Shown: piece after piece, positions 1 to 64,000 of the stretch
Layout: every line of letters starts with the position of its first letter
Numbering within the stretch: position 1 is the stretch's first letter
DNA from: Patescibacteria group bacterium
GTDB lineage: Bacteria; Patescibacteriota; Patescibacteriia; SG8-24; DYFX01
Direction: 5' to 3'
DNA length: 64,000 nt
NCBI GenBank assembly: GCA_041659045.1
Contig: JBAZZB010000003.1
Coordinates: 28,212-92,211 of the forward strand
The notes under the pieces: generated by a model
What the model saw: only the letters and a program-made list of their open reading frames with translations
What the model was told of the DNA's origin: nothing
Databases searched by the model: none
Position numbers and translations under genes: made by a program

Positions 1-254
1 TTCACCGCTTCAAGCATGCGCTCCGGCGTTCGCTTAACCGTACGCACGCCGATCGCCTTGCCAGCCGAAAGAAGTGCTCGCAGTCGTTCTTTCGTTTCGG
101 GTCGTTTGGAAAAAAGATAGCGCAACTCAATTGGAAGATGTGCTTCCCAATCGAGTTCTTCGGGCAAAGAAACAACTTCGACCGTATAGGAACCGATCGG
201 CGATTGCTTGCGCTGCTCTTCGTCGCTCTTGAAAAGTTTGGTGAAGATGTTCAT
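1..254 (-). CDS. hypothetical protein, 5' part only; gene continues beyond the window start
   Basis: Reverse-strand ATG at about 254..252, then more than 84 in-frame codons with no stop to the window edge (MNIFTKLFKSDEEQRKQSPIGSYTVEV...). Absent from the ORF track because it is truncated. Confidence 0.35.
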   Translation of the reverse strand, partial: MNIFTKLFKSDEEQRKQSPIGSYTVEVVSLPEELDWEAHLPIELRYLFSKRPETKERLRALLSAGKAIGVRTVKRTPERMLEAV

Positions 255-258
255 GAGA

Positions 259-726
259 CTAGACCGCGTCATTGATTTTTTTGAAATCCTCGGCCGCCCG
301 ATCAAGCTTTTCTCGCAATTCGGCAAGTGCCTGGGGTGGCAGAGCACCCAGACGTTCGGCGAAGACGAGCCTCAAATCGCTCGGTACCGGCAACTCGAAA
401 AGCTTGCGCCACAGCTCGGCTTCCGCTCGTGGATAGACGGCGGCCTTCCAGCCGCGCACGCGGAATTCCGCGACGCAGCCGGCAAGATACCGCGGATCAT
501 CCGGACCGACTTTCACGTAATCGACATCAATCTGTCCGGGCGAGAAATGCTCGTCACGCACGTGCACGCCTTGCTGCGACAGCTCTTGAAGCGCAAGTGC
601 GACTTTTTCCGAAGCGCCTGCGGTACCGGACACGTATTCCAAACCGGCTTCGCCCGCTTTCAGGAAGCAAGCGACACGACCCTCGGCATCGGCCAAACAC
701 AGAAGTGTATCATGCATAGCATTCAC
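259..726 (-). CDS. hypothetical protein, 155 aa
   Basis: ORF track. Track M1 is GTG, forming a GTGA overlap with the upstream stop; an alternative ATG lies at 717. No recognisable motif. Confidence 0.45.
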   Translation of the reverse strand: MNAMHDTLLCLADAEGRVACFLKAGEAGLEYVSGTAGASEKVALALQELSQQGVHVRDEHFSPGQIDVDYVKVGPDDPRYLAGCVAEFRVRGWKAAVYPRAEAELWRKLFELPVPSDLRLVFAERLGALPPQALAELREKLDRAAEDFKKINDAV

Positions 727-1820
727 GGCATGCGTTTGTTATCTTCTTCATCCTGCATCTCCACCAAAACACCCAGGCGCGCTTGCAGCTCAGCTTCGCG
801 GTCAAAATCAGGATCCTGCTTTGCGATATGCTTCTGAACCAGCTCCTCATCCGCTTCGGGCAGTACCCCGCCTTTCAAATATTCCTCGACGATCTCGGCC
901 CAATATTCTACTGCCTTGGTTTCCAGTTCCTGCGCGTCGTCGTCGTTGTTGCTAATCGCTTCGACGTACGGCGACTTGAAACGATCCTCTGCGGCAACGC
1001 GCGCCATCACTGCAGCTTTCAGTGCGGTGCGATCTTCAGACGACAGGTCGCTGTCGGTGCGCCAGTCGTTGGCGTGGGCGACTTCGTGCAAGAGCGTGCC
1101 GTTCCAGATTTTCATGGAGGGATGCCCCTTCATGCCGCGCCAGAAAACGATGCGGGTACCCGATGTGCCATGGCCGCCTTCCGCCGTGGCTGCACCTTCC
1201 GCATTGCGATGCAGCTCCTCGCCATAGCTTTTATCGAGCTTATACTTCTTGTCACGAAAGCCGATCGAAGCAACGTCGCCTTCAACGAAACCTCCCGGCA
1301 GAGTCGAAAGGATGAGATGCAAACGCTCCGGCGTCGCTTCGGGGTCGAGCTCCCGCAACTCCTCCATAACCAGGGCTTCCGGCGCCGACTCCACAGGAGA
1401 AACCTTTTCCCACTTCGATCGAGCGATCTTTACCGCCGAATACGATGTCGAACCCAAAGCGAACACCAAGGCGGCATGCCTCAAAATAGGATAGCGAGAC
1501 TGCATGCTTCGCATCTCTTCCTCCAAACGTTTGGCGCGTTCTGCCGCAACGCGTCCCTGCGCCAAGGTATTTCCCTCCAGGATATTTAAAACCGTCACCA
1601 TGTACCCACCAAGCACGGCGTGATCGAACTCAGGATTGTTTCCCAGGTGCTTTTTAAACACGTCGCGATAGCCCTCGTTCTTCCAAATCTCCATCCCCTT
1701 TTCATGATCAAAGGCGCCAAGAAACTCAATGAGGCGCCCCTCAATTTTTTTCGCCTCAACCTGCAGATCAAGCGGTTCTAATTCCTTCCCGTCGGGAAGT
1801 TGCGGAGATTCAAGAGACAT
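723..1820 (-). CDS. hypothetical protein with an HExxH zinc-metallopeptidase-like motif
   Basis: 365-aa ORF with HEVAHANDW near residue 235 and an acidic C-terminus. No family assignable by eye. Confidence 0.55.
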   Translation of the reverse strand: MSLESPQLPDGKELEPLDLQVEAKKIEGRLIEFLGAFDHEKGMEIWKNEGYRDVFKKHLGNNPEFDHAVLGGYMVTVLNILEGNTLAQGRVAAERAKRLEEEMRSMQSRYPILRHAALVFALGSTSYSAVKIARSKWEKVSPVESAPEALVMEELRELDPEATPERLHLILSTLPGGFVEGDVASIGFRDKKYKLDKSYGEELHRNAEGAATAEGGHGTSGTRIVFWRGMKGHPSMKIWNGTLLHEVAHANDWRTDSDLSSEDRTALKAAVMARVAAEDRFKSPYVEAISNNDDDAQELETKAVEYWAEIVEEYLKGGVLPEADEELVQKHIAKQDPDFDREAELQARLGVLVEMQDEEDNKRMP

Positions 1821-1823
1821 AGA

Positions 1824-2405
1824 TCACGTTGAAGTTTTCTTCGGCATCGCACACGCTTCCGGCTCGACAATTTTGCGAGCGAGACTGAATGACGAAAGAA
1901 CAACAAGGACGATACCGATCCATGAAAATTCCTGGCCACGGAGCGGAAGAGCGGCCAGAGCACTGCCCGTGCCAAGCAAACTCGCGAGCAAGGCCGATCC
2001 GCAAGCCGCGCAACCGACACCGAGAAGCCCGACAAGCACGCCGATCGCGCTCGCACCTGCGGCTTGATGCAAACGCACCTGGCGGCGCATGTAGCGCTCG
2101 ATGAACGCGGCGTTCACGCCAAAGAGTGCCGCGAGAACGAGCGTGACGGACCCTCCTTCATGCGCGAACGACACGCGACCGCCCCATAAGGTCTGCAGCA
2201 CGGACTTGAACTTCAAGCCGAAGCTAAAATAGTCTTCGTTCAAGATGAACCCGAGCAGTTTCAGATTCGAAATCACGATGGAAAAAAGCACGATGAACGC
2301 GAAACCGCCAAAAGCAACGAGCCAGCCTTCTGGACTGGAAAACGTTTCTTTCAGCGCGGCGCGCAGGTGACCGATTCTTTTGGCGAGAGGATTGACAGAA
2401 AGCAT
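1824..2405 (-). CDS. integral membrane protein, unknown function
   Basis: Several hydrophobic helices and a GVGCAACGS motif. Track M1 at 2432 is TTG and would leave only 7 nt to the divergent gene, so the first ATG at 2405 (MLSVNPL...) is preferred. Confidence 0.45.
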   Translation of the reverse strand: MLSVNPLAKRIGHLRAALKETFSSPEGWLVAFGGFAFIVLFSIVISNLKLLGFILNEDYFSFGLKFKSVLQTLWGGRVSFAHEGGSVTLVLAALFGVNAAFIERYMRRQVRLHQAAGASAIGVLVGLLGVGCAACGSALLASLLGTGSALAALPLRGQEFSWIGIVLVVLSSFSLARKIVEPEACAMPKKTST

Positions 2406-2442
2406 GTACGCATGATAGCTTCGCGGCACCAAGGAGGCAATG

Positions 2443-2907
2443 ATGGAGAAAAGCCGTATCGCTGTGCTTCACGAAGCGACCGTTGGTCTTCCGTATCCAC
2501 TCGCGTTTCCCTCGATCCTGAAGGCGGCCTGGCGACGGGAGTTTTCCGCTCAACACGACGCGTGGACGCCGAGCAATCCCGCTCTTGGCCAGTGCGCCAT
2601 TACGGCACTGCTGGTGCAGGACAAGTTCGGCGGAGAGATTCTCCGCGCCGTCATCTCAGAGAAGCTCGGCTCGCACTACTGGAACCGCATCGGCGGCCAA
2701 GAGCTGGACTACACCCGCTCGCAGTTCCCGGCGGAGACTGTCATTCCGCCCGGACAACTGGTCGACAGAGTCTACATCCTCGAATCCGAGCGCGCCGTCG
2801 CCGCCGGTACGCCCGAACGGTACCAGCTCCTGTGCGACAGCTTCCGCCGCGTCGAAGAGATGCTCGCGGACTATCGCACGCGCCTCAAATCGCAAACCCC
2901 GACCTGA
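2443..2907 (+). CDS. hypothetical protein
   Basis: AAGGAGG at about 2431-2437 gives good spacing to the second ATG at 2443 (MEKSRIAVLHEATVG...). No motif recognised. Confidence 0.5.
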   Translation: MEKSRIAVLHEATVGLPYPLAFPSILKAAWRREFSAQHDAWTPSNPALGQCAITALLVQDKFGGEILRAVISEKLGSHYWNRIGGQELDYTRSQFPAETVIPPGQLVDRVYILESERAVAAGTPERYQLLCDSFRRVEEMLADYRTRLKSQTPT

Positions 2908-2926
2908 TGGCCGGGGCTTTTCTTTT
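2897..2926. terminator. bidirectional intrinsic terminator between convergent genes
   Basis: CCCCGACC-tgat-GGCCGGGG hairpin followed by cttttctttt. Both flanking stop codons lie inside it. Confidence 0.4.
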
Positions 2927-4853
2927 ACTTTTCTTTGGCGACGTAGCGTCCGTCCCAATCCATCGCTGGCGGTTCGGCGCGATAGGCACGACAACGTTCA
3001 ATATAGAGCTCCGCGGAATGGTCGCCAAAACGTTCGACGATATCCTGAAACGCGGCTTCCGCTTCATCCCAGCGACGGGCGAGGAATGAAGCGAGCGCGG
3101 ATTCGAATCGCGAGGCGAGCTCCCGCGCTTTGTCGTCGACGCGCGAGGTCTCCCCCATCAATTCGTAGACGGCGACGGGTTTTACTTTTCCTTTGACCGT
3201 CACGAGATCGAGACGCCGGCAGAAAAAGGCGTCGCCAAGCTGGCGCCTCACGAATTCCGAAATAAGAATCGTCACGCCGTAAAACTTCGTCAGGCTTTCG
3301 AGACGCGAAGAGAGGTTCACTTCGTCGCCGATCGCCGTGTAGTCGAAGCGCTGCTCGGAACCCATGTTGCCGATAACAACTTCGCCACCGTTCAACCCGA
3401 TACCGACGCGTACGTCCGGAAGTTTCCGCTCGGCCCAATCGGCGCGCAGCGTTTCCAAACGATCGCGCATACCGAGCGCCGTGCGAGCCGCGCGAGTGGC
3501 GTGGTCTGCTTGCGGCATCGGCGCGTTCCAAAACGCCATGATGGCGTCACCGATGTATTTATCAACCACGCCTTCGTGATCGAGAACCACCGTGGTCATG
3601 GCCGTCAGGTACTCGTTGAGCAACGAGACGAGTTCCTCTGGAGTCAGACGTTCGGAGAGCGTCGTGAAGCCTCGGATGTCGGAGAACAGAATCGTCGCTT
3701 CGCGGCGCGCGCCTCCGAGCGAGAGTGGTACCTCGCCCGTTTCGATGCGGCGAATCACCTGCGGCGCGAGATAGCGGCTGAAGGCATCACGAATACGGCG
3801 ACGTTCTCCGCGCTCACTGAGGTAGCGCACACACAATTCAACGACGGCTGTACCGACGATGACAAGAAAGGCATACCACACCGGCAGCAGCACGCCGCGG
3901 TTTGAAAGCGACAACGCGGCAAGGACGTACACGAACACGAAACCAGCTGCGATAAAAATACCGTAACGCAAACGTAACGCGCCGAGCGTCAGGGTCACGA
4001 GCAGTGCGAGGAAAATCGAAAGCGCGACGGAGAGTGCCAAAGGAAGTTCAACAAGAAGACGCGCGTCTCCCTCACGCAAAATTGCCGCGAAGTTCGCTTG
4101 GATCTCGACGCCGTTCATTAATTTTCCATTGCCGAACGGGGTCAACGCCGCGTCATGCAAATCGGGAGCTGTTGCACCGATCAACACCGTCTTCCCTTTG
4201 AAGACTTCAGGAGAAACGCGACCTTCGCGCACATCGATGAACGAATAGGTTGGGAAGGTTCCGGGACCGCCGTAGAACGCAACGCGCACAGACGTCTCAC
4301 GAAGCGGCACGCGCGAGGCAACGAGTTCGGCAAACGATTGCGAAAACGTCGCGCGTCGCACAACACCATCGGCGTCAGGCAGAAGTGTCGTCTGTCCGAC
4401 GCGTCCTTTCACCGCTTCCGCAAAACGCGGTAACGGCTTCACGTGCGTTTCCGTCACGCGTTCGTCCGGCAGAACGACATTCGGCGCGCGACGAAGCGCG
4501 GTTTCGAGCTCCGTATCATCCGTTTCCGTCGAGGCTTCCGAAAACGTGACGTCGTACCCAATCGTCGTCGCTCCGGCATTCGTCAGCGTATCGAGCATGT
4601 CGGCATGCAACGCACGCGGCCACGGCCAACGACCGAGCGCCGCGATCGACGCGTCATCAATGCCGATAATCACGATGTCAGTTGGCGGACTCCTCTTCTC
4701 GATCAACTTGTCCTGAAGCCGGGCCTCAAACGAGCGCCAGTAGCCGATCGTTTGGAGCAGCGTCACGCAGGCGACCCACGCCAAAGCCGCCGCAAGTGCC
4801 AAGAGGCGGTTGCGGAGATGGGAGCGAGACGCGGCGCGTGGCTGGCGAGTCAT
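2925..4853 (-). CDS. CHASE2 sensor-domain adenylate/guanylate cyclase (class III)
   Basis: N-terminal TM and CHASE2-like region (IGIDDASIAALGRWPWPR...), multiple TM helices, and a C-terminal class III cyclase core (ATILFSDIRGFTTLSE...KYIGDAIMAFWNAP). Confidence 0.85.
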   Translation of the reverse strand: MTRQPRAASRSHLRNRLLALAAALAWVACVTLLQTIGYWRSFEARLQDKLIEKRSPPTDIVIIGIDDASIAALGRWPWPRALHADMLDTLTNAGATTIGYDVTFSEASTETDDTELETALRRAPNVVLPDERVTETHVKPLPRFAEAVKGRVGQTTLLPDADGVVRRATFSQSFAELVASRVPLRETSVRVAFYGGPGTFPTYSFIDVREGRVSPEVFKGKTVLIGATAPDLHDAALTPFGNGKLMNGVEIQANFAAILREGDARLLVELPLALSVALSIFLALLVTLTLGALRLRYGIFIAAGFVFVYVLAALSLSNRGVLLPVWYAFLVIVGTAVVELCVRYLSERGERRRIRDAFSRYLAPQVIRRIETGEVPLSLGGARREATILFSDIRGFTTLSERLTPEELVSLLNEYLTAMTTVVLDHEGVVDKYIGDAIMAFWNAPMPQADHATRAARTALGMRDRLETLRADWAERKLPDVRVGIGLNGGEVVIGNMGSEQRFDYTAIGDEVNLSSRLESLTKFYGVTILISEFVRRQLGDAFFCRRLDLVTVKGKVKPVAVYELMGETSRVDDKARELASRFESALASFLARRWDEAEAAFQDIVERFGDHSAELYIERCRAYRAEPPAMDWDGRYVAKEK

Positions 4854-4860
4854 ACGTGAA

Positions 4861-6402
4861 TCAGTTCACCGCCGGAGAAACGGGGCCGAGAACGCGCACG
4901 GTATCAGAAGCCGTGAAGAGGCCGAGCGTGTGTTGATACGAAACAGTCAGTTTCGACTCACCATCAGCCTCGCCCGCGAAAAAAGCATTCGCACGCATCT
5001 GGCCGATCGGCATCAAGCCGCTTGTCGACGCAAGCGACCATGCCGCCTGCTTTGTCACGTCTTCGCTGCGCCCATCGCTCCAACGCAAGAACGCGTTGAA
5101 GGAACCGGACTCGCCGAAACCGAACGTAAAGCGCTGCGCTGAAATTTCAAGACGCAGAGGCTTCGGTGCGGTCGGCGCAGGGGGAACGGACGGCGCGATC
5201 GTTTCGTTGTTTGTCGTGACGATCGGTGCCGCGCTCGGTTCATCAACGGGAACCGTTTCTGAAACAGGTGCGGTTCCCTTCTCGAACTTCTCGCGTCGCT
5301 CCAATACGCGGCGCAACGTTTCCGCCATATCAGGCGAAACGCGCATGGCGGCATCCTTCATGCTTGAAGCGAGGTCGGCATGATGCGCGACATACTCAAC
5401 GAGGCGCGGATGCACGCGACAGACGACGCCGTTTACTTGCGCGTAGGTACAGAACTGTTCCGCGCGCTTAACCAGAGCGTCCGTCGCCTCGGCATTGCCG
5501 CGCTGTGCCGCCGCTAAAGCTTCGGCCACAAGACGCGACAAGCCACGTGTCGCGATACGCTGAGCATCTCCGTGGTTTTTCTTGAGTACGGCACGCTCTT
5601 TCGCCTCAACGCGCACGCTCATGTCCGGGCGCGGCACGAAGCGCTCGAGGTCACCCTGCAGGCGTTCTTCGACGCGCTTCTTATACGAAGCGTCCTTCTC
5701 GAGGTTGCCGCGGACCCAGGCATCTTCGCGCAGATCCTTCGCGTCTTCGATCTTCCAAGCGGACGCATTCAAGCGTTGAATCGTGCCAGGCTTCGGCACG
5801 GCGTACCGCAACTTCTTTCCCTCCACGACCTCAGAGGCGGCGCCGCCACTCACCGGAGTAACGCTGACAAGATGCTCGGCGACGTACACGTCGTTCGTCG
5901 CGCTTGTGGCATCGACGAAGAACGCCGTGCCACGCACCGTCGCCACAAGATGCGGCGTTCGCACTTCATAGGAAGATTCCGGCGCCATGAAATCAAGCAA
6001 GCGCGACCACAAACGACCGCTCTCCACGAGAATCTTGCCGACAAAAGAATTTGTTTCCTGATCCCATTCCAAACCGTCGAGCGTGATCGTCGCATTCTCA
6101 TCGAGACGCGCAACACCTTGCTCGAAAAGATTCAGACTGGCCGATGAGTCCTCGCCCGTACGCACGGCGTCGCCCTGCGCGACTTGCGTTTCTTCCGCAA
6201 TCACCGTCCACTCCCCGCTTCCAGCCTTGCGCACTTCAACCGTACCGCGTTCCGGCAGAACAAGCGCGCGATGCGGCACCGTCGCAGGCGTCCGTTCGGC
6301 AAGAGAAGCCGCGGCGGAATCAAGCAGCGCGCGTTCGGCAAAAAATCCGAGCACGAGAAGCGCAAGGACACCGAGCAGGATTTTTTTCAAGTGTTTCATC
6401 AT
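4861..6402 (-). CDS. secreted FecR-domain protein with C-terminal Ig-like (Big_2-like) domain
   Basis: Signal peptide MKHLKKILLGVLALLVLG. FecR-like segment ...HLVATVRGTAFFVDATS... Track M1 is TTG; ATG at 6402/6399 preferred. Confidence 0.55.
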   Translation of the reverse strand: MMKHLKKILLGVLALLVLGFFAERALLDSAAASLAERTPATVPHRALVLPERGTVEVRKAGSGEWTVIAEETQVAQGDAVRTGEDSSASLNLFEQGVARLDENATITLDGLEWDQETNSFVGKILVESGRLWSRLLDFMAPESSYEVRTPHLVATVRGTAFFVDATSATNDVYVAEHLVSVTPVSGGAASEVVEGKKLRYAVPKPGTIQRLNASAWKIEDAKDLREDAWVRGNLEKDASYKKRVEERLQGDLERFVPRPDMSVRVEAKERAVLKKNHGDAQRIATRGLSRLVAEALAAAQRGNAEATDALVKRAEQFCTYAQVNGVVCRVHPRLVEYVAHHADLASSMKDAAMRVSPDMAETLRRVLERREKFEKGTAPVSETVPVDEPSAAPIVTTNNETIAPSVPPAPTAPKPLRLEISAQRFTFGFGESGSFNAFLRWSDGRSEDVTKQAAWSLASTSGLMPIGQMRANAFFAGEADGESKLTVSYQHTLGLFTASDTVRVLGPVSPAVN

Positions 6403-6406
6403 AGGG

Positions 6407-6697
6407 TTAGACGCCAAGCATTGCGCGAAGTTCTTCGGACGGCTCCCATGGCGGATCAAACGTCACTTCGATATCGACAACGCGGAGATCGAGCATCAAA
6501 AGAGATTGCTTCAGTTCGCCGATCAGCTGCGGTCCGTATGGGCACAGCGGCGTCGTGAACGTCATCTTCACGTGCAGCTGCTCTTCGTCTTCTGACAATT
6601 CAAAACCGTAAATCAACCCCAGCGTCCAAATGTCGATGTGGAGCTCGGGATCCTGCGTGTGCTTGAAGACCTCCGTGATTTTTTCTTTCATCGTCAT
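6407..6697 (-). CDS. sufT: Fe-S assembly protein SufT / DUF59 (MIP18 family)
   Basis: ...HTQDPELHIDIWTLGLIYGF...TTPLCPYGP is a typical DUF59. Start chosen at ATG 6697, which leaves 1 nt after the sufC stop. Confidence 0.7.
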   Translation of the reverse strand: MTMKEKITEVFKHTQDPELHIDIWTLGLIYGFELSEDEEQLHVKMTFTTPLCPYGPQLIGELKQSLLMLDLRVVDIEVTFDPPWEPSEELRAMLGV

Positions 6698-6698
6698 A

Positions 6699-7433
6699 TC
6701 AGTTGGCAATCGCTTCATAACCTTCTTTCCCGATCCGTTCCGCGAGTTCGTTTCCGCCTTGCGCCACAATCTTTCCGTCCTTCATGACATGCACGACGTC
6801 CGGCGCCAAGGCCGCAAGCAGTTTGGGATTATGACTGATGACCAAAATGCCGATCTTCGGTCCGCGCAGGCGCGCCAGTCCGTCCGTGACGATCTTGAGC
6901 GCGTCGATGTCGAGCCCGGAATCCGTTTCATCAAGCACCGCGTACGACGGATTGAGCACCGAGAGCTGAAGGACTTCGGCACGTTTCTTTTCACCACCAG
7001 AGAATCCCGCGTTCAAGTGACGTCGCGCGAACGTTGGGTCGATTTTCAAATCTTCCATGCGTGCTTGGAGCAAGGCGTGGAATTCAAGGACTGAAAGCGG
7101 TGCTTCCTTCACGGCGTTAAAAGCCGTGCGGAGGAAACTCGAAAGCGTCACTCCCGGAATCTCCGGTGTAGCCTGCATCGAAAGGAAGAGGCCCGCCTTG
7201 GCACGTTCGTGCGGCGCGGCGTTCGTGATGTCGCGACCATCGAGCGTGATCGCCCCCTCCGTGACGACATACGAAGGATGACCCGCGAGTGCGTTCGCGA
7301 AAGTCGACTTGCCGGAACCGTTCGGCCCCATGAGCGCGTGCACTTCGCCTTTCTTCACTTCAAGAGAGACACCGTGGACGATGTCTTTGCCTTCGCGGGT
7401 GACTTTTAGATTTTCGATTTTGAGAGATTGCAT
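6699..7433 (-). CDS. sufC: Fe-S cluster assembly ATPase SufC
   Basis: Walker A GPNGSGKST plus ABC signature. Start at M13 (MQSLKIENL) by homology with the SufC N-terminus. Confidence 0.9.
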   Translation of the reverse strand: MQSLKIENLKVTREGKDIVHGVSLEVKKGEVHALMGPNGSGKSTFANALAGHPSYVVTEGAITLDGRDITNAAPHERAKAGLFLSMQATPEIPGVTLSSFLRTAFNAVKEAPLSVLEFHALLQARMEDLKIDPTFARRHLNAGFSGGEKKRAEVLQLSVLNPSYAVLDETDSGLDIDALKIVTDGLARLRGPKIGILVISHNPKLLAALAPDVVHVMKDGKIVAQGGNELAERIGKEGYEAIAN

Positions 7434-7434
7434 A

Positions 7435-7839
7435 TCAATGTGAGCACGAGGTGTTAGGATCGGACTCACGAGGCTGGGAGAGGGCGGACTTCAGCGCACG
7501 CAATGAAAGCATCGCGCATTTCATGCGCATCGGTCCGACATCGATACCGAGCAACTCTAGGATATCGCGTTCCGAGATTGCCAGCACCTCCGCGAACGGT
7601 CGGCCCTTGATGCGATCCGTCAGCAGAGAAGCGCTCGCCATGCTGACAGCACAACCTTTTCCATCGAATTTCACGTCGGCCACGCGATCGCAGGCATCCA
7701 GTTTCAGAAACAATTCGATCGTGTCGCCACAACTGGGATTCAACTCGCGCGCGCGTCGCGAAGCATCCTCAAGCCGCCCCGCGTTATGCGGATGCTTGTT
7801 GTGATCGAGGATGTTCTCCATGTAGATATTTTCTTCCAT
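7435..7839 (-). CDS. sufU: SufU / IscU-like Fe-S scaffold (NifU N-terminal domain)
   Basis: ...NPSCGDTIELFLK...GKGCAVSMASASLLT... conserved Cys ligands of SufU/IscU. Confidence 0.85.
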   Translation of the reverse strand: MEENIYMENILDHNKHPHNAGRLEDASRRARELNPSCGDTIELFLKLDACDRVADVKFDGKGCAVSMASASLLTDRIKGRPFAEVLAISERDILELLGIDVGPMRMKCAMLSLRALKSALSQPRESDPNTSCSH

Positions 7840-7840
7840 A

Positions 7841-9049
7841 TCAGAGTTTCAGTGTGACCTTGGCTTTTTCTATCGCCACGACGAGTGCTTCAACATCTTC
7901 CTTTCCATTATAGATGCCGAAGCTCGCGCGGCACGTGCCACTCAGACCCAGCTTGCCCATGAGCGGCATCGCGCAATGATGCCCGCCGCGCACGGCCACG
8001 CCTTCGCGATCAAAAAGCGTCGCAAGATCGTGCGGATGCGCACCAGAGACCTCAAACGAAATCACACCGATACGTTCCCCCACTGTCGGACCAACGATCT
8101 TCACGCCTGGAATTGCGGAAAGCTTTTCAAGCGCGTACGCCGTGAGTTCGAGGTCATGCGCTTCGGCAATATCCATACCGATCGCTTCGAGATACTGGAT
8201 TGCCGCACCGAGACCGATCACGCCCGCAATGTTCGGCGTGCCTGCCTCGAATTTCATCGGCGCATCGTTCCAGGTCGAACCTTCGTATTTCACTTCGCGA
8301 ATCATGTCGCCGCCGTATTGCGCGGGTTCCATTTTTTCCAAAAGCGCTTTCTTGCCGTAGAGCACGCCGACACCGGTCGGGCCGTATGCTTTATGAGCGG
8401 AGAACGCCAGGAAATCGCAATCGAGGTCGCGCACGTCGATCTTCATATGAGGAATCGACTGCGCTGCGTCGAGAATCAGAACGGCGCCAACCGCGTGCGC
8501 AAGCGCTGCGAGTTCTTTCGCGGGGTTGACCGCACCGAGCACGTTGGAGGCGTGCACGATCGAAACCGCTTTCGTCTTCGACGTGATGAGCGCACGCGCC
8601 GCCTCCATATCAAGACGATACTCGCTTGTGATCGGAATAAATTTCAAAACGAACCCATGGCGCTTTGCGGCTTCCTGCCACGGCACCAAGTTGGCGTGGT
8701 GTTCCATTTCGGTCAGCACGACTTCGTCGCCAGGACCGAACGTGCGGCCGAGCGAGGTTGCGAGGAGATTCAAAGATTCGGTTGTACCTTTCGAAAAAAC
8801 AATTTCTTCCGGCGCGGCATTCAAAAAATTCGCCACCGTGCCACGCACGGCTTCATAACGTTCAGTTGCCTCCCCCGCCGTCTTGTACATGCCGCGATGC
8901 ACATTGGAGCGAAAATTTTGGTAGTAGTCGTTCATCGCTTCGATGACGGAAACCGGCGTGAGCGACGATGCGGCCGAATCCAAGAACGCCCGCATGTCCA
9001 TGACATGGAGCGAAGGAAAATCTTTTTGGATGACGTTGGGAAGTTGCAT
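7841..9049 (-). CDS. sufS: cysteine desulfurase SufS (class V aminotransferase)
   Basis: ...HANLVPWQ..., ...SAHKAYGPTGVGVLYG... PLP-lysine region and C-terminal ...GGHHCAMPLM.... Start at M11 (MQLPNVIQKDFP) by homology. Confidence 0.9.
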   Translation of the reverse strand: MQLPNVIQKDFPSLHVMDMRAFLDSAASSLTPVSVIEAMNDYYQNFRSNVHRGMYKTAGEATERYEAVRGTVANFLNAAPEEIVFSKGTTESLNLLATSLGRTFGPGDEVVLTEMEHHANLVPWQEAAKRHGFVLKFIPITSEYRLDMEAARALITSKTKAVSIVHASNVLGAVNPAKELAALAHAVGAVLILDAAQSIPHMKIDVRDLDCDFLAFSAHKAYGPTGVGVLYGKKALLEKMEPAQYGGDMIREVKYEGSTWNDAPMKFEAGTPNIAGVIGLGAAIQYLEAIGMDIAEAHDLELTAYALEKLSAIPGVKIVGPTVGERIGVISFEVSGAHPHDLATLFDREGVAVRGGHHCAMPLMGKLGLSGTCRASFGIYNGKEDVEALVVAIEKAKVTLKL

Positions 9050-9050
9050 A

Positions 9051-9806
9051 TCAAGAAAGCTTGGAGAGGTACGGTTCAACGAACGCTTCGATCAACATTG
9101 CTTCCGCGGACGCGCGATCGAGTCCGCGCGACATGAGGTAGAAAAGTTTTTCCGCATCAATCCGGCCGACCGTCGCGGCATGCGAGCAACGCACGTCCTG
9201 GTTTTCGATCTCGAGCATCGGTACGGCGTCGATTTCGGCGGAGTCGGAAAGCAGCAACGTTTCCTCTTTCTGACGACTGACGCAGCCGGGCGCGTTTTTC
9301 TCGACACGCACGAGACCGCGAATAATTGCTTTCGCGTCACCCGAAAGCACGCTGCCAACGTGCAGATTCGAAATCGTGCGCGGCGCGGCGTGAATAATTT
9401 CGTGCTTCACATCAAAGCGCTGGCGATTCGTGCCGCGCACAAGACTCGTCGCTTCGACTTCAGCACCTTCGCCCTCAAGACGCGTGACAAACAACGCGCG
9501 CGAAAATTCCGGCACGGAGCATTCGTCGATCCATTCAAGTTTCGCATTCTTCGCAAGACGTGCTTCGCGACGCACGAATTCAACCGAAGACGTCGCGCGC
9601 GCGACGTATGTGACGCGTGCGCCTTCGCCGATCTCGAGACGAATCTCAAGATCGCGATCGCCTTCAGGATCTTCGACAATGCGCATCGTGGCGTCAGCCG
9701 GAACTTCGATCGTCTTCGTTTGCGCAACCAAAGCCGCCCGGTCGAAACCTTCCGGGTGTTCAGGCATGAAAATGCCGATGCCGTATTTGAGAAGTTTCGT
9801 TGCCAT
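9051..9806 (-). CDS. sufD: SufD, short form (251 aa)
   Basis: C-terminal SufBD signature ...HAATVGRIDAEKLFYLMSRGL...EAFVEPYLSKLS. The N-terminal half typical of proteobacterial SufD is missing. Confidence 0.8.
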   Translation of the reverse strand: MATKLLKYGIGIFMPEHPEGFDRAALVAQTKTIEVPADATMRIVEDPEGDRDLEIRLEIGEGARVTYVARATSSVEFVRREARLAKNAKLEWIDECSVPEFSRALFVTRLEGEGAEVEATSLVRGTNRQRFDVKHEIIHAAPRTISNLHVGSVLSGDAKAIIRGLVRVEKNAPGCVSRQKEETLLLSDSAEIDAVPMLEIENQDVRCSHAATVGRIDAEKLFYLMSRGLDRASAEAMLIEAFVEPYLSKLS

Positions 9807-9807
9807 A

Positions 9808-11199
9808 TCAGCCGACAGAACCTTCCATTTCGAGTTCGATCAGCTTGTTGAGCTCCACCGCGTATTCGAGTGGCAGCGACTTGATGATCGGCTCGACGAA
9901 GCCGCTCACGATCATGCGCATGGCCGCGTCCTGCGAGAGGCCGCGCGACATGAGGTAGAACAACTCTTCCTCGCCGATCTTGCCGACCGTCGCTTCGTGT
10001 GCGACATCGACTTTATCGGTCGTGATTTTCATGAACGGATACGTGTTCGAAACCGAACCATCATCGATCAAGAGCGCATCGCACGCCACGCTCGACTTTG
10101 AGCCTTCTGCGGCCGACGTCGCGCTGACATAGCCGCGATACGAAGAAATGCCGCCGCCTTTCGAGATGCTCTTGGCGCGGATCGTGCTCGTCGTGTTCGG
10201 CGCGGCGTGAATCACTTTCGAACCGGTGTCCTGATTCTGTCCGGGACCAGCAAAAGCAACGCCGAGTGAATGCGACTGCGAACCTTCGCCGCGCAAAATC
10301 GAGCACGGATAGAGCATCGTGACGCCCGAGCCCATGTTGCCGTTCACCCATTCGACGATGCCGTTCTTGTCGACAACCGCGCGCTTGGTGTTCAAGTTGT
10401 AAGTGTTCTTGCTCCAGTTCTCGACGCTTGAATAACGAATGCGCGCGCCTTCGTGCACATGGAGTTCTACGCAACCAGCGTGAATCGAACTCGCGTTGTA
10501 GCGAGGTGCCGAGCAACCTTCGATGTACTGCACCTCCGAGCCTTCGTCGGCAATGATCAGCGTGTGCTCGAACTGACCGCCGCGTTCGGCGTTCATACGG
10601 AAGTAGGCTTGAAGCGGAACGTTCACCTTCACGCCCTTCGGCACATAGATGAAGGTGCCGCCGCTCCAGACCGCCGCGTGCAGCATGATGAACTTATGAT
10701 CGTGCGGCGGGATACAATCCGTCATGAAGTATTTCTTCACGAGCTCCGGATATTTCCGGACGGCTTCATCCATGTTCTCGAAGATGACGCCCTTCTCCTC
10801 CCATTCTTTTTTCAAATTGTGGTAGACGACTTCGGAGTCGTACTGCGCGCCCACACCCGAAAGCGAGTGGCGTTCCGCTTCAGGAATGCCGAGTTTCTCG
10901 AACGTCTCGCGAATCTTGTCCGGCACCGTCGCCCACGACTGCGATTCTTCCGCGTCGGGACGCACGAAATACGTGATCTGCTCGAGATCGAGTTTCGAAA
11001 GGTCAGGCCCCCACGAAGGCGTCGGCGTGCGCTTGAACATCTCGAACGCTTTGAGACGCAGCTTCAGCATCCAATCCGGTTCATTCTTTGACGCCGAAAT
11101 TTCTCGAACCACTTCTTCAGTGAGTCCGAGTTCTGCTGTATGGCGCGTTACGCCTTCGGCTGCTTTGTCGTAGATGTCGCGAAAATCTTTATCGGCCAT
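9808..11199 (-). CDS. sufB: Fe-S cluster assembly protein SufB
   Basis: Full-length SufB signature including ...HEATVGKIGEEELFYLMSRGL.... Start at M19 (MADKDF), 1 nt after the rrf2 stop. Confidence 0.9.
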   Translation of the reverse strand: MADKDFRDIYDKAAEGVTRHTAELGLTEEVVREISASKNEPDWMLKLRLKAFEMFKRTPTPSWGPDLSKLDLEQITYFVRPDAEESQSWATVPDKIRETFEKLGIPEAERHSLSGVGAQYDSEVVYHNLKKEWEEKGVIFENMDEAVRKYPELVKKYFMTDCIPPHDHKFIMLHAAVWSGGTFIYVPKGVKVNVPLQAYFRMNAERGGQFEHTLIIADEGSEVQYIEGCSAPRYNASSIHAGCVELHVHEGARIRYSSVENWSKNTYNLNTKRAVVDKNGIVEWVNGNMGSGVTMLYPCSILRGEGSQSHSLGVAFAGPGQNQDTGSKVIHAAPNTTSTIRAKSISKGGGISSYRGYVSATSAAEGSKSSVACDALLIDDGSVSNTYPFMKITTDKVDVAHEATVGKIGEEELFYLMSRGLSQDAAMRMIVSGFVEPIIKSLPLEYAVELNKLIELEMEGSVG

Positions 11200-11200
11200 A

Positions 11201-11626
11201 TCACTTCGCCACCCCACTCCGCCCTGCGGGCTCCGCGGGGCAAGCGTCGGCAATCGTCGTATTCATAAGCGTCGCCATGACCTGACCCTGCACTTTCGTG
11301 AGGATGCCCGAGTCATGATGATGCGTGAGCGCCGTACACGCTTCGCGTTCCATCGGACCTTCGACGGCGTTCATCACCTCGGCGACCGTCAGCGTTTTCG
11401 CGTCGCGCACCAAGCGATAGCCGCCTGTCGCGCCGCGCACGCCTTCGATCATCTTGGCCCGACGCAATTCACCCGCAACCTCCTCCAAGAACTTACGCGA
11501 CTCCCCACTCTTCTTCGCTACCTCTTCAATCGAAAGAGGCCCCGCATCCTGAGGACGCTGGGCGAGTTCCGAAACGAGGAGAAGGCCGAGCTGGGCCTTG
11601 CGAGTGACTTTAAGAAGGGATTTCAC
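11201..11626 (-). CDS. Rrf2-family transcriptional regulator (IscR/SufR-like)
   Basis: The N-terminus from a GTG at about 11626 (V)KSLLKVTRKAQLGLLLVSELAQ matches the Rrf2 HTH start (cf. MKLSTKGRYA). AGGAA lies 3-4 nt upstream. The track's ATG at 11659 would add 11 aa and consume the promoter. Confidence 0.7.
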   Translation of the reverse strand: MKSLLKVTRKAQLGLLLVSELAQRPQDAGPLSIEEVAKKSGESRKFLEEVAGELRRAKMIEGVRGATGGYRLVRDAKTLTVAEVMNAVEGPMEREACTALTHHHDSGILTKVQGQVMATLMNTTIADACPAEPAGRSGVAK

Positions 11627-11649
11627 AATTCCTAGTATTCTACTGGGAA

Positions 11650-11678
11650 TTAATACCATAGCCGCAAAATACGGTCAA
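11650..11678 (-). promoter_or_regulatory. candidate sigma70-type promoter for rrf2-suf, overlapped by an imperfect inverted repeat
   Basis: Reverse strand reads TTGACC-N17-TATTAA. The -10 and TSS region is overlapped by the inverted repeat TAGTATT-N12-AATACCA (about 11633-11658). Confidence 0.35.
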
Positions 11679-11693
11679 GAGTACCGCTAAACC

Positions 11694-11723
11694 ATTGACA
11701 AAACCGTATTCCCCTGCTATTCT
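11694..11723 (+). promoter_or_regulatory. candidate sigma70-type promoter for the 11818-13049 cassette
   Basis: TTGACA-N17-TATTCT, about 90 nt upstream of the ATG at 11818. Back-to-back with the rrf2 promoter. Confidence 0.35.
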
Positions 11724-11817
11724 TCTCAGTCCGAAATCCACCTCGTATGAGGGGGTCGGCCGCAAGGCTCAGGGGTCGTTTCTGCCCGTCAGAGACATTC
11801 GAGCTAGGAGGTGCCGT

Positions 11818-12165
11818 ATGGCACAAGAAAAGGTTACGTTCGACGTTCTCCAAGGTCCTTCGAAGGGAGACCTGCAAACCGCAGTGTTCCACGGAAAGTC
11901 CGAAGAGCAGCTCCGGGTCCGGTTCAAGATCAAGGCAACGCAGGAGACGACCAAAAAGTCTCATCTCCGCCAAGATCTCCGTCTGGCCACGCTCTTCTTG
12001 AAGGCTCGCCTCCAGGGGGCCGTGCGTGCCGATGGTTCCGGTGAGAACTGGGTGATCAACGGCATGCTCTACCTCGACGATGTGGAGACCGCCTTCTCTG
12101 GCACGTACAGCACCCAGCGCCGCACCGGATTCTTCACCCTCACGTTCGAAGGAGTCGCTCCATGA
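11818..12165 (+). CDS. hypothetical protein, about 115 aa
   Basis: AGGAGG 6 nt upstream of ATG 11818 (MAQEKVTFDVLQGPSKGDLQ...). The track's longer ORF from 11695 lacks an RBS. High GC at third codon positions. Confidence 0.5.
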   Translation: MAQEKVTFDVLQGPSKGDLQTAVFHGKSEEQLRVRFKIKATQETTKKSHLRQDLRLATLFLKARLQGAVRADGSGENWVINGMLYLDDVETAFSGTYSTQRRTGFFTLTFEGVAP

Positions 12166-12605
12166 TCCAACGCGTTCTTTCCTACGTCTGCCTCTCCCTC
12201 GCCACCGCACTCCTCCTCTCCGTGCTCGTCAACGACTGCGGTGACGAAGTTGCCGACGGCAGGCGCGAGCGCAACACGCTCGTCTCCCGGATCGCCGGCA
12301 TCGAGCGTTACTACCACTGCGAGCACACGGAGACCGTCTACCACGATGGCGACGGCGTCCTGGAAGAGCGAGGATACGAATGGGTCTGGGTCTGCGACGA
12401 TGCACCCACCCTGATGCCGAAGAACGGCACCTACGTACCGCTCTCTACGGAGACGATCACACAGAGCCACTGGCTCCGCACGGTCGCGACGATCGAAACC
12501 TGGCACGAAGGCGTCCTCGGAGGCCTTCTCGCCGTGATCGGTCTCATCCTGCTCGTGCGTTCGTTGCCACCTCTTCCACCGAAGCCCGACACGCCTCTCC
12601 CCTAG
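12162..12605 (+). CDS. hypothetical secreted/membrane-anchored protein, 147 aa
   Basis: ATGA overlap with the upstream gene. N-terminal hydrophobic signal (LSYVCLSLATALLLSVLVNDCGDE), C-terminal hydrophobic segment and Pro-rich tail. Third codon positions almost all G/C. Confidence 0.5.
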   Translation: MIQRVLSYVCLSLATALLLSVLVNDCGDEVADGRRERNTLVSRIAGIERYYHCEHTETVYHDGDGVLEERGYEWVWVCDDAPTLMPKNGTYVPLSTETITQSHWLRTVATIETWHEGVLGGLLAVIGLILLVRSLPPLPPKPDTPLP

Positions 12606-12701
12606 CCTCCGCGCACCCGCGCACGAAGAGCATTCCTCGCTCTCGTGTCGGGTGCTCTTTGTTTTCAAAAATTTTGTCGTATACTCGGTGCGGAGGTACC
12701 T

Positions 12702-13049
12702 ATGGAATCCTGGCACTTGGACCTGTTGGCCAAAGCACGACTGCCGAGCGATCTCAATCGGCTGATCGGTCAAACTGTCGAGTATGCTTGTCGCTTGGAC
12801 GGTAGCGACAAGCACTCGCGCATCATCCGCGGCGTCGCTTTCGGCGGAATTCCTGACGACAAGCCGATCGATCCCGGCGATCGTATCGATGCAACACTGT
12901 TTCTGATCCTCTCAGATGATGGGCCTTCGCGTGAGTCGCAAGAACTCTTTCCCTCACTCGCCTTCGACGGCGCGCGTTGGACGCTCTATGCAAAAGACCC
13001 GCTGAACACCGAAATACACTATGCAGTCGTCTCTATCCGTTTCCCGTGA
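12702..13049 (+). CDS. hypothetical protein, about 115 aa
   Basis: GGAGG 5 nt upstream of ATG 12702 (MESWHLDLLAKARLPSD...). Ends inside the terminator hairpin. Confidence 0.5.
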   Translation: MESWHLDLLAKARLPSDLNRLIGQTVEYACRLDGSDKHSRIIRGVAFGGIPDDKPIDPGDRIDATLFLILSDDGPSRESQELFPSLAFDGARWTLYAKDPLNTEIHYAVVSIRFP

Positions 13050-13067
13050 CTTCGTCACGGGTTTTTC
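13043..13067 (+). terminator. intrinsic terminator
   Basis: CCCGTGAC-ttc-GTCACGGG followed by TTTTT. The stop codon lies in the 5' arm. Confidence 0.6.
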
Positions 13068-13545
13068 ATAAAAAATGACGCGGACAGAGTCCGCGCCGAG
13101 GTGGGGGTTCAGTGTGTCCGATCATCCGTAGCTCGGATGTCGAACGGGTGCGATCAGTGATCGCGGGGGTTGGCGGCCTTCACGAGGCTCAGCCGCAGCA
13201 GACGCGACCCCATCGCACCCGGCGCCGACCGATCACATGGTCTCGGTCGAGCCGCCGACGCCGGCGCCGATGCCGGTGTTGGTTGAGGTGTCGCTATCAC
13301 GGGCGTCGTCGTTGACCCCGAGGTTCCACTTGATGTGGGTGGGGTGCTTCGGCACCATGGACGGATGGATCTTCATCGTTGCGAGCCTCCATGAGGAGTT
13401 GCGTCACGACCCAACGCGGGCCGCTTCGGAATCCAAGCTATCAAAACTTTTTAAGGTCGTCAAGGGGAATACCCGGCAACCTTGCTTGTTTTCGGCCTTT
13501 TCGCTATAGTAGCCCTCGTAATCAACTTTCCGAGATCGGCCCCCA

Positions 13546-14097
13546 ATGCGTATTCACCCGAAAAAATTCCGCCGCCCCGTCGACGTCGCGCCGCTCTATC
13601 GGGCCAACTTGCAAATCCAGGCACCCGAAGTTCGCGTCATCGATGAAAACGGTGTGAACCTGGGGGTCCTTCCGACGGCACAAGCCGCCGCGACGGCGCA
13701 GGAACGCGGCTACGACCTCGTCGAGGTCGACCCGCGACCGCAGCCGCCGATCTGCAAGATCCTGAACCTCGGCCAATTCAAGTACGAACGCGAGCGCGAG
13801 ATGCGTAAGCAAAAGGCCAAGGCCAAGCAGGTCGAAGTCAAAGGCATCCGCCTCTCCCCGCGCATCGGAGCGCACGACCGCGAGACGCGTATGAGGCTCG
13901 CCGAACGCTTCCTCGAAGAGGGAGATAAGCTCAGAATCGAGATTATCTTGCGAGGTCGCGAGAAGGCCCACGCCGAACTGGCGAAAGGGGTCATCCAGAA
14001 CTTCGTGAAGTCGCTGCAAGAGAAATTCCCTTTGAATATCGAGCAAGCGATCGCCGTTCAAGGAGGCCAGTTGACAATGATCGTTGGAAAGAAGTAA
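13546..14097 (+). CDS. infC: translation initiation factor IF-3
   Basis: ...NLQIQAPEVRVIDENGVNLGVLPTAQA...DLVEVDP..PPICKILNLGQFKYE... and the C-terminal domain. No SD before ATG 13546; infC genes often use non-canonical starts, so the true start is uncertain. Confidence 0.85.
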   Translation: MRIHPKKFRRPVDVAPLYRANLQIQAPEVRVIDENGVNLGVLPTAQAAATAQERGYDLVEVDPRPQPPICKILNLGQFKYEREREMRKQKAKAKQVEVKGIRLSPRIGAHDRETRMRLAERFLEEGDKLRIEIILRGREKAHAELAKGVIQNFVKSLQEKFPLNIEQAIAVQGGQLTMIVGKK

Positions 14098-14109
14098 ACT
14101 ACGCCCGCT

Positions 14110-14310
14110 ATGAAAGCCAAAACGAAGAAGGCCTTCGCCAAGCGCATCAAAGTCACCAAAAACGGGAAACTTTTGAAGCGCGCCGCCGGCCAGGATCACT
14201 TTAATGCCCGTGATACGGGCACGCAGACCAAGCGCAAGCGCCGGGACACCAATATGTCGGAGTCCTACCGCCACTCGCTCAAGAGCCTGCTTCCTCACCA
14301 CAACGTCTAA
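14110..14310 (+). CDS. rpmI: 50S ribosomal protein L35
   Basis: MKAKTKKAFAKRIKVTKNGKLLKRAAGQDHF... is a canonical bL35. Confidence 0.9.
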   Translation: MKAKTKKAFAKRIKVTKNGKLLKRAAGQDHFNARDTGTQTKRKRRDTNMSESYRHSLKSLLPHHNV

Positions 14311-14313
14311 TCT

Positions 14314-14673
14314 ATGCCGCGCGTCAAACGAGGTCTCGTCCGCGCCCGCAAGCGCGCCCGCATCTTGAAAAAGACGAAGGGCATGATGTGGGGCCGCAAG
14401 AGCAAGATCAAACTTGCTAAAACCGCCGCCACCAAGGCTGGCGCCTATGCCTACCGCGACCGCCGCACCAAGAAGCGCGTCATGCGCTCTCTCTGGCTCC
14501 TGCGTATGAACGCGGGTCTCCGCGAACTCGGACTGTCCTACAGCAAGTTCGCAGGCATGCTCAAGAAGGCTAAAATCGGCCTCGACCGCAAGGTTCTCTC
14601 CGATTTGGCCGCCAACCACCCCGAAATCTTCAAGGCTTTGGTCGAAACGACCGTCAAATTGGCCTCGAAATAA
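14314..14673 (+). CDS. rplT: 50S ribosomal protein L20
   Basis: MPRVKRGLVRARKRARILKKTKG...YRDRRTKKR... is a canonical bL20. Confidence 0.9.
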   Translation: MPRVKRGLVRARKRARILKKTKGMMWGRKSKIKLAKTAATKAGAYAYRDRRTKKRVMRSLWLLRMNAGLRELGLSYSKFAGMLKKAKIGLDRKVLSDLAANHPEIFKALVETTVKLASK

Positions 14674-14686
14674 GATCAAATCAAGA

Positions 14687-14720
14687 AAGTCAGGGCGACC
14701 CCAAAAGCCTTGACTTTTTT
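14687..14720 (+). terminator. intrinsic terminator after rplT
   Basis: 8-bp stem GTCAGGGC/GCCTTGAC with one G-U wobble, 10-nt loop, then TTTTTTG. Confidence 0.6.
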
Positions 14721-14847
14721 GCTATTTTGTGATATCTTGGCGTGTCCCTACAACGTAGGGTCCAGCCGTCAAATGGGCGGTTGCCAGCCATTTCATAACC
14801 ACGTCCGTTAACCCGTTCCTTTTAACCATCGACCCAGGAGGTGGCCC

Positions 14848-16329
14848 ATGAGCCACGACGACGGAAAATGCCCTGACTGCAACGGAGATTGGTCGACGCA
14901 CACCCTGTGCGTCAACGACCTCGGCGAGCTGTACGGGGACTGCGAACGCAACCCCGATGACGGCATCGACCCCTACATGAAGCTGTACTGGGACCACGCC
15001 CTGTTGAAGGAGCAGATCGAGAAGATCCGCTCCGGCAACACCGAAGAGATCGACCGGCTCAAGCGTGAGCACGGCACCGAGCTCGACGGCCAGAAGCAGC
15101 AGCTGCAGCAGCTGCGCACCGAACTGCAGAGCGCGAATGCGCGCGTCCGCAGCGTCGACGCGATCGTGAAGTCCGAGACCGCGCGCGTTCAGAGTGTGCT
15201 CGAGGAGGCTCACAAGGCCGCACTCGACACTCGCCTGAAGGCGCTCGAGCAGGCTCACGAGACCGTGCTCCAGGGTCGTCAGACGGTGCTCGACGAGCTC
15301 CAGAACCGGTACGACTCGCTCACGACGCTCCTTCGGGCAACCGAAGACAACGTCGGCGCGCGTGACAACCGGATCGCCGAGCTCGATGCGAACCTCACCG
15401 CCCAACGGCTGGGGTTCGACACGGAGCGGAACGCTCTCGAGTCGCGCTACCGCGAACTGGACGATCGGTTCACGATCGAGGTCAACTCGCGTGTCCAGGC
15501 AGAAGATGCCAGGAGCACGGCCGAGTCCGCCAAGGACAAGGCCGAGCGCCATGCTCGCCTCGCACTGAGCGAGGAGGAGATGGCCAAGAGCGAGCTGAAG
15601 TGCGTGGCGGCAGAGCTCAAGGAGCTCAAGTCGATGCTCGCGCAGCTGGGTGGCGCTGACAGCATTCGCATGCTGAAGGTGATCCAGTGGTACGAGCACA
15701 TGCACGGACCGATCCCGCAGGACGTCGAGATGCAAATTCTCGCCGGCCTCGAGGTTGTTCCGAGCACGGAGTCCGCCGTTTCGGAGGTCCTGTCGGCGTC
15801 TGCTGACGACGCTGTCGTCTCGCAGCTCGACGACTCGACCAACGAAGGCTCCGTCGTTTCGGACTCGCAGCTGGCTTCATCGACGGAACCCGTCGCCGAA
15901 GCCCAGATCGAGAACGAGGCGAATACCGGGAACGGCGAAGTCGGTGCGACCACCGACCCGGTGATCGAGCTCAGCCTGCACAGCTCGCGCATCGTCGGAA
16001 GCGTTGATGACATCATCGCTGAGCTCGACGCGCAGTCGAACAGCGATGGAGCGCAAGCGCCGATGCAGTGCGAGTCGCCCGAAGGGTGCACGAACGGCGC
16101 GACCAAGGTCGCTACGCTCAAGTTCCCGGACGGTACCGAGCTCGAAGTGCCGGCGTGCAACGCGTGCGCGGCGCATCCGGCGCCCTTTCTGCCGGCACTG
16201 TACGGAAACGGCATTCAGCTCGACGAGGACGAGCTGAGGGACCTGTTCATCAACATCGATCCGGACGACAACATCCTCACGTCCTCAACCCACAACCAGC
16301 CCGCACAGGAGGCTTCGCACCATGCCTAG
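14848..16329 (+). CDS. coiled-coil protein with N- and C-terminal Cys4 zinc-ribbon-like motifs, 493 aa
   Basis: N-terminal CPDC...HTLC, about 300 aa with strong heptad/coiled-coil character, acidic Ser-rich linker, C-terminal C-x5-C...C-x2-C. GGAGG before the ATG. Third codon positions almost uniformly G/C. Confidence 0.6.
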   Translation: MSHDDGKCPDCNGDWSTHTLCVNDLGELYGDCERNPDDGIDPYMKLYWDHALLKEQIEKIRSGNTEEIDRLKREHGTELDGQKQQLQQLRTELQSANARVRSVDAIVKSETARVQSVLEEAHKAALDTRLKALEQAHETVLQGRQTVLDELQNRYDSLTTLLRATEDNVGARDNRIAELDANLTAQRLGFDTERNALESRYRELDDRFTIEVNSRVQAEDARSTAESAKDKAERHARLALSEEEMAKSELKCVAAELKELKSMLAQLGGADSIRMLKVIQWYEHMHGPIPQDVEMQILAGLEVVPSTESAVSEVLSASADDAVVSQLDDSTNEGSVVSDSQLASSTEPVAEAQIENEANTGNGEVGATTDPVIELSLHSSRIVGSVDDIIAELDAQSNSDGAQAPMQCESPEGCTNGATKVATLKFPDGTELEVPACNACAAHPAPFLPALYGNGIQLDEDELRDLFINIDPDDNILTSSTHNQPAQEASHHA

Positions 16330-16759
16330 CATGACCTCACTCCGCTCGTCCGCCCCCAAGACGAAGACCAAGGCCGGTTCCGGACGCCACACGATCATCT
16401 GGATCGTCGGCGCCATGATCGTCGCGATTCTGGCCTTCATCGGCCTGAAGAGCTTCATCTGGAGCCCGGACCAGGCCGCGAACGCGACCCAGACCATCAC
16501 GGACCGCAACAACGGCACCGCGGAGGCCCCCAGCCCGAAGAACAACATCTACTGCACGACCCACGCCGACGACCCCGATCCGTTCCCTTCGTGGTACTGC
16601 TCGGAGTTCCGCGACTGGGCCCAGAAGATCGAGACTCGCGAGTCGGGGTCGAGCAACACCCTGCTCTGGATCGCCGTCGCGATCCTCACACTCCTGAACC
16701 TCTTCACCTTGTCGCTCGTCGCCAAGAAGAAGGATGGAGTTCCACCCACAACCCCCTAA
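16322..16759 (+). CDS. small membrane protein with two predicted TM helices, 145 aa
   Basis: Overlaps the upstream gene by 8 nt (ATGCCTAG). Hydrophobic segments IIWIVGAMIVAILAFIGL and LLWIAVAILTLLNLFTLSLVA. Confidence 0.55.
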   Translation: MPSMTSLRSSAPKTKTKAGSGRHTIIWIVGAMIVAILAFIGLKSFIWSPDQAANATQTITDRNNGTAEAPSPKNNIYCTTHADDPDPFPSWYCSEFRDWAQKIETRESGSSNTLLWIAVAILTLLNLFTLSLVAKKKDGVPPTTP

Positions 16760-16777
16760 CCCCACCTCAGCTCAGAA

Positions 16778-16815
16778 GTCCGGTGTGTCGCAAGACGCAC
16801 CGGACCTATTTTTTT
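16778..16815. terminator. strong bidirectional intrinsic terminator
   Basis: GTCCGGTG...CACCGGAC outer stem, extended inner pairing closed by a GCAA tetraloop, then CTATTTTTTT. Shared by the convergent genes 16322-16759 (+) and 16814-18220 (-). Confidence 0.65.
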
Positions 16816-18220
16816 ATTCAAAAATGATGGACTCGGGTGCCGTGACAAAACCTTGCGCTGGCGAGCCGGAGCGGACAATCGATTGCGCATCGGCCCAGGC
16901 ATAGCCACAGCGCTGACCGGCGAGGTCATACAGCGCATACACGGCTTTGCCACCCAGTTCACGACTGAGCGGATCAAACGCACGATAACCGACCAACGCA
17001 CCATCCGTATTCGTGACGGCTCGACAACGAAGCGCGCGTCCACGCTTGCCATAACAGAGAATGGCCGCAGGGCGCTTCCCGTGAGGCGCAGCGCGTAACA
17101 GCGCGTCACCAGGACGAAAGGCGTCCGTACGAAGCTCAGCAGACTCAATTCCCAATGCTTCCGAAAATGAAACCGTCTCGGCGTCGGGATGAGCGCGCAG
17201 TGTCTCCGCAAGAGCTTCGGCCATCAAGCGTTCCGCTTCGGCCGAGCGTGGATCATTCGCGTGTCGTTCCAAGGCATCCGCAGCGTCCGAAGCCGCGACG
17301 TGTGAGAAGCGTTCGTGCCAACGTTCAGGCAAACGAAACGCAACCGTTGAAGCCGCCTGTTGTTGCGGCACGTACGGCGCACTGCTCCCCCGCCCGGTAA
17401 CCGCGCCGGCGGCTGCGGCTCCAAACCGACGCACGGCCTCGGCATCGTATCCATCCCAAAGTCCGAGTCGCACGCCATTCTGCTCTTGCACAGCATTTTT
17501 CAACGCCGTGAGAGCAGATGTTTCTTTCTTGGGTTCGGACGGTTCCGAACGCACCAAAGACGACGCCGCCGCACCCAAAGCCAAGGCAATCGAACGATGT
17601 TGATCGTGCGCGCAAAGCTCCTCTCCTTTCAACACGACCGCCGCCGCGAGTGTGCGCAGTGCCGCTCCTTCGCGAGAATCTCCATGTGCGCGAGCGTTTC
17701 CGGCAAAATGCCCAAGCAGCGCGTGAAGCTTTTTTTCCCAAATAGACACGCCGCCGTTCTCGCGTCGAAGCGCTTCTTGCCGAACTTCCGCTTCAGGAGT
17801 CAGCACTTCACGAAGTGCCAGGATCAATGCCTTGGCAACAGCCGCATCAGCGCGGTCATGCGTCTGAGGCGGTACGCGAGGCACAGAAGCCGGCGCAAAC
17901 GAGCCAAGAACTCGAACAGGAGTCCAAACACCGCGCTTCAAAAGTTCTTCAGAAGCCGCCGCGCGCTCACGCCAATCCCCTCGCGCGTGCAGCAATCGTG
18001 TCTCCACGTCGTCTTCGCTTCTCTCATCATCGAGAAGCGATACGGCGAGGCGCGCGATCCGCTCGCGTTCAAGTCGACCCGCTTCAAACAAGCGCTCACG
18101 GTCCGCGAGACGATCAACGGCGGCACGTAGCGCCGAAAGTAATTCGTCACTGTCATCTGCTTCAACGACACGGATAATGTCCGCATCAGCAAGCAAGCGG
18201 CGTACCGCCTCGGCGTTCAT
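16814..18220 (-). CDS. hypothetical protein, about 468 aa, Ala/Arg-rich
   Basis: Start moved to the ATG forming an ATGA overlap with the upstream stop (MNAEAVRRLL...). No motif recognised. Confidence 0.45.
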   Translation of the reverse strand: MNAEAVRRLLADADIIRVVEADDSDELLSALRAAVDRLADRERLFEAGRLERERIARLAVSLLDDERSEDDVETRLLHARGDWRERAAASEELLKRGVWTPVRVLGSFAPASVPRVPPQTHDRADAAVAKALILALREVLTPEAEVRQEALRRENGGVSIWEKKLHALLGHFAGNARAHGDSREGAALRTLAAAVVLKGEELCAHDQHRSIALALGAAASSLVRSEPSEPKKETSALTALKNAVQEQNGVRLGLWDGYDAEAVRRFGAAAAGAVTGRGSSAPYVPQQQAASTVAFRLPERWHERFSHVAASDAADALERHANDPRSAEAERLMAEALAETLRAHPDAETVSFSEALGIESAELRTDAFRPGDALLRAAPHGKRPAAILCYGKRGRALRCRAVTNTDGALVGYRAFDPLSRELGGKAVYALYDLAGQRCGYAWADAQSIVRSGSPAQGFVTAPESIIFE

Positions 18221-18573
18221 AGATGTAATTCGTCGCGCAAACGCTCGGCGCGTTCCAAACATTCTCGCCCAAACCGATCAAGGGCCGTCATCACGCGCGT
18301 CTGCGCGTCCGGAACCCGAATATCAAAAAATGCGATAAGCTCATCTTCGCTTGCGCCCTCTTCCGCCATCTTACGGAACGCTTCAAGCGAATGCGGATCG
18401 ATCGCGTGCATCAATTCAAACCCAACGCGCCTCTGTGCCTCGGCCGTCAGTGCCGCAACCGTTTCGGCGCGCTCTTCCGCAGGTGCATGCGCGAACCCGG
18501 CCTTGGCAACCAAGGCTTCAACATAGGCGCGAATCGGGTCGTGCGCGAAGACGGAAACGAGCGGTGGGTTCAT
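18217..18573 (-). CDS. hypothetical protein, 118 aa
   Basis: ORF track. Translationally coupled to the downstream 468-aa gene. Confidence 0.45.
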   Translation of the reverse strand: MNPPLVSVFAHDPIRAYVEALVAKAGFAHAPAEERAETVAALTAEAQRRVGFELMHAIDPHSLEAFRKMAEEGASEDELIAFFDIRVPDAQTRVMTALDRFGRECLERAERLRDELHL

Positions 18574-18624
18574 ACCTGAACAGTATAAGGCAAAAACGAC
18601 CTCAAGCGAAGCTCCCAGGAGGAT

Positions 18625-18653
18625 CTTGCTCTCTGGAGAGGCCTATGCTACAC
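18625..18653 (+). promoter_or_regulatory. candidate promoter for tRNA-Asp
   Basis: TTGCTC-N17-TACACT about 20 nt upstream of the tRNA 5' end. Confidence 0.35.
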
Positions 18654-18670
18654 TTTGGCAGTCAAAAAAG

Positions 18671-18748
18671 GGGCCAGTAGCGAAGCCCGGTTATCGCGTC
18701 TCCCTGTCACGGAGAAGGTCGCGGGTTCGAATCCCGTCTGGCCCGCCA
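18671..18748 (+). tRNA. tRNA-Asp (anticodon GUC), CCA encoded
   Basis: Hand-folded cloverleaf: 7-bp acceptor stem GGGCCAG/CTGGCCC, D stem GCGA/TCGC, anticodon stem TCTCC/GGAGA with loop CTGTCAC (U33, GUC, A37), T stem GCGGG/CCCGT with TTCGAAT loop, discriminator G and CCA. Confidence 0.85.
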
Positions 18749-18870
18749 GAGAAAGATCCTCAGAAATGGGGATTTTTCTTTTGTATACCAGAGACGCGAT
18801 GACGAGGACGTGGCTTTTCTTGGAGATTTCGCGCACATAAAAACCGCTCCCAAGAGGAAGCGGTAGCGGC

Positions 18871-19797
18871 TCATTCGCCGCCAAAACCGGCGGCATAGAG
18901 CGTGCGTGCGTGCGCCATTCTCGCATCATGCGGTTTGCGTTCTCCAGTCATGGCATTGAAAGACTCTTTTGCGTCACCTCGTCGCAAGATGAAGACTCTC
19001 CCGCGACCGTCAGGATCACGCTGTACTTCATCAAAAGCCTCGTCGGGTACGCGGAGGCCGTCTTCTCGGCGCACCAGAAACCATGAGGCTTCTTTTTGCG
19101 CGATCGTGAAGGCTTCGTCGGCGTCGGCAGAATGCACTTCGTCGTAGGCAAAGGCCCCGACCTTCTGACCCTGGGCGTTGATCAAGACCCAACCATCTGG
19201 CTCGCGCACCCAGGCGCAACCCTTGTAGAAGTCGCAGGCGTCGTCGTAGCTTTTGCGCCACGCCCGTTGCCCCGAGGTATTCAAGAAAGCGAAGCGAGAG
19301 CCGATGCGAACAAGTGCCAGTCCGGAATCGCTGAAATCGTAGGCGTTGGTAATACCTCGCAATCCCCTCAACTTGCCGTCGGCACCAAGCAGCCGCCACG
19401 TGCCGCCTTTCTCCACCCAACGCACGTCGTTGTATGGTTCGATGCTGATGCGATCGAACGTGCCAATGATCGTGCCGTCGGGCATCACCGCCGTACGAGG
19501 CACAAGATCGTCCTCCGGACTTCTTGACCCGATCCAGACAATAGGACCCGGACCATCTTTGTGACCACGATGATTGCCGGCGAGCACTGCTTCGGCAATC
19601 TCTCGTCCACGCACATCAATCAACCAAGAACGATGATCGTGTTTGTCCGTCACTTCGGCAATGCACGCCTCGCTCAAGACCGCCGCCCATCGATACGGGC
19701 CGCCGATACGCTTTCCTGAGGCGTCGTTGTGGTACCAGTATTCGCCCTGTAGAACGAACAGTGTCGATCCGAATGGCTCACTTTTCTTGTTCTTCAT
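18871..19797 (-). CDS. WG-repeat-like beta-propeller protein, 308 aa
   Basis: Repeated ...G.W..........G... units rich in W/G/D (e.g. GEYWYHNDASGKRIGGPYRW, GCAWVREPDGWVLINAQGQKVG). Family assignment is tentative. Confidence 0.55.
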   Translation of the reverse strand: MKNKKSEPFGSTLFVLQGEYWYHNDASGKRIGGPYRWAAVLSEACIAEVTDKHDHRSWLIDVRGREIAEAVLAGNHRGHKDGPGPIVWIGSRSPEDDLVPRTAVMPDGTIIGTFDRISIEPYNDVRWVEKGGTWRLLGADGKLRGLRGITNAYDFSDSGLALVRIGSRFAFLNTSGQRAWRKSYDDACDFYKGCAWVREPDGWVLINAQGQKVGAFAYDEVHSADADEAFTIAQKEASWFLVRREDGLRVPDEAFDEVQRDPDGRGRVFILRRGDAKESFNAMTGERKPHDARMAHARTLYAAGFGGE

Positions 19798-19935
19798 GGA
19801 AAGACCTTTCTGTCGTGCTGCGTGCCAGACTAGCAGTCATGATCCCCCTTGGCAATGCGGCGCTCATGCACAACACCATGTCCTTACCACACCTACATTG
19901 TGCGTTTCGTCCAAGTGATCGCCGCTTGAACGAAA

Positions 19936-19961
19936 AACGAGGCCTAAGCCTCGTTTTTTTT
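19936..19961. terminator. bidirectional intrinsic terminator
   Basis: AACGAGGC-ctaa-GCCTCGTT with an A-tract on one side and TTTTTTTT on the other. Confidence 0.6.
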
Positions 19962-20223
19962 ATTTGCCGGTCGCCCAGACTTTCAGCGTCTCGTAGTCAA
20001 CCGCGCCACAGAGTTTCGCGCCGGTTTCTTCGTTAACGAAGAACGGCACGCCGCCGCACATGTTCTCCGCATCCTTCTGTCCGCGCAGCTTGTTATTCGC
20101 TTCGTCGTGCCAAGTCTCAAGTTTTTGAACCTCGACGCCGAGTTCCTTTTCCAGCTGTTCGACAAGCGGCGCCATGCGGACGCAGTGTGGGCATTCTTTA
20201 CCGTAGAATTCGAGGAGGGCCAT
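19960..20223 (-). CDS. thioredoxin-family protein
   Basis: 87 aa with a CPHC active-site motif (EFYGKECPHCVRMAP). Confidence 0.8.
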   Translation of the reverse strand: MALLEFYGKECPHCVRMAPLVEQLEKELGVEVQKLETWHDEANNKLRGQKDAENMCGGVPFFVNEETGAKLCGAVDYETLKVWATGK

Positions 20224-20324
20224 GCGGATGCGTAATGAATCTTATCCACACGGTATCCCAGACACGACTGGACGGCAACCGCGCGCACCGATACGGTAGG
20301 GATACCACCAGAAGGAGGCTCGCC

Positions 20325-20792
20325 GTGAGCATGGACAAGCTTTTCAGCCAATTCGCCAGAGCGACCGAGCCGAACGATCGCAAGCTCTACCTGTCGAGCG
20401 TTCTGTATTCGCTCTTTCACCTCGTTGTCATGTGGTACGTCTACGTGCGCGGCGTCCACACCGCGCCGTACGCGCTCGTGATCGTACATATGGTTTTCGT
20501 CGGCGTGCTCTATGCCCTGCCGAAGGAGATCCAGCGCTGGCACAACGGCACGACATCAAGCGCGCCAAAAGCCGGACACCTCCTCGTACTGATCTGGCTC
20601 CTTAGTTTCATCGCCATGTGCATGATCCAGCTCTGCAGCGATGGCGCCTACCGGCTCCCCGAAGGCATGACCGAGATGACAGCCTTCCTGATCGTCGCGC
20701 TCGGACTGACGCACGCGTCGAAACGCAAGCACGAGCTCAAACACGGACCGTGTCCGCCACCGAACGGCACAGACGAAAAAACCCCGACCTAA
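20325..20792 (+). CDS. hypothetical membrane protein
   Basis: GGAGG 6 nt before GTG 20325 (ATG at 20331 is an alternative). Four hydrophobic helices, including LYLSSVLYSLFHLVVMWYVYV. Confidence 0.5.
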   Translation: MSMDKLFSQFARATEPNDRKLYLSSVLYSLFHLVVMWYVYVRGVHTAPYALVIVHMVFVGVLYALPKEIQRWHNGTTSSAPKAGHLLVLIWLLSFIAMCMIQLCSDGAYRLPEGMTEMTAFLIVALGLTHASKRKHELKHGPCPPPNGTDEKTPT

Positions 20793-20834
20793 TCCCACGC
20801 CGCCAAGGCTCTGTGGGACGCGCGTCGGGGCTTT

Positions 20835-21983
20835 TTATGACTTGGCCGATGGTAGCTTGACCGTGAACGTCGTCTCCTTGCCCGGCACGCTCTTGAAAGA
20901 AATCGCGCCGTTCATACCCTCAACGAGACGCTTCACGATGAACAGGCCGAGACCGCTTCCTTCAACACCGCTTGAAGCCTTCGCACGCCAGAACTTTTCA
21001 AAGAGGTGCTTCTGCTCCTCAAGCGCGATACCCGGACCATCGTCGACGACGTCGTATCTGAGGTACGGTTCCTCACGCGCAATGCGGATACGCACGCTAC
21101 CACCTTCTTTGTTGTACTTCACAGCGTTCGAGACGAGGTTTACGAGCACTTCGTCGACGCGTCGATCGTCGGCCAGCGCCATCGGCACGAGTCCATTCGT
21201 CTCCTCGATCACCAGCGACACCTTTTTCTTGGCGGCAATCGGCTCGATCTCTTTAACAATACCCTTGGCCGCGTCAAGTAAATTCACGAACTCTTTCTTG
21301 AACGGAATGCGCTTAGAGTCGAGGCGTGCCATGTTCAGCAAATCTTCCACCAAAGTCGCGAGATTTTTGCTTGCAGAAACAGCGTCTTCAAATGCCTGGC
21401 GAATCTCCGCGTTCATGCGACGATCGGCAATTGATTCAAGACTCCAACGAATCGAGGTTACTGGCGTACGCAATTCATGCGCCGCCACGAAAAGAAATTC
21501 GTCTTTGAGCTTCAAGACTTCCGTCTGACGCTCAATCTCTTTCTTTTGAGCATCTTCGAGCGCACGCGTACGCTCTTTTACTTTGTTCTCCAAAGACTCG
21601 CGCTCCGTCCTAAGCGCGGCCGCCATCGCGTCAAAACGTTCGGCCAGAACCTGCAATTCGTCGCCGGTATTAACCGCGAGATGCAGATCAAGGTTCCCCT
21701 TCATAATTTCCTCTGTACCGCGCGTCAGCTGAGCCACCGGACCAAAGATGCGGGTGATCACCAAGTAGGTGAAATAACCGGCCAACACCAACGTTGAAAT
21801 CAAGATGATTGCGACGAGGTTTTGGCGATCGAGGTTCAAGATATGCGTGAACGTCTGCTCGTCAATAATAATCTGCGTGACGATCATGTACGTCACGATG
21901 AGCAGAATTTCGAAGAAGATGACCGTACCGGCCACCTTGAGTCCGATGTTCGGATGAATTTTCAAACGTTCCCGAAGGCTCAT
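20835..21983 (-). CDS. sensor histidine kinase (2 TM, HAMP, HisKA, HATPase_c), no cognate response regulator nearby
   Basis: H-box FVAAHELRTPVTSI and ATP-binding N/G boxes (...LVSNAVKYNKEGGSV...DDGPGI...GSGLGLFIV...). Confidence 0.85.
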   Translation of the reverse strand: MSLRERLKIHPNIGLKVAGTVIFFEILLIVTYMIVTQIIIDEQTFTHILNLDRQNLVAIILISTLVLAGYFTYLVITRIFGPVAQLTRGTEEIMKGNLDLHLAVNTGDELQVLAERFDAMAAALRTERESLENKVKERTRALEDAQKKEIERQTEVLKLKDEFLFVAAHELRTPVTSIRWSLESIADRRMNAEIRQAFEDAVSASKNLATLVEDLLNMARLDSKRIPFKKEFVNLLDAAKGIVKEIEPIAAKKKVSLVIEETNGLVPMALADDRRVDEVLVNLVSNAVKYNKEGGSVRIRIAREEPYLRYDVVDDGPGIALEEQKHLFEKFWRAKASSGVEGSGLGLFIVKRLVEGMNGAISFKSVPGKETTFTVKLPSAKS

Positions 21984-22005
21984 ACCCCTTCAGTATAGCA
22001 TTGTT

Positions 22006-23442
22006 TCAAGGCAGCTCGCGGATTTCGACGCGATCGGCCAGAGAACCGATCGGATCGCCCCCAACAACGACAATTTTATCACCGGAAGCAGCCAAGCCGA
22101 GCGCGATCACAGACTTCGTCACTTCTTGAAAAAAATCTTCGGCATCCTTGGCACGCTTCTGTAAGACAGGCAGCACACCCCACGAAACACTCAACTGCCG
22201 CCTTACCCGAGCATTGTCCGTCGTCACGAGAATCGGCATTTCAGGGCGGAAACGACTGACCACGCGTCCAAGGTCCCCATGCGCAGAGGCGACGACAACC
22301 AGTTTTACGTCAACATCCCGAACGAGTACGTTCGCGATTTCAGAAACAGCCTCTTCAACAGAGCGAGCATCGCCACGTCGATGATCGACATCAAGATTAT
22401 CAAGCGTCGAATTTTCCGTTTCCCGGACGATTCGGGCCATCATTTCCACCGACTCAAGAGGGTGCGCGCCTCCGGCTGTTTCGCCGGAAAGCATGACGGC
22501 GTCTGCGTGATCGATAACGGCATTCGCGACATCCGACACCTCCGCTCGCGTTGGTCGCGGATTACGGATCATCGAATCAAGCATCTGTGTTGCCACAATG
22601 ACGGGCTTCGAAGCCGCGCGGCATTTCGACACAAGCTGCTTTTGCACGATCGGCACGCGTTCGGGAGCCATTTCAATGCCCAAATCCCCTCGCGCGACCA
22701 TAATCACGTCAACCGCTTCGATAATTTCATCCATGCAATTGACCGCCTCGCGCTTCTCGATCTTCGCCACAATGCGGATTGATGCTTCTTGCGGCGCGCG
22801 CGCGAACGATTCGGCTCGCGTGATCATCTCGCGGAGCTCAATGATTTCTTTCGCGGAGCGCACGAATGAGAGCGCAATAAAATCAACACCTTGAGCTACG
22901 CCGAATTCCAAATCCGCTTTATCCTTTTCCGTAATCGGTGAAATCGATAGCTTTGAATCCGGAAAATTCACGCCCTTGTGAGACGTGAGCAAACCGCCGT
23001 CAATCATTTCGCAAATAACGTCGCGTCCTTTAACCTCTAGCACCTTGGCCGACAACAAACCGTCGTCGAGCAGAATACGTTCTCCCGCCTTCACGTCCTT
23101 GTGCAGGAATTCGTAGGTGACAGGCAATCGCAAATCATCGACCGCCGATTCCCCCGTCGTGAACGTCACGCGTGCGCCCGCTTTAAGTTCAATCCCCTCT
23201 TTCGGCAGCACGCCAGCTCTAATTTTCGGACCTTGAAGGTCTTGAAGAATCGCGATCGGCTCGCCGAGCTCGTCCGCCGCGGCGCGGATTTTACGAATCA
23301 GTTCAGCGTGCTCTTCGTAGGTGCCGTGGGAAAAGTTCAGACGCGCGACGTTCATACCCGCGCGTATCATGTTCGAAAGCATCTCCGGTGAGGAGGAGGC
23401 GGGTCCGATCGTGCAGACAATTTTCGTGCGTTTGAATGTCAT
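22006..23442 (-). CDS. pyk: pyruvate kinase
   Basis: MTFKRTKIVCTIGPASSSPEML...NFSHG...MVARGDLGIE... canonical throughout. Confidence 0.9.
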   Translation of the reverse strand: MTFKRTKIVCTIGPASSSPEMLSNMIRAGMNVARLNFSHGTYEEHAELIRKIRAAADELGEPIAILQDLQGPKIRAGVLPKEGIELKAGARVTFTTGESAVDDLRLPVTYEFLHKDVKAGERILLDDGLLSAKVLEVKGRDVICEMIDGGLLTSHKGVNFPDSKLSISPITEKDKADLEFGVAQGVDFIALSFVRSAKEIIELREMITRAESFARAPQEASIRIVAKIEKREAVNCMDEIIEAVDVIMVARGDLGIEMAPERVPIVQKQLVSKCRAASKPVIVATQMLDSMIRNPRPTRAEVSDVANAVIDHADAVMLSGETAGGAHPLESVEMMARIVRETENSTLDNLDVDHRRGDARSVEEAVSEIANVLVRDVDVKLVVVASAHGDLGRVVSRFRPEMPILVTTDNARVRRQLSVSWGVLPVLQKRAKDAEDFFQEVTKSVIALGLAASGDKIVVVGGDPIGSLADRVEIRELP

Positions 23443-23448
23443 AGGTGG

Positions 23449-24675
23449 TTACGGCGCGTCCGGCAGCACGCCGAGCGTGACCGGAATGACGCGTTCGACT
23501 CCGTCGCGCAAAATACGCACTTGTACGACGTCCCCCGCCCTCTTCTTAGCGATCACGGTGGACAACGGGTGTTCAATTTCCAATCGGACTCCGTCAACAT
23601 CGAGCAAAACGTCGCCCGCCTTGAGTCCAGCCTTGTCTGCTGGAGAATCATGCACGATCGCTGCGCCATCACCCTGTGTCGTTCCGCCGACCAACAACGC
23701 GCCATACCCTACTTCAAGACCGTTACGCTTCGCAGTTTCCGCCGTCAGCATCGAGTAGCGTACGCCCAGCCACGGCCGGACAATCTTGCCGTGAACTTTC
23801 ACACTCTCGATCACGATCTTGACGGCATTGATCGGAATCGCGAATCCGATCGATTGTCCGGAGCGATTGATGGCCGTGTTTACACCAATGACTTTTCCTT
23901 CAAGATCCACGAGCGGTCCGCCGGAGTTACCCGGGTTAATCGCGGCATCCGTCTGCAAAGCCTCTTCGAGCACCTCCGACTCTCCAGAGCCGTTTCCCGC
24001 GATCACGCGGCGGTTGATGGCAGAGATGACGCCTTTCGTAACGGAGTTGCGATATTCCGACAACGAGTTACCGATGGCGATAACGGTTTCGCCCGGCGAG
24101 AGCACATCTGAGTCTCCGAGCGGAGCGACCGTGAGCCCTGTCGCCTGAACTTTCAAGACGGCAATATCAAGAATGGAATCTCGCGCCAAAACGGTGGCTG
24201 GGAGAATAGTGCCGTCGGAAAATACGACTTCGTAGTCGGCTTCGGTATCGGCAGCGACATGGCGGTTCGTAAGGATGAGACCGTCTTCAGAAATAACAAA
24301 GCCCGTGCCTCCGCCGATTTCCTGTTTTTGCCCGGGCACAGTCGGTGCTTGAGGGATTTCAAATCCGAAATAGCCGAGCGGGCCGGTGGTTTCGTACAGT
24401 TTAGAAAGATCTTTTTTAACCACGACGCTCACAACCGCCGGCGACACTTCGCGGACCGCGTCGATCACGCGGCGATCTTCGGCTGACACCGGTTGTCGCG
24501 CAACAGCGGCAGCGGGATCAGCCGTTTCGCGCCACGGATAATACTTTTGATTCAGAGAAACGGCGAAGAGGACGCCAAACGCGGCACCGGAAAAACTTCC
24601 CAAAAGAAAACTCGCCACAATGACGTACGTCAGCGGATTGCGGCGTTCACTTTTCTGCGCGGACGTATCCTCCAT
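23449..24675 (-). CDS. HtrA/DegP-family serine protease with PDZ domain
   Basis: N-terminal TM, catalytic ...GNSGGPLVDLEGKVIGVNTAI..., C-terminal PDZ. Confidence 0.85.
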   Translation of the reverse strand: MEDTSAQKSERRNPLTYVIVASFLLGSFSGAAFGVLFAVSLNQKYYPWRETADPAAAVARQPVSAEDRRVIDAVREVSPAVVSVVVKKDLSKLYETTGPLGYFGFEIPQAPTVPGQKQEIGGGTGFVISEDGLILTNRHVAADTEADYEVVFSDGTILPATVLARDSILDIAVLKVQATGLTVAPLGDSDVLSPGETVIAIGNSLSEYRNSVTKGVISAINRRVIAGNGSGESEVLEEALQTDAAINPGNSGGPLVDLEGKVIGVNTAINRSGQSIGFAIPINAVKIVIESVKVHGKIVRPWLGVRYSMLTAETAKRNGLEVGYGALLVGGTTQGDGAAIVHDSPADKAGLKAGDVLLDVDGVRLEIEHPLSTVIAKKRAGDVVQVRILRDGVERVIPVTLGVLPDAP

Positions 24676-24683
24676 AGTCCGTA

Positions 24684-25148
24684 TCAGCGTTTTTTCTTGG
24701 ACTTGGCCAAATGTTCGAGCGCGTCCTGGAACGTTTTCACGTCCTCAAAGGCGCGATAGACCGATGCGAAGCGAATATACGCGACCGTATCGACTTGCTT
24801 CAGGCGATTCATGACGATCTCTCCGACTTCGCGACTCGTCACTTCGTTCTTCTTTCTCTTTTGCAAATCTCGTTCCACCTGATTCACGAGATCCTTGAAA
24901 ACCTCAGCCGTGATCGGTCGTTTTTGGATGGCCTTGCGGAGTCCAGACTCAAGCTTCTCGCGCATGTAGGTTTCGCGCTGGCCGTCGCGCTTCACGACCG
25001 TGAGATCGAGAATTTCGCTTTCTTCGACAGTCGAGAAACGGAAATGGCACTTGAGACATTGCCGACGACGACGAATGCTCATCCCACCTTGTGACAGGCG
25101 GGAGTCAACAACTTTGGTGTCTTTGTGGTTGCACGCAACGCACCTCAC
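24684..25148 (-). CDS. nrdR: transcriptional repressor NrdR
   Basis: [17 protein letters not shown]...[11 protein letters not shown] zinc ribbon plus ATP-cone. Start is GTG forming GTGA with the ftsZ stop. Confidence 0.9.
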
Positions 25149-26431
25149 AGCATCTTCTTCCGAATGAAGGCGGGGATGTCGAGCTCTTCTTCTTCAGCGG
25201 CCGTGCCGGCCGGTTGCGGTACCGGGGAGGTGCCGCGGAAGCGCTGAGGCTCCGGTTCGAGCGACTTGATACGCTTCGGCATAGCCGAGGCGCGCGACGG
25301 ATCAAATACCGGTTGTGGTTGGGGCTGAACTTGAGGCTTCACTTCAATCGGGCGCACGGCGGCCACGACCGGTTTTTCCTCGGCAGGTTTCGTAGCAAAA
25401 ATAGAAGGCTTCGAAGCGGGGGCAATTGAACCAGCCGAGAGAATACTCTTCATCGACGTGGTCATCTGTGAACGCTCCTGGTTGTCAAAACCCGTCGCCA
25501 CGACAGTGACTTTGATCTCGTCTTTCATCGATTCATCAATGACCGCACCGAAGATCACCTTGGCGCCCTCGTCGGCCTTCTCTGTAATAACAGCGGCCGC
25601 GTCGGCGACTTCTTTCATGCCCAGGCTCGGACCGCCCGTGACGGTAAACAAGATGCCGCGCGCGCCATCGATCGAGACCTCAAGAAGAGGGCTCGCGATC
25701 GCCTGCTTCGCAGCTTCGATCGCGCGGCCTTCTCCGGCACCGCGACCGATACCCATGAGAGCTGAGCCTTGGCCGAGCATGATCGCCTTCACGTCGGCAA
25801 AGTCGACGTTGATGAGGCCCGGCACGGTGATAAGTTCGCTGATACCTTGAACGCCTTGGCGCAAGACGTCATCGACAATTTTGAAGGCGTCGAGAAGCGA
25901 CGTCGTTTTATCGATGAGACCGAGAACGCGGTCGTTCGGAATCGTGATGATGGTGTCGAGACGATCTTTCAATTCCTTGTAACCGGCCTCCGCGACGTCG
26001 CGGCGCTTCGCACCTTCAAACGCGAAGGGGCGCGTAACCACAGCGACGGTGAGCGCGCCGAGGTCACGAGCGATTTCCGCCACGACCGGCGCCGCACCCG
26101 TACCCGTGCCTCCGCCGAGTCCACACGTCACGAACACCATGTCAGCGTCCTTGAGCGCTTCGCGGATTTCGTTGGCGCTCTCTTCGGCGGCGCGCTTGCC
26201 CATTTCAGGATCCATGCCTGCGCCAAGGCCGCGCGTAACGGTTTTTCCGATATGCAACTTCACAGGCGCGTGCGAGTGATGCAGCGCTTGAACGTCCGTG
26301 TTAACGGCGATGAATTCGACACCGCGGATTTTCGACAAAATCATGCGGTTGACGGCGGAGTTGCCCGAACCGCCGACGCCGACGACTTTGATCTTCGCGA
26401 ATGTTTCTACCGCGGGTTTGACTTCGCCCAT
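25145..26431 (-). CDS. ftsZ: cell division protein FtsZ
   Basis: [16 protein letters not shown] tubulin signature; full-length FtsZ with a Pro/Gln-rich linker. Confidence 0.95.
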
Positions 26432-26538
26432 AGTGGCGCTGCGCGCGAGTGGTTATAAATCTTCTCTTTCAGCGTACATAAAAAAATCCCCTTTCTCAAG
26501 GGTCTTTGAACACGATTATTGTTCACCTTATGCCCATC

Positions 26539-27798
26539 TCAAGGCAGGAGCGAGCGTAATAGCTTTTTAAAGCGGCTTCCGACCTGCAAATCACCGAATT
26601 TGCTGGCCAAGCCGTTTTGACCGCGCGCATTCTCCGAAAGGTGGTGGCCCCAAAGAACGAGGCCGACCGCCGTCGAAAAAGCGATGTCGTTTGTGCGATC
26701 GGTGATACTTGAGACGTTTACCGGATAGCCGAGCGCGGCCGGGAGGCGCAGTTCTGTCTTGGCCATGTCGACTAAACCGTTCAACTTCGCTCCCCCACCG
26801 GTCAGGATGATGCCGGCCGGAAGACGTCCGCTGCGGTCGATCTTCTTGAGTTCCTTATCGATTTTGCCAAAAATTTCTTCGACGCGCGCCTCGATAATTT
26901 CAGCGACAAACTTCTTGCTGACAACTTCGTCCTCTTCGGCGCCAAGATCGGCGAGGCGGATGTCTTCGCGCTTCGCTTCACGCGACGAGGCGAGACCATG
27001 TTCAACCTTCACGCGTTCCGCAACTTCAATCGAGGTGCGCAAACCGATCGCCACGTCGGACGTAATGTGATCGCTGCCAATCGGAAGCACGACCGTGCGC
27101 AACACGTCTCCATCTTCATAAACGGCAAGCGACGTAGTGGAGCTTCCGATGTTGGCGACGGCGACACCCAATTCTTTTTGGCGCGAGCTGGCAACGGCTT
27201 CGGAGGCCGCCAAAATACCGAGCACGACGTCGTCGATCTCGATGCCGGTGCGATAGACGCACTTGGAAAGATTTTTGAGCTGCGAAGAAAGACTCTGGAT
27301 GATTTGCGCGTCGACTTCCAAACGAATGCCGGTCATGCCGACCGGATCCTTAATACCCGACTGCCCGTCGACGATAAAACTCTTGGGCAGGACGTGGAGA
27401 ATTTCGTAGTTTAAAGGTGTGGCAACGGTACGAGCAGCTTCAAGAGCGCGCTCGACGTCTTCTTCGCGGATCTCGCCGTCGGAACGCGAGACCGCAACGA
27501 CACCTTTTGATTCCTGGGAAACGATGTGGCTACCGGAAATGCCGACAAAAGCGCGCTCGATTTGCACGCCGGTCATGCGCTCGACTTTTTCCAAACAGGT
27601 AGAGACCGAAGAGATGGCGTCTTCAATCGAGGTGATCACACCCTTGTTGACGCCGACTGACGGAGCTTCTGCCGCGCCGATGATCTGGATCGACTCGCGG
27701 CCACCCGCGGAAGAACTGCGTTGCCCGACGGCAACACGCACCGACGAAGAGCCGATGTCGAGACCTGCGACGATTTCGTTGGAGGAAGACTTCGCCAT
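26539..27798 (-). CDS. ftsA: cell division protein FtsA
   Basis: Actin-fold ...IVAGLDIGSSSVRVAVGQ.... Start at M10 (MAKSSSNEIV) by homology; the track's M1 would overlap dgkA by 22 nt. Confidence 0.9.
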   Translation of the reverse strand: MAKSSSNEIVAGLDIGSSSVRVAVGQRSSSAGGRESIQIIGAAEAPSVGVNKGVITSIEDAISSVSTCLEKVERMTGVQIERAFVGISGSHIVSQESKGVVAVSRSDGEIREEDVERALEAARTVATPLNYEILHVLPKSFIVDGQSGIKDPVGMTGIRLEVDAQIIQSLSSQLKNLSKCVYRTGIEIDDVVLGILAASEAVASSRQKELGVAVANIGSSTTSLAVYEDGDVLRTVVLPIGSDHITSDVAIGLRTSIEVAERVKVEHGLASSREAKREDIRLADLGAEEDEVVSKKFVAEIIEARVEEIFGKIDKELKKIDRSGRLPAGIILTGGGAKLNGLVDMAKTELRLPAALGYPVNVSSITDRTNDIAFSTAVGLVLWGHHLSENARGQNGLASKFGDLQVGSRFKKLLRSLLP

Positions 27799-27803
27799 AA
27801 AGT

Positions 27804-28163
27804 TCACTTGAAGACGTGCGGCCAAAACACCAAAACGCCCGCGAGGAGCGCGCCAACCGAACTGACGAGCACAGCACCCGCCATCATGTCCTTAATTTGC
27901 TCGGCGTACTCATGCATGCGCGGCTTGAACAGATCAACGAGCCGCTCGACGGCGCCGTTGAGTAATTCTAGCACGAGCGTCATCGCAGCGACAACGACAA
28001 GGAGCGCCGTTTCCGCGCGCGAGAGTTTGAAAATGAAGATCAGCACGGTCAGCACGACGGCCGCGAAGAGCTGAAGACGAAAACTCTGTTCTTCGCGAGC
28101 GAGCGTCATGATGCCCTTCACCGCGAAGCGCAGACTGCGCAGAAAACGCCCGGTATCAACCAT
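27804..28163 (-). CDS. dgkA: diacylglycerol / undecaprenol kinase (DgkA family)
   Basis: 119 aa, three TM, N-terminal ...FLRSLRFAVKGIMTLAREEQSFRLQ... matches the DgkA amphipathic start. Confidence 0.8.
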   Translation of the reverse strand: MVDTGRFLRSLRFAVKGIMTLAREEQSFRLQLFAAVVLTVLIFIFKLSRAETALLVVVAAMTLVLELLNGAVERLVDLFKPRMHEYAEQIKDMMAGAVLVSSVGALLAGVLVFWPHVFK

Positions 28164-28578
28164 ATTTTTGCGATTTCAGAATACGCTTTTGGAGCGGAAA
28201 CATGACGTTTTCGTCTTTGAGCGTTTCGTGGTCGTAACCCAAGAGGTGCAGCACGCCGTGGACAACAAGCATCGCGAGCTCGTCACGCAAGGGTTTCTTG
28301 GCTTCCTTCGCTTGGCGCTCGGCTTGCGCGACTGAAATGACAACGTCGCCGAGCAGCCCATGCTCACCGTCTGCGAACGAAAGGACGTCCGTCGTTTTTT
28401 TCTTGTTGCGATGCACCGTGTTGAGCTTTGTCATCTCGCGGTCGGAAACGAAAACGACGCCGACTTCGGCGGAAGTTTTTACCTTCGCGCCGCGCAGCGC
28501 GGCTTCGACCGTTTTTTTAATCCAAGCGTCGCTAACCGGCGCTTTGACGCGCCGAGCGACGGGAACGGTAACGATCAT
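28156..28578 (-). CDS. ybeY: rRNA maturation endoribonuclease YbeY
   Basis: ...VVHGVLHLLGYDHE... metal-binding H-x3-H-x5-H motif. Confidence 0.85.
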   Translation of the reverse strand: MIVTVPVARRVKAPVSDAWIKKTVEAALRGAKVKTSAEVGVVFVSDREMTKLNTVHRNKKKTTDVLSFADGEHGLLGDVVISVAQAERQAKEAKKPLRDELAMLVVHGVLHLLGYDHETLKDENVMFPLQKRILKSQKYG

Positions 28579-29564
28579 GGCTTCTTGCTGAAGCTATTGG
28601 TGAACATACGGAAGGTTGTCTTCAGCGCGTTCGGCCAAGGCTCCGTCGGCCCGCCTGCTTCACCTTCGCCGTAGGACTGGACGTATGCGAGACGATAGAT
28701 CTTGCCTTCAAGGTTGATATACGCGATAACGCCGTCTGACGCACGGACACCTTCAAGTCCGGACTTCGTGGAAAATTGCTCAACCTGCGTCGGGGAAACG
28801 CTTGGATTCCTCGTCAGATACCAGTCTAGGACGGATTGCGCGTCGGGATTTTCCTCTTTGCGCACTTCAAGATATTCGAAACTTCCGATCGCGAAAACAT
28901 AGGCATTCCAGAATTCTTGGAAACTACCGCCGCCCGGTGTCAGCACCCTGAATGCATCGTTGGCGTCCGCAAACGGAACGACAAGATTCGCTTCTTCAAG
29001 TTTTGTCGGCTTGAAACCAATTGGATTGTACAGGTTTGTGACTTCGAGGCCGTCTGAGTAGCCGTCGCCGTCCGTGTCGCTGTTCAGAGGACCTGTCTTG
29101 TACATTCCCTCTTCAAAATTCGTCAGTCCATCATTATCCGGATCCAGCGCGTCATCATTCGGCGGCGTCGCTGGCGTGGTTGTGGCGGGTTCCGGCTGAG
29201 GTTGCGGTTCTGGTTGTGGCTGGGGTTCGGGTTGAGGCTGCGGCGTCGGGAGGGTGACTGAAGGCGCAACAGGCTGCGCGGGCGGATCTGGACGAAGGAA
29301 CCACCAAATTGCAAAGCCCATACCGGCCAAAAGCACGACGGCAATAATCGGGATGAGAATCCATTTCTTGCTGCCAGATTCTTTTTTCGGTTTTGGAGGT
29401 TCGTTCGACGCAGGACTTGGCACGATCGCCATCGATGTCGTCGGGACAGGCATGTCTTTCGGCAGCTGCGCCTTTGCCGCCACGCCATAAAACTGTTCGG
29501 GGATCGTGTAGATCACCGGATCTTTCGGGGCGGCGGCGCTTTGCGGTGCTGGCTGCTCGGGCAT
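28575..29564 (-). CDS. membrane-anchored protein with PQPEPQ linker and thrombospondin-type-3-like Ca-binding repeats
   Basis: Single TM (WILIPIIAVVLLAGMGFAIWWF), (PQPE)n linker, DPDNDGLTNFEE and DTDGDGYSDGLE D-x-D-x-DG repeats, and a C-terminal domain of about 150 aa. Track M1 is TTG; first ATG at 29564. ATGA overlap with the ybeY start. Confidence 0.6.
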   Translation of the reverse strand: MPEQPAPQSAAAPKDPVIYTIPEQFYGVAAKAQLPKDMPVPTTSMAIVPSPASNEPPKPKKESGSKKWILIPIIAVVLLAGMGFAIWWFLRPDPPAQPVAPSVTLPTPQPQPEPQPQPEPQPQPEPATTTPATPPNDDALDPDNDGLTNFEEGMYKTGPLNSDTDGDGYSDGLEVTNLYNPIGFKPTKLEEANLVVPFADANDAFRVLTPGGGSFQEFWNAYVFAIGSFEYLEVRKEENPDAQSVLDWYLTRNPSVSPTQVEQFSTKSGLEGVRASDGVIAYINLEGKIYRLAYVQSYGEGEAGGPTEPWPNALKTTFRMFTNSFSKKP

Positions 29565-29579
29565 GGCTTTCAAACGTGG

Positions 29580-30176
29580 TTACGGAGCGGGCGGGATCTG
29601 AAGGAGTTTTCCCGCGCCTTTCGGATTGTAGCCGTTTCTGACTTCGTCGCCGTCTTTGAACGTATCGGCGTCCGTATCAACATTGTTCGGATCCGTCATG
29701 TAGACTTCGACTTCTTCTCGGTCGGAGAGCCCGTCGTTGTCTGTGTCGACCATGCCGGCATTCGTGCCGATTTGACTCTCACGCATATCACTCAGACCAT
29801 CGCCATCGCTATCGATTTCCGGCTGAGGCGGTGTTGGCTGCAGCTCGGGCTGCGGCTGTGGTTGAGGTTCAGGTTGTGGCTGGGGCGTGGGTTGCGGTTC
29901 GGGCGTAGGAAGTTGCACTGCGGGTTCCACAGGAACTTTACTGCCACGAAGCGAGAAGTAGGCTGCTGCGCCGCCGCCGATCAAGACGACGACAAGCACG
30001 AGAATCAGAATCCCCTTCTTGCCGAAAGCGGCTTGCTGCATCACGACACCTTGGCTCGCCGCGACCGGAGCTGCAGCTCCAGGCATCTGCGGAGGAACGT
30101 TCGTCGGTTTTTCGGAAGGAATCTCGGCGAAGATATCAGCCGGTTCGGTTTTGTCGTCGAAGAGGAAGAAGATCAT
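29580..30176 (-). CDS. membrane-anchored protein with PQPEPQ linker and TSP3-like repeats (paralog)
   Basis: TM (ILILVLVVVLIGGGAAAYF), (PQPx)n linker, DSDGDGLSD / DTDNDGLSD / DTDADTFKDGDE repeats. Confidence 0.6.
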   Translation of the reverse strand: MIFFLFDDKTEPADIFAEIPSEKPTNVPPQMPGAAAPVAASQGVVMQQAAFGKKGILILVLVVVLIGGGAAAYFSLRGSKVPVEPAVQLPTPEPQPTPQPQPEPQPQPQPELQPTPPQPEIDSDGDGLSDMRESQIGTNAGMVDTDNDGLSDREEVEVYMTDPNNVDTDADTFKDGDEVRNGYNPKGAGKLLQIPPAP

Positions 30177-30182
30177 ACCTTT

Positions 30183-30659
30183 TTATTCTACACAAAATAC
30201 CGGACGCTGTCCTGCGGCACTCGCTTCTTGCTGACGCGTCGCGACCCACGTTTTATCCTGCGTCTTGCCGTCCGTCATCGCTTTGAGCGGATCCGTGCAA
30301 AAAGAACGCACTTCGTCGAGGTCGCTGAGCCCGTCACTATCCGTATCCTTGCGATTCGGATCCGTGCGAAGCATCGCCTCTTCCCCATCGATCAAGCCGT
30401 CGTTATCGCTGTCTTTTTGTGCCGCTTCGGACAAGATCGGCGGAGAATCTCTTTCAAGAGGAACAATGCCATCGGGCTTCGACGTCGCCGGGGAGCCTGG
30501 AACCGGCGTCGGTTTCGCCCCAGTTTCTGTAACAGGAGCAGGAACCTCGACCCCCGGAACCGCAAGGCGTGCCGCGCGAGCGCGGAGGATGATCACGACC
30601 GTTGCGGTTCCTGCGAGGAAAACGGCGACAAGGCTAATGATGATGACAAGTCGCTTCAT
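30183..30659 (-). CDS. membrane-anchored protein with TSP3-like repeats (paralog)
   Basis: N-terminal TM (LVIIISLVAVFLAGTATVVIIL), DSDNDGLIDGEE and DTDSDGLSDLDE repeats. Starts 1 nt after the giant gene's stop. Confidence 0.6.
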   Translation of the reverse strand: MKRLVIIISLVAVFLAGTATVVIILRARAARLAVPGVEVPAPVTETGAKPTPVPGSPATSKPDGIVPLERDSPPILSEAAQKDSDNDGLIDGEEAMLRTDPNRKDTDSDGLSDLDEVRSFCTDPLKAMTDGKTQDKTWVATRQQEASAAGQRPVFCVE

Positions 30660-30660
30660 A

Positions 30661-33600
30661 TTAATCGTTCGCGTTCGGGCCGTCGGCTCTGTTTACGTAC
30701 TTGTTCTTCAGTGTGAAACGTCCTTCGGTCGAGGAGGCCGTCTTGTCGATACGACCGATGTACCACATGCAAGGGTTTCCAGAGATGTCCGAGACGCTCG
30801 TGAGTGTGCGAGTCGTGCCGGTTGTGATACCAGAGACGCTCGCAGCTGATCCTGCTTCGATCGTGAAGATGGAGTTTCCTTTGATCGTCGAGCTGGCTCC
30901 CTTCCACCAACCGGTGTTGCGATCGAAGAGCGGTGCCAGGCCGTAGTTTCCATCAACGAAGCAGCTGCCGCCGTTGGCAAAGACATGGTAGGTACCCTGC
31001 GGCAATGACTGGGTCGAGAGCACCATGATTTCAGGGTCTGTTGCGTGCGTGCCGCCCGTTACGTCCCAGAAGAGCTGGATGTGATCGGTCGAGAAGTTGC
31101 CGTTGCCGACATAGCGCGTATCCGGTGAGCCGTCTTTCCAGCCGAAGTAACGCGTTTGTCCCGCGAGCGGACCTGAGCTGTAGACCGCTTTCACGTACAA
31201 GTCGACTTCGTTTGCTGCCGTGTGCGGCGTAGGCCACGAGATCTTGAAGCGGAAGTCGCCTGGGAGAAGTGTGCCGTTGTCGCAACCGCCGGTATAGAGA
31301 CCACAACCTCTTGAGCACAGCACCTGGCCGGCCGTACCGGCACCCTGTGAGGCGCAAGACGGGGCCGCGCCGCCCGCGAATCTGTTTGTGTCGCAGACTT
31401 CACCGTAGGTCGATTGAATCGTATTGTCGCCGCAATAGCCGCCATTCGGATCGTAGACGCAATCGTTACGGCAGACGTACGTCGTGCCTTGGCCGCGCGC
31501 TTCCGGATCACCCTGACCATCGCACTGCTCACCGAACAATCCTTGCTTCACGCCATCACCACAGAACGCCGCGCTCTTCGCATTCGTGCCGAAGCAGGCG
31601 TTTGAACAGTAGTTACAAGAACCATCGAGACGATACGCGACGCACGGACCATTTGCTCCGCATTCGGCATCGCTCGTACAAAGGCGACCGTTGACCTTAC
31701 ATTTTCTGGCCGTCGCGGCCGCTTGCGTGTTGGTGTACGGCTCCGGCTGACACTGCGTGTTATACGCAATGCACTGACCTTCGCCACCCTGACAATACTG
31801 ACCTGCGGCGCAATCTCCAGCAGCGCGGCAAGGCGCACCTTCCGGCGCAGCCGTACCTGTGCCCGTATACGGAGCGTAGGTGCCCGGGTCGAGTTCCAAC
31901 CCCGTACCATCAAAACCGGTATCAGCGCGGTCTGGGGGCGTTGTCGCAGTGGTGACAACGAGGTTCTGCGTGCGCGCCGACATGTTTCCATTGCCATCGA
32001 ACGCGTTGATCGTGATCGTGTGGATGCCCGCTGAAAGCTGACCGACGTTGACGGAGCAAGCCGCGGTCGCCAGGCGCGGATTAAACCGACAGGTTGTTCT
32101 CAATACTTGGACAGCGGCCGTCGTGAGATAGATATCGATGTTGTCGACGAGTGCGGCAGCGTCCGTCACATCCGAAACGGTGATGACAACCGAGTCGTTC
32201 GTTGTCGGACTTGTCGGAGCTGTCGTGATCGCGCCAATCGCGGGAGGAGTCGTGTCGCCAGGAACGCCGGCATTGCACTCACCGGGGCCGCACGTCGCGA
32301 AGGTGACGATCGAACCAGCAAAACGTCGCGCGGCCTCACCAAGAGGACCGAACATCGGAATCTCCACATCAGAACGCGCGAACGTTGATGAGGCGGGTGC
32401 GGCACTCGTGCTCGTGGACGCGCCCGGATAGTTGCGGCAGACGCCCGGCAAGCAGTCGTTGTTCGTCGTGCAACCCTTCACCCCGCTCGTATCAGACGGA
32501 TTCTGGTACGTGCGGCTGCACCAAGCTGTCACCGGACCTGGGTCGCACGTTTCCGGCGGCGCCGAAATTGTCCTATCGCCACAGAAGGCACCGGAAATTG
32601 TTTCAATGGAGCAATCGTTCTTGCAGTAGTTGCAGACAGAACCGTATTGCGGCGTGCAGAGAACTCCGTTGGCCGTGCCGTTGTCGCATTGTTCAACGCC
32701 GGTGCGTACGAAACCATCGTTACAGACGTTGAGCCTGCAGGTCGCGAGACACGTGCCGTTCGGAGAGTTTGCCGCGCCAGCATCGCACTGCTCGGCACCT
32801 TCAACAACACCGTTGCCACAAGCACCGGAAGGACGGCAGATTGACCAATCGTTAAAGGTGCACGCATCGCCAACAGGTTCCGTTGCCGCTTTGCAGCTCT
32901 TGGTACGCGTTTGTGGAAGACCTCCGGTTGTGGCGGCACAGAGCGAGCATGTTTCACCCGTGGCGCAATCAGAAGTTCTGGCGCAAGAAGCGAAGTCGCG
33001 CGGCGCGGTATTTGTATCAACCAACGAGAAGCCGGTTGGGACACAAACACCCTGGGTACTTGTCTGGTTTGCATCGCATTGTTCACCACCGTTGGTACTG
33101 CCATCACCGCAACGAGGACCGGGACCACGGCAGTCCCACGCACAGAAACCGTACTCGCCGTTTCTGGCACCGTCATCACACACTTCAGAACCATTTTTCA
33201 CGCCGTCACCGCAGAAATTCATGCGATCGGTACACACGGACGGATACGGCAAGCCGGAGCAGTCGGAGTTCGTACTGCACGCTTGTCCAAGGTCACAGCT
33301 TCCGTCCGCGCAGTTGCCGTCGAACGACGCGCGCTTGGCGATGTTGACGCAACGCTTCACGCAACCAAGACTACCGCTGCGGCAGCGACCGTACTGGCCG
33401 TTTTGAGCGCCATCATCGCACGATTCACCAGCAAACGATTCAAGGGATCCGTTGCCACACGCAGCAGCTCCAGGGCAAGCCGTCTGCACTTGCCATGTGC
33501 AAGCAGCGTTGCACGTTTCAAAATCTTGTCCGCCGGAGGCACAGGCGACGTTGCGCGTCATGCCGACTTCGCACTCTTCTGTACCTTCAAGCAAACCATT

Positions 33601-36600
33601 ACCACAGGCACCACCAGCAGCTGGGCCGACGAGAGGTACGCCGACTGGCATACACGCATCTTGCGGAGCGCACTGGCTGGAAGAGGTGCAGCTCGCACCC
33701 GTCGCGAGACATGCTCGCGGCGCGGTTGAAGGCTGACCGGAGCAGACTGGAGAAATCGTGATACGCGTCTGGCAGCTACCGGTCGTCGGACCGGAAGGAA
33801 CCCACGAGCAACCCAGCGCAGCATCGCAAGCGAACGCGCTCGGTTTCGATGAACAAGACGTTCCCAACCATTGATAGGTGACGTATTCGAAGTCGACGGC
33901 CATGCGGTAGTCGATGCCGCCGATCGCGCGATACTGGTAGACGTGCGAGTTTGCGGGGCAAGCGAAGATGCCGATCTTGTCGTTGTAGCACGTCTCTGCT
34001 TCGAACGTGGCGCGGCAGACATCCCCTGCTCCACCTGTGCAATCAGAATTCACAGAGCACGCAACACGGCTGATGGAACACTCGGAACCGAACGCTTCGC
34101 AACGATTAAAGGCATTGATCGGATCAACGACACTGCCGGCTCCGCCGAGCTGCTGGCTCCACGAAGGCCACTTGGATGTCGTGAAACCGCGCACGAAACT
34201 GCCGGATTCGAGTTTCGGATAGAAGCCGGTCTGTTCGCGCGACGTCTCGAGCGATTGTTCGATCACACGCATATCCTGCCAGCGGCGCATGTCGCGGCGG
34301 ATCTTGTCTTTGTCGGCGTCACAGCGCATGCCCGCAGGACCGTTCGGCAATGCGCGATCGCAATCAAGATTGCTGCTGCAGGTAATCGGTGCCGTGTTTT
34401 CTGCGGTCAGGTGGAGCAATTCTCCAGCGGCGTTCTTACATACGTTCGTCACGCGATCCGAAGGCACCAAATTCGTGTTGAAGTTGATGTTGCTGACGAG
34501 ACGATTAAAGATTTCCGCCGTGCGCGGGTCCGCGTGATCGTTAAACGCGAAGACGTAGATGTATGAGCGGAGATCCGGATCGCCGTATTTGTCGGCCGCG
34601 CCGATATAGACCGTGCGTTCGTCTTTGATCGCCATGTAGCCATCGACTGTCGCGCTCTGAGTCTTGCCCGAGAAGCGCTGGGCGACGTACCACTCTTGCG
34701 GCGTAAGACGGTCACTGTTTTCGTACACGCGCACACCAATGGCGTCAGAAACCTTCCACTCCGACTGGAAGCGGTACAAGAGGTCTTTGGAGCGGCAGGT
34801 GTCGCCGGCGTTGCAGTCCGCGTTCGTCGTGCAGGCGCGCGATTGCGAGAAATCGGTTGTCGCGGCGCAGAAGCGCAGCAAGCCAGAACCACCAACCGAC
34901 TGTCCTTGCGTCGGAGCGCTCATGAGCTCCGGCAGTGCGGCACCGGCGTTGTCGCGGCAATAATAGAATTCGAAGTGCGTCTGCGGATCGACATACGGTG
35001 CCCAAGCACCCGTCGAGACATCGCGGCGCGGCCACGGCATCTGGCAGAGCATGACCGTGATCGTCGATTTCCCGACTTTGTCCTGACCCGCCGTCGTAGG
35101 CGTGAGTGCCGTATCCGTTGTAATACGAGCGGTCGCAGCAACCTGTTCCTGACCGTTCAAGCCCTTTTTCGCTTGAACGATTGTGGATGGAGCACCCGCA
35201 ACAGCCGTCATGTCGAGAATCGGACCAACCGTGGCGCTCTCCGGGATATTCGCCCAGCTCCACGACCAGTCATAGACGCCAGGAACGGGAGAAATTGCTT
35301 CAAGACGACCACCACGGTCGGTCATCGCCGTCGCGGTGATCGTGAGAGGAATCGCAGAGTCCTGGATGAGTTCCGTCGCCGGCGACGTTTGCACGACGTC
35401 AAAGCGGCAGACATCCGAACCCGTCGTGAAGTCCTGCACGGTGTTGGCGCCTTCGGGATAGCCGACACCCTTGATCGTTTTCACACCCGTCGCTCCGCCA
35501 CGTGCCGTCACGCGATAGAGTCGGTTGGGGCTCAACATCTGTTTCGGAGCGAACGTAGAAATCGTGCGCACCGATGCGTCGGGCGCCGTGACATTCACGT
35601 GCGTAAAGGCGCCTTCGATCGGCGCACAGATATGCGAAGCGGATGCTTCCATGCCGACCAAGGAGCGGAAGAAGCGGCCGACAGAGGAAGCGGCGCGCGC
35701 GAACCACGAGCGCGGGCCTTTTTCGTTGAAGGCGTGGCTCGGGCACGATTCGACGACGAGACCACCCTGCAACGAGCCGGTATTCATTTCTTCGCCGAAC
35801 TCGACGCTGATCTGGACGTTCCGGCATTCGTTGCCGCCCTTCGGATTAATATCCGGCGCGTCCGGACGCGGGAAACAGCACGCTCCGGCGCCGCACGAAA
35901 GATTCGGTCCAAAGGCGGAGCAGTCACTGTCAGCGCGGCAAGAGCACTCAACATTCACGCTCCCCTGTCCGGAGACCGTGCCGATCGCGGCTGTTACCGA
36001 AGCGCTGCAGTTATTGCGGGCGTCGCACTGATTACGCGCTTCGATGACTTGCATCGGATCGATGTTCGCATCGAGCGCCAACGCTTCGCATTCTTCACCG
36101 CCACCGTTTTGAGCATTCGTCAGAGGGTCCGCAGGCTGCATGCTAATAACAGTGTCGCCGCAATAGGCGCGAAGTTCCGGATCGGAACCCGTCCTCGTGC
36201 AACGCGTCGAACAACCGGAAGAGGCGTCGCCGTTCTTGGCGGCCGCGTCGCAGTTTTCACCTTTCGCGGGTTCGATCACGCCGTTGCCACAGCAGTTGGT
36301 GCCGGCAGTGCACGTGACGGGGTTTCCGCGCAGCAAGCAGCTTTGTCCGCAGGCGAAATTCGGACGCGTCGGATTACGTTCATCCGTCGCGCCAAGCGCC
36401 GCAGGCGGGCGTCCAGCGATGAGAAGCTGCGTGGCAAGACCTCCAGCTCCAAGTATGTAGTCGCACTGTTCGCCTGGCGTTTCCAATAAGCCGTTGCCGC
36501 AAACATAGACGTTCTGGCGAGAACCTTCGAGTACGCAGCGCGAGCTGCAGCCGTCGCCATCTTGCGTATTGCCATCGTCGCACGCTTCGCCAACGCCTGT

Positions 36601-39600
36601 GGAGCCGTTGCCGCAAGCCGAGAGTCCAGGGGTGGAACCGACGAGCAAACAGGACGTCGTGCAACCAGCCGCTGCGGTACCATTCGCGGCACCCGCATCG
36701 CACTCTTCTCCGCGATCTGCCTGTACCGTGCTGTCACCGCAACCGTTCGTGAGCGTATTGCCTGTCGACAAGCAGTTCGCATTGCAACCATTCAGCCCGG
36801 GCGTATCACACGCTTCGCCACGTTCAAGCGTGCCGTTGCCGCATGAAGGCGTTCCTGCTGGCTGACTTCCTGTCATGAGACAGTTGGTCGAACAGCCAGC
36901 CGGAAGAATCGGATTGGTGTTGAGAAGCGTACCCGGCGGCACGTCAGGCAAAAGACGAATCGAAACAGGTGAAGCCGGGTTCTGTGCCTTGCTCCATGCC
37001 CAGTTATAGGAAGACGCGTTGAGCATCTGGCCGTTTGCGGCACAGGTGTCAGGAGAGCTCAGTGGCATGGCTGTGATCGGCGATACTTCACCGATGTAGC
37101 GCAGCGTCGTCTGTTGCGGAGCCAGGGTCACGCTTTGCGGACCGCACGGATCGCCGCTTAGGCGCGTGCGGAAAATCCAGCTGAAAGCATTCCCAGAATA
37201 GTTCAGACCCGTGAGAGGCGCTTGGCTCGTACTCTGTGCAGTGCCGAGAATAACGGCGCGGTACCAGGTGTTCGGCGCGAGCGCGACGTTGCCGAACGAC
37301 AAGAGTCTCGCCGGCGCGTTGTAGTTCGGCGCGAGCGGTACTTCACCCTCGAACGTCAGACACGACTCGTTGCGGCAGCGATACAAGCGCACATTCGAAA
37401 GAATGCTGCTGGGACCGCTTTCAGCCATCGGCGTGTTGAAGTAGGCGAAACCGACCGTGTTGACGCAGGCTTCGTTGCAGTCGTGCGGGCCATACTCAAC
37501 AACGCGCGGGTTGGCGTAATCAACCGTCAGCAAACCGGAGTCTGCAAAACCATCGACCGTCGAACGGATTTGGATCGGCGGACCTGGGTCGGTTTCGGAA
37601 ACCGGCGTCGCGACCGCTTCGCACTGGCGCGAACCGCCAAGCGAAACAATCGTCGCTTTACCCGGATCGGTCGAAGCCCAGTTCACGGTGCGACCAGCGC
37701 AGGAAAGAATGATGCAGCGGCTCGATAGCGGGAACGCTTGATAATCCTTGGTTTCGTCGGCAGCGGCAATCAGCGCGCTCGTCGGTTGCACGTCGACACC
37801 GGAAATCACGCAAGGACCAGCCCCTGTTTTGAAGGACGTAACATAGGCGCCACCTGCGCGACCATCGAAGTTGCCGTCGAGCACCTGTGCTCCCCTCTCG
37901 GCTGTACCGAGGCTGCGTACCTGGTCTCGGATCGTCAGCCGATACCACGTGTTCGGCGCGAGTCCGTTTACCGGCAACACGAGTTGCGAGCGGCCGTCGG
38001 TGTCGTAATCGAGAAGACTCGGCGCTCCAGCACCCGCGACAGCAGAACACGTTGTTGAGATCGTTGCTCCCGTGCCACAAGCTTCAAAGACGACGTTCGC
38101 GGCGTTGAACGTGGCAGGATCCATCGGCAAGCTGAAACGTGCCGTCATGGTTCCCATGTCGGTACAGACGTCGGTCATGCCCTTGAAGGGGTTCGGGCTC
38201 GGCATAGCCGAAGGAGCCGTGGCTTGGCACGTCGCGTTCTCCATGACGATCGGGAACACCGGAATCGGTCCGGTCGAGAACTGCCATGCAAAACCACCAG
38301 CAGCGGCCGCAGCACCGCACGACGCGCGGCAAGCACCATCATCGCAGCAGCTGCGTCCGCTACCGCACGAAGCATCGCCACCACTCTCGCGGCAATCACG
38401 AATCTGGAAATTTACACCATTGGATTCAGCCGGTGTCGCACCAACAAACGTGCGCACACGCACCGGACCCGTCGTCGCGCCATCGGGAACCGACGCAGCA
38501 ATCGAAGACGACTGCCACTGGCCGATTGAAGAGGCGTTGATGTTGTCGTTGAAACGAACAGCGTCAGGATGCGCGGTGATGAAGGCCGGAAGATCGGCGC
38601 CGGAAATCGTGCCGAAACCGTCGCCGTAGAGCGTCACCGCGGTGCCGATCGGGCCGTTGTCGGGATCGACGCGGCAGAGGCCAGGCGTGAGCGGATCGGT
38701 ATTGATCGTAAACGGAATTGCGTTTGATACGCGACCGTCGGAACGCACAACCGTGACGTTGTACGCACCAAGCGCGACCGCCGTGTCAGCCGGCGTCGTG
38801 AAACGCGCAGGAACTTTGACGGTGACGCTGGCGTTCGTCCAATAGCCCGCCGCGCATTGCGCCGGGAAACTGATATCACCGACCGCTTCGCCCGCAGCAT
38901 TCCTGAAACGCACCGTGCCGCCGGAACCAAAGTTCGAACCGAAGAGCGACACGTACGTGCCAACCGATCCGTCTTCTGGCGTGATGAATTCGACGCGCGG
39001 TTCGGTTCCCGCTTCAGGAGGTTCGACGCGAAGACATGCTGTGTTCGAGGGCTGTCCCGCAACCGTTACGCGCAACAAGAAATTCGAACCATCAAAATCT
39101 GTTTCAACGTTCGGAATTGTCGGCGAGAAGGACGTTTCACTCCACGGAGACACCTGGGAAGCTTCCGCAGCCGTCGTCCAATCTTGAATTTGAGAACAAT
39201 CGGCACCGGCGCGCGTAATTTGCACGCGTGAATCACCCTGTGCCGCGCCAAAGGCGAGACCGGTCACAACGACCGTATTCCCCGTTTTCACCGAAGCCGG
39301 AGCGACCGAACAAATACCCGGACGTGCGACGTCGTTCACCTGGAAATCGGTGATGATCGGTCCGTAGGCATCGTTCGTCGCGTCTTGGCGTCCTCCGGAA
39401 GCAGCGACGCGAATCGGTCCCGTAACCGCGCCTTGCGGCACGAGTACGACAATACGATTGTCACTCCAAGCGTTTGCGCATTGTGCGACGGTCGCCACTT
39501 GATCATCCCCTGCCGCCGCCGTACCCAAGAACGTCACGGTACCCGCCGTCGATCCGAAACGATCACCCGTGATCGTCACGAGGTTACCGGGACGACCGTC

Positions 39601-40923
39601 GCGAAGTTGCACGTCGGTGATCTGCGGATTCTCGACGCACTGGCCGTTCTGGCAGAGACCGGAAGAGCATTGGCTGTTGTCGGTGCAGCTGCCGCCGGTG
39701 CAGGCACCGCATGAACCACCGCAATCGACCGCGACTTCGTCTCCATCGCGTACATTGTTGAAACAGAATTGCGGGCGCACCGTCACACGCACCGCGCTCG
39801 AACGCGCTTCGTCGCCGTCGATGTTGACCGCGCGAGCCGAGAGAGAAACCGTTCTGACCGGTGCTAGGCCTGTGGTGTCCCACACCGACTGGCTCGAATA
39901 CGTTGAAGGCGCGATGTTTTGAACGTTGCCGTCCGCCGTGAAGAAAGCGCCATCCGCCGAATATTCAACCGTCGCGATACCGCTTTCGTCGGTAGCGATC
40001 GCTTGGATCGGCACGAGGTCGCCGGCCGGAACGGACTGGCCGTCGGTCGGGCTGGAAATCGTAATCGTCGGCGGTTCCGTCATGACGGTTTCGCCGGTTC
40101 TGAAACTCCGCGAGCACATCGCGCCGAGGCCACAGCTCACCGTGCGCGGATCAGACGTCGAAGCATTGCGGAGTCCCGCGCGCACCGTGATCTGGTAGTC
40201 GGTGTTTTGTTCGAGACAGCGGCGATCAGCGTTCGGTGCCGGGCACGGCGTTACCGGACGCAAACGAATCGTAAAATTTTCAACAACGGGTTCGTAGTCG
40301 ACGCTCGTGCGCGTTGTGCCTTCAACCTTCTCAAGAAGAATGTTGGCGCGAATGTTGGTCGCGTCATCGGTCGGCGCGGCGCTGAAGGTCACGGCCGCCG
40401 TGACGTCGTATTTCGGAAGCGAGCCGCTCGGCTGAATCGCCGTCGGTCGGAAAGCACCACCGGAACCGCCACCAAAACCGCCTCCCCCGCCTCCGCCGCC
40501 GCCAGGACCGCCACCGCCAGGGCCACCCGTCGTCGCACTGATCAGCGAACTCAGAACGTAGGAAACGATCGCGAAGGCCGACATGATAATGACGAGTCCG
40601 ATCACCGCGCCCGAGAGCGTTTTCTTCGCGCGCGTGATTTTGGTCTCATCCCCCGCCGCCGTCATCCAAGTGAAACCCGCGTACAAAACAAGAAGCAGTG
40701 CGATCGTGCCGAGAAGGCCGAGCCCTACGCGAATGATGCGAGCGATCGTGATGCGAATGTCGGTCGTGCCGGTTCCAAGCTCCGCGCCAATTTGGCCCGG
40801 AAGAATCTCGTTCGAGGTCACGCCCTGCGCGTTTACCACGCCATGAGACGCAAACCACAAGCACGGCGCGAGAAGCGCCAGGCTGATGATCCATGATCGA
40901 TGACGTCGGAAGAACGCGCGCAT
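30661..40923 (-). CDS. giant secreted/surface protein (3420 aa): pilin-like two-helix N-terminal module, Gly-rich linker, IPT/TIG-like and Ig-like domains, at least 15 Cys-rich CGNG...GE.CD repeats
   Basis: Single uninterrupted ORF in the track. N-terminus has a signal peptide, two hydrophobic helices and a poly-Gly run. IPT/TIG-like units (e.g. PQITDVQLRDGRPGNLVTITGDRFG). Repeats such as CGNGSTGVGEACDDGNTQDGDGCSSRCVLE resemble the Myxococcus-type cysteine-rich repeat. Confidence 0.8.
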   Translation of the reverse strand: MRAFFRRHRSWIISLALLAPCLWFASHGVVNAQGVTSNEILPGQIGAELGTGTTDIRITIARIIRVGLGLLGTIALLLVLYAGFTWMTAAGDETKITRAKKTLSGAVIGLVIIMSAFAIVSYVLSSLISATTGGPGGGGPGGGGGGGGGFGGGSGGAFRPTAIQPSGSLPKYDVTAAVTFSAAPTDDATNIRANILLEKVEGTTRTSVDYEPVVENFTIRLRPVTPCPAPNADRRCLEQNTDYQITVRAGLRNASTSDPRTVSCGLGAMCSRSFRTGETVMTEPPTITISSPTDGQSVPAGDLVPIQAIATDESGIATVEYSADGAFFTADGNVQNIAPSTYSSQSVWDTTGLAPVRTVSLSARAVNIDGDEARSSAVRVTVRPQFCFNNVRDGDEVAVDCGGSCGACTGGSCTDNSQCSSGLCQNGQCVENPQITDVQLRDGRPGNLVTITGDRFGSTAGTVTFLGTAAAGDDQVATVAQCANAWSDNRIVVLVPQGAVTGPIRVAASGGRQDATNDAYGPIITDFQVNDVARPGICSVAPASVKTGNTVVVTGLAFGAAQGDSRVQITRAGADCSQIQDWTTAAEASQVSPWSETSFSPTIPNVETDFDGSNFLLRVTVAGQPSNTACLRVEPPEAGTEPRVEFITPEDGSVGTYVSLFGSNFGSGGTVRFRNAAGEAVGDISFPAQCAAGYWTNASVTVKVPARFTTPADTAVALGAYNVTVVRSDGRVSNAIPFTINTDPLTPGLCRVDPDNGPIGTAVTLYGDGFGTISGADLPAFITAHPDAVRFNDNINASSIGQWQSSSIAASVPDGATTGPVRVRTFVGATPAESNGVNFQIRDCRESGGDASCGSGRSCCDDGACRASCGAAAAAGGFAWQFSTGPIPVFPIVMENATCQATAPSAMPSPNPFKGMTDVCTDMGTMTARFSLPMDPATFNAANVVFEACGTGATISTTCSAVAGAGAPSLLDYDTDGRSQLVLPVNGLAPNTWYRLTIRDQVRSLGTAERGAQVLDGNFDGRAGGAYVTSFKTGAGPCVISGVDVQPTSALIAAADETKDYQAFPLSSRCIILSCAGRTVNWASTDPGKATIVSLGGSRQCEAVATPVSETDPGPPIQIRSTVDGFADSGLLTVDYANPRVVEYGPHDCNEACVNTVGFAYFNTPMAESGPSSILSNVRLYRCRNESCLTFEGEVPLAPNYNAPARLLSFGNVALAPNTWYRAVILGTAQSTSQAPLTGLNYSGNAFSWIFRTRLSGDPCGPQSVTLAPQQTTLRYIGEVSPITAMPLSSPDTCAANGQMLNASSYNWAWSKAQNPASPVSIRLLPDVPPGTLLNTNPILPAGCSTNCLMTGSQPAGTPSCGNGTLERGEACDTPGLNGCNANCLSTGNTLTNGCGDSTVQADRGEECDAGAANGTAAAGCTTSCLLVGSTPGLSACGNGSTGVGEACDDGNTQDGDGCSSRCVLEGSRQNVYVCGNGLLETPGEQCDYILGAGGLATQLLIAGRPPAALGATDERNPTRPNFACGQSCLLRGNPVTCTAGTNCCGNGVIEPAKGENCDAAAKNGDASSGCSTRCTRTGSDPELRAYCGDTVISMQPADPLTNAQNGGGEECEALALDANIDPMQVIEARNQCDARNNCSASVTAAIGTVSGQGSVNVECSCRADSDCSAFGPNLSCGAGACCFPRPDAPDINPKGGNECRNVQISVEFGEEMNTGSLQGGLVVESCPSHAFNEKGPRSWFARAASSVGRFFRSLVGMEASASHICAPIEGAFTHVNVTAPDASVRTISTFAPKQMLSPNRLYRVTARGGATGVKTIKGVGYPEGANTVQDFTTGSDVCRFDVVQTSPATELIQDSAIPLTITATAMTDRGGRLEAISPVPGVYDWSWSWANIPESATVGPILDMTAVAGAPSTIVQAKKGLNGQEQVAATARITTDTALTPTTAGQDKVGKSTITVMLCQMPWPRRDVSTGAWAPYVDPQTHFEFYYCRDNAGAALPELMSAPTQGQSVGGSGLLRFCAATTDFSQSRACTTNADCNAGDTCRSKDLLYRFQSEWKVSDAIGVRVYENSDRLTPQEWYVAQRFSGKTQSATVDGYMAIKDERTVYIGAADKYGDPDLRSYIYVFAFNDHADPRTAEIFNRLVSNINFNTNLVPSDRVTNVCKNAAGELLHLTAENTAPITCSSNLDCDRALPNGPAGMRCDADKDKIRRDMRRWQDMRVIEQSLETSREQTGFYPKLESGSFVRGFTTSKWPSWSQQLGGAGSVVDPINAFNRCEAFGSECSISRVACSVNSDCTGGAGDVCRATFEAETCYNDKIGIFACPANSHVYQYRAIGGIDYRMAVDFEYVTYQWLGTSCSSKPSAFACDAALGCSWVPSGPTTGSCQTRITISPVCSGQPSTAPRACLATGASCTSSSQCAPQDACMPVGVPLVGPAAGGACGNGLLEGTEECEVGMTRNVACASGGQDFETCNAACTWQVQTACPGAAACGNGSLESFAGESCDDGAQNGQYGRCRSGSLGCVKRCVNIAKRASFDGNCADGSCDLGQACSTNSDCSGLPYPSVCTDRMNFCGDGVKNGSEVCDDGARNGEYGFCAWDCRGPGPRCGDGSTNGGEQCDANQTSTQGVCVPTGFSLVDTNTAPRDFASCARTSDCATGETCSLCAATTGGLPQTRTKSCKAATEPVGDACTFNDWSICRPSGACGNGVVEGAEQCDAGAANSPNGTCLATCRLNVCNDGFVRTGVEQCDNGTANGVLCTPQYGSVCNYCKNDCSIETISGAFCGDRTISAPPETCDPGPVTAWCSRTYQNPSDTSGVKGCTTNNDCLPGVCRNYPGASTSTSAAPASSTFARSDVEIPMFGPLGEAARRFAGSIVTFATCGPGECNAGVPGDTTPPAIGAITTAPTSPTTNDSVVITVSDVTDAAALVDNIDIYLTTAAVQVLRTTCRFNPRLATAACSVNVGQLSAGIHTITINAFDGNGNMSARTQNLVVTTATTPPDRADTGFDGTGLELDPGTYAPYTGTGTAAPEGAPCRAAGDCAAGQYCQGGEGQCIAYNTQCQPEPYTNTQAAATARKCKVNGRLCTSDAECGANGPCVAYRLDGSCNYCSNACFGTNAKSAAFCGDGVKQGLFGEQCDGQGDPEARGQGTTYVCRNDCVYDPNGGYCGDNTIQSTYGEVCDTNRFAGGAAPSCASQGAGTAGQVLCSRGCGLYTGGCDNGTLLPGDFRFKISWPTPHTAANEVDLYVKAVYSSGPLAGQTRYFGWKDGSPDTRYVGNGNFSTDHIQLFWDVTGGTHATDPEIMVLSTQSLPQGTYHVFANGGSCFVDGNYGLAPLFDRNTGWWKGASSTIKGNSIFTIEAGSAASVSGITTGTTRTLTSVSDISGNPCMWYIGRIDKTASSTEGRFTLKNKYVNRADGPNAND

Positions 40924-40926
40924 AGG

Positions 40927-42708
40927 TTATGGGAGGAAGCCGCAAGCGACCTGTGAAGGCACGCCATTGCAGCAATACGGTTCAGTTCCGGTACAGACCG
41001 TCTGGCCGCCGCCTGGGTAGAAGCAGTTCTGGCGCAAATCGCGCAGGCCGGAGGTGAGGTTGATGGCGTACGGCTGGTTGATCGACAGAAGATCGTGATC
41101 AATGATGCCTTTCGTTTGATCTGGATCACCACCAACGACGGAAGAAATCGCTTCGGTCTCGATCGAGTAGTTCGTCGGGGCACCATTCGCTCCCGGCACG
41201 AGCCTGGCATTATCCGTCGTGAAGCTCGTCGAGCTCATGAGTTTCGAGAACGTCACCGCCATCGCGAGATCGCGCGCGATGTTGCCCTGCAGCACCGCCG
41301 GTTCCTGAGAGACAACTTTCGGCGGCACGAGATCGATCTCGTTGGACGTGCGGAAGTCAGACGTGTAGTCGTCATCGGGAGAACCTTGCGCCGTACCGTT
41401 GCCGTTACCATCGAGCGCGTTACCCGCCATGTCGGTGATGCCGTTGGGAGGATAGATGCCGAGCGGCGGAGTCGATGTCAGCGCGTCGGTGCGCACGCGT
41501 ACGTTGATTTGTTGGTTGCCTGGGAGGCAGAACACTTCTTCGCCGCAAGAGTTCGTGCCGCAAGCTTCGTTGGTGTGGAATTCGACGGTGCGATAGGCGT
41601 TACCGATCTGCTGCACGCCCGGAACGACGTTGCCGCCCGTGCGCGTGATCGAGAGGCCGGAGGTCACACTGACCGGATCAACCGCTTCATCGAACGTCAC
41701 CTGGACCAGCGAGTTGCGCGGCACGCCACTCGCGCCGTCGTTCGGGATGACGTAGGAAACTTTCGGCGGCGTAAGGTCGAGCACTGTTGAAACCTGGAAC
41801 TCCCAGAGATACCCGGAGTTGAAAGTGCCCGTGAAAGCCGGAGCGCCTCCTTCGCGGCGCACGCCGTCCGTACCACCGCGGAGACCGATCGTATAGAAGA
41901 CGTTTTCTGATGGGCTGCCGAAGCAGTTCGTCGGACAATTGCGCTGCACAAACGTCACGCTGCGACCATCAGCGGAAACAGCGACGTCGATATCGGCAGA
42001 CGTCAGGCTCTGTGAGAATTTTTGCGCGAATTGGTTCGACGAAGTAACGTCAGCGGATTTTGAAATCGCGACCGTTGCGTTCGCGCCACCAACGACGATC
42101 GAAGCAGGGTCGATGCGTTGCTTGAATGTGACGACGACACGCGTGTTGCGCGCGACACCTGTCGCGTTGCGATTCGGATAATGGCTCTCAATAATACCGT
42201 TACCGAGCGCGCCAGCCGGGCAGGTTGCCGAAAGGCCGATGCACGCACGATCGTCCGGCGCGCTGGAGCCGCTGCCCGGGCCTCCCCCGCCGGGGCCGCC
42301 GCCTTCAGCGAGCAAACGACTGATGACAAACGAGGTGATCGCAAAAGCAGACAACATGATGACCAACCCGATGACGGCGGACGTCAGGATTTTCTTGGCG
42401 CGATCGACCTTCTCGGGTTCGCCGGCGGCTGTCATCCAAATGAAGCCGGCGTACAAAATAAGGAGAAGCGCGATCGTGCCGAGGAAACCGAAGAATGCGC
42501 GAATAATACGGGCAATCGTCACGCGAATGTCGCCCGTGCCTGTTCCAATAACGTTTCCAAGTTCCGTCGGCAACACTTCATTGGCCGTCACCTGCGCTTG
42601 CGCCAGATGTGCAAAAGCGAAGGACGCAAAAACCACCAACACGAAACTGGCGACCGTGAAGGTGGCTTTAACGAGTACTTGGGAGAGTGACTTCCTTCCT
42701 GAGAGCAT
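40927..42708 (-). CDS. secreted protein (593 aa) with the same pilin-like N-terminal module followed by Ig-like domains
   Basis: About 70 % identity to the giant protein over the first 130 aa or so (...DIRVTIARIIR...GTIALLL.LYAGF.WMTAAG...RAKK.L..AVIGLVI..SAFAI.S.V.S.L..GGPGGGGPG). Ends 3 nt before the giant gene's start. Confidence 0.75.
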   Translation of the reverse strand: MLSGRKSLSQVLVKATFTVASFVLVVFASFAFAHLAQAQVTANEVLPTELGNVIGTGTGDIRVTIARIIRAFFGFLGTIALLLILYAGFIWMTAAGEPEKVDRAKKILTSAVIGLVIMLSAFAITSFVISRLLAEGGGPGGGGPGSGSSAPDDRACIGLSATCPAGALGNGIIESHYPNRNATGVARNTRVVVTFKQRIDPASIVVGGANATVAISKSADVTSSNQFAQKFSQSLTSADIDVAVSADGRSVTFVQRNCPTNCFGSPSENVFYTIGLRGGTDGVRREGGAPAFTGTFNSGYLWEFQVSTVLDLTPPKVSYVIPNDGASGVPRNSLVQVTFDEAVDPVSVTSGLSITRTGGNVVPGVQQIGNAYRTVEFHTNEACGTNSCGEEVFCLPGNQQINVRVRTDALTSTPPLGIYPPNGITDMAGNALDGNGNGTAQGSPDDDYTSDFRTSNEIDLVPPKVVSQEPAVLQGNIARDLAMAVTFSKLMSSTSFTTDNARLVPGANGAPTNYSIETEAISSVVGGDPDQTKGIIDHDLLSINQPYAINLTSGLRDLRQNCFYPGGGQTVCTGTEPYCCNGVPSQVACGFLP

Positions 42709-42736
42709 GGGACAGGAGGGTAGGTGATTCCCGGAA

Positions 42737-43192
42737 CTACGCTTTGTTTTGCAAGAACTCTTTGACCGCTTTGCCGACCGAGTTGCCGTCGGCTTTTCCT
42801 TTCAGTTCCTTCATGACCTCACCCATGAGGCGTCCGTAGGCAGCTTCTCCGGAGAGTCCGAGTTCAGCGGCTTTTTTGGCCACAGCGGCTTGGACTTCTT
42901 CTTCGGAGCACTGCGCGGGAAGGAACGTCGTGAGAAGCGCGAGTTCGACTTTCGTCGACTCGGCGAGATCCTGACGATCCGCTTTCTCGAAGTCCGAGAG
43001 CGCATCGCGCAGTTTTTTGACCTCGCGTCCGATGACCTCGAGAGCTTCTTCGTCGTTCAACTCTTTGGTTTGCTTGTCGATTTCGACGTTTTTCATCGCC
43101 GCACGGAGCATGCGGAAGGTCGAGACCGCCGAAGCGTCCTTGGCCTTCATTGCTTCCATGAACCGTTTTTCGATGTCGCTTCGGAGGGACAT
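42737..43192 (-). CDS. GatB/YqeY domain protein
   Basis: 151 aa; ...EEALEVIGREVKKLRDALSDFEKA...AEL...GKADGNSVGKAVKEFL matches the YqeY family. Confidence 0.85.
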   Translation of the reverse strand: MSLRSDIEKRFMEAMKAKDASAVSTFRMLRAAMKNVEIDKQTKELNDEEALEVIGREVKKLRDALSDFEKADRQDLAESTKVELALLTTFLPAQCSEEEVQAAVAKKAAELGLSGEAAYGRLMGEVMKELKGKADGNSVGKAVKEFLQNKA

Positions 43193-43236
43193 GTGGGTTT
43201 CACTAGGACCGGGTTCCGGTTTCAGCCGGAGGCGGT

Positions 43237-43482
43237 TTAACGGCGGCGCTTTTGCTTCAGGTCTTCTTCCTTCAACTTGCCGCTTTTGAGCAGATACTCG
43301 CGACGAGAGGCCAGGAACTGGCGGCGGAGCGCGGCGTCGCGCTGGCCATTCTTGTTCTTTTCAGCCGTGTGAAAACGAGTTTTCTTGGCTTGCAGAACGC
43401 GGCCGGACTGCTGAATGCGGCGGCTGAAACGACGAAGCAGAGCTTCAAAGCTCTCTCCCTTTTTGCGTTTGACTTCAACCAC
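43237..43482 (-). CDS. rpsU: 30S ribosomal protein S21
   Basis: (M)VEVKRKKGESFEALLRRFSRRIQQSGRVLQAKKTRFHTAEKNKN...; GTG start with GGAAGG 8 nt upstream. Confidence 0.85.
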   Translation of the reverse strand: MVEVKRKKGESFEALLRRFSRRIQQSGRVLQAKKTRFHTAEKNKNGQRDAALRRQFLASRREYLLKSGKLKEEDLKQKRRR

Positions 43483-43606
43483 AACAATACACCTTCCTTT
43501 CTACTTAAAAATAGTGAGACCGGGTCTCAGATATAAGATAGCAAGACTGTCGAATAAGGTCAACTTTGGAAGAAACGGGGCTGTCACAGTCTTTTTAGGC
43601 CGATAT

Positions 43607-43936
43607 TTACGCTGTTCCCCCGCCATTACCCTCCCTGCCTCTCCACCCCAGCAAGTACAGCAAGAACAAGGCACAGAAGTAGAAAGTCGTAAAATCAATG
43701 ATGAGACCGAACCAAAGGAGCTCGGTGGGGTTCTCCCATGGAGACGAGAATCGATAGAGGTGGGGAACGGTAAAATCAATCGCGGTGATGTCCTGTCGAA
43801 CAAAGTTGACCGGAAAGCCTTTTCCGACAGACCTCATTTCCCCTCTGCTTTGCAGAGTTATTGGCAACAACAGCTGCAGAAGCATAATCGCCACAGCGGC
43901 TATTGTTGCGAGTAGGTTCTTTGGTTTCACAAACAC
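43607..43936 (-). CDS. possible small membrane protein in the lower-GC insertion
   Basis: 109-aa ORF with two hydrophobic segments; lies in the AT-richer region next to the transposase. Weak. Confidence 0.25.
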   Translation of the reverse strand: MFVKPKNLLATIAAVAIMLLQLLLPITLQSRGEMRSVGKGFPVNFVRQDITAIDFTVPHLYRFSSPWENPTELLWFGLIIDFTTFYFCALFLLYLLGWRGREGNGGGTA

Positions 43937-44015
43937 GCAAAACGATAAACGGAAACAAACTCTTGATTCAGTACATGGTCAAAAGAACTTAACCAATGTT
44001 ACCTCTAGAGTCAAC

Positions 44016-44270
44016 CTATTTTTGTTCCTTTTTCAAGCCACTCATCAAGAGAAGACCTGAAACCAAGATCAACACCTCCTGTATCACAAGCACGTTCATT
44101 TTTCTGTTCTCTAAATGAGAGAAGTAATCAGGAGCTTCTTGAAAGTCATAACCATTAAGATTGTCCGAACGCCAGCTGTTGTACCAAACCTCATCGTGGC
44201 GAGAGAAGTTAAACCAAAGAGCAGTTACTGTGATAAACGCGATAGCAAACCTAACGTTAATCTTGCTCAT
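44016..44270 (-). CDS. possible small membrane protein in the lower-GC insertion
   Basis: About 84 aa from MSKINVRFAIAFITVTALWF... with a C-terminal TM. Weak. Confidence 0.25.
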   Translation of the reverse strand: MSKINVRFAIAFITVTALWFNFSRHDEVWYNSWRSDNLNGYDFQEAPDYFSHLENRKMNVLVIQEVLILVSGLLLMSGLKKEQK

Positions 44271-44289
44271 AGGAAAGTTATACACTTAG

Positions 44290-44351
44290 TATCCGTGCCT
44301 GACACCAGAGGGACAGCTTGTATCCGTGCCTGTCACCAGAGGGACAGCTTG
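44290..44351. repeat. two tandem 31-bp REP-like direct repeats
   Basis: TATCCGTGCCTGACACCAGAGGGACAGCTTG twice with 1 mismatch, immediately downstream of the transposase stop. Confidence 0.6.
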
Positions 44352-44378
44352 GATAGCATATCACGTGGGCTTTCAGGA

Positions 44379-44933
44379 TCAGACGGGGCGCGTTCGTGTG
44401 ATGGACTGGTGATACGCCTCCTGCCGATCTTCATTCGTGCGCCCCAATGTCGCATAGAAAGGATCGATCGTGACGAGATTGTCGCGCTCTCCAAGCGCGT
44501 AGGTTTTGTAGCTCGAATGTTTCCATTCCTCCGGCGTGCGTACCAACGCGGCACGAACCGGGTTCATCTCAATGTAGTTCCCGCAGGCGAAAAGGTAGGC
44601 GTCGGAACCGATCGGCAGACTCTTGTATCTTCCCTGCCAGGTATGGCCAACCCGCTTGTAGAGCCGATGGTGGCGTTTGGAATAGGTGCCTTGGACCCAT
44701 TGCATGAATACCGATAGCTGTTCGGCTTTTCCGACCAGAAGATGTGCGTGGTTCGGCATGAGCACATAGTGGTAGATGGCTACGCCGAACATGCCTTTGG
44801 CGGCCAATAGGAGGTCGTAGTAGGCGTCGTAGTCATCCGCGTCATGAAAGACGCGCATGCGATTGTTGCCGCGTACGATCAAGTGGTACACACCTTCATC
44901 GGTCACGAGTCCTGAACGTGGAATCCGCGGCAT
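44379..44933 (-). CDS. IS200/IS605-family Y1 (HUH) tyrosine transposase, RAYT-like
   Basis: 184 aa; HUH motif ...YVLMPNHAHLLV..., catalytic Tyr region ...GHTWQGRYKSL..., typical size. Confidence 0.85.
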   Translation of the reverse strand: MPRIPRSGLVTDEGVYHLIVRGNNRMRVFHDADDYDAYYDLLLAAKGMFGVAIYHYVLMPNHAHLLVGKAEQLSVFMQWVQGTYSKRHHRLYKRVGHTWQGRYKSLPIGSDAYLFACGNYIEMNPVRAALVRTPEEWKHSSYKTYALGERDNLVTIDPFYATLGRTNEDRQEAYHQSITRTRPV

Positions 44934-44979
44934 ATATCATGCCGCCTACAACAGATCTCTCTATTCACGCAAGTCTAAG

Positions 44980-45007
44980 GTGTCCCTTTGGTGTCAGGCA
45001 CGGACAC
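44980..45007. repeat. inverted copy of the REP-like repeat
   Basis: GTGTCCCTTTGGTGTCAGGCACGGACAC; its reverse complement matches the left repeats with 2 mismatches over about 25 nt. The ends form a GTGTCC/GGACAC hairpin. Confidence 0.55.
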
Positions 45008-45073
45008 TTAATACATAGCATGGCTTTACGCTTGGGTATAAAAAACCCCCGACATCACATCGGGGGAGTTTTT

Positions 45074-46636
45074 TTATTCCTCGTCTTTCTTCTTCTTGTC
45101 CTTATCGTCCCCTTCTTCTTCCTCTTCGTCGACTTTCATCGCTTCTTCCGCGAGGAGCGGTTCTTCCGGTTCCGGCGGCGGGGGCGGGGTGATTTTTGGC
45201 GGGGCGGGTTGGGCGAGCTTTTTCTTGAGCTCGATCGCGCACTTCTTGAAGTCAACGATTTCCTGGATGCCCGAGTCCATGTCGCGGATCAGGGCGGTGC
45301 CGTCGAGCACTTCCTTTTGTCCGAGGATCACGGTGAAGCGGACGCCCATGCGGTTGGCGATTTCAAGCTGTTGCTTGAGCGCATCGCGCGAGAAGCTTTC
45401 GGCTACGCGGACGCCGTCTTTGCGGAGGGCGTTGAAGAGTGCGAGCGTCTTGCGGCGCGCGGGTTCTCCGAGCTGGGCGACGAACACATCCGGCGTGTGG
45501 ATTTCAGGAACCGGAACGCTCTTGTCTTTCAAGGCGAGGATGATGCGCTCGATGCCCCACGAGAAGCCGACAGCCGGCGTGGCGGTGCCTCCGAGCGTTT
45601 CGATCAAGCCGTCGTAGCGTCCGCCCGCGGCGAGCGCAGACTGCGAAGCCTGGGATTCGGAATCGGCAGCAAGCACGACTTCGAAGACGGTGTGGCTGTA
45701 GTAATCCAAACCGCGCACGAGGTGCGGCTGGAGCTGGTACGGCACCTCGAGCTCGTCGAGATACTCGAGGACGCGGATGAAGTGGTTTTTCGATTCTTCG
45801 TTCAAGAAATCGACGATCTGCGGCGCTTCAGCTTTGACCGCGACGCAACCCTCTTCCTTGCAGTCGAGGACGCGCAGCGGATTGCGCTGGAGACGCTTCT
45901 TGCAGTTCTCGCAAATCTGCGAGCGCTTGCTGCGGTAGTAGTTGACCAGCTCGTTCTTGTAGGCCTCGCGCGAAGGAACGTCGCCGATCGAGTTGACCAG
46001 GACGAGCGCGTCGAGTCCGATCTCTTTGAAGAGAGCGTGTGCCGCGAAGATGAGGTTAGCGTCGATGACAGGGTGCTTGTCGCCGAAAACATCGAGGCCG
46101 GCTTGGGTGAACTGGCGGTAGCGGCCGGACTGCGGACGTTCGTGGCGGAAGACGCGGCCCCAGGTGAACCATTTGATTGGTTGCGGCTGGTTCCACATGC
46201 CGTGGTTGACGTAGGCGCGCGCGAGCGGAGCGGTGAGCTCCGGGCGAAGCGTCATTGATTCGCCGCCTTGGTCGACAAACGAATACAATTCTTTTTCAAC
46301 AATGTCCGTTTGCTTGCCGACGCCGCGCACGAAAAGCGCGGTCTCTTCAAGCGTCGGAGTGTCGACGCGTTCAAAACCAAAACCGCTTGCGAGCGATTCG
46401 ACGGCATTGCGAATAAGCGTCCAGAATTTCTGTTCGCCAGGCAAGACGTCTTTCATGCCGCGCAGGAGGTTCGGGGGCGGTGAGGTGCGCTTCGGCTTCG
46501 GGGCCTCGCCCTCGGGTGCCGGAACGGCTGCGACCGGTTTTACGCCGGCGGCGGACACGCCTTTGACGGGCGGGATCATCTTTGCGGGCTTGTCCCCCGT
46601 AGCCTTGGCGGAGGGGGATTTTTTGGTCTTAGGCAT
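45074..46636 (-). CDS. hisS: histidine--tRNA ligase with Lys/Pro-rich N-terminal and poly-acidic C-terminal extensions
   Basis: Class II core from ...LRGMKDVLPGEQKFW... through the anticodon-binding domain. Roughly 60 extra N-terminal residues (KKSPSAKATGDKPAK...APKPKRTSPPP) and a C-terminal ...PPPPPEPEEPLLAEE...DEEEEEGDDKDKKKKDEE tail. Confidence 0.9.
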   Translation of the reverse strand: MPKTKKSPSAKATGDKPAKMIPPVKGVSAAGVKPVAAVPAPEGEAPKPKRTSPPPNLLRGMKDVLPGEQKFWTLIRNAVESLASGFGFERVDTPTLEETALFVRGVGKQTDIVEKELYSFVDQGGESMTLRPELTAPLARAYVNHGMWNQPQPIKWFTWGRVFRHERPQSGRYRQFTQAGLDVFGDKHPVIDANLIFAAHALFKEIGLDALVLVNSIGDVPSREAYKNELVNYYRSKRSQICENCKKRLQRNPLRVLDCKEEGCVAVKAEAPQIVDFLNEESKNHFIRVLEYLDELEVPYQLQPHLVRGLDYYSHTVFEVVLAADSESQASQSALAAGGRYDGLIETLGGTATPAVGFSWGIERIILALKDKSVPVPEIHTPDVFVAQLGEPARRKTLALFNALRKDGVRVAESFSRDALKQQLEIANRMGVRFTVILGQKEVLDGTALIRDMDSGIQEIVDFKKCAIELKKKLAQPAPPKITPPPPPEPEEPLLAEEAMKVDEEEEEGDDKDKKKKDEE

Positions 46637-46657
46637 GCGGGCAATTAGTGGTCGTGT

Positions 46658-47272
46658 TTAGGGAGCGCGGAAGAGCGTGACGCGATCGATAGGCCAACCT
46701 CGGATCCAGACGCGGCCGACAATGTTGGTAAGGGGAAGGGGTCCGAAGGTGCGGGAGTCGAGACTGGCAGTGCGATTGTCTCCGAGAACGAAGTACTCGC
46801 CTTCTCCGAGCTTGATGGTGCGATCCCCGCGCGTCGGCACATCCGATGGTAAGTAACTACTTTCGTCGAGGACTTCTCCTTCAGGCGTTGCTTCATTGAA
46901 GAGCACAACATGATCGCCGGTGATCTTCACGGTTTCACCCGGCAAGCCGACAACACGCTTGATGAAGTACTGGCGCGGATCGAGCGGATAGCGGAAGACA
47001 ACGACTTCTCCGCGTTCGGGTGTACGGAATCGATAGCTCAGTTCATCGATGATCAAATACTCGTGATCATCGAAGGTCGGTTCCATCGACGCGCCTTTGA
47101 CGTAGAACGGCTGGATCAAGAAATACCGAATCGGCAAAATGATCGCCAAGGAAATGACGACGATCTCGACCAGTTCAATTGCGAAGCGTCCAACGGCCGC
47201 AAAAAAAGACGGCGTGTCGTCGACTTCTTCGGCGTTGACCGGCGGCTCAGGATTCGGGATGGGATTGTTCAT
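46658..47272 (-). CDS. lepB: signal peptidase I
   Basis: ...VKGASMEPTF... Ser box, ...FVLGDNRTASLDSRTFGP... box E. Start at ATG 47272 (MNNPIPNPEPP). The track's 410-aa ORF runs through tRNA-Val and is rejected. Confidence 0.85.
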   Translation of the reverse strand: MNNPIPNPEPPVNAEEVDDTPSFFAAVGRFAIELVEIVVISLAIILPIRYFLIQPFYVKGASMEPTFDDHEYLIIDELSYRFRTPERGEVVVFRYPLDPRQYFIKRVVGLPGETVKITGDHVVLFNEATPEGEVLDESSYLPSDVPTRGDRTIKLGEGEYFVLGDNRTASLDSRTFGPLPLTNIVGRVWIRGWPIDRVTLFRAP

Positions 47273-47273
47273 A

Positions 47274-47350
47274 TGGTGGACGTTGGTGGATTCGAACCAC
47301 CGACCTCTGTCGTGTGAAGACAGCGCTCTAACCAACTGAGCCAAACGTCC
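47274..47350 (-). tRNA. tRNA-Val (anticodon CAC), CCA encoded
   Basis: Hand-folded: acceptor GGACGTT/AACGTCC, D stem GCTC/GAGC, anticodon stem CTGTC/GACAG with loop TTCACAC, T stem GGTGG/CCACC with TTCGAAT, discriminator A and CCA. Confidence 0.85.
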
Positions 47351-47371
47351 GTGGCAGGAGGGTCGAACGGC

Positions 47372-47400
47372 TGGACAAGCAGCCCCTTTTCCTCTACTAT
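47372..47400 (+). promoter_or_regulatory. candidate promoter for the LCP gene; its -10 overlaps face-to-face with a reverse-strand TATAGT -10 for tRNA-Val
   Basis: TGGACA-N17-TACTAT on the plus strand; the reverse strand reads TATAGT at about 47396-47401. Confidence 0.3.
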
Positions 47401-47450
47401 ACACGGGTAAAGAGCAGTTTAGCAGGCTTTTCGCCCTTGAGCAAGTCCTC

Positions 47451-48905
47451 ATGAGACCACCGAAGATCAACCTGCTCACTCCCGGCGACGCTCCCCGTCG
47501 ACGTTTTTCGTTTTGGAAGGGCGCTTTGATCACCCTCGCGACCGTCGCGATCCTGATCCCGACGCTCTTTTCCTTGGCGGCGGGACGCCTTATTAGCGCT
47601 GCTTCGAACCTCAACCCGAACGCCAAGGGCAAAGAAAAAGTTTCGATCCTCGACCAGGTGCGTCGACTCGTTGGTAACGGAGAAAAACAGCTCCGCGGCG
47701 AAGAGCGCGATCGCATCAACATCTTGGTGCTCGGCGAAGGCGGCGAAGGCCACGACGGCCCGCACCTGACCGACACGATTCTCTTCGTCACCGTCAAACC
47801 ATCGACGGCAGACGTCGGCATTCTCTCGCTCCCCCGCGACTTGTGGATCCCGTCCTCTGATGGAGGCAGTGTGAAGATCAACGCAATCAACGCCTACGCC
47901 GAAGAAAAGCGCGTCGGCTCTGGCGGCGTGGAAACGACAGAAGCGATTTCTGCCCTCCTCTCGCAACCGATCGACTACTACGTGCGCGTCGACTTCTCCG
48001 CTTTCAAAACATTGATCGACGACGTCGGTGGCGTAACGGTCGACGTCGAACGCACCTTCACCGACTTTGCCTACCCGACCGACAACAGCCTCTACAAGAA
48101 AGTCCATTTCGAAAAAGGCTGGCAAACGATGAATGGCGACACGGCGCTTGAATACGTGCGCTCGCGCCACGGCAACAACAACGAAGGTTCCGACTTTGCC
48201 CGGAGCCGCCGCCAGCAGAAAGTTATCCTGGCACTCAAGGACAAGCTCGTTTCCTTCGACACGCTGCTCAACCCCTCGCGCGTCGCGAGTGTCCTCGAAA
48301 CGCTGCAGTCGCACGTCATCACCGACATGGAGCTCTGGGAGATCGTGAAGCTTGCCAAGGAACTTCGGCACATCGATCCGTCGAGAATCATCCATCACGT
48401 CCTCGACGACAATCCAGAAGGCCCGCTCTACGCAACGACGGTCACTGTCTCAAACGGCGACGCCTACGTGCTCCTGCCTCGCAAGAGCGATTGGAGCGAC
48501 ATCAAGAACATGGCGGAACGCATTCTAGAGCGCCCCGCATCGGAAACGGCGCAAATCGAAGCGCGCGCCGTACGCGTCGAGATTCAAAACGGCACCAAGC
48601 TCCCAGGCCTCGCTAAAAAAACACAGGACCTTCTGACGAAAGTCGGTTACGAGATCGTCTCGATCGGTAACGCCCCGGAGACAAACCGTGAGCGTACGAC
48701 CGTCTACGACCTGACCAACGGCGGATATCCCGAAGAACTGCAGACGATCCGGAACCTCCTCGGCGCCGAAGTCGCGCTCACGCTGCCGGGATATCTTTCC
48801 TCAAGCCTGACGCCTTCGAACATCGCGCTCTCGAACGGCGAACAGCCGAAAGCGCAAGGCGGAGCAGACTTCCTCGTCGTCCTCGGTCAAAATTCCGCAA
48901 ACTAA
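47451..48905 (+). CDS. LytR-CpsA-Psr (LCP) family cell-envelope phosphotransferase with C-terminal LytR_C-like domain
   Basis: N-terminal TM, ...RINILVLGEGGEGHDGPHLTDTILFVTVKPS...LSLPRDLWI... LCP core. Confidence 0.85.
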   Translation: MRPPKINLLTPGDAPRRRFSFWKGALITLATVAILIPTLFSLAAGRLISAASNLNPNAKGKEKVSILDQVRRLVGNGEKQLRGEERDRINILVLGEGGEGHDGPHLTDTILFVTVKPSTADVGILSLPRDLWIPSSDGGSVKINAINAYAEEKRVGSGGVETTEAISALLSQPIDYYVRVDFSAFKTLIDDVGGVTVDVERTFTDFAYPTDNSLYKKVHFEKGWQTMNGDTALEYVRSRHGNNNEGSDFARSRRQQKVILALKDKLVSFDTLLNPSRVASVLETLQSHVITDMELWEIVKLAKELRHIDPSRIIHHVLDDNPEGPLYATTVTVSNGDAYVLLPRKSDWSDIKNMAERILERPASETAQIEARAVRVEIQNGTKLPGLAKKTQDLLTKVGYEIVSIGNAPETNRERTTVYDLTNGGYPEELQTIRNLLGAEVALTLPGYLSSSLTPSNIALSNGEQPKAQGGADFLVVLGQNSAN

Positions 48906-48906
48906 T

Positions 48907-50280
48907 ATGCCAGTCAACGCCACCGTCCACGCCACGCCTTCGGTCGCCCTCGTGGGCAGGAAGAACGTCGGCAAATCATCGCTCTTCAACCGCTTGATTG
49001 AAAAAGATCAGGCGTTGGTTTCCGACATCCCAGGTACAACTCGCGACGTCGGTATCGGCATGGCGCGCTGGCGCGGTCAGCTTTTGACGCTGCTCGACAC
49101 GGGCGGTCTCGACATCGTGAAGCGCGACCAGATCGAAGTGAACGTCAGGAAGCAAGCGCTTCGCGCCGCGCAGAAGTCGCACTTGATTCTGTTCGTCGCT
49201 GACGCGCTCACCGGCCCTCTTTCAACCGACGTCGTGCTCGCCAAAGAACTGCGCAAGACCGGCAAGCCCGTCATTCTCGTCATCAACAAAGCGGAGAGTG
49301 CCAGCGTCCGCCGCGAAATTGGCAACCAGTGGCGAAAGCTCGGCTTCGGCGAACCGATTGCCGTCTCGGCCGTAAGCGGCATGGGTACGGGCGATTTACT
49401 CGACCGCGTGTTCGTTGAGATCGCAAAAATCGAATTGCCGCTCGATGAAATTGTTCCGGACGCGACCGTCGCCTTGATCGGACGTCCGAACGTCGGCAAG
49501 TCGTCGCTTCTGAACGCTATGATCGGCGAAGACCGCGTCATCGTTTCGGAGGTGCCGCACACGACGCGCGAGCCGCAAGACACGCTTCTCTTTTACAAAG
49601 ACAAACCAATTCTCGTCGTCGACACGGCGGGTATTCGTAAGCGCGCCAACATTGAACGCGGTCTTGAATCCGCGAGCGTCGGCAAGAGCCTCACGGCGAT
49701 CAAGCAAGCCGACGTCGTCCTTCTCGTCATCGACGTACAAGACGGCATCTTGGCGCAGGACAGCCACTTGGCAGGACTCGCCTCCGATTCCGGCAAGGCG
49801 ATCGTGCTGGTTCTCAACAAGTGGGACACTCTCACCACCAAGACGACCAAAACCGGCGACGAAGCGCGCGAGGAAATCTACAATGCGCTCCCCTTCCTCC
49901 GCTGGGCGCCGATGGCGTTTGTCTCCGCCAAAACGGGCATGCGCGTGCACACGCTCCTCGACCTCGTTCTCAAAGCGAAAGTGAACCGCGAACGCGTGCT
50001 GACGGAAGAAGAGCTCGACCGTTTCGTCGCCAAGCGCGTGAAGCCGTATCTCGAGTCGCGCATCTCGCACAAAAAGACGGCGATGGGTGCCAAGCGCAAA
50101 CAGACGTATGTCTACGGCATCCGCCAAACAAGCACGGCGCCGCCGAAGTTCATGATGATCGTGAAAGACAAGAACTTCACCGACCCGACGATCACCAAAT
50201 TCGTCGAGAACCGCCTGCGTGAAGAGTTCGGTCTCGATGGCACGCCGGTCACGGTGAGCTATCGCGAAATCGAGAAGTAA
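48907..50280 (+). CDS. der: ribosome biogenesis GTPase Der (EngA)
   Basis: Two tandem GTPase domains (GRKNVGKSSLFN... and GRPNVGKSSLLN...) plus a KH-like C-terminus. The stop-start junction TAAtATG leaves 1 nt after the LCP gene. Confidence 0.9.
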   Translation: MPVNATVHATPSVALVGRKNVGKSSLFNRLIEKDQALVSDIPGTTRDVGIGMARWRGQLLTLLDTGGLDIVKRDQIEVNVRKQALRAAQKSHLILFVADALTGPLSTDVVLAKELRKTGKPVILVINKAESASVRREIGNQWRKLGFGEPIAVSAVSGMGTGDLLDRVFVEIAKIELPLDEIVPDATVALIGRPNVGKSSLLNAMIGEDRVIVSEVPHTTREPQDTLLFYKDKPILVVDTAGIRKRANIERGLESASVGKSLTAIKQADVVLLVIDVQDGILAQDSHLAGLASDSGKAIVLVLNKWDTLTTKTTKTGDEAREEIYNALPFLRWAPMAFVSAKTGMRVHTLLDLVLKAKVNRERVLTEEELDRFVAKRVKPYLESRISHKKTAMGAKRKQTYVYGIRQTSTAPPKFMMIVKDKNFTDPTITKFVENRLREEFGLDGTPVTVSYREIEK

Positions 50281-50284
50281 AAAA

Positions 50285-50310
50285 GCCGCCCGAAAGGGCG
50301 TCTTTTTTTT
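50285..50310. terminator. bidirectional intrinsic terminator
   Basis: GCCGCCC-gaaa-GGGCG(tc) hairpin with a GAAA tetraloop, A4 upstream and T8 downstream. Confidence 0.6.
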
Positions 50311-50950
50311 ACCGACAGTGCGTATCGATCACCCGCTTGGTCCGCCGCAGCATTGTGATTTCCACATCATCCATATCCACGCATTGACCCAATGCTTCTT
50401 CAGCCTTCTCCGCAGGCCAGCCGACCAGGTTCCATGCGTAACGGTCGCCATCTGGAGTCGTAAGACGCACTTCGGCCCGTATCGACGCGCCGCCTTTAAC
50501 GCGCGTATGCCGCTCGACGTCGATCTGCGCCGCGCCACGCAGAACGGCTGGACCTTCAATGAGATCGCGAAGAGGATTGAAACTCGCCAACGCGCCAATC
50601 GCCACGCAGACGGCCACGAACAGCCAGGTTCCCGGTCTGCGAAGTCTCGCACCTGTCAAAAGCGCATCGGTCAGGATTGCGAGGCCGAAGAGAAGCGCGC
50701 CGCCGATTTGCCACGCAACCCGCACGACAAGCGCATGCCACCATGTCTCGAGCGTCGGTGAAGAAAAATGCGTGACGAAAAAACCCAGGATGAGACCGGT
50801 AAACCAAAACGTGATCGCCGCGAGCGTCAAAAGGGCCATGCCGATCGGTTCGCCTTTGACGCGATGAGAGGCTGCTGCCCACGTAACGATAAGCGTTACC
50901 GAAAGCGCAATGAACCAAACGATCATCATGGGGAGTGTCATGGTGTACAT
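50309..50950 (-). CDS. hypothetical polytopic membrane protein
   Basis: Start moved to ATG at 50950 (MYTMTLPMMIVWFIAL...) where the hydrophobic helices begin. About 6 TM. Confidence 0.5.
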   Translation of the reverse strand: MYTMTLPMMIVWFIALSVTLIVTWAAASHRVKGEPIGMALLTLAAITFWFTGLILGFFVTHFSSPTLETWWHALVVRVAWQIGGALLFGLAILTDALLTGARLRRPGTWLFVAVCVAIGALASFNPLRDLIEGPAVLRGAAQIDVERHTRVKGGASIRAEVRLTTPDGDRYAWNLVGWPAEKAEEALGQCVDMDDVEITMLRRTKRVIDTHCR

Positions 50951-50991
50951 AGTAGCAGGAGCGTTGGCCTTCTGGCGCCGGCAAAGGCCAG

Positions 50992-51020
50992 CTGTCAAGA
51001 ATACGCACATGCGGTAGAAT
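50992..51020 (+). promoter_or_regulatory. candidate promoter placing the pth TSS at or within about 3 nt of the ATG
   Basis: (c)TGTCA-N17-TAGAAT; the -10 ends 9 nt before ATG 51030, and there is no SD. Confidence 0.35.
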
Positions 51021-51029
51021 GAAGCGGCT

Positions 51030-51590
51030 ATGCACCTCATCGTCGGCCTCGGCAACCCGGGCAAGAAATACGAAAAGACTCGACACAACGTCGGTTTCCG
51101 CGTCGTTGATCTTTTGGCAGAGCGCTGGGAATGCGACCACTACGACACTGCCTTCCAAGGCGAGCTGGTAAAATGCTCGGTGCAAGGGAAGAAAATTTTG
51201 CTTCTCAAGCCGCAAACGTACATGAATCTCTCAGGTTCTTCGGTGGCGGCTTGCGCGAAGTATCACAAAATTCCGGCGACGCAGATTTGGATCATCCACG
51301 ATGAGCTCGATCTGCCGATCGGGAACTTGCGCTTGCGAGAAGGCGGTTCATCGGGCGGCCACAACGGCGTGCAGTCGGTCATCGAAGGCCTTGGCACGCG
51401 CGACTTCACGCGCTTCCGCTTGGGTATCAGCCGCCCAACAGGACCAACACCGATTGAAGACTATGTTGTGCAGCCGTTTTCTCCCGACGAACGCGAAGCG
51501 GCGGAAGCGATGATCCTGCGCGCGGCCGATGCCGTCGAAGCATCGCTCAAAGACGGTCCGCTTAAAGCCATGAACATTTTTAACCGCTGA
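51030..51590 (+). CDS. pth: peptidyl-tRNA hydrolase
   Basis: MHLIVGLGNPGKKYEKTRHNVGF...HDELDLP.G... is a canonical Pth. Confidence 0.9.
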   Translation: MHLIVGLGNPGKKYEKTRHNVGFRVVDLLAERWECDHYDTAFQGELVKCSVQGKKILLLKPQTYMNLSGSSVAACAKYHKIPATQIWIIHDELDLPIGNLRLREGGSSGGHNGVQSVIEGLGTRDFTRFRLGISRPTGPTPIEDYVVQPFSPDEREAAEAMILRAADAVEASLKDGPLKAMNIFNR

Positions 51591-51591
51591 C

Positions 51592-53025
51592 ATGGCCACG
51601 CACGCCGATCACAGCCTTTGGGAAAAAGAACGCGCTTTTTTGGATCGTGAACGCGCCGAAAAACCCGAACTGTTCAAAGTCGACCCGACGACGCGCGCCG
51701 GCATTTTGGCGTCGATCGGCATCACCGGGCTTCACCCCGATCTGCCGACAGGCTACATCCGCTACTCCCCGCTCGACTTCTTGGTTGAGGAGATTGCGAC
51801 GAAAGACGACACCGTCGAAATCACGGCCGAACCGAAAACCGGACGTTCACATGAAACGGACCGCGGCACGGTCTATGCCGACTTAGTGAAAATCGGCATC
51901 TCGACCATTGATGCGGTGCAGCGCGTTACGGTCGGTCTCGGGCTCCAGCCGGAACAGGTTAAATACGCTGGTATCAAGGACGCCACGGCCGTCACGGCAC
52001 AAAGAATCAGCATCCGCGGTTCGTCACTCGAAGCGATCATGAAGCTCGACGTGCCGAACGTTATTTTGAAAAACATCCGCGAGGGCAAGGGCGCGCTCAC
52101 GACCGGCATGCTCGACGGCAACCGTTTCACGCTCTTCGTGCGCGTGCCATCCAATTTCGACGCGACCGTTTTTTCGAATCGCTTGTCCGACATCAACCAC
52201 TACGGCGTCATCAACTACTACGGCCCGCAGCGTTTCGGCGTACCGCGCCATCTGTCGCACGTTTTCGGACTCCATATTTTGCGCGGCGACTTGGACAGCT
52301 TGCTGCGCACCGTGTTCTACGGCCCGAGCCCGACGGAACTGAAGTACCACGCGCAGATCCGCGCCCGTGTCGGCGAAGCCTACGGCGACTGGAAAGCGAT
52401 GCGCGCCCTGCTCGAGCCGCTCCCCTACAGCTTCCGCCACGAGCTCGCCATGCTCGACGCCATCGAAACGGGTGGAGCCGCCGGTCCTGTACGCGCCGTG
52501 CACGCCGTCGAACAACAAGCGAACCTCTGGGTGCGCGCCTACGCGAGCTATCTCGCCAACCATCTCCTCTCGGACTGGGGCCGCGATCCGCAAAAGATGC
52601 CGGCCACGCTCCCACTTCTTCTTTCAATGGATCCCAAAGCGCGCGATCTCTATCTCCCAACACTCAAAGCGCACGGCACCGACCGCTTCATGGAGAACCT
52701 GCGCCCGTTCCGCTTCATCAACATCGGCCGTAATCCCGAAATCGCCACGCGCGTGTTTCCGAAGATGCGCGGCGTGAAAGTCGTGCCGGAAGGCGTCGCG
52801 ATTTCTTTCGAACTTCCGAAAGCGGCCTACGCCACGACGGTCCTCATGCATCTCTTTGATGCGATCACTGGCTCGCCGATTCCCGAATGGATCAAGCCGC
52901 AAGAAATTGATACCAAAGAATTGCTCGGGCTCGGCTCAATGTCCGAAATACAAAAAACCTTCCGCAAGGAACTCGACCTGGCTAGGGCGATGCGGAATGG
53001 CGAATCCGAAGAATCGGAAGGCTGA
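51592..53025 (+). CDS. truD: tRNA pseudouridine(13) synthase TruD-like
   Basis: TruD motifs ...YAGIKDATAVTAQRISI... (catalytic Asp) and ...NYYGPQRFG.... Confidence 0.75.
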   Translation: MATHADHSLWEKERAFLDRERAEKPELFKVDPTTRAGILASIGITGLHPDLPTGYIRYSPLDFLVEEIATKDDTVEITAEPKTGRSHETDRGTVYADLVKIGISTIDAVQRVTVGLGLQPEQVKYAGIKDATAVTAQRISIRGSSLEAIMKLDVPNVILKNIREGKGALTTGMLDGNRFTLFVRVPSNFDATVFSNRLSDINHYGVINYYGPQRFGVPRHLSHVFGLHILRGDLDSLLRTVFYGPSPTELKYHAQIRARVGEAYGDWKAMRALLEPLPYSFRHELAMLDAIETGGAAGPVRAVHAVEQQANLWVRAYASYLANHLLSDWGRDPQKMPATLPLLLSMDPKARDLYLPTLKAHGTDRFMENLRPFRFINIGRNPEIATRVFPKMRGVKVVPEGVAISFELPKAAYATTVLMHLFDAITGSPIPEWIKPQEIDTKELLGLGSMSEIQKTFRKELDLARAMRNGESEESEG

Positions 53026-53123
53026 ACATTCCCAGAAAAGTCGAAAGCCGCCTGTAGAGGGCGGCTTTGAGCTGAGAGTGTGTTGTGGGTTGAGAGGGTG
53101 GGTGGTGCGCCGGCGGAGTTGTG

Positions 53124-53791
53124 CTACTCGAGGTTATAGCCCGACGGGTGCGTCGGGTCGAGGCGCAGGACGTAGCCGGTGTTGGCGTTCTTGCCGCTCG
53201 GGATCTGGCCGGAGAAGCCGTTCAGCGTATCGAGGCGCCACGGGGTGCCGTCGGCGGTCATCTTGGGGTTCGCCCAGTGGAAGAAGCCGTCGACGTACAC
53301 GGTGGTCAGGAAGTCCCGAACGTGGTCGGACATCTCGATCTCCGTGCCCTCGAGGCTGAAGACGAACTCCAGCGTCGGATCGGGCGCGCGGCGGTTCGGC
53401 TGCGCCTTCTTCTGCCGCCAGCGGCCGGCGACGTACTTGTAGCCCGAGGTCTTCAGGTCCTCGAGGAGCTGTCCCAGGCGGACGCGCGCCTCGTTGCTGT
53501 AGACCGGCTGGCCGTTGTGCACGTGGCCCTGCTTGTCGCAGAACGTCTGGGCGTCGATGCCGAATCGCTCGGCGGTGGCCTGGTGCTCCTCGAGCTTCTC
53601 GGTGCGCGTGCCGACGTATTCGGCCTCGGGCAGCCCGAGCTTGTTCTTGCTGTTGATCTTGATGATGACCACCTTGGGCGCACCCAAGGTGAAGACGATC
53701 TCGCGGGCGGCCGCGTCCTCCTTGAAGGCCTGGGCGTGGACGTCGGGCTCGAGCATGCGGGGCTTGCGGTCGGTGCGGTCGGTGTTCTTCA
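53124..53791 (-). CDS. hypothetical protein with C-terminal Vsr/DUF559-like PD-(D/E)xK endonuclease-type domain
   Basis: AAGGAGG then GTG at about 53791. The C-terminal ...PDPTLEFVFSLEGTEIEMSDHVRDFLTTVYVDGFFHWANP... resembles the Vsr ...PDFV...VIFVHGCFWH... layout. Third codon positions almost uniformly G/C. The overlapping 260-aa alternate frame is Arg/Pro-rich and treated as a shadow ORF. Confidence 0.45.
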
Positions 53792-53887
53792 CGATGGCCT
53801 CCTTGGCCTTGATGGGTGGGCTTGTGGCCCTGTTTGTGGGCTTTCGGCCCGGAAATGAGCGGTTGCGGACTGACGAACTCTGGAAGC

Positions 53888-53916
53888 AGTCTAGCACAAA
53901 ACAGCTGTTTTGTCAA
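53888..53916 (-). promoter_or_regulatory. sigma70-like promoter with an 18-bp perfect palindromic operator in the spacer
   Basis: Reverse strand reads TTGACA-N17-TAGACT. The spacer carries ACAAAACAGCTGTTTTGT (about 53896-53913), overlapping the -35 by 3 nt. Sits about 90 nt upstream of the 53791 start. Confidence 0.45.
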
Positions 53917-53933
53917 TACTATATAACAAAAAG

Positions 53934-53956
53934 ACCAGGCATTCAGAATGCCTGGT
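53934..53956 (-). terminator. intrinsic terminator for the MBL-fold gene
   Basis: 10-bp perfect stem ACCAGGCATT/AATGCCTGGT with a 3-nt loop, followed on the reverse strand by a T-rich run that merges into the next promoter. Confidence 0.6.
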
Positions 53957-53973
53957 ACAAGCCTGTGGTAGGC

Positions 53974-55404
53974 CTAGAACTCGAGTTCGACCGTGCGCTG
54001 CAAGTCGCTCCTGACAACCTGGTCGATATCCCCTTCCAGCTGACTGGCGAGCGATGCGAGCGACGCCTCGGATCCGTGACAGAGCACCGCCGTTTCCGGA
54101 CGATAGCCACGGAACCAGTCGGCGATCTTGCCTTGCGAGTCGTGCGCGCCGATGCGGATCTGGAGCACGCGACAGCGGAGTGGGAGCTTTTCGACTCTCG
54201 GCCGCCCTTGCGGATCCGTATCCTCGAACGTCAGCACGGGAATGACCCCCGTCCGACGACGTTCCGCATCCGCTTGGAGGATGCGAGCGCCATCGGTGTC
54301 GGGAGCGAGGTACCCCGTGAAGACAAGGAGCGCATCAGGATTCGGCAGTACATGCCGTCTCCAGAATGACGCCGCGCCGCCGGGTCCGCCCATGCCAGGG
54401 GTTGTCACCACCGCATAGGCATCGTGATCCTGCAGCACGTAGTTTCGCCGATGCACTTCATGATCGATCATGCGCACGCCGTCCAATTGCAACAGCGTGT
54501 CAGATTCCGACCATCGTCCGCGATCGCTCAGGGCGATCTCGGTGAAGTGCCGGCACGCGCCATCGAGGTAGACGGGTGCAATGTCCGGCACGCCGTGACG
54601 ACGAAGTTCGTGAGCAACAGCGCCGCCGCGATGAATGCCGAAGGTGCAGAACAAGACCGGAGCGCCGCTCTTCAGCGTTTGCGCGCAGATCTCGATGCCG
54701 CGATCCATCTCCGCCTGCCAGGTGCGCTGATCCGAATCCGGATCGGCGCCGTACGTGCAGTCGGAGTTGGCGATGACGTGCGGCCACCACTCCGGAGGAA
54801 GCGGCAGAGCACCGCGAACTCCGGGCTGATCGTGCGAACACCGGTCGCCGGAGTAGTGGATGATCCTGCCGCCGACATCGCTCGTGAACGAGCACGCGCC
54901 ACCAATGTGACCTTCGGGATGGACGTAGTCCGTGATTCCGGGAAGAATCTCGAACGGTCCAGGCCGAAAGCGACGACGGATGCGCTGGTTGATCAACGCG
55001 ACGTCACGCTCATCGAAGAGCGGGGTGCGCGAGGACCGCGAGAAGGCCGAAAGGCCATCCTCAAAGACGCGACCGATCATCGCTTCGGACGGACCCGTCA
55101 TCCAAACCTTCGCTTTGGGCGAGAGGTAGGGTGCCAGTGCCGGCAAGAAGCCTGCGTGATCACCATGCACGTGCGTGATGCGGACAGCGTCGATCGGAAT
55201 GTCGTCCTGGAAGAACGACAAGTCCGGGACGTGCCAGGTAGGATCCTGCCCCGTCTCCTGGGCGCGGACAGGGATCAACCCGCAATCAGTGACGACGCGG
55301 TAGATGCGCGAGCCCCAGCGGATGTCCATGACACCGCAGGATGGCTCGATGCCGGTGACGTCCCTTCGGGCGCCAAGGCGAGTAAGCCGGATACGGATAG
55401 ACAT
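53974..55404 (-). CDS. MBL-fold metallo-hydrolase (beta-CASP-like)
   Basis: ...VRITHVHGDHAGFLP... HxHxDH motif and further His/Asp motifs downstream. 476 aa. Third codon positions G/C-rich like the neighbouring nuclease-domain gene. Confidence 0.7.
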   Translation of the reverse strand: MSIRIRLTRLGARRDVTGIEPSCGVMDIRWGSRIYRVVTDCGLIPVRAQETGQDPTWHVPDLSFFQDDIPIDAVRITHVHGDHAGFLPALAPYLSPKAKVWMTGPSEAMIGRVFEDGLSAFSRSSRTPLFDERDVALINQRIRRRFRPGPFEILPGITDYVHPEGHIGGACSFTSDVGGRIIHYSGDRCSHDQPGVRGALPLPPEWWPHVIANSDCTYGADPDSDQRTWQAEMDRGIEICAQTLKSGAPVLFCTFGIHRGGAVAHELRRHGVPDIAPVYLDGACRHFTEIALSDRGRWSESDTLLQLDGVRMIDHEVHRRNYVLQDHDAYAVVTTPGMGGPGGAASFWRRHVLPNPDALLVFTGYLAPDTDGARILQADAERRRTGVIPVLTFEDTDPQGRPRVEKLPLRCRVLQIRIGAHDSQGKIADWFRGYRPETAVLCHGSEASLASLASQLEGDIDQVVRSDLQRTVELEF

Positions 55405-55543
55405 GGGACCTCCGAACAGTGGGCGTGGTTGCTGGGATAGTGACGAAGAACACCTGTCGCGCGACGCGCGCAGGACTTATGAAAATACTTGAAAAACGCG
55501 CCCCTGTCAAGGCGCGTCGTTCGCGAGCGGTGTACCCATGGCG

Positions 55544-56890
55544 CTAGGCCGGACGCTTGGATTCGTCGAAGGCGTGGGCTTCAAAAACCGAGACGAGGAA
55601 TTCCAAAACAGCGCGCGGGTCTTCGGCGTAGACGCGGTTCATCATCATGGCGACGCCGGTGATGCCAAACGCGCGATCAAGCGGGTCGGTTGAGAGCGTG
55701 CCTTTCTTTTCAAAATCGCGCTTGGCGTACGCCAAAAGTTTCCGGAGTTCAGGACGATCAGCGACGCCTAAACGCATGGCCAATGTTGCAGACGCGCACT
55801 CGCCACGGCGTTCAACGAGATAGATTCCATCCTTCATCAGATCGTCCGGTATTTTTCCAGAGGCCATTTCACCACCAAACACAACCTCTGCCTCGGCAAC
55901 GCCTGGGTAGAGTTTTGCGCCGTGCGTGCGCAACAAATAGACGGCACAAGCGGCGTCCGGCATGACTTTCGCCGGCATAAGAAGCGTCTTGATGGCGATC
56001 GGTTCGACTGCGGCCTTGGGAGCAACGGGTACCGCAACCGGTTCTGGTTTTTTTTCTTCAATCACGGGTTTCGGAGCCTCGACGACCGGTTTCGGAGTTT
56101 CGCCAACAACTTTCGGAGCTTCAGGAATCGGGATAGCCATTCCAACAATCGGAGACGGTGTCGGTGCGGGCGCGACCGGTTTCGGTTCTTCAACAACGGG
56201 CTTCGGAGTCTCAACAACCGGTTTCGGCATTTCAACGACAGCTGCCGGCGCTTCAACTTTCAACACCGGTGTTTCAATGATCGGTTTTTTTTCTTCAACA
56301 ACGGGCTTCGGTACCTCGACAACGGGCTTGGGTGCTTCAGCAACAGCCGCTGTCTCTTCAACAAATACGTGCGTCGACGAGTTCCAGAAAAAATGGCGCC
56401 AGCTTTTTCCGTCAAAACCAACAAATGCTAAACGACCCTTCGCTTCGAACGGCTGCTTGAGCGGTCCGCGCTTCGGCTTCTCAAGCGAGAGCGGATCGAC
56501 GCCACCGATGGTGAGATGCAAGTCACGGCAATTTTTCGAGGCGTCATAGAACGACGCGCCGACGACGCGGCCTTTGAGATCGCCTGCTGATCGTGCACCA
56601 CCTGGGGACGGCGAAAAGTAGGCGTAGGTGCCCGGCGTGCTTTCGACGATGCCGTAGCCATCGAAGGCAAGCGTTGCTTCGGCCAACGAGGTTCCTGTTT
56701 CAGATTCCGTTCTGGCAACCAGTTCGTTCACCGCATCGAGTTCGACGGATTCAAAAGACGCTACCAGAAGATGGTATTCGCGTTCTCCGCGTTTTTCGAT
56801 GCCCTGGCTGCGCAGCGTTTTAACTGCCGAATGCGCTTCGATCAGTTCCGGCGCAAGATCGTAGCCGAGCCAGCTTTTGGTGAAGGTCAT
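55544..56890 (-). CDS. hypothetical protein with central PEVK-like (PKPVVE)n tandem repeat linker
   Basis: Start moved to ATG 56890 (MTFTKSWLG); track M1 is TTG. About 10 copies of (E/A/T)PKPVVE(E/T/A) between two globular regions. Confidence 0.5.
   Translation of the reverse strand: MTFTKSWLGYDLAPELIEAHSAVKTLRSQGIEKRGEREYHLLVASFESVELDAVNELVARTESETGTSLAEATLAFDGYGIVESTPGTYAYFSPSPGGARSAGDLKGRVVGASFYDASKNCRDLHLTIGGVDPLSLEKPKRGPLKQPFEAKGRLAFVGFDGKSWRHFFWNSSTHVFVEETAAVAEAPKPVVEVPKPVVEEKKPIIETPVLKVEAPAAVVEMPKPVVETPKPVVEEPKPVAPAPTPSPIVGMAIPIPEAPKVVGETPKPVVEAPKPVIEEKKPEPVAVPVAPKAAVEPIAIKTLLMPAKVMPDAACAVYLLRTHGAKLYPGVAEAEVVFGGEMASGKIPDDLMKDGIYLVERRGECASATLAMRLGVADRPELRKLLAYAKRDFEKKGTLSTDPLDRAFGITGVAMMMNRVYAEDPRAVLEFLVSVFEAHAFDESKRPA
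55960..56350. repeat. coding tandem repeat (about 24-30-nt period) encoding PKPVVE units
   Basis: Repeated ggtttcggag(c/t)(c/t)tc(g/a)ac(g/a)ac... units on the plus strand. A coding low-complexity repeat, not a CRISPR array. Confidence 0.5.
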
Positions 56891-56938
56891 GCGAAGATCT
56901 TGCCAGAAAAAGCGACTTTTTGCTAGACCCTGAGCGCT

Positions 56939-57799
56939 ATGGATATTGCATACCTCCGTCCGGGCGACGCCGCATGGCCGCCGGATCTTCAACAAGCCTC
57001 TCCCCCTCCCAAACGCCTTTTTGTGCGCGGTTGTTTAGCATCAACGCTGGGTATTGGCATTGTCGGTACGCGACGTATGAGTACCTACGGACGCGCTTGC
57101 GTTGAACTGCTTGCGCCCGAAATCGTTCGGCTTGGTTTACCAATCGTAAGCGGTCTCGCGCTTGGCATCGATGGCGTCGCGCACGAGTCCACGCTCGCCG
57201 CGCAGGGTGTAACCATCGCTGTGATCGGCAGTGGTATCGACGACGCGTCAATCTACCCGCGCGCGCACCTTGGACTCGCCAAGAGAATTATTTCGGGGAA
57301 CGGAGCAGTCATAAGCGAGTACGCCTCGGGCACGCCTTCGATGCCGTATCACTTTCCGATGCGCAATCGACTCATCGCCGCGCTCTCACGCGCCGTGCTC
57401 GTCATTGAAGCTCCGAAAAAATCGGGAGCGATGATCACGGCGCGCTTGGCGCTCGAAATGGGGCGCGACGTCTGGGCCGTGCCGGGAGCGATCACGCACC
57501 CGAATTCCGAAGGTCCGAACAGCCTGATTCGGAGCGGCGCGACCCCAATCACCTGCCCGGATGACATCGCCCATGCGCTCGGTCTTGTGCCAAAGCAGGC
57601 GCTGCTACCAACCCTGGATGACTACTCCCCTGACGAGCGCCCGATCCTCGAACTTCTGGCGGCGGGAACGGATACTGCCGATGCCTTAGCGAGGACGCTG
57701 CACAAGCCTATTCCGACGGTTTCAGCGCTCTTAACAGGTCTCGAACTCCGCGGCGCAGTGCGCACGGTTGGCGGCGGGCGGTATACCTTATATACTTGA
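56939..57799 (+). CDS. dprA: DNA processing protein DprA (Smf)
   Basis: Rossmann-like DprA core ...GIVGTRRMSTYG...IVSGLALGIDGVAHESTLAAQGVTIAVIGSGID... plus a C-terminal winged helix. Confidence 0.85.
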   Translation: MDIAYLRPGDAAWPPDLQQASPPPKRLFVRGCLASTLGIGIVGTRRMSTYGRACVELLAPEIVRLGLPIVSGLALGIDGVAHESTLAAQGVTIAVIGSGIDDASIYPRAHLGLAKRIISGNGAVISEYASGTPSMPYHFPMRNRLIAALSRAVLVIEAPKKSGAMITARLALEMGRDVWAVPGAITHPNSEGPNSLIRSGATPITCPDDIAHALGLVPKQALLPTLDDYSPDERPILELLAAGTDTADALARTLHKPIPTVSALLTGLELRGAVRTVGGGRYTLYT

Positions 57800-57835
57800 C
57801 AATACGACCTTCTGATTGGTACCTTCCGCCCCGAT

Positions 57836-60067
57836 ATGAAACTCATCATCGTCGAGTCACCCACTAAGGCGAAAACGATCTCCAAATTCTTGGGAAAGGG
57901 CTACAAGGTCCTGTCCTCTTTCGGACACGTCCGCGACCTCCCAACCTCGACGATGGGCATCGACATCGAGCACGATTTCACGCCGAAATACGTGATCCCG
58001 AAAAAGGCCACGAAAGTCGTGGCCGAACTCCGCACGGCCGCCAAGCACGCCGACGAAATCTACTTCGCGACTGATGAAGACCGCGAAGGAGAAGCAATTT
58101 CGTGGCACCTGCGCGAACTCCTGAAGGTCAAACCGGACAAGGTCAAGCGCATCACCTTCCACGAAATTACCAAGAGCGCGATCGAGCACGCTCTCAAGAA
58201 TCCGCGTGATTTGGATTTGCGCATGGTCGACGCCCAACAGGCGCGCCGCGTTCTTGACCGCTTGGTCGGTTACGAACTTTCTCCGTTTCTTTGGCGCAAA
58301 GTCGCTCGCGGTTTGTCCGCCGGCCGCGTCCAATCCGTTGCCGTTCGCTTGATCGTTGAGCGCGAGCGCGAAATTCAGGCGTTCAAAGCCGAAGAATACT
58401 GGTCGATCGAAGCCGAGTTCGCCAAGCACGGCGCACCCGAGATTTTTGAAGCCAAGCTTCACAGCAAGGATGAAAAGTCCCTCGATAAGATGGCCATCAC
58501 TTCCGAAAAAGAAGCGAAGGACATCTTGAAGACCTTGGACAAAGCTTCCTACTCCATCGAAGCGATGGAAAAGAAGACGACGCACCGCTCCCCTTCCGCG
58601 CCGTTCACGACCTCGACGCTTCAACAGGATGCCAACAACAAGCTCGGCTACTCCGCCAAGCAGACGATGATGATCGCGCAGCAGCTCTACGAAGGTGTCG
58701 AGCTTGGTGACGAAGGTTCGGTCGGTCTCATCACCTACATGCGTACCGACTCGGTGAACCTCGCGCAAAAGTTCCGAGACGACGCCGCTGACTTCATCAA
58801 AACAAATTTCCCGAAAGCCGTCGCGAGCGAACCGCGCGTCTACAAGACGAAAGCCAAGGGCGCGCAAGAAGCGCACGAAGCCATCCGTCCGACGGAAGCC
58901 TCCCGCACGCCAGAATCGTTGGCCTCGCATCTTGATGACCGCCAACTCAAGCTGTACGAACTCATCTGGCGCCGCGCCGTCGCTTCGCAGATGAAAGACG
59001 CCGAGATCGAGACAACCGCCGCGACGATCGCGACCGGTACGCCGTACCGCTTCCGCGCGACCGGTTCCATCGTGATCGAACCGGGCTTCATGGGCGTCTA
59101 TCAGACGGAAATGAAGGAAAACCTTCTTCCTCCGCTCGAAGAGAAAGATACGCTCGAAAAGAAATCGATCGAGCCCAAACAACACTTCACCGAACCGCCG
59201 GCACGCTTCTCCGAAGCCGCCATCGTCAAGGCGCTTGAAGAGCACGGCATCGGACGTCCGTCGACCTACGCGCCGACGATCTCAACGGTTATCGAACGCG
59301 GCTACGTCGAAAAAGACGAGCGCCGCCTGAAACCGACCGATCTCGCCTTCCTCGTCACTGATCTTCTGATCGAACACTTCGCGCAGATCGTCGATCTCGA
59401 CTTCACCGCCAACATGGAAAACTCCCTCGACGACGTCGCCGAGGGTACGCAGGAGTGGGTCCCGGTCATCCGCGACTTCTACAAACCGTTCCACGAGAAC
59501 CTGGAAGTGAAAGACAAGGAACTCTCCAAAAAGACGATCACCGAAACCGCGACCGACGAGAAGTGCGAGAAATGCGGCAAGCCGATGATCATCAAGTTCG
59601 GACGCTTTGGTAAGTTCTACGCTTGCTCCGGTTACCCGGACTGCAAAACGACGAAGCCGTACGACGAAAAAGACAAAGCCGCCCAAGACGCCGCACAAGA
59701 ACAGGCTGCCGGACACGTCTGCGAAACCTGCGGCGCGCCAATGATGGTCAAGCGCGGACGTTTCGGCACGTTCCTCTCGTGCTCGAAATACCCCGAGTGC
59801 AAATTCACCAAACAGATCCAGAAGAAAACGGGGGCGAAGTGCCCGAAGTGCAAAGAAGGCGACATCATCGAGAAGCGCTCCCGCAAAGGACGCAACTTCT
59901 ACGCCTGCTCGCGCTACCCGGAATGCGATCACGCCATGTGGTCAAAGCCGACCGGCGAGAACTGCCCAACCTGCGGCAACCTCCTCGTCTTCGCCAAGGA
60001 CCACAAGATCACCTGCTCCGACAAAGAGTGCGGCTTCTCCAAAGACGCGCCGCAAAAGGAAGAGTAA
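57836..60067 (+). CDS. topA: DNA topoisomerase I
   Basis: TOPRIM MKLIIVESPTKAKTI..., catalytic Tyr region ...GLITYMRTDS..., three C-terminal C4 zinc ribbons. Confidence 0.95.
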   Translation: MKLIIVESPTKAKTISKFLGKGYKVLSSFGHVRDLPTSTMGIDIEHDFTPKYVIPKKATKVVAELRTAAKHADEIYFATDEDREGEAISWHLRELLKVKPDKVKRITFHEITKSAIEHALKNPRDLDLRMVDAQQARRVLDRLVGYELSPFLWRKVARGLSAGRVQSVAVRLIVEREREIQAFKAEEYWSIEAEFAKHGAPEIFEAKLHSKDEKSLDKMAITSEKEAKDILKTLDKASYSIEAMEKKTTHRSPSAPFTTSTLQQDANNKLGYSAKQTMMIAQQLYEGVELGDEGSVGLITYMRTDSVNLAQKFRDDAADFIKTNFPKAVASEPRVYKTKAKGAQEAHEAIRPTEASRTPESLASHLDDRQLKLYELIWRRAVASQMKDAEIETTAATIATGTPYRFRATGSIVIEPGFMGVYQTEMKENLLPPLEEKDTLEKKSIEPKQHFTEPPARFSEAAIVKALEEHGIGRPSTYAPTISTVIERGYVEKDERRLKPTDLAFLVTDLLIEHFAQIVDLDFTANMENSLDDVAEGTQEWVPVIRDFYKPFHENLEVKDKELSKKTITETATDEKCEKCGKPMIIKFGRFGKFYACSGYPDCKTTKPYDEKDKAAQDAAQEQAAGHVCETCGAPMMVKRGRFGTFLSCSKYPECKFTKQIQKKTGAKCPKCKEGDIIEKRSRKGRNFYACSRYPECDHAMWSKPTGENCPTCGNLLVFAKDHKITCSDKECGFSKDAPQKEE

Positions 60068-60082
60068 GTTGCAAAGAAAAAA

Positions 60083-60109
60083 CCTCTCAGACGAGAGGCT
60101 TTTTCTTTT
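60083..60109. terminator. bidirectional intrinsic terminator between topA and the convergent kinase-fold gene
   Basis: CCTCTC-agac-GAGAGG with A6 upstream and CTTTTTCTTTT downstream. Confidence 0.55.
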
Positions 60110-61034
60110 GATATGCTTCGATGCCGAGTTCTCCCAATCGCACTTCCAATTCCTTCAAACTTTTCCGCAACCAGCGCCCATCACCCTCTTTGTGCGCCAA
60201 GGCTATGGCTTTAAGGCTCGACAGAACGCCGATGACACGCACGCAGATATCTTTGTAGTTTCGCTTGAACTTCATTGCACCGTAACCTCTGGCGAATTGC
60301 CGCGCATACTCTTCGCCGATTGTCGGAATAAGCGTAATGAATTGTAAGATCCTCGGTCCAACCGCAAGATCAGCAAAATCAATGATGCCAGAAAGTTCGC
60401 CTCCTGGAGCGATCAAGATGTTTTCAGAATTCCCGTCGCGCCAAATAACCCCGGTGTCAAAGGACCCGACCCGCTTCAACCGCTTCCGTAGTGCATCCGT
60501 GACACGGACATAGAACTCGCGGGGAAATATGTCGAGAGCCAACCGCTTCGCAAACAGCGTCTTTACGCTCTCGTCAAAAAACGCTTTGAAGCTCCCTATC
60601 CGCGGCGCATGAGGTAGCGCACCAGCATCCATATCGTTCATCTTTCGAACCAACTTGCCGAGCTCAACATACGCACTCGGCTTGATACGACGGGTATTGC
60701 GTTTTCCGATAGGCACGCCTGATACCAACGTCATGATAAGTGTCCTTCCTTTGAAGTAGAGCGGCTTCGGCACGCGTGCTTCTTTCAGCGCAGCGACGGC
60801 TTGAAGATTCGCATACTCATTCCGCCGCTCCGAAAGCGAAGTTTTCTGGTAACCTCGATATTGCTCCGAAATCTTGATAACAACGTCCCGTCCATCCACA
60901 AGCTTCGCATGTCCGACCTCGTACGGCATCCCGAAACTCGATGTGAACACACGAACGACTTCGCCCTTAAACCCAGCTTCCGCGAGGGCCTTCCGAAGAC
61001 GTCGTGCGATTTTTATACTGTCAGGTTTCTGCAT
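60087..61034 (-). CDS. aminoglycoside-phosphotransferase / choline-kinase-like kinase fold protein
   Basis: Brenner-type catalytic motif ...VIWRDGNSENILI... and ...IIDFADLAVG.... Substrate unknown. Confidence 0.65.
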   Translation of the reverse strand: MQKPDSIKIARRLRKALAEAGFKGEVVRVFTSSFGMPYEVGHAKLVDGRDVVIKISEQYRGYQKTSLSERRNEYANLQAVAALKEARVPKPLYFKGRTLIMTLVSGVPIGKRNTRRIKPSAYVELGKLVRKMNDMDAGALPHAPRIGSFKAFFDESVKTLFAKRLALDIFPREFYVRVTDALRKRLKRVGSFDTGVIWRDGNSENILIAPGGELSGIIDFADLAVGPRILQFITLIPTIGEEYARQFARGYGAMKFKRNYKDICVRVIGVLSSLKAIALAHKEGDGRWLRKSLKELEVRLGELGIEAYQKKKPLV

Positions 61035-61121
61035 ATCGGCATTCTAGCATGGCACTTCGACGAGTCCGCAACCACGCCCCCTCTTCCCCCGAAGGGGCAT
61101 TTCGGTTTAGGCTAGAGTTCT

Positions 61122-62576
61122 ATGGGACTTACCAGCCTCTTGGAGGCCGTTAAAGAGTATTCGCCAAAATCCGACCTTGAAACGGTTGAGTTGGCGTACG
61201 ATTTTGCGGCCAAGGCGCACGAGGGACAGAAGCGCGCTTCCGGAGAACCCTACATCAATCACTCGGTCGAAGCGGCGATCACGCTCGCCAAGCTTCGATT
61301 GCCGGAAAATATGATCGTCGCCGGACTTCTGCACGACGTGCCAGAAGATACGAACGTGACGCTCAAAGACATCGAAAAGAATTTTGGCCCGGACGTCGCC
61401 TCGATGGTTTCCGGCATCACCAAACTCGGCAAGATCAAATATCGCGGCATGGAGCGCTACGTCGAGAACCTCCGCAAGATGTTCGTGGCCATGGCCTCCG
61501 ACATCCGTGTCATCCTGATCAAATTTGCCGATCGCCTGCATAACCTTTCAACACTCGATGCGTTGCCTCCGCGTAAGCGCCTGCGCATCGCTCTTGAAAC
61601 ACTCGAAATCTACGCACCGATTGCCAACCGCTTGGGCGTCGGTTTCATCCAAGGCATGCTCGAGGACTACTCCTTCAAATACGTAAACCCGAAAGAGTTC
61701 GTGTGGGTCACGGGGCTCGTCAAAGAGCGCTATCGCGCCAAAGAGCGTTATCTCAAAAAAGTCGGACAGAAAATTGTCGACGAATTGAAGAAGAACAACG
61801 TCGAAGTTCTCGATATCCATGGACGCACCAAGCATCTCTACAGCTTGTTCAAGAAGCTGATGAAGTACGACCGCAACATCGATAAGATCTACGATCTCGT
61901 CGCTTTGCGCGTCATCGTTCCGTCCGTCGCCGATTGTTACGCGACGCTCGGCATCATCCACCACATGTGGAAGCCGCTCAAAGGCCGCATCAAGGACTAC
62001 ATCGCCCAACCGAAACCAAACGGCTACCAATCGCTCCATACCACGATCTTCTGCGACGGCGGCGACATTGTTGAGATCCAGATCCGCACCGAACAGATGC
62101 ACCAGGAGTCGGAATACGGTATTGCCGCCCACTGGCAATACGCCGAGGCCGGCAAGGAATCATCCGAGACCGCCAAAGTCCAAATCGCTTGGGTCAAAGA
62201 CCTGATCAAACTCCAGCAGGAAACCCTGGCCGATTCCAGCAAGCTCATGGAATCATTTGAGAGCCTCAAGATCGACGTCTTTCAAAAGCGCATCTTCGTC
62301 TTCACGCCGAAAGGAGACGTGATTGACCTGCCGGAAGACGCTACCCCCGTCGACTTCGCCTACGCCATTCACTCTGACATCGGCGATCGTTGTACGGCCG
62401 CACGCATCAACAACGAGATTACGACGCTCGATGCCAAACTTACGTCTGGCGACATGTGCGAGATCGTTGTCGATAAAAATCGCAAAGGGCCGAACTCCGA
62501 TTGGCTCAAGTTCGTCAAAACGAATCACGCCAAGGATCGCGTCAAAACCTACGCCAAGAAAAAACGCCTGCATTGA
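61122..62576 (+). CDS. short Rel/SpoT homolog (HD hydrolase + synthetase + TGS, no C-terminal ACT/RRM region)
   Basis: HD motif (...INHSVEAAITLA...LLHDVPED...), synthetase core (...LYDLVALRVIV...YQSLHTTI...), TGS (...IFVFTPKGDVIDLPEDATPVDFAY...). Ends at 484 aa. Confidence 0.85.
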   Translation: MGLTSLLEAVKEYSPKSDLETVELAYDFAAKAHEGQKRASGEPYINHSVEAAITLAKLRLPENMIVAGLLHDVPEDTNVTLKDIEKNFGPDVASMVSGITKLGKIKYRGMERYVENLRKMFVAMASDIRVILIKFADRLHNLSTLDALPPRKRLRIALETLEIYAPIANRLGVGFIQGMLEDYSFKYVNPKEFVWVTGLVKERYRAKERYLKKVGQKIVDELKKNNVEVLDIHGRTKHLYSLFKKLMKYDRNIDKIYDLVALRVIVPSVADCYATLGIIHHMWKPLKGRIKDYIAQPKPNGYQSLHTTIFCDGGDIVEIQIRTEQMHQESEYGIAAHWQYAEAGKESSETAKVQIAWVKDLIKLQQETLADSSKLMESFESLKIDVFQKRIFVFTPKGDVIDLPEDATPVDFAYAIHSDIGDRCTAARINNEITTLDAKLTSGDMCEIVVDKNRKGPNSDWLKFVKTNHAKDRVKTYAKKKRLH

Positions 62577-62590
62577 GCAGGCGTTTTCTT
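62565..62590. terminator. bidirectional intrinsic terminator
   Basis: CGCCTGC-attga-GCAGGCG with A5 upstream and TTTTCTTT downstream. The rel stop codon sits in the loop. Confidence 0.55.
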
Positions 62591-63534
62591 TACGATCTCA
62601 AGCGATTGATGAGATCTTTGAACTCTTCGTCAGAATAGAATTCGATGGTGATGCTGCCGTTCGGGCCTTTCTTCTGGACGGCAACTTTGGTGCCGAGGAC
62701 GCGGCGCAGTTCTTCTTCAACCGCGAGCACGTTGGCGTCGCGCAGAGAACTTTTCGGCGCCGACGAACCGCCTTTCCGCTCGCGTGCCTGCGCTTCGGCT
62801 TCGCGCACGTTGAACGCCCCTTCGAGCATGCGGTCGAACATCGCTTTGCGTTCCTTCACCTCGTCCATGCCGCACAAGACGCGCGCCATGCTCATCGAGA
62901 TGCGCCCGTCGGCCAACGCCATTTGCATCTCAGCCGGCAAGTTCAGGAGACGCAGCGTGTTCGCGACGACGGAACGGCTCTTGCCGACGCGCTTCGCAAC
63001 CAGCTCCTGCGTCAGATGAAACTCTTCCATCAACTTGGCGTAGGCATGTGCTTCTTCGATCGGCGAGAGGTCGGCGCGCTGAATGTTTTCAATAAGCGCC
63101 AACTCCAGTTTTTCCTGCTCCGTCGCGGTGCGCACGATCACCGGAACTTTTTTGAGGCCTGCCTCGCGAGCGGAACGCAAACGGCGCTCACCGGCGATCA
63201 GCTCAAACATGCCGTTCGCTTTTTCTGTGACGACAAGCGGCTGCATGATGCCGAACTCCTTCACGGAAGCGATCAGCTCTTCCAATTCTTCTGGATGAAA
63301 TTCGCGCCGAGGCTGGAATGGGTTCGGCACGATATCCGAAACCGACACGTGCAAAATACGGTCGCCAACGGGAACAACCTCGACAGCGTTCTTTGGCAAC
63401 GTGTCCGGAGTCGCAACAGAAACCGGCGCGGCGACAGGCGCGGGAGCTGCGGTTTGGGCGACAACAGGCTTCACGGCTTCAGCCGTGCGATTCGGAATCA
63501 ACGAAGAAAGACCCCTCCCTAATCCTCCCTTCAT
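62590..63534 (-). CDS. parB: chromosome partitioning protein ParB
   Basis: ParB box ...GERRLRSAREAGLKKVPVIV... and HTH ...ELVAKRVGKSRSVVANTLRLL.... Confidence 0.9.
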   Translation of the reverse strand: MKGGLGRGLSSLIPNRTAEAVKPVVAQTAAPAPVAAPVSVATPDTLPKNAVEVVPVGDRILHVSVSDIVPNPFQPRREFHPEELEELIASVKEFGIMQPLVVTEKANGMFELIAGERRLRSAREAGLKKVPVIVRTATEQEKLELALIENIQRADLSPIEEAHAYAKLMEEFHLTQELVAKRVGKSRSVVANTLRLLNLPAEMQMALADGRISMSMARVLCGMDEVKERKAMFDRMLEGAFNVREAEAQARERKGGSSAPKSSLRDANVLAVEEELRRVLGTKVAVQKKGPNGSITIEFYSDEEFKDLINRLRS

Positions 63535-64000
63535 AGCGCTGGTGCTTCGACGCCTTCGACGGCGGCAATAATTTCTTCTGCAAGTCGCTCGTAGGCTTTG
63601 GCGCCTTTCGAGCCCGGGTCGTAATCGGCAATGACTTTTCCGTAGGACGGCGCCTCGGCCAAACGCACGTTGCGCGGCACGGCGGAACGGAAGATCTTGT
63701 TTGGGAAAAACTTGTAGAGCTCGGCCATGACTTCGTTCGAAAGCTTGTTGCGGCTGTCGAACATGGTAATGACGGCTCCAAGCACTTCGAGCTCGGGCTT
63801 CACGTGCTGCTTCACGAGATCAATCGTCTGCATGAGCGCGCCCAAACCTTCGAGCGCGAAGTACTCTGCCTGCACCGGGATCAGCACCTGATCGGCGGCG
63901 ATGAGGCCGTTGATCGTAAGAAGGCCGAGCGACGGCGGAGAGTCGATGATAATGAAGTCGTAGTCGTGCCGCACGCTCATGAGCGCGTCGGAGAGTTTGA
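63531..64000 (-). CDS. parA: chromosome partitioning ATPase ParA/Soj, C-terminal part; gene continues beyond the window end
   Basis: ...YDFIIIDSPPSLGLLTINGLIAADQVLIPVQAEYFALEGL... ParA family. ATGA overlap with the parB start. Confidence 0.85.
   Translation of the reverse strand, partial: KLSDALMSVRHDYDFIIIDSPPSLGLLTINGLIAADQVLIPVQAEYFALEGLGALMQTIDLVKQHVKPELEVLGAVITMFDSRNKLSNEVMAELYKFFPNKIFRSAVPRNVRLAEAPSYGKVIADYDPGSKGAKAYERLAEEIIAAVEGVEAPAL

Follow-up and report, generated by a model that had tools for sequence, protein, structure and literature searches.

How are the downstream genes of an operon translated when every gene boundary reads the same seven nucleotides and most of the restarts carry no Shine-Dalgarno (SD) site? 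The question is raised by the iron-sulfur cluster assembly (SUF) operon of an uncultivated Patescibacteria/CPR bacterium, located on the minus strand of a 64-kb stretch of DNA (the window), in which the seven genes rrf2-sufB-sufD-sufS-sufU-sufC-sufT run from 11626 to 6407.

Gene Content and Gene Order

The gene identities given in a preliminary description of the locus proved right, in agreement with matches to Pfam and NCBIfam profiles. The first gene, rrf2 (11201..11626, 141 aa, GTG start; winged-helix domain PF02082, 79.6 bits; TIGR00738, 81.6 bits, cutoff 73.3), is followed on the same strand by sufB (9808..11199, 463 aa; TIGR01980, 700 bits, cutoff 346), a compact sufD (9051..9806, 251 aa; PF01458 SUFBD_core, 188 bits), the cysteine desulfurase gene sufS (7841..9049, 402 aa; TIGR01979, 536 bits, cutoff 475), sufU for a sulfur-transfer protein (7435..7839, 134 aa; TIGR01994, 114 bits, cutoff 92.5), sufC for an ABC-type ATPase (6699..7433, 244 aa; TIGR01978, 315 bits, cutoff 213) and a sufT-type gene for a DUF59 (FeS_assembly_P) protein (6407..6697, 96 aa; PF01883, 31.9 bits, cutoff 23.5). 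Membership of the SUF system is indicated by SufB, SufC and SufS with its partner SufU, all above their NCBIfam cutoffs, and for SufT by the DUF59 domain and the place of its gene at the end of the cluster; against the NCBIfam equivalogs TIGR02945 (65.6 bits) and TIGR03406, the sufT product falls under both cutoffs. The N-termini read from the ATG starts align with family-model positions 1-13, and the only alternative upstream ATG, that of sufT, is not conserved among relatives.

The gene order had been called unusual, with sufC behind sufU and sufT at the end. However, the order B-D-S-U-C(-T) also occurs in other Patescibacteria and in many loci of DPANN Woesearchaeota, and a terminal sufT is normal in the sufRBDCSUT cluster of Mycobacterium tuberculosis (Rv1460-Rv1466; PMC9045647), so that only the position of sufC differs. 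That cluster, the organism's single SUF system as the present one is of its own, shares a regulator in first place, sufB-sufD next, adjacent sufS-sufU and the DUF59 gene sufT last, whereas here sufC follows sufU and not sufD, the regulator is of the Rrf2 family and not SufR, and SufD has 251 aa. The Firmicute sufCDSUB clusters, for example that of Streptococcus mutans (PMC8264796), share a pair of the SufS-SufU type and SufBCD, but are ordered C-D-S-U-B in place of B-D-S-U-C-T and contain neither the regulator nor sufT.

The view that the 251-aa SufD corresponds to the C-terminal half of the protein stands, as it aligns to residues 258-395 (of 423) of Escherichia coli SufD and is built of the beta-helix core and C-terminal helices, with about 150 N-terminal residues missing. 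It reaches the SUFBD_core domain and scores below the cutoff of the full SufD model (TIGR01981, 197.8 against 222). Its AlphaFold2 model (pLDDT 94.4) matches 2zu0_B, the E. coli SufD fold, in Foldseek with a TM score of 0.82 over the query and 0.51 over the target, and the CSH motif is conserved; the protein is probably a real compact form of SufD.

Promoter and Regulator

Upstream of rrf2, an alignment of 10 relatives reveals an invariant CTTGACC that contains the -35 box TTGACC (11673..11678, minus strand) and, 17 nt after it, a conserved block with the extended -10 box TGgTATTAA (11650..11658, minus strand; TGnTAyyAA in relatives), which was found through conservation and had been skipped by a pattern scanner, its hexamer ending in A. 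An inverted repeat, AATTCCCAGTA-N3-TACTAGGAATT (11627..11651, minus strand; 11-nt arms, 91% complementary), overlaps the -10 box, the predicted transcription start and the 5' UTR, and both of its arms are conserved in relatives; from its position and conservation, this palindrome is a probable Rrf2 operator. Among eight aligned orthologues the Rrf2 protein has one conserved Cys (C97) followed by a conserved HxH, and the three-cysteine cluster-binding motif of the IscR/NsrR/RirA type is absent; the protein scores below the cutoffs of the equivalogs IscR, NsrR, RirA, CymR and suf_reg_Xantho. The start of rrf2 is weak, consisting of a GTG at 11626 behind an AGGA at 3-nt spacing (-4.2 kcal/mol); relatives have ATG at the homologous codon, where the window carries a 2-nt deletion. 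Between 2400 and 12200 no credible internal promoter was found, and terminator-like sites are no more frequent there than in shuffled sequence.

The Junctions and Their Conservation

When the junctions were re-extracted by reading the minus-strand sequence and by a pattern search of both strands, all six boundaries were found to be identical, as had been proposed: TGAtATG (CATATCA on the plus strand) stands on the minus strand at rrf2/sufB (11197..11203), sufB/sufD (9804..9810), sufD/sufS (9047..9053), sufS/sufU (7837..7843), sufU/sufC (7431..7437) and sufC/sufT (6695..6701). At every junction the TGA terminates the upstream gene in frame and the downstream open reading frame begins at the ATG, with a stop-start distance of +1. 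The heptamer TGATATG occurs 11 times on the two strands of the 64 kb against 2.32 +/- 1.42 expected, a count matched in none of 100 shuffles, and the consecutive suf gene boundaries account for six of these 11 copies.

The junctions were followed in 15 non-redundant relatives whose SufD is 57-90% identical. Stop-T-ATG is found in all 15 at rrf2/sufB, sufB/sufD and sufD/sufS, the stop at rrf2/sufB being TAA (TAAtATG) in three. The other three boundaries retain it in most cases: the sufS/sufU junction is kept in 10 informative relatives, an ATGA overlap or spacers of ~90-100 nt being found in others; sufU/sufC is kept in seven informative relatives despite SufU tails that differ in length and sequence, and sufC/sufT in 10 informative relatives. 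Around the conserved stop-T-ATG the flanking codons, and even the C-terminal lengths of Rrf2 and SufU, diverge: the last sense codons, in six sets, are AAG/AAA/GCT/GCC, GGC/GGT, TCT/TCC/GCC, CTC/ATC, CAT/AAC/AAA/GCC and AAC/AAG/GAA/CGC. Because stop-T-ATG is conserved in 15 relatives while its flanking codons diverge, sequence comparison indicates that the junction is selected and not accidental. The heptamer does not, however, behave as one indivisible signal, since three relatives have TAAtATG and since in the 2-nt spacers of relatives, such as TGAgtATG, the base after the stop varies and only the T at -1 stays.

The arrangement also tolerates interruption. In three relatives (L085, L001 and L090) sufS and sufU are separated by the ~90-100-nt spacers, that of L085 being a palindromic insertion, and in L090 a NUDIX gene is inserted between sufC and sufT; the downstream genes are nevertheless intact, with SD-less tATG starts. 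An 8-nt spacer, likewise before an intact SD-less gene, is also seen among the relatives.

The +1 spacing is specific to suf: 30 of 37 suf junctions in six relatives have it, against two of 20 other close junctions, according to the gene calls of the source collection after manual correction of three sufS and two sufT starts to the tATG that homology supports. The non-suf junctions of the same genomes span -4 to +12 nt, and the rpmI/rplT spacers drift between lengths of 1 and 3 nt with the T at -1 retained. In suf loci elsewhere, -4 overlaps dominate (29 of 69 junctions in Gemmatimonadota, 21 of 51 in DPANN archaea, 19 of 72 in other bacteria), and the same pipeline counted a spacing of +1 only one, seven and five times, respectively. 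Even the B-D-S-U-C(-T) clusters of other Patescibacteria and DPANN Woesearchaeota (L005-L031), which have the same gene order as the present operon, mostly show ATGA overlaps or longer spacers and not stop-T-ATG.

Shine-Dalgarno Sites, the -1 Base and RNA Structure

It had been stated that the first gene alone has an SD site; five of the six downstream genes indeed lack one, the exception being sufB. The latter is preceded in the window by a G-rich, SD-like stretch, GGAGTGGGGTGG, at -21 to -10, with a predicted anti-SD duplex of -11.5 kcal/mol, a value in the first percentile for windows of the operon, although this stretch is not conserved in relatives. Upstream of sufD, sufS, sufU, sufC and sufT the predicted duplex reaches 0.1 to -6.7 kcal/mol, against -10 to -15 kcal/mol at SD-led genes of the same window, and the end of the gene before each of these five holds no SD, a motif that most phyla usually have at this place in reinitiating pairs although it does not strictly define them. 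This absence does not reflect a genome-wide loss, because about half of the uncoupled genes in the lineage carry strong GGAGG sites.

A T at -1 precedes 33 of 34 suf coupled starts, nine of 14 other coupled starts and three of 23 SD-led starts, and it also precedes 13 of the 25 uncoupled SD-less starts of the lineage; within the window, T stands before 48% of first ATGs and 10% of internal ATGs. The T at -1 is thus a wider mark of SD-less starts in this lineage, beyond suf. Five of the six junctions, examined in 60-nt windows, rank at the 91st-100th percentile of the operon for lack of structure, among its least-structured 9%, and are therefore open to direct ribosome entry. Such low structure fits direct entry as well as it fits reinitiation, and argues against a type of coupling that works by RNA unfolding.

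Boxes of the form TAnnnT are found 6-9 nt before the ATG at 18573, 21983, 30176, 51030 and 61034, and in relatives; -10-like boxes precede many first genes in both, and GGAGG-led genes are present as well. The boxes suggest, from their position, that leaderless initiation may be frequent in this lineage. Group C of GeneMarkS-2, to which the genome may belong, comprises genomes in which leaderless transcription is frequent and a Pribnow-like box lies ~10 nt before first-gene starts in addition to SD-led genes (PMC6028130). No initiator tRNA or 16S rRNA gene lies within the 64-kb window.

A Model for Translation of the suf Operon

Taken as a whole, we consider termination-reinitiation, a known mechanism, to be the most likely mechanism at the suf junctions, a reading in which we place moderate confidence. 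The model proposes that the operon is transcribed as a unit from the one sigma-70-type promoter, probably under control of its own Rrf2 repressor bound to the palindrome over the -10 box and start. A ribosome ending at UGA would not be fully released, but would shift a few nucleotides downstream and reinitiate on the adjacent AUG, a hand-over that we infer from geometry and conservation. The U at -1 may form a fourth base pair with A37 of the initiator tRNA and so replace the SD in fixing the start. Experiments in E. coli support such quadruplet pairing (Hollerer and Jeschek, 2023; PMC10018350), and U directly 5' of AUG is likewise preferred there; its effect in E. coli, however, is a modest modulation of SD-led initiation, whereas here the -1 U is nearly invariant, at 33 of 34 SD-less restarts, and its role is a proposed one. 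Coupling of this kind would link the production of SufB/SufD/SufC with that of SufS/SufU, which work as complexes.

Stop-start distances of -8 to +6 nt between co-directional genes are taken as indicative of termination-reinitiation (Huber et al., 2023; PMC10666635), and all six suf distances lie within this range. The ATGA/TGATG pairs at which the mechanism has been studied (Huber et al., 2019, 2023; PMC6728339, PMC10666635) share with the suf genes an enrichment in genes for heteromeric complexes and the conservation of junctions across relatives; coupling drops steeply with distance, and short overlaps are enriched among heteromeric-complex genes (PMC10666635). The distance is near-universally -4 or -1 in those pairs, whereas here it is +1 uniformly over six successive junctions, five of the six restarts have no SD in a lineage that uses SD at uncoupled genes, and the -1 base is fixed as U. 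The suf pattern is also opposite to the finding that no group has an SD quotient considerably below 1 (PMC6728339). In E. coli and Haloferax, reinitiation usually fell by 50-90% once the SD was removed (PMC6728339), and SD-less reinitiation may therefore be inefficient.

The preliminary description had gone further and called the coupling obligate. Its six junctions are real and conserved, and their distance is in the range of termination-reinitiation, but obligate coupling is disfavoured by the tolerated spacers and NUDIX insertion and by the lack of structure at the junctions. Since relatives with long or 8-nt spacers or the NUDIX gene keep SD-less genes, at least those cistrons are translatable without the +1 junction. 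In addition, under obligate coupling a regulator with a weak start as first cistron would limit the output of the entire machinery; being ill suited to drive an essential operon of this kind, rrf2 also counts against the hand-over reading itself. The coupling is probably strong and not obligate, and some ribosomes are likely to enter directly, without an SD, at the open tATG sites as well.

An alternate scenario, which we regard as unlikely though a real competitor, attributes all restarts to independent initiation, with ribosomes binding the open A/U-rich region around U-AUG directly. The spacing of +1 would then reflect genome compaction together with a requirement for T at -1, because TGA-T-ATG is the shortest non-overlapping form that keeps the -1 T and leaves the last residue of the upstream protein free. 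CPR genomes are indeed compact, and this scenario accommodates the unstructured junctions, the -1 T at about half of the uncoupled SD-less starts and the SD-less tATG found in L085, L001, L090 and L081 behind spacers of ~90-100 nt or still longer gaps. However, compaction leaves unexplained the invariance of three junctions in all 15 relatives, set against the -4 to +12 nt of non-suf junctions, as well as the drift at rpmI/rplT under a retained -1 T. Further, a -10 box 6-9 nt upstream gives many uncoupled SD-less starts the look of leaderless initiation, a route that is unavailable within an operon.

That route would be opened if an endoribonuclease cut UGAU|AUG to yield monocistronic leaderless mRNAs for 70S ribosomes. 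The apparent leaderless initiation at many first genes and the single-stranded junctions with their invariant U|A step would suit such processing, but we consider it improbable: the motif is not constant (TAAtATG, TGAgtATG, ATGA overlaps) and nothing points to a more extended recognition site, the exact +1 distance to the stop would be irrelevant for a nuclease, and the cleavage is itself conjectural. Programmed +1 frameshifting or read-through at UGA-U, fusing neighbouring Suf proteins, has a negligible likelihood, for although all six junctions place the downstream gene in the +1 frame of its predecessor, the last sense codons vary from junction to junction and from relative to relative and so form no conserved slippery site, the ATG and the protein N-termini match the family models, and ATGA overlaps and long spacers substitute freely in relatives.

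The proposed transcript may extend beyond sufT into genes that are joined differently. An open reading frame and profile search places a gene for a FecR-domain protein directly downstream (4861-6402, minus strand), followed on the same strand by a gene for a CHASE2-guanylate/adenylate cyclase (2925-4853), and this stretch (2925..6402) is joined by TAAccctATG and TGAttcacgtATG. Both genes are probably co-transcribed with suf, yet are not core suf genes: the pair is missing in L083, L088 and L089, and lies 3' of sufT in L081 and L087.

Junctions of the suf operon

Seven successive open reading frames occupy the minus strand of the window from 6407 to 11626, assigned by Pfam and NCBIfam models to Rrf2, SufB, SufD (SUFBD_core only), SufS, SufU, SufC and a DUF59/SufT-type protein, with TGA-T-ATG at each boundary. 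The six identical junctions named in the preliminary description were all recovered when re-derived computationally, a pattern search placing the plus-strand copies of CATATCA at 11197, 9804, 9047, 7837, 7431 and 6695. In this window of about 57% GC the heptamer occurs 11 times, against 2.32 ± 1.42 in dinucleotide-preserving shuffles (0/100 reached 11); the remaining five copies lie within sufS and within a downstream FecR-like gene (one each, both out of frame) and elsewhere in the window (three). The six-junction pattern is confirmed and lies far beyond chance. From the proposed ATG starts, the N-termini align with family-model positions 1-13. Alternative upstream starts, which the same description had raised against its own reading, come down to a single ATG 21 nt 5' of the sufT start, formed by a TAT-GAA codon pair; as this pair is TAC-GAx in most relatives, the ATG is not a conserved start.

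Conservation among relatives

No protein in the collection searched is identical to the SufD of the window, whose nearest neighbors are metagenome proteins of 251 aa with 75-90% identity. The operon is also found in another Patescibacteria group bacterium (locus L002) and a Minisyncoccota bacterium (L004) and, more distantly, in Candidatus Uhrbacteria and Parcubacteria. Comparison of the junctions across 15 non-redundant relatives (SufD 57-90% identical) bore the pattern out: stop-T-ATG is present in 15/15 at rrf2/sufB (with TAA for TGA in three), sufB/sufD and sufD/sufS, and is kept at sufS/sufU in 10, at sufU/sufC in 7 and at sufC/sufT in 10 genomes. In the alignment of relatives all seven junction columns are invariant, except for G or A in the rrf2/sufB stop codon, while the adjacent codons differ at the amino-acid level and Rrf2 and SufU have C-terminal tails of varying length with the same junction at their end. 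Departures consist of ATGA overlaps (loci L089 and L003), of 2-nt spacers (TGAgtATG, TGAatATG, TAAttATG, TGActATG) in which the base directly 5' of ATG (-1) is always T and the base after the stop is variable, of spacers of roughly 90-100 nt between sufS and sufU (L085, L001 and L090), and of a NUDIX gene between sufC and sufT in L090.

The L085 spacer is a palindromic insertion. This MITE-like element of about 87-92 nt (GTCATTCTGAGCGnAGCGAAGAATC ... GTTCAGGATGAC) lies at L085:5120-5210, L085:8970-9061 and L002:4125-4210, occupying the rrf2 5' UTR in both loci and the sufS/sufU junction in L085; the L001 and L090 spacers are of similar length and other sequence. The start downstream of a spacer or element is still a tATG lacking a Shine-Dalgarno (SD) site. 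A search of the window for the roughly 90-nt palindromic insert found no copy. Four metagenome-assembled genomes (MAGs) titled Gammaproteobacteria, Binatia and Vicinamibacterales (L001, L010, L011 and L015) carry a Patescibacteria-type rrf2-B-D-S-U-C-T operon, with a SufB in L001 that is 95% identical to that of the window, and these contigs are probably mislabelled or mis-binned.

Spacing and the base at -1

Within the window, T precedes 48% of the first ATGs of long open reading frames vs. 10% of internal or out-of-frame ATGs. Stop-start distances were taken from a pattern-based scan and then, for six relatives, from the source collection's own gene calls, with three sufS and two sufT starts reset by hand to the homology-supported tATG. 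In these six, -1 T is found at 33/34 coupled suf starts, 9/14 other coupled starts, 13/25 uncoupled SD-less starts and 3/23 SD-led starts, and a distance of exactly one nucleotide (+1) at 30/37 suf junctions vs. 2/20 other close junctions (-4 to +12 nt). The -1 T is thus a general mark of SD-less starts, whereas exact +1 spacing is concentrated in suf; that +1 is a habit of the whole lineage is rejected on these counts. Three or four other pairs in the window are spaced at +1, namely LytR/Der (TAAtATG), Pth/TruD (TGAcATG), a giant open reading frame and a TSP3-repeat protein gene (TAAtATG) and, as a candidate, TAGcATG at 16327, which may alternatively be a -8 overlap. The rpmI/rplT spacer is 1, 2 or 3 nt among relatives and retains -1 T. 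In suf loci elsewhere the same scan gives predominantly -4 (ATGA) overlaps, with +1 at 1/69 junctions in Gemmatimonadota, 7/51 in DPANN archaea and 5/72 in other bacteria; since the pattern-based -4 class is contaminated by long antisense open reading frames in the high-GC genomes scanned, -1 T at ATGA overlaps is claimed for individual suf cases only.

Initiation signals

The lineage possesses a working SD system, with GGAGG-type sites at about half of its uncoupled genes (predicted anti-SD duplex of -10 to -15 kcal/mol). Strong GGAGG-led genes in the window start at 2440, 11818, 12702, 14848, 16322 and 55404, and several SD-led genes lie in higher-GC segments (0.60-0.61). The preliminary description allowed an SD site only to the first suf gene, which holds for sufD (-6.7 kcal/mol), sufS (+0.1), sufU (-2.7), sufC (-1.7) and sufT (-1.7) and fails for sufB, where GGAGTGGGGTGG gives a predicted duplex of -11.5 kcal/mol. 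This sequence sits in an 11-residue C-terminal extension of Rrf2 (CPAEPAGRSGV; 11204-11240, minus strand) that is absent from seven orthologues, so that the only SD-like sequence ahead of an internal suf gene was created by DNA inserted at the rrf2 3' end. Sixty-nucleotide windows centered on the starts of sufD, sufS, sufU, sufC and sufT are the least structured of the operon (minimum free energy in the 91st-100th percentile). At many other first genes, in the window and in relatives, a -10-like TAnnnT box stands 6-9 nt 5' of ATG, as at the SD-less starts at 18573, 21983, 30176, 51030 and 61034; by their sequence these boxes suggest leaderless mRNAs, and they resemble the signature of leaderless transcription in the group C genomes of GeneMarkS-2 (PMC6028130). 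Only tRNA-Asp and tRNA-Val were found when the window was searched for tRNA-fMet and 16S rRNA, as sources of A37 and the anti-SD tail.

Gene order and SufD

The order of the operon, earlier described as unusual, proves common to other Patescibacteria and many loci of DPANN Woesearchaeota: B-D-S-U-C(-T) is present in every relative as well as in more distant Patescibacteria (L007 and L010), in those archaeal loci, and in MAGs labelled Binatia and Vicinamibacterales. The other bacteria sampled have C-B-D-S-U, and Mycobacterium tuberculosis sufRBDCSUT (PMC9045647) differs from the window order only in the displacement of sufC. As Patescibacteria and DPANN archaea, both small-celled, have this order in common, the cluster may have been transferred between them. 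Junctions in the Woesearchaeota loci (L005-L031) are mostly ATGA overlaps. The description of SufD as a protein of 251 aa lacking its N-terminal part is upheld, as the AlphaFold2 model (pLDDT 94.4) consists of a beta-helix and two C-terminal helices, superposes on E. coli SufD of the SufC-SufD complex (TM 0.82 over the query and 0.51 over the target, rmsd 2.2 Å) and aligns in sequence through residues 107-244 with E. coli residues 258-395; the protein therefore comprises the core and the end that binds SufC, and lacks the N-terminal domain. SufD length rises with phylogenetic distance from 251 to about 294 and then 305-400 aa. Gene order and compact SufD are a lineage trait, and no discovery.

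Promoter and surroundings

Alignment of ten upstream regions reveals an invariant -35 box (CTTGACC), an extended -10 box (TGnTAyyAA) 17 nt 3' of it, a palindrome (AATTCCyAGTA-N3-TACTAGGAATT) covering the end of the -10 box, the predicted site of transcription initiation and the short 5' UTR, and, fourth, the rrf2 start codon. This is ATG in relatives; the window carries a 2-nt deletion there and GTG at 11626, where the preliminary description also places the operon end. A longer rrf2 frame, opened by an ATG at 11659 and including the -10 box, is spurious. For an Rrf2 operator, the palindrome is the most evident candidate. Only one Cys is conserved in this Rrf2, with HxH after it, which sets the protein apart from the standard three-Cys IscR/NsrR type. 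Between 2400 and 12200, a stretch that includes the operon, terminator-like sites show no excess over shuffled sequence. A divergent SD-led gene of no assigned role (11695-12165, plus strand; start 11818) has the promoter TTGACA-17-TATTCT, its -35 box being the conserved TTTGTCAA that precedes the suf promoter in relatives; it adjoins suf in loci L081 and L083 as well.

A model for translation of the suf operon

Descriptions of translational coupling usually center on ATGA or TGATG overlaps with an SD site within the upstream gene. The suf locus belongs to a known kind, coupling via very short stop-start distances, in an unusual conserved form: six successive junctions with +1 spacing and U(-1), five of them without an SD site, in a lineage where SD is otherwise in use. 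SufB/SufD/SufC and SufS/SufU form the heteromeric complexes of the SUF pathway. Termination-reinitiation, in which a ribosome finishing one gene restarts on the next, has been associated with stop-start distances of -8 to +6 nt, a range that includes the suf +1; it falls steeply with distance and is enriched among genes of heteromeric complexes (Huber et al., 2023; PMC10666635). It is the best explanation of the suf junctions, since their spacing is invariant, spacing is free at the other junctions of the same genomes, and SD sites are absent. Independent SD-less de novo initiation at each cistron is the stronger rival, in that the open, unstructured start regions could allow direct ribosome entry and SD-less tATG starts persist in relatives with disrupted junctions; set against the invariant spacing, it appears unlikely. 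That same invariance favors termination-reinitiation over processing of the transcript into leaderless cistrons, which is highly improbable. Fusion of Suf proteins by frameshifting is rejected, as the last sense codons vary. The earlier claim that coupling is obligate nevertheless goes too far, given the open start regions, the starts kept at disrupted junctions, the weak start of the first cistron, which encodes a regulator, and the usually lower efficiency of SD-less reinitiation in the model organisms tested (Huber et al., 2019; PMC6728339).

Under termination-reinitiation, the near-invariant U(-1) would fit pairing with A37 of the initiator tRNA, a quadruplet interaction shown in E. coli (PMC10018350), and a need for U(-1) may account simply for the +1 geometry. 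T at -1 is impossible in a -1 overlap (TGATG), and a -4 overlap (ATGA) allows it only where the upstream protein ends in Leu, Ile or Val (NTA); we infer that TGA-T-ATG is the shortest junction retaining U(-1) without constraint on either protein. A role of the T in termination context, as the +4 base, is rejected, because 2-nt spacers have any of g, a, t and c directly after the stop and always T at -1; pairing of UGAU with the AUCA ahead of CCUCC in the 16S tail is weakened by UAAU variants. A bolder reading, possible though doubtful, is that stop-U-AUG would be a restart signal of the clade, the U(-1):A37 pair replacing SD for ribosomes that have just terminated and SD being reserved for uncoupled genes, the reverse of the pattern of SD usage that Huber et al. 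(2019; PMC6728339) reported for all of 24 prokaryotic groups. Our search of the literature on start-codon context or coupling in Patescibacteria/CPR found nothing specific.

The choice of the next start by post-termination ribosomes is a matter of debate (review PMC12548453), and the suf operon offers a natural conserved case of six successive non-overlapping +1 restarts, five of them without SD and with -1 U nearly invariant, in an organism that employs SD at other genes. If coupling holds, U(-1)AUG beside a stop codon would be sufficient for reinitiation, and the U(-1):A37 quadruplet would gain support for a role outside E. coli reporters; if stop-U-AUG is indeed a signal, the operon would be a natural system of seven cistrons in which to test SD-independent reinitiation.

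Annotation and other observations

In the gene calls of the source collection, sufS and sufT starts lie 6-54 nt off the conserved tATG in four loci from relatives (L081:7756-7806; L085:7756-7812; L087:4388-4438 and 6713-6721; L088:9238), a systematic miscalling of coupled starts that lack SD. Start annotation in the clade would benefit from a stop-T-ATG rule. Two long antisense open reading frames in the window, one of 385 aa (13522-14679, minus strand) overlapping the plus-strand infC-rpmI-rplT and one of 153 aa (11174-11635, plus strand) overlapping the minus-strand rrf2, are high-GC artefacts that would mislead a longest-ORF gene caller. Elsewhere, an open reading frame of 3420 aa (30661-40923, minus strand) lies between an upstream T4SS-pilin/Big_5 protein (40927-42708; junction TAAcctATG) and a downstream TSP3-repeat protein (30183-30659; junction TAAtATG); the arrangement resembles the giant surface-protein clusters that are common among CPR bacteria, with the 3420-aa frame as a putative member.

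What the first reader, a model, noticed from the sequence alone, without database searches (positions are those of the whole stretch)
28575..30659. Three tandem paralogous membrane proteins with PQPEPQ linkers and thrombospondin-type-3-like Ca-binding repeats, directly after the giant gene
Three consecutive genes (gaps of 1-16 nt) each encode a single-pass membrane protein. Each carries a (PQPE/PQPT)n linker and 2-3 Asp-rich D-x-D-x-D-G-(L/Y)-(S/T)-D-x-x-E motifs (DPDNDGLTNFEE, DTDGDGYSDGLE, DSDNDGLIDGEE, DTDSDGLSDLDE...). The same-strand position right behind the pilin-module proteins suggests accessory or anchoring subunits. No characterised system has this composition.
Basis: partly seen in the sequence, partly recalled or inferred. 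Interest (0 to 1): 0.6.

Follow-up and report, generated by a model that had tools for sequence, protein, structure and literature searches.

The report
Calcium-binding membrane tethers beside giant surface gene
Three small genes behind a giant surface-protein gene encode membrane-anchored proteins with calcium-binding loops; this gene arrangement recurs across many uncultured Patescibacteria, always between the giant gene and the cell-division genes, and has not been studied.

Summary
Three minus-strand genes, A (30183-30659), B (29580-30176) and C (28575-29573), follow the 3420-aa pilin-module gene with gaps of 1, 6 and 6-15 nt. C overlaps ybeY by 4 nt. All three pass the Pfam TSP3_bac cut-off. 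The acidic 12-residue loops sit 22-23 residues apart, and shuffles give about 0 where 6 are seen. One detail is wrong: A has no PQPE repeat.

The proteins are uncharacterised and specific to Patescibacteria. B-type proteins have an N-terminal "FDD..EPxDIF" tail. C-type proteins have an "I[HY]xIPxxF" tail and a C-terminal PsbP/Mog1-fold domain. A is a tail-less paralogue seen only in close relatives.

In 44 non-redundant loci the order is pilin-module gene, 1-3 of these genes, ybeY, dgkA, usually followed by ftsA and ftsZ. Of 80 loci found with generic TSP3 patterns, only the two true relatives share this neighbourhood.

The most likely role is that of Ca2+-loaded tethers that span the envelope and partner the giant surface protein, as TraB partners TraA. 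The tails may dock on an actin-like protein such as FtsA, as the FtsN and PilN tails do. All of this rests on sequence and gene context. Binding and function are inferred. I call it a new variant of a known kind, of moderate interest.

The parts
30183..30659 (-). Gene A, 158 aa. It has an N-terminal signal-anchor TM, a Pro/Thr-rich spacer without PQPE, two TSP3_bac loops, and a C-terminal tail with a conserved Cys pair. It has no cytoplasmic tail.
   Evidence: ORF; Pfam TSP3_bac 40.1 bits. Clear orthologues (phmmer E 4e-53 to 2e-72) with the conserved ..FCTDP..FCVE Cys pair occur only in the closest relatives; weaker A-like first genes (E 5e-20 to 2e-8) occur in further loci.
30585..30650 (-). 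A: transmembrane segment LVIIISLVAVFLAGTATVVIIL
   Evidence: Hydropathy, coordinates.
30312..30413 (-). A: two Ca-loop motifs, DSDNDGLIDGEE (30378-30413) and DTDSDGLSDLDE (30312-30347), 22 residues apart
   Evidence: DNA repeat family D2.
29580..30176 (-). Gene B, 198 aa (B-type). It has a cytoplasmic tail with the FDD..EPxDIF motif, a TM, a PQPE/PQPT spacer, three TSP3_bac loop-helix units, and a conserved end EVRNGYNPxGxGKL.
   Evidence: Pfam 50.5 bits; 851 relatives at E<=1e-6; AlphaFold2 pLDDT 97-98 over residues 121-190.
30114..30161 (-). B: conserved cytoplasmic motif FDDKTEPADIFAEIPS
   Evidence: D14 is invariant and F6, P12 and F16 nearly invariant in 35 B-family members. The motif is seen across distant lineages.
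29946..30020 (-). B: TM helix (residues 53-77)
   Evidence: AlphaFold2 helix 53-77, pLDDT 90-95.
29814..29945 (-). B: Pro-rich PQPE/PQPT spacer (44 aa) encoded by imperfect 18-nt tandem repeats
29643..29813 (-). B: three Ca-loop motifs, DSDGDGLSDMRE, DTDNDGLSDREE and DTDADTFKDGDE
   Evidence: Profile match to the double acidic-loop segment of S. aureus Bap (7c7r), E 1.9e-7.
28575..29573 (-). Gene C, 332 aa from the TTG (the likely true start is the ATG at 29564, giving 329 aa). C-type: cytoplasmic tail with PVIYTIPEQFYG, a TM, a (PQPE)n spacer, two TSP3_bac loops, and a C-terminal PsbP/Mog1-fold domain. The stop overlaps the ybeY start (ATGA).
   Evidence: 53 full-length relatives at 39-58% identity; Pfam TSP3_bac 27.8 bits.
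29469..29519 (-). C: conserved cytoplasmic motif PVIYTIPEQFYGVAAKA, with core [IV][HY]x[IM]PxxF
   Evidence: I21, P25, F28, G30 and A35 are invariant in 33 sequences. The core is retained in the most distant loci. It resembles a conserved FtsA IC-domain strand.
29298..29366 (-). C: TM helix. Five K/R residues on the N-side against one on the C-side indicate N-in, C-out.
29145..29297 (-). C: Pro-rich spacer with (PQPE)n, encoded by 12/18/36-nt imperfect tandem repeats. Its length varies between orthologues.
29043..29144 (-). C: two Ca-loop motifs, DPDNDGLTNFEE and DTDGDGYSDGLE, 22 residues apart
   Evidence: pLDDT 87-95.
28578..28991 (-). C: C-terminal globular domain with the PsbP/Mog1 fold
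30661..40923 (-). Upstream giant gene, 3420 aa: signal peptide, VirB2-like T4SS_pilin hairpin, Ig-like domains and Cys-rich repeats. This is the proposed extracellular partner.
   Evidence: Pfam T4SS_pilin 30.7 bits (cut-off 26.6), TIG, Big_5, Big_7, and a weak DUF4215 match. An orthologue lies directly upstream of the TSP3 genes in related loci.
40927..42708 (-). Second pilin-module protein, 593 aa (T4SS_pilin plus Big_5), the first gene of the conserved module
   Evidence: A similar protein of about 550-600 aa lies upstream of the large pilin-module gene in L045 (T4SS_pilin + Big_5) and L047 (Big_5 only), and a 1007-aa one in L046.
26539..28578 (-). Downstream context: ybeY (28156-28578), dgkA (27804-28163) and ftsA (26539-27825). 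FtsA is a candidate cytoplasmic partner for the tails.
   Evidence: Pfam. ybeY is the next gene downstream in all 42 loci that have sequence there.

Best explanation
A, B and C are co-transcribed bitopic (N-in, C-out) envelope proteins of Patescibacteria.

Each is held in the membrane by one helix. Each reaches through the wall zone on a Pro-rich, probably polyproline-II spacer. If fully extended, that spacer would be roughly 13-16 nm in B and C. Each displays two or three EF-hand-like TSP3_bac loops that bind Ca2+ and stiffen into a compact acidic module. C adds a PsbP/Mog1-fold protein-binding domain.

Together they act as Ca2+-dependent tethers or adaptors for the two VirB2-module surface proteins encoded just upstream. 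They hold or organise the giant Cys-rich, Ig-rich fibre at the membrane and wall. This resembles the way the TSP3-containing TraB partners and anchors the Cys-rich receptor TraA in Myxococcus.

The short conserved cytoplasmic tails of B and C couple this outer assembly to an intracellular partner. The most plausible candidate is an actin-like protein such as FtsA, bound in the manner of the FtsN or PilN tails.

Shown here: the genes, motifs, spacing, family membership, fold of the C domain, conservation of the tails, and gene order. Inferred: topology, Ca2+ binding, co-transcription, both binding partners, and the tethering role.
For: Architecture:
- TSP3_bac scores above the cut-off in all three proteins.
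- The loops follow the DxDxDGxxDxxE pattern at a fixed 22-23 residue pitch.
- AlphaFold2 models each repeat as a loop plus a short helix, with pLDDT 87-98.
- The B-family profile matches the double acidic-loop segment of S. aureus Bap (E 1.9e-7).
- The positive-inside rule is clear for C, and the ectodomains are strongly acidic.

Operon-like packing: the gaps are 1, 6 and 15 nt and the last junction overlaps by 4 nt. Terminator-like and promoter-like sites do not exceed the shuffle expectation.

Co-occurrence:
- In 44 non-redundant loci from Paceibacteria-like, Magasanikbacteria, Uhrbacteria, Falkowbacteria and other Patescibacteria, the TSP3 genes always sit between a pilin-module gene and ybeY.
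- Four B-family members chosen only for long contigs and sequence diversity all lay in this arrangement.
- In L047 there is no ftsA within 6.6 kb downstream. In L045 a 5.6-kb insertion separates dgkA from ftsA. In both, the pilin genes stay adjacent.
- Two loci with only a small 136-138-aa pilin have a single TSP3 gene without the PsbP domain. This hints that the two gene sets scale together.
- Control: of 80 metagenome loci found with generic TSP3 patterns, only the two true relatives have this neighbourhood.

Analogy: TraB uses TSP3 repeats between its barrel and OmpA domain. It is the operonic 1:1 partner that anchors the Cys-rich receptor TraA (PMC12045341).

Tails: both motifs are conserved across classes. 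FtsN and PilN set the precedent of bitopic proteins whose short N-terminal tails bind the IA-IC cleft of FtsA or PilM (bioRxiv 10.1101/2021.11.08.467742). The C-tail core resembles an FtsA IC-domain strand.
Against: - There is no experimental or structural evidence for any interaction.
- The conserved gene string runs on through ybeY, dgkA, ftsA, ftsZ, nrdR and pyk. These genes are functionally unrelated, so adjacency may be frozen synteny.
- The loci were found by searching with C or B themselves. Genomes that have a giant gene but lack these genes were therefore not sampled.
- Flanking charges leave the topology of A and B ambiguous.
- In other Patescibacteria proteins, TSP3 repeats are fused to sortases and L,D-transpeptidases. 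That fits a general wall-zone module rather than a specific adaptor for the giant.
- The pattern that links the C tail to FtsA was widened after the first hit was seen.
Confidence: 0.4

Rival explanations
1. Divisome adaptors. B and C are functional analogues of FtsN or PilN. Their cytoplasmic tails bind FtsA (or FtsZ), and their Ca2+-binding ectodomains act on the wall at the division site. On this reading the link to the giant gene is incidental.
For: - ftsA starts within 1 kb of the last TSP3 gene in 36 of the 38 loci that have more than 2 kb of downstream sequence.
- The layout matches FtsN: a short conserved N-tail, a TM, a P/Q-rich spacer and a C-terminal globular domain.
- FtsN and PilN tails bind the IA-IC cleft of FtsA and PilM.
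- The pattern [ILVF][HY][VTIS][ILMV]P..[FY] occurs 77 times in 575,306 aa of locus ORFs, against 0.95 expected. Every hit is either a C-type tail or one FtsA IC-domain strand.
- That strand is conserved in solved FtsA structures.
- The window FtsZ ends in ..[12 protein letters not shown]. This loosely resembles the DIF and IPxxF cores of the tails.
Against: - ybeY and dgkA always lie between the TSP3 genes and ftsA.
- ftsA is displaced in L045 and absent within 6.6 kb in L047, while the pilin genes stay adjacent.
- There is no sequence or fold similarity to FtsN (SPOR), FtsQ (POTRA), ZipA or SepF.
- The tail motifs are not the FtsZ C-terminal peptide motif.
- The pattern was broadened after the fact.
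- A has no cytoplasmic tail at all.
Confidence: 0.25
2. General Ca2+-binding wall or surface proteins with no dedicated partner, serving cation buffering, wall or S-layer stabilisation, or adhesion. Their position is a relic of a slowly rearranging housekeeping gene string.
For: - The syntenic block extends to unrelated genes (nrdR, htrA, pyk).
- rpsU-yqeY and ybeY-dgkA flank the module. From my own memory, these are also neighbours in Bacillus.
- TSP3_bac repeats occur in many other architectures in Patescibacteria and elsewhere, including sortase, YkuD and OmpA fusions and proteins with 4-66 repeats.
Against: - Two distinct cytoplasmic tail motifs are conserved across classes, which argues for specific intracellular partners.
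- The order pilin, then B, then C is kept where the downstream synteny decays.
- The junctions look translationally coupled.
- The C-domain family is small, with 103 representative clusters. Most full-length members are about 270-530 aa with the domain at the C-terminal end, which is not a promiscuous distribution.
Confidence: 0.2
3. VirB10/DotF/TonB-like energy-transducing or scaffold subunits of a pilus-assembly machine for the VirB2-like modules.
For: - The layout is the same: a cytoplasmic N-tail, a TM and a Pro-rich spacer.
- The B-family profile gives weak matches to DotF (7muc, E 3.7e-5) and TrwE/VirB10 (E 0.023).
- There are weak matches to NCBIfam IcmG_DotF (E 0.23) and to TonB_N in one C-family member.
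- The genes are adjacent to T4SS_pilin-module genes.
Against: - The matches cover only the tail, TM and Pro-rich segment, so they are probably compositional.
- There is no VirB10 or TonB C-terminal domain.
- None of the roughly 35 larger window ORFs scanned against Pfam, nor any called gene of the related loci shown, carries a VirB4, VirB6 or other T4SS family apart from T4SS_pilin.
- The Patescibacteria T4SS described in PMC12102498 belongs to the monoderm MPF-FATA class, and VirB10 is not among the homologues that paper reports as widely distributed in Patescibacteria.
Confidence: 0.07

Closest known systems
Myxococcus xanthus TraA/TraB outer-membrane-exchange pair (PMC12045341)
   Same: A large surface receptor with a Cys-rich stalk is encoded next to a smaller partner. 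The partner carries Ca2+-binding TSP3 repeats and anchors the receptor to the envelope. The pair is operonic.
   Different: TraB is an outer-membrane beta-barrel with an OmpA peptidoglycan-binding domain, in a diderm. Here the partners are bitopic cytoplasmic-membrane proteins with Pro-rich spacers, cytoplasmic tails and (in C) a PsbP-fold domain. The receptor is anchored by a VirB2-like hairpin. There is no sequence homology beyond the TSP3 repeats.
FtsN (with FtsA) and PilN (with PilM)
   Same: These are bitopic proteins with a short conserved N-terminal cytoplasmic peptide, one TM, a flexible extracytoplasmic linker (P/Q-rich in FtsN, from my own knowledge) and a C-terminal domain. The peptide binds the IA-IC cleft of an actin-like ATPase. 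Here the genes lie about 0.4-0.9 kb upstream of ftsA.
   Different: There is no SPOR domain, no PilN/PilO fold and no sequence homology. The tail motifs differ. Binding was not tested. Ca2+ loops are absent from FtsN and PilN.
Bacterial TSP3/EF-hand-like Ca2+ modules: S. aureus Bap (7c7r), M. xanthus CglD and MtsD, anthrax PA / binary-toxin Ca-binding domain
   Same: They share the same DxDxDG-type acidic repeats. Matches: Bap E 1.9e-7; CglD and MtsD NCBIfam partial hits with E 1e-7 to 2e-5; Binary_toxB E 4e-4. Gliding dependent on Ca2+ and CglD is reported in bioRxiv 10.1101/2023.10.19.562135.
   Different: Those are large secreted, lipidated or wall-anchored adhesins or toxins with many other domains. 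Scores here are far below the equivalog cut-offs (23-31 bits against 400-800). Here only 2-3 repeats sit on a small bitopic protein.
Mycobacterial Pro-rich envelope proteins with a PsbP-like domain (Apa, MTC28, LpqN), and PsbP/CyanoP, Mog1, Tsi3
   Different: Sequence identity is only 5-17%. Those proteins have no TM-anchored N-terminal tail and no TSP3 repeats. Their ligands are unrelated.
TonB / VirB10 / DotF architecture
   Same: A cytoplasmic N-terminus, a single TM and a Pro-rich spacer that spans the envelope.
   Different: There is no TonB or VirB10 C-terminal domain and no ExbBD or T4SS partners nearby. The similarity is confined to low-complexity segments.

Membership tests
Pfam TSP3_bac (PF18884) repeat proteins | Whole-protein score at or above the 25-bit gathering cut-off | tested here: met
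   A 40.1, B 50.5 and C 27.8 bits. 22 of 33 C-family members match at E<=0.01.
Pfam TSP3_bac (PF18884) repeat proteins | Repeated DxDxDGxxDxxE acidic loops at regular spacing | tested here: met
   Seven loops, 22-23 residues apart. Shuffles give about 0.
Pfam TSP3_bac (PF18884) repeat proteins | Ca2+ binding by the loops | not testable with these tools
   Inferred only, from the EF-hand-like consensus and from the high-confidence loop-helix models.
Eukaryotic thrombospondin type 3 repeats (TSP_3) | Match to the eukaryotic TSP_3 model, with disulfide-forming Cys in each repeat | tested here: not met
   No TSP_3 hit at E<=1. The ectodomains of B and C contain no Cys. A has two, both outside the loops.
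TraB-like OmpA/TSP3 anchors | Outer-membrane beta-barrel and an OmpA_C peptidoglycan-binding domain | tested here: not met
   No OmpA or barrel families in Pfam or NCBIfam. Each protein has a single TM helix.
TraB-like OmpA/TSP3 anchors | TSP3 repeats, with the gene adjacent to a Cys-rich surface receptor gene | tested here: met
   TSP3_bac. The giant gene has a weak DUF4215 Cys-rich repeat match and lies 1 nt upstream. The order is conserved.
FtsN / PilN-type actin-binding bitopic proteins | Short conserved N-terminal cytoplasmic peptide, then one TM, then an extracytoplasmic linker and domain | tested here: met
   B and C meet this. A does not.
FtsN / PilN-type actin-binding bitopic proteins | Sequence or fold homology (SPOR domain, PilN fold) and binding to FtsA or PilM | tested here: not met
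   No such Pfam or NCBIfam hits, and no such fold matches. Binding itself cannot be tested here.
PsbP/Mog1 fold superfamily (C-terminal domain of C) | Structural match to several members | tested here: met
PsbP/Mog1 fold superfamily (C-terminal domain of C) | Match to Pfam PsbP (PF01789) | tested here: inconclusive
   The window protein has no hit. Five of 33 family members hit at E<=0.01, best 2.2e-5.
VirB10 / DotF / TonB | C-terminal VirB10 or TonB domain, with T4SS or ExbBD neighbours | tested here: not met
   Only the tail, TM and Pro-rich region gives weak hits. No T4SS family other than T4SS_pilin was found in the window ORFs scanned or in the related loci shown.
Dockerin | Match to a dockerin family model. 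From my own knowledge, dockerins carry a duplicated 22-residue Ca-loop plus helix. | tested here: inconclusive
   No dockerin family appears among the Pfam hits at E<=1. The 22-residue loop-plus-short-helix geometry is present in the models. The similarity is only a lead.

The most novel reading that the evidence does not exclude
The module is a previously unrecognised trans-envelope complex of Patescibacteria. Giant surface fibres anchored by VirB2-like hairpins would be coupled to the FtsA actin cytoskeleton. The coupling would run through two families of Ca2+-binding bitopic adaptors (B-type and C-type), whose tails dock in the FtsA IA-IC cleft as FtsN and PilN tails do. Attachment structures would thereby be placed or regulated in step with cell division in these episymbionts.
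Probability: 0.15. Interest if true: 0.8.

Novelty: new variant of a known kind. Interest (0 to 1): 0.5.

Why it matters
Patescibacteria make up a large share of bacterial diversity. Most are thought to live attached to other cells, yet their surface machinery is almost entirely uncharacterised.

This work defines a gene module conserved across classes. It consists of two VirB2-module surface proteins and one to three Ca2+-binding bitopic proteins with two distinct, deeply conserved cytoplasmic peptide motifs. The module sits next to ybeY and dgkA, and usually ftsA and ftsZ follow.

If the adaptors really link a giant adhesin-like fibre to the wall, and perhaps to FtsA, three things would follow. 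There would be concrete, testable candidates for how these cells build and position their attachment organelle. There would be a role for calcium in that process. And there would be a monoderm counterpart to the TraA/TraB and FtsN/PilN designs.

If instead the genes are only general wall-zone Ca2+ binders, the finding is a useful family annotation and little more.

Tried and rejected
- The metagenome scan meant to find more loci of the 'small pilin plus single TSP3' type used generic TSP3 patterns. It returned mostly unrelated multi-repeat proteins. I used it as a negative control instead, and it did yield L049 and L101.
- Literature searches for the cluster found nothing specific. The terms covered Patescibacteria with thrombospondin, giant and ftsA, PF18884/PF18895, giant or large surface proteins, and divisome. 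A search for the PilN INLLP motif found no paper. The likeness of the C-tail to that motif (from my own memory) therefore remained unverified and was left out of the argument.
- The promoter and terminator scan found no signal above the shuffle expectation inside the block.
- P0235 (3580 aa, 30 matched stretches) in the representative search is a repeat-driven artefact.
- Rejected: compositional low complexity.
- Rejected: eukaryotic-type TSP_3 membership.
- Rejected: FtsQ/POTRA, ZipA or SepF identity for C.
- Rejected: DotF/VirB10 homology, because the hits are restricted to the tail, TM and Pro-rich segment.
- A CwsA match to B (E 0.006) covers only the TM region and was disregarded.
- A complex prediction for FtsA plus the tail could not be tried.

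Full report
**1. Observation**

The three ORFs exist as described, on the minus strand:
- A: 30183-30659, 158 aa.
- B: 29580-30176, 198 aa.
- C: 28575-29573, 332 aa from a TTG.

All 32 aligned relatives of C begin MPE/MSE/MAE at the position of the ATG at 29564 (a few have the first residues missing), so that ATG is the likely start.

The junctions are as follows:
- Giant stop to A start: 1 nt (TAA-T-ATG).
- A to B: 6 nt.
- B to C: 6 or 15 nt.
- The C stop overlaps the ybeY start (ATGA).

Each protein has one strongly hydrophobic segment. AlphaFold2 models it as a helix in B and C.

All the quoted Asp-rich motifs are present. There are two in A, three in B and two in C, with starts 22-23 residues apart.

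Pfam's bacterial TSP3 repeat model scores above its curated cut-off in all three proteins: 40.1, 50.5 and 27.8 bits against 25. A strict motif pattern occurs six times in the whole window, only in these genes. Residue shuffles of all long ORFs give 0.01. Shuffles of each protein's own residues give at most 0.001. The 'low complexity' refutation therefore fails.

The three proteins align collinearly over TM, spacer and repeats: A/B 6e-17, A/C 7e-13, B/C 8e-6. The loop-coding DNA recurs in register about 600 nt apart. This fits an old tandem duplication.

One detail in the finding is wrong. A has no PQPE/PQPT repeat, only a Pro/Thr/Ala-rich spacer.

**2. What the proteins are**

*C.* C has 53 full-length relatives at 39-58% identity, all hypothetical proteins. 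Of the three that do, two say 'Patescibacteria group' and one 'Candidatus Baltobacteraceae'. The alignment shows four parts:
- an invariant cytoplasmic motif, PVIYTIPEQFYGxAAKA;
- a TM;
- a Pro-rich spacer of variable length;
- two TSP3 loops followed by NLYNPxGFKPT, and a C-terminal domain.

The AlphaFold2 model has pLDDT above 90 for the loops and the C-terminal domain. That domain has the PsbP/Mog1 fold:
- Foldseek E 1.8e-4.
- Pfam PsbP matches 5 of 33 family members.

An exhaustive search of 1.84 billion representatives with this domain finds only 103 clusters at E<=1e-3. Most full-length members are about 270-530 aa with the domain at the C-terminal end.

*B.* B belongs to a large family, with 851 relatives at E<=1e-6. 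The family has:
- an N-terminal MFD(D/E)...(E/P)xD(I/M)F(A/S) tail;
- a TM and a spacer;
- three or more loops;
- a conserved end, EV(K/R)NGYNPxGxGKL.

The model gives pLDDT 97-98 for the repeat module, with each repeat a loop plus a short helix. The family profile matches the double acidic-loop segment of S. aureus Bap (7c7r, E 1.9e-7).

In more distant lineages the B-type protein also carries the PsbP-like domain.

*A.* A lacks a cytoplasmic tail. Clear orthologues, with a conserved Cys pair, occur only in the closest relatives.

*The C-type tail.* Its core, [IV][HY]x[IM]PxxF, survives in the most divergent loci.

**3. Genomic context**

On the minus strand, the window reads in this order:
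- HisRS
- an IS200-like ORF
- S21
- YqeY
- a 593-aa T4SS_pilin plus Big_5 protein
- the 3420-aa giant, with T4SS_pilin, TIG, Big_5, Big_7 and weak DUF4215 matches
- A, B, C
- ybeY, dgkA, ftsA, ftsZ
- nrdR, htrA, pyk and a histidine kinase

The closest genome found is a complete 1.17-Mb Patescibacteria MAG, CP129476.1, with 70% identity for C.

I mapped gene order in 44 non-redundant loci. They were drawn from neighbourhood look-ups, a scan of species-representative genomes and a metagenome scan. The results:
- ybeY is the next gene after the last TSP3 gene in all 42 loci with sequence there.
- A homologue of the giant or a pilin module lies directly upstream in 35 loci.
- Eight of the other nine loci hold 2.5 kb or less of upstream sequence.
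- The ninth, L101, has a 269-aa gene between the TSP3 genes and a Cys-rich giant of at least 1772 aa.

Record titles include Paceibacter, Minisyncoccota, Magasanikbacteria, Uhrbacteria, Falkowbacteria and Parcubacteria.

The number of TSP3 genes per locus varies from one to three. Two loci (L009, L049) have only a 136-138-aa pilin, then S21 and a single TSP3 gene without the PsbP domain, in the same slot between HisRS/HIT and ybeY.

In two of them the link to ftsA is loosened. L045 has a 5.6-kb insertion, and L047 has no ftsA within 6.6 kb. In both, the pilin genes remain adjacent.

As a control, the metagenome scan used generic TSP3 peptide patterns. Of the 80 loci it returned, only the two true relatives had ybeY and ftsA next door.

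There is a caveat. The conserved string continues through nrdR and pyk in all lineages. Gene order here decays slowly, so adjacency alone is weak evidence of a shared function. Also, all loci were found by searching with B or C, so genomes lacking them were not sampled.

**4. Mechanism**

The best-supported picture is of N-in, C-out bitopic proteins. A Pro-rich spacer carries a small Ca2+-loaded acidic module, and in C also a protein-binding PsbP-fold domain, out from the membrane. The module stands beside the two surface proteins anchored by VirB2-like hairpins that are encoded immediately upstream.

The nearest system-level analogue is TraA/TraB of Myxococcus. TraA is a receptor with a Cys-rich stalk. 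Its operonic 1:1 partner TraB has TSP3 repeats that join a barrel to an OmpA domain, and it anchors the receptor to the wall (PMC12045341). CglD shows Ca2+-dependent function of a similar repeat module in a surface adhesin (bioRxiv 10.1101/2023.10.19.562135).

VirB2-like pilins are known to be widespread in Patescibacteria. The paper that surveyed them (PMC12102498) makes no mention of 'giant' proteins, and the VirB2/pilin passages I read say nothing of fusions to large surface proteins or of TSP3 neighbours.

Shown: sequence features, family membership, fold, conservation and gene order. Inferred: topology, Ca2+ binding, co-transcription and every interaction.

**5. The cytoplasmic tails and FtsA**

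The tails are the most conserved parts of B and C outside the loops, so they probably bind something inside the cell.

A loose version of the C-tail core, [ILVF][HY][VTIS][ILMV]P..[FY], was scanned over 575,306 aa of ORF translations from the window and the 44 loci. It hit 77 times, against 0.95 expected. Every hit was either a C-type tail or one strand of FtsA, the protein encoded a few hundred bases downstream. In the window this strand reads NYEILHVLPKSFIVDG and lies inside the SHS2/IC domain.

That strand is conserved in the solved FtsA structures from proteobacteria.

FtsN and PilN are bitopic proteins whose short N-terminal tails bind the IA-IC cleft of FtsA and PilM.

This makes an FtsA-docking role for the tails plausible. 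However, I widened the pattern after seeing the first FtsA hit. The motifs differ from those of FtsN and from the FtsZ C-terminal peptide. I keep this as the main rival, or as a complement to the main model.

**6. Comparison, novelty and verdict**

The proteins are members of the TSP3_bac repeat class by the curated threshold. They are not members of any of the following:
- eukaryotic TSP_3;
- TraB/OmpA;
- FtsN or PilN;
- VirB10, DotF or TonB;
- any named NCBIfam family. Partial hits to CglD, MtsD and ClfB score 13-38 bits against cut-offs of 400-999.

Four full-text searches aimed at the cluster found no paper describing it, and two broader cell-division searches listed nothing on it among their top hits.

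The finding is real and not due to chance. Its domain content is ordinary, but its architecture and its deeply conserved genomic setting are unusual. I rate it a new variant of a known kind, namely Ca2+-binding TSP3 envelope partners or bitopic adaptors. Interest is about 0.5. Confidence in the giant-partner model is 0.4.

Noticed in passing
window 26539-27825 (ftsA) and 29469-29519 (C tail); loci L001-L049, L101: The C-type cytoplasmic tail core (IY/HxIPxxF) closely resembles a conserved strand of the FtsA IC (SHS2) domain (EILHVLPKSF). In 575,306 aa of locus ORFs the shared pattern occurs only in these two proteins: 77 hits against 0.95 expected.
   Followed up: partly
window 40927-42708: A second pilin-module protein (593 aa, T4SS_pilin plus three Big_5 stretches) precedes the giant. 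A similar protein lies upstream of the large pilin-module gene in distant loci (L045 593 aa, L047 548 aa, L046 1007 aa), so the module probably has two pilin-type components.
   Followed up: partly
window 42737-43482 and 27804-28578: S21 (rpsU) and yqeY lie just upstream of the pilin genes, and ybeY-dgkA just downstream of C. From memory, rpsU-yqeY and ybeY-dgkA are also near neighbours in Bacillus. The pilin and TSP3 genes therefore look like a single insertion into an ancient housekeeping string. In L009 and L049, S21 sits between the small pilin and the TSP3 gene.
   Followed up: partly
window 44379-44933 (-): An IS200-like Y1 transposase ORF (Pfam Y1_Tnp, 53 bits) lies in a lower-GC stretch (0.54) between HisRS and S21. 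The neighbouring plus-strand ORFs at 43415-44717 have no family match.
   Followed up: partly
window 12000-18300: A stretch with GC of 0.60 or more and positive AT skew has long overlapping ORFs on both strands (for example 14722-15735 on the minus strand and 14848-16329 on the plus strand) and a 482-aa ORF (16814-18262). None has a Pfam match, and the coding strand is unclear.
   Followed up: no
window 46658-47890 and 47274-47350: The mechanical 410-aa ORF for signal peptidase S26 runs across a tRNA-Val gene. The peptidase domain covers only residues 238-399, so the real gene must start downstream of the tRNA.
   Followed up: no
window 2925-4853 (-): A CHASE2 sensor domain fused to an adenylate/guanylate cyclase domain (642 aa).
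   Followed up: no
L013-L016, L018, L020, L022, L023, L026 and others: Many species-representative genome records that carry this typical Patescibacteria cluster are titled 'uncultured Gammaproteobacteria bacterium'. This looks like a labelling error in the source records.
   Followed up: no
L036 1-2300: The 5' end of this contig encodes a high-GC aminotransferase-like fragment that runs into the C-terminal part of a Cys/Trp-rich large protein. This is probably a chimeric assembly join.
   Followed up: no
L045 10700-16300: A 5.6-kb insertion between dgkA and ftsA carries an apiosidase/collagen-binding-type 839-aa gene and a short reverse-transcriptase (RVT_1) ORF. It breaks the otherwise constant dgkA-ftsA junction.
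   Followed up: no
L101 5356-6165: An extra 269-aa gene (TM plus a Cys-rich ectodomain) lies between the giant and the B-type gene in this low-GC lineage. Here both the B-type (399 aa) and the C-type (326 aa) proteins carry PsbP-like C-terminal domains.
   Followed up: partly
window 25145-26431 (ftsZ): FtsZ has a Pro/Gln-rich C-terminal linker (..[14 protein letters not shown]..) before a canonical C-terminal peptide, [12 protein letters not shown]. This composition is similar to the PQPE spacers of B and C.
   Followed up: no

Follow-up and report, generated by a model that had tools for sequence, protein, structure and literature searches.

Pilins of the VirB2 type have an established topology, a hairpin with its loop in the cytoplasm and both termini outside. 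Classical members of the VirB2/TrbC family, such as Agrobacterium VirB2 and RP4 TrbC, combine a signal peptide with an A|Q junction, two hydrophobic helices, a basic loop and conserved G and W positions; they are about 70-80 aa long when mature, are often C-terminally trimmed and cyclised, and are encoded in the T4SS operons of diderm bacteria. Epitopes engineered onto the C-terminus of F-pilin indicate that added residues can be exposed on the pilus surface, these being short artificial peptides in a diderm. The joining of a polymerising pilin to a bulky C-terminal functional or adhesive module is known from modular type IV pilins (PilB and PilC of Streptococcus sanguinis), which are minor subunits of an unrelated filament system; in type IV pilins the signal peptide is of class III and is cleaved by a prepilin peptidase, and there is a single N-terminal helix. 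In monoderm conjugation, PrgB of plasmid pCF10 is a large surface adhesin with an LPXTG motif and a sortase wall anchor, and the Mbov_0395 family (NF045849) of Mycoplasma ICEs consists of small two-helix pilin-like proteins with no large payload.

Within the Patescibacteria, tandem arrays of VirB2-like pilin genes have been described (Wang et al. 2023, PMC10633639; Quinonero-Coronel et al. 2025, PMC12102498). The array pilins are small, have a mean identity of 25% and a maximum of 54%, and are often encoded near virB4 (PMC12102498). Pilin-payload fusions are mentioned in neither paper, and one of them detected no adhesins; a survey of Patescibacteria T4SS found no PrgB homologues. A pilus of VirB2-like pilins has not yet been seen in any Patescibacterium (PMC12857230).

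Two adjacent genes for pilin fusions to adhesin-like proteins

The locus described here comes from an uncultured Patescibacteria (CPR) bacterium. Within the 64-kb stretch of DNA that was analysed (hereafter the window), two tandem genes each encode a large adhesin-like protein fused to a pilin domain of the conjugative (VirB2-like) type. Gene A (40927..42708) encodes a pilin-Ig fusion protein of 593 aa and gene B (30661..40923) a giant pilin-adhesin fusion protein of 3420 aa. Both ORFs, established with their translations, lie on the minus strand, as do all features described below, and are separated by a 3-nt gap, exactly where the earlier note had placed them. A protein identical to the gene A product (P0121) is present in NCBI/JGI as an 'Ig-like domain-containing protein' of a Patescibacteria MAG.

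The two proteins begin in the same way. A signal peptide is predicted at aa 1-38 of the gene A protein (42595..42708), where a basic n-region, a hydrophobic segment (8-38) and an AxA motif can be read from the sequence, and at aa 1-32 of the gene B protein (40828..40923). SPase I is predicted to cleave both, at AQA|Q and VNA|Q respectively, and the A|Q junction is kept in the pilin alignment as well as in the VirB2 alignment. The VirB2-like pilin module follows at aa 39-135 in gene A (42304..42594) and at aa 33-132 in gene B (40528..40827). In gene A it consists, in order, of an N-extension, the motif DIRVTIARIIR, helix 1, a basic loop and helix 2; the loop reads TAAGEPEKVDRAKK in this copy and TAAGDETKITRAKK in the other. 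The two hydrophobic helices are evident both as Kyte-Doolittle segments (63-97 and 104-135 in the 593-aa protein, 58-91 and 101-131 in the giant) and in an AlphaFold2 model of the gene A protein, where helices 61-92 and 98-135 form a hairpin at pLDDT >90. Each module runs into a glycine-rich linker, which in gene A is flexible (aa 136-165; 42214..42303; pLDDT 31-41) and starts with GGGPGGGGPGSGSS, and in gene B is the poly-Gly sequence GGPGGGGPGGGGGGGGGFGGGSGGA (aa 133-157; 40453..40527). Among 151 related fused proteins, the 30 aa following the module contain on average 35% glycine. All elements listed in the earlier note were thus recovered, from the signal peptides, DIR(V/I)TIARIIR and the two helices to the TAAG..K..RAKK loop and the poly-Gly linker.

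The payloads behind the linkers are, on the evidence of Pfam, AlphaFold2 and Foldseek, Ig-like arrays of extracellular type; the earlier note had also proposed extracellular domain arrays. That of gene A (aa 166-593; 40930..42213) comprises three beta-sandwich Ig-like domains, matched by Pfam Big_5 in three stretches and modelled mostly at pLDDT >90, and a cysteine-rich C-terminal tail (whole-protein model: pLDDT 82, pTM 0.70). Foldseek matched this payload to the Ig domains of LdtMt2 (E 3e-9) and to the S-layer proteins SbsC and Sap. The gene B payload (aa 158-3420; 30664..40452) was searched against Pfam, whole and in segments, and against NCBIfam, and scanned for motifs and cysteine density. 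It contains Big_7 (285-343), TIG (433-512 and ~752-840) and Big_5 (902-1005) domains and three blocks of cysteine-rich CGNG..E.CD repeats (1361-1560, 2489-2720 and 3121-3160), while long stretches match no family; the protein as a whole has 177 Cys and matches DUF4215 (Pfam) and the TIGR02232 cysteine-rich acidic repeat.

BLASTP aligned the two proteins over 120 positions with 68 identities (57%) and 75% positives at a composition-corrected E=4e-29, far beyond chance, and no other pair of segments scored better than E~0.5. The similarity ends at the poly-Gly linker, as abruptly as the earlier note had described. Its figure of about 70% identity over ~130 residues holds for the two-helix core (70% over 74 columns) and approximately for the mature module (66% over 96 aa, or 69% with the linker), whereas the whole N-terminus is 59% identical over 138 aa. 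At the DNA level the modules are 67% identical, and four-fold-degenerate third positions match in only 10 of 31 codons, so that the similarity does not reflect a recent duplication or an assembly repeat. By six-frame phmmer, these two are the only copies of the module in the window.

Assignment of the module to the VirB2/TrbC pilins

On sequence grounds, the first ~130 residues of both proteins constitute a complete conjugative-type pilin of the VirB2/TrbC family (Pfam T4SS_pilin). PF18895 scores 36.7 bits on the gene A protein (aa 61-128) and 30.7 bits on the gene B protein (aa 68-123), both above its curated gathering score of 26.6 bits; precomputed PF18895 matches are present on 119 of the 120 module homologues listed and on nearly all of the 593-aa orthologues listed. 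PF18895 also includes the essential pilins of Southlakia epibionticum. A direct HMM search of proteins A and B with PF04956 (TrbC/VirB2) gave no match at E<=0.1; precomputed PF04956 matches are present on several module homologues at 44-58% identity. When a 62-sequence module profile was compared by hhalign with a profile of 6 VirB2/TrbC sequences from MPF_T conjugative plasmids, the two aligned in register through helix 1, loop and helix 2 with a probability of 86% (E=5.1e-6, 56 columns). Against Agrobacterium VirB2 alone the probability was 28% (E=6e-4), and a sequence search against PDB pilins returned no match. Together, the PF18895 scores, the profile alignment and the PF04956 matches on close homologues support the VirB2/TrbC reading of the earlier note, which had made it depend on a pilin-family HMM hit. 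The module also spans nearly the whole NF045849 model (positions 9-78 of 80), but with 37.1 and 28.6 bits it stays under the curated cut-off of 40 and is therefore related to the Mbov_0395 family rather than a member of it.

Both modules have the VirB2-type signal peptide with predicted cleavage, two hydrophobic helices and short basic loop, and the conserved G and W positions are shared as well. The small size of such pilins is not shared, 458 (A) and 3288 (B) residues following the module, linker included. Unlike their classical relatives, A and B have 430 or 3260 extra C-terminal residues of extracellular type, a housekeeping neighbourhood and a single-membrane host. Compared with F-pilin display, they are natural and very large domain arrays. 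With the modular type IV pilins they would have the design principle in common but lack the type IV signal and helix features: neither protein matches N_methyl or another such pilin family in Pfam, and the hydrophobic signal core precedes the cleavage site rather than following it. A candidate class III signal peptide in the giant was rejected, as its sole 'GVTSNE' string precedes a polar segment. Like PrgB, A and B would be large surface adhesins that could serve T4SS cell-cell contact in a monoderm, but the sequences are unrelated and the anchor would be a pilin domain; LP.TG is absent throughout both proteins, which end in ...VACGFLP and ...ADGPNAND.

Patescibacteria pilin arrays contain the closest stand-alone relatives of the module. 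One such array pilin, P0013, shares 61-62% identity in the core and a lineage-specific N-extension with the modules. Genes A and B resemble the arrays in phylum, Pfam family and tandem arrangement; they differ in the 57-70% identity of the modules, in the far larger size of the genes, in having no T4SS genes nearby within the window or the scanned flanks, and in forming a fixed two-gene unit conserved across classes. The ~130-aa stand-alone pilins end exactly where the linker of A and B starts, and public data contain many proteins composed of the N-terminal module and a payload of 650-4158 aa, which bears out the suggestion of a modular element. Tandem multi-pilin proteins exist as well, so another extracytoplasmic unit can follow helix 2.

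A core operon conserved across Patescibacteria

The gene pair is a deeply conserved core operon in Patescibacteria and not an oddity, and although it is present across many related lineages it is, as far as we found, undescribed. Of 80 species-representative loci from Patescibacteria, 75 have a ~600-aa pilin-Ig gene with a pilin-headed giant (1544 to >3500 aa) immediately after it. Upstream, yqeY (42737..43192; Pfam YqeY) lies 28 nt before gene A, and in 55 of 74 related loci it is likewise the gene immediately preceding the pair. Downstream, and within the same tightly packed operon (gaps of 1-6 nt), are genes for three small signal-anchor proteins of 158, 198 and 332 aa (28575..30659), in which Pfam TSP3_bac and the translations reveal Pro-rich spacers and bacterial thrombospondin-type-3 Ca-binding repeats; TSP3-motif ORFs follow the giant in related genomes too. 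The last TSP3 gene overlaps ybeY (28156..28578; Pfam YbeY), the conserved downstream neighbour, by 4 nt, and ftsA and ftsZ come next (Pfam FtsA, FtsZ), a gene order repeated in a related locus (L006). A signal peptidase gene is near the pair in 63 of 80 loci, the neighbouring S26 peptidase being short and generic with a housekeeping LepB layout, and the flanks of related loci consist of housekeeping genes. Pfam scans that covered most of the window's ORFs of 150 aa or more, every candidate gene included, identified no VirB4, VirD4 or VirB6; no T4SS ATPase gene, of the VirB4/VirD4 type that the earlier note had suggested looking for, lies beside the pair. Published T4SS loci of these Patescibacteria classes lie elsewhere, near dnaA or comF (PMC12102498).

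Across 76 orthologues of the 593-aa protein, the pilin helices are the best-conserved part. In distant orthologues their median identity is 52-59%, whereas the payload reaches 27-47% and the linker 21%; both modules of the present pair retain every residue invariant in the family. Modules within one genome are 58.7% identical versus 48.1% between genomes (permutation p<1e-4), and the within-genome value also exceeds a composition-matched control (49.6%, p=2e-10) and a nearest-genome control (56.3%, p=0.004). By BLASTP of A against B, this homogenisation never extends past the linker. In some lineages gene conversion accounts for part of the within-genome similarity, and for that part no functional explanation is needed. 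In 5 genomes a stand-alone pilin gene is located between the two fused genes.

Surface display and competing explanations

We consider it probable, at roughly 0.6, that the pilin hairpin serves as a conserved unit for anchoring and assembly, through which adhesins are presented on the cell surface. The N-terminus would be exported by Sec and cut by signal peptidase I at A|Q, and the two hydrophobic helices would insert as a hairpin with the basic loop in the cytoplasm and both ends facing outward. Through the flexible Gly-rich linker, the outward C-terminus would run into a short three-domain Ig-like stalk in A and, in B, into ~3260 aa of arrayed Ig-like and cysteine-rich domains of adhesin type, so that both payloads would stand on the surface of a cell with a single membrane. 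The module would do more than hold the proteins in the membrane by its hydrophobicity: it would be a conserved unit of assembly, needed in common by both. Most probably A and B would assemble with each other, and with stand-alone VirB2-like pilins of the same cell, into a membrane platform or a T4SS-type pilus, giving a patch or filament that carries adhesins. In solved conjugative pili, the junction of the pilin termini is on the outer face (PMC13434634). A helical filament of ~8 nm cannot bear a 3260-aa payload on every subunit, so any incorporation into a pilus would be sparse or terminal. The trimming and cyclisation of the classical TrbC, VirB2 and TrhA pilins (PMC13434634) would be ruled out here by a permanent C-terminal fusion. 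Together with the three downstream TSP3 calcium-binding proteins, the pair forms a vertically inherited core envelope operon, whose probable role is in attaching the cell to host cells or other surfaces.

A possible but clearly less probable explanation is that the hairpin, though derived from a pilin, has been taken over for use only as a two-pass anchor or insertase sorting tag. On such an account, A and B would be surface-coat or adhesin proteins held in the cytoplasmic membrane, with no pilus and no T4SS. The setting of the operon amid housekeeping and cell-division genes, with no T4SS genes in the window, would fit this, as would the likeness of the payload to S-layer and envelope Ig domains and the signal-anchor TSP3 proteins encoded by the partner genes; a giant payload is also sterically awkward in a helical filament, and a patescibacterial VirB2 pilus has never been observed (PMC12857230). 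In a plain anchor, however, sequence drift should be tolerated, whereas here helices and loop are conserved more strongly than the rest of the protein and the family-invariant residues are all kept. The module is moreover no further from genuine stand-alone pilins of the arrays (about 61%) than from its paralogue, modules co-vary within genomes, and some genomes place stand-alone pilin genes between the fused genes.

Separation of pilin and payload after export appears improbable. Helix 2 might act as an internal signal sequence, with the payload released from the cell, or loss of the C-terminal extension might yield an ordinary pilin, which could be cyclised, as with the short extensions of TrbC and TrhA. 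Classical pilins do lose C-terminal residues (27+4 in RP4 TrbC, with TrhA also trimmed; PMC13434634), the basic stretch before helix 2 and the small residues after it (LLA|E, ISA|T) could suit signal peptidase I, for which a gene is a conserved neighbour (63/80 loci), and the linker is disordered and accessible. At ~27-38 residues, however, helix 2 has transmembrane length and is far longer than a signal-peptide core, and the adjoining S26 peptidase has the generic housekeeping layout noted above; a conserved pilin would be superfluous in an adhesin that is released, and devoting 1% of a ~1-Mb genome to a discarded extension is implausible. That the modules have no special feature at all, their likeness being a generic resemblance of signal-anchor segments or the product of a very recent local duplication, can be set aside almost entirely. 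Hydrophobic helices can give spurious similarity and the genes are adjacent, but this reading is refuted by the composition-corrected E-value, the conserved polar motifs (DIR.TIARIIR, WMTAAG and RAKK), the curated HMM matches above threshold, the near-random synonymous sites (10/31) and the recurrence of the same arrangement in 75 of 80 species.

The gene pair and its shared N-terminal module

Two tandem ORFs for secreted proteins, described in the earlier note from sequence alone, are confirmed on the minus strand: gene A (42708..40927) encodes 593 aa and gene B (40923..30661), 3 nt away, encodes 3420 aa. The N-terminal parts of both proteins share one order of elements, namely a signal peptide, a polar N-terminal extension, the motif DIR(V/I)TIARIIR, helix 1, a basic TAAG..K..RAKK loop, helix 2 and a poly-Gly linker, and every element listed in that note is present in the same order. 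The signal peptides are basic and hydrophobic and end in AQA|Q or VNA|Q. BLASTP aligns aa 16-134 of the gene A protein with aa 10-129 of the gene B protein (57% identity, 75% positives, E=4e-29) and yields no alignment better than E~0.5 outside this stretch, in agreement with the reported end of identity at the linker. The proposed 70% identity over 130 residues holds for the two-helix core (70% over 74 columns) but not for the entire N-termini, which are 59% identical; the signal peptides share 28% and the mature modules (96 aa) 66%, or 69% with the linker added. At the DNA level the modules are 67% identical and 10 of 31 codons agree at four-fold-degenerate third positions, indicating that the similarity is old and held at the protein level. 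On the same values, a recent duplication or an assembly artefact was rejected as its source. A six-frame phmmer search of the window with both modules returned only A and B, with no third copy.

Both proteins exceed the curated threshold (26.6 bits) of the Pfam family PF18895 (T4SS_pilin), gene A with 36.7 bits and gene B with 30.7, and come near to, though under, the cut-off of 40 for NCBIfam NF045849, a Mycoplasma ICE pilin-like family (37.1 and 28.6 bits, respectively). When a profile of 62 module sequences (A4) was compared by hhalign with VirB2/TrbC proteins of MPF_T conjugative plasmids, the two aligned over 56 columns with a probability of 86% (E=5.1e-6), keeping register from the beginning of helix 1 across the loop into helix 2. 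Together with the PF18895 scores, this supports the pilin-type reading suggested for the module. Against Agrobacterium VirB2 alone the probability was 28% (E 6e-4). Both the module alignment and the VirB2/TrbC alignment retain the A|Q junction where the signal peptide would be cleaved. AlphaFold2 models the module as a hairpin with helices at 61-92 and 98-135 (pLDDT >90), a simple fold that structure searches could not distinguish from other hairpins, and hmmsearch of every PDB chain with two profiles of the module yielded no meaningful match, leaving no sequence link to solved pilins. Since these searches do not discriminate or came back empty, the assignment of the module to the VirB2-like pilin superfamily is based on sequence profiles and not on structure.

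In an AlphaFold2 model of the gene A protein built with 76 orthologues (pLDDT 82, pTM 0.70), a disordered linker (134-164) connects the hairpin to three confident beta-sandwich domains, and the protein ends in a Cys-rich tail. In Foldseek searches the sandwiches matched the Ig-like domains of LdtMt2 as well as the S-layer proteins SbsC and Sap. The gene B protein contains Big_7, Big_5 and at least two TIG domains and three blocks of cysteine-rich acidic repeats (CGNG..E.CD; TIGR02232/DUF4215), with 177 cysteines overall and long stretches lacking a family match. The linker is Gly-rich across the family (35% Gly in the 30 residues after the module, 151 proteins). Sortase anchoring and a type IV pilin nature were both rejected for A and B, as LPXTG and type IV prepilin motifs are absent from both sequences.

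Operon context and distribution

Gene B is followed directly, with gaps of 1-6 nt, by genes for three small signal-anchor proteins (28575-30659, minus strand), which combine an N-terminal membrane anchor with Pro-rich (P-E/Q-P-Q)n spacers and calcium-binding D.D.DG repeats of the thrombospondin type 3 (TSP3). These proteins show weak, sub-threshold matches to the Myxococcus gliding/cohesion proteins CglD and MtsD. Downstream of them lie ybeY, ftsA and ftsZ, and yqeY lies 28 nt upstream of gene A; other genes of the window include hisS, lepB, SUF genes, topA and relA. The window is a piece of chromosome from a member of the Patescibacteria; a 131-kb contig of a MAG labelled 'Patescibacteria group bacterium' encodes a protein identical to that of gene A. 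Pfam searches covering most of the ORFs that reach 150 aa in the 64-kb window, every candidate gene included, found no T4SS ATPase or channel genes. Promoter and terminator sites in the operon were no more numerous than in shuffled sequence.

The gene A protein has at least 568 relatives, with identities as low as 36%; the best 120 of these are nearly all 550-650 aa long and carry PF18895 together with Big_5 in 114 cases. From a one-genome-per-species scan that returned at least 583 related stretches, we kept 80 loci (L numbers) from Uhrbacteria, Falkowbacteria, Komeilibacteria, Magasanikbacteria, Parcubacteria, Paceibacter and unnamed Patescibacteria. A gene of ~600 aa is directly followed by a giant headed by an N-terminal pilin module (1544 to >3500 aa) in 75 of the 80 loci, and contig ends truncate three of the remaining five. 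Complete genomes with the pair include CP129476.1, the closest of them, whose orthologue is 87% identical, as well as OY970357.1, OZ246408.1 and a 1.02-Mb contig of ERZ25039512. Directly upstream, yqeY is found in 55 of 74 loci; hisS occurs in 67 and lepB in 63, a TSP3-motif ORF comes after the giant in 19 of the 40 loci with a complete giant, and L006 retains the complete gene order down to ftsA. Five genomes have a stand-alone pilin gene (123-167 aa) between the pilin-Ig gene and the giant (L002 11763-12266; L033 11899-12288; L045 7071-7442; L050 11866-12237; L061 8753-9250). In L002, a complete 1.02-Mb genome, the giant is itself divided into a pilin-headed ORF (12273-17027, 1584 aa) and a pilin-free one (17014-21758, at least 2033 aa) that overlap by 14 nt, either a real split or a frameshift. 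This Patescibacteria-specific operon, with typical yqeY/hisS synteny, is also carried by many records titled 'uncultured Gammaproteobacteria bacterium' (L015, L016, L021, L024, L026 and ~35 more loci); these titles look like mislabelled taxonomy.

Scanned exhaustively with HMMER (E<=1e-3), a set of 1.84 billion representative proteins yielded 80,775 members of the module family. Among the top single-module matches, 18 of 63 consist of an N-terminal module followed by 520-4030 extra residues, and many other top matches are tandem multi-pilin chains. A word-based homologue search with the module listed proteins of at most 256 aa and missed the identical 593-aa protein; because such candidate selection favours short proteins, the fusion frequency is taken from the exhaustive scan instead. 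Of the 150 best-scoring representatives, 147 were newly returned, and 84 of these contain two or more modules. Public proteins with 2 to at least 10 tandem VirB2-like modules per polypeptide include P0272 (1775 aa, modules ~190 aa apart), P0294 (1147), P0386 (1382) and P0242 (820), as well as P0019, P0085, P0101, P0118 and many proteins of 230-560 aa. The closest stand-alone relatives, ~130 aa long, end exactly where the linker of A and B starts, and they reside in arrays of 5-7 pilin genes. Two such arrays, L007 1967-8512 and L009 4757-10360, come from distant genomes (GC 0.62 and 0.42), and each directly follows genes for an NTP_transferase and an SBP_bac_1 solute-binding protein; within 10 kb there is no virB4, and one member (441 aa) has a C-terminal pilin module.

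Module similarity within genomes and a proposed role

Among distant orthologues of gene A, the helices and loop are the most conserved parts (median identity to the window protein 52-59%; the Ig domains reach 27-47% and the linker 21%). Across 75 genomes, the A and B modules of one genome are on average 58.7% identical, compared with 48.1% for A against B across genomes and with between-genome values of 49.5% (A-A) and 50.7% (B-B), and in 28 of the 75 cases the partner from the same genome is the best match of a module. This excess is significant in a permutation test (p<1e-4) and holds against a composition-matched control (49.6%, p=2e-10), by which amino-acid composition bias was rejected as its cause, and more weakly against a nearest-genome control (56.3%, p=0.004).

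Synonymous-site identity within genomes is modestly raised (0.40 against a GC3-matched baseline of 0.29); it is high in a few lineages and at baseline in the window, so that gene conversion would account for part of the similarity and selection for the remainder. In L075 and L085 the two modules share 77-86% identity and agree at 0.67-0.70 of four-fold third positions although GC3 is only ~0.25, which makes recent gene conversion, limited to the module, likely in these genomes. Highly similar modules, at very high GC3, also occur in L015, L014 and L012. For the window pair, with its four-fold matches near the 0.29 baseline, recent conversion was rejected. Overall, occasional gene conversion would explain some of the likeness between the modules and selection the rest, and the linker is always the limit of the homogenised tract.

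We propose that A and B would be exported and their signal peptides cleaved, that the hairpin would then insert so that its basic loop faces the cytoplasm and its two ends face outward, and that the flexible tether would display the payload, with the pilin module serving as a shared assembly unit and not as a passive anchor. Solved structures of conjugative pili have the point where the pilin termini meet on the outer surface (PMC13434634), and in natural tandem pilins a further extracytoplasmic unit can come after helix 2. Overall, the evidence favours co-assembly of A and B with the other VirB2-like pilins of the cell, in a membrane platform or a pilus; like this co-assembly, the cleavage, topology, surface exposure and adhesive function of the two proteins are predictions.

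A main rival to co-assembly is a module that derives from a pilin, has lost its T4SS link and now merely anchors the payload. Such a loss would fit the housekeeping context of the operon, but it sits poorly with a module that is strongly conserved and co-varying; were it nevertheless correct, the module would still represent a widespread, unnamed mode of tethering surface proteins in monoderm cells. A second main rival, in which proteolysis separates pilin from payload, we regard as unlikely, since helix 2 is long enough to span the membrane and the payload is costly, even though TrbC and TrhA maturation offers a precedent (PMC13434634).

Co-assembly also lends itself to a broader and more doubtful proposal, wherein VirB2-type pilins are a general display scaffold in Patescibacteria, their T4SS filament or platform is a heteropolymer and the pair is its missing adhesin. 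If so, the polymer would comprise stand-alone pilins, tandem poly-pilins and 'modular' pilins that bear giant adhesins on outward-facing C-termini; the need of modules to pack together would explain why those of one genome stay matched, and the adhesin would belong to an essential T4SS as a core determinant of host-cell attachment.

VirB2-like pilins were recognised in Patescibacteria only recently (PMC10633639, PMC12857230). They are essential for growth on the host in one tractable species, Southlakia epibionticum, and the PF18895 entries listed for it are all small proteins (PMC10633639). They are known from 1,948 assemblies, in arrays of 2-11 genes with a mean identity of 25%, and neither adhesins nor pilin fusions are reported in the same survey of T4SSs in Patescibacteria, from 2025 (PMC12102498); a 2025 review considers a pilus in patescibacterial monoderms intriguing but unproven (PMC12857230). 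Some gene A orthologues are automatically annotated as 'type IV secretion system pilin/Big-like domain-containing protein', so the fusion architecture is already visible in databases. In the full-text literature, of which coverage was incomplete, we found no account of VirB2 pilins naturally fused to large domains, of the conserved pilin-Ig/giant pair or of module co-variation. The pilin family is established; what is new is a pilin heading large surface proteins in a fixed core operon, which within the 64-kb window stands apart from T4SS genes. To our knowledge, large cargo on pilins is otherwise known only for type IV pilins and engineered F-pilin, and the pair is a natural example of such cargo on a conjugative-type pilin. 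The same pilin domain on a short Ig stalk and on a giant adhesin-like protein, in a deeply conserved operon, provides a testable link from this pilin family to surface attachment. The pair occupies ~1% of a ~1-Mb genome, and at least the ABY1-type groups (Uhrbacteria, Falkowbacteria, Komeilibacteria, Magasanikbacteria) and Paceibacter retain it; it therefore probably has a central place in the way of life of a large fraction of uncultured bacteria.

Other features of the window

Rfam identifies two tRNAs and nothing else in the whole window. The tRNA-Val gene (47274-47350, minus strand) is crossed by the TTG-start 5' extension of a 410-aa S26 signal peptidase ORF (46658-47890, minus strand) whose domain covers only aa 238-399; lepB orthologues are ~205 aa long, and the true lepB start is therefore probably internal to this ORF. 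A CHASE2-sensor adenylate/guanylate cyclase (642 aa) is encoded directly downstream of a FecR-domain protein (532 aa) at 2925-6459 (minus strand), a signalling pair within an otherwise reduced genome. Two ORFs of ~490 aa without a family match (14848-16329, plus strand; 16814-18262, minus strand) adjoin infC (13546-14097) and rplT (14314-14673), and in the first of them Cys-rich ends (CPDCNGD...; ...CNACAAH) flank a long coiled coil. Finally, a TruD-type tRNA pseudouridine synthase of 477 aa is encoded at 51592-53025 (plus strand), with a Pfam match confined to aa 54-328.
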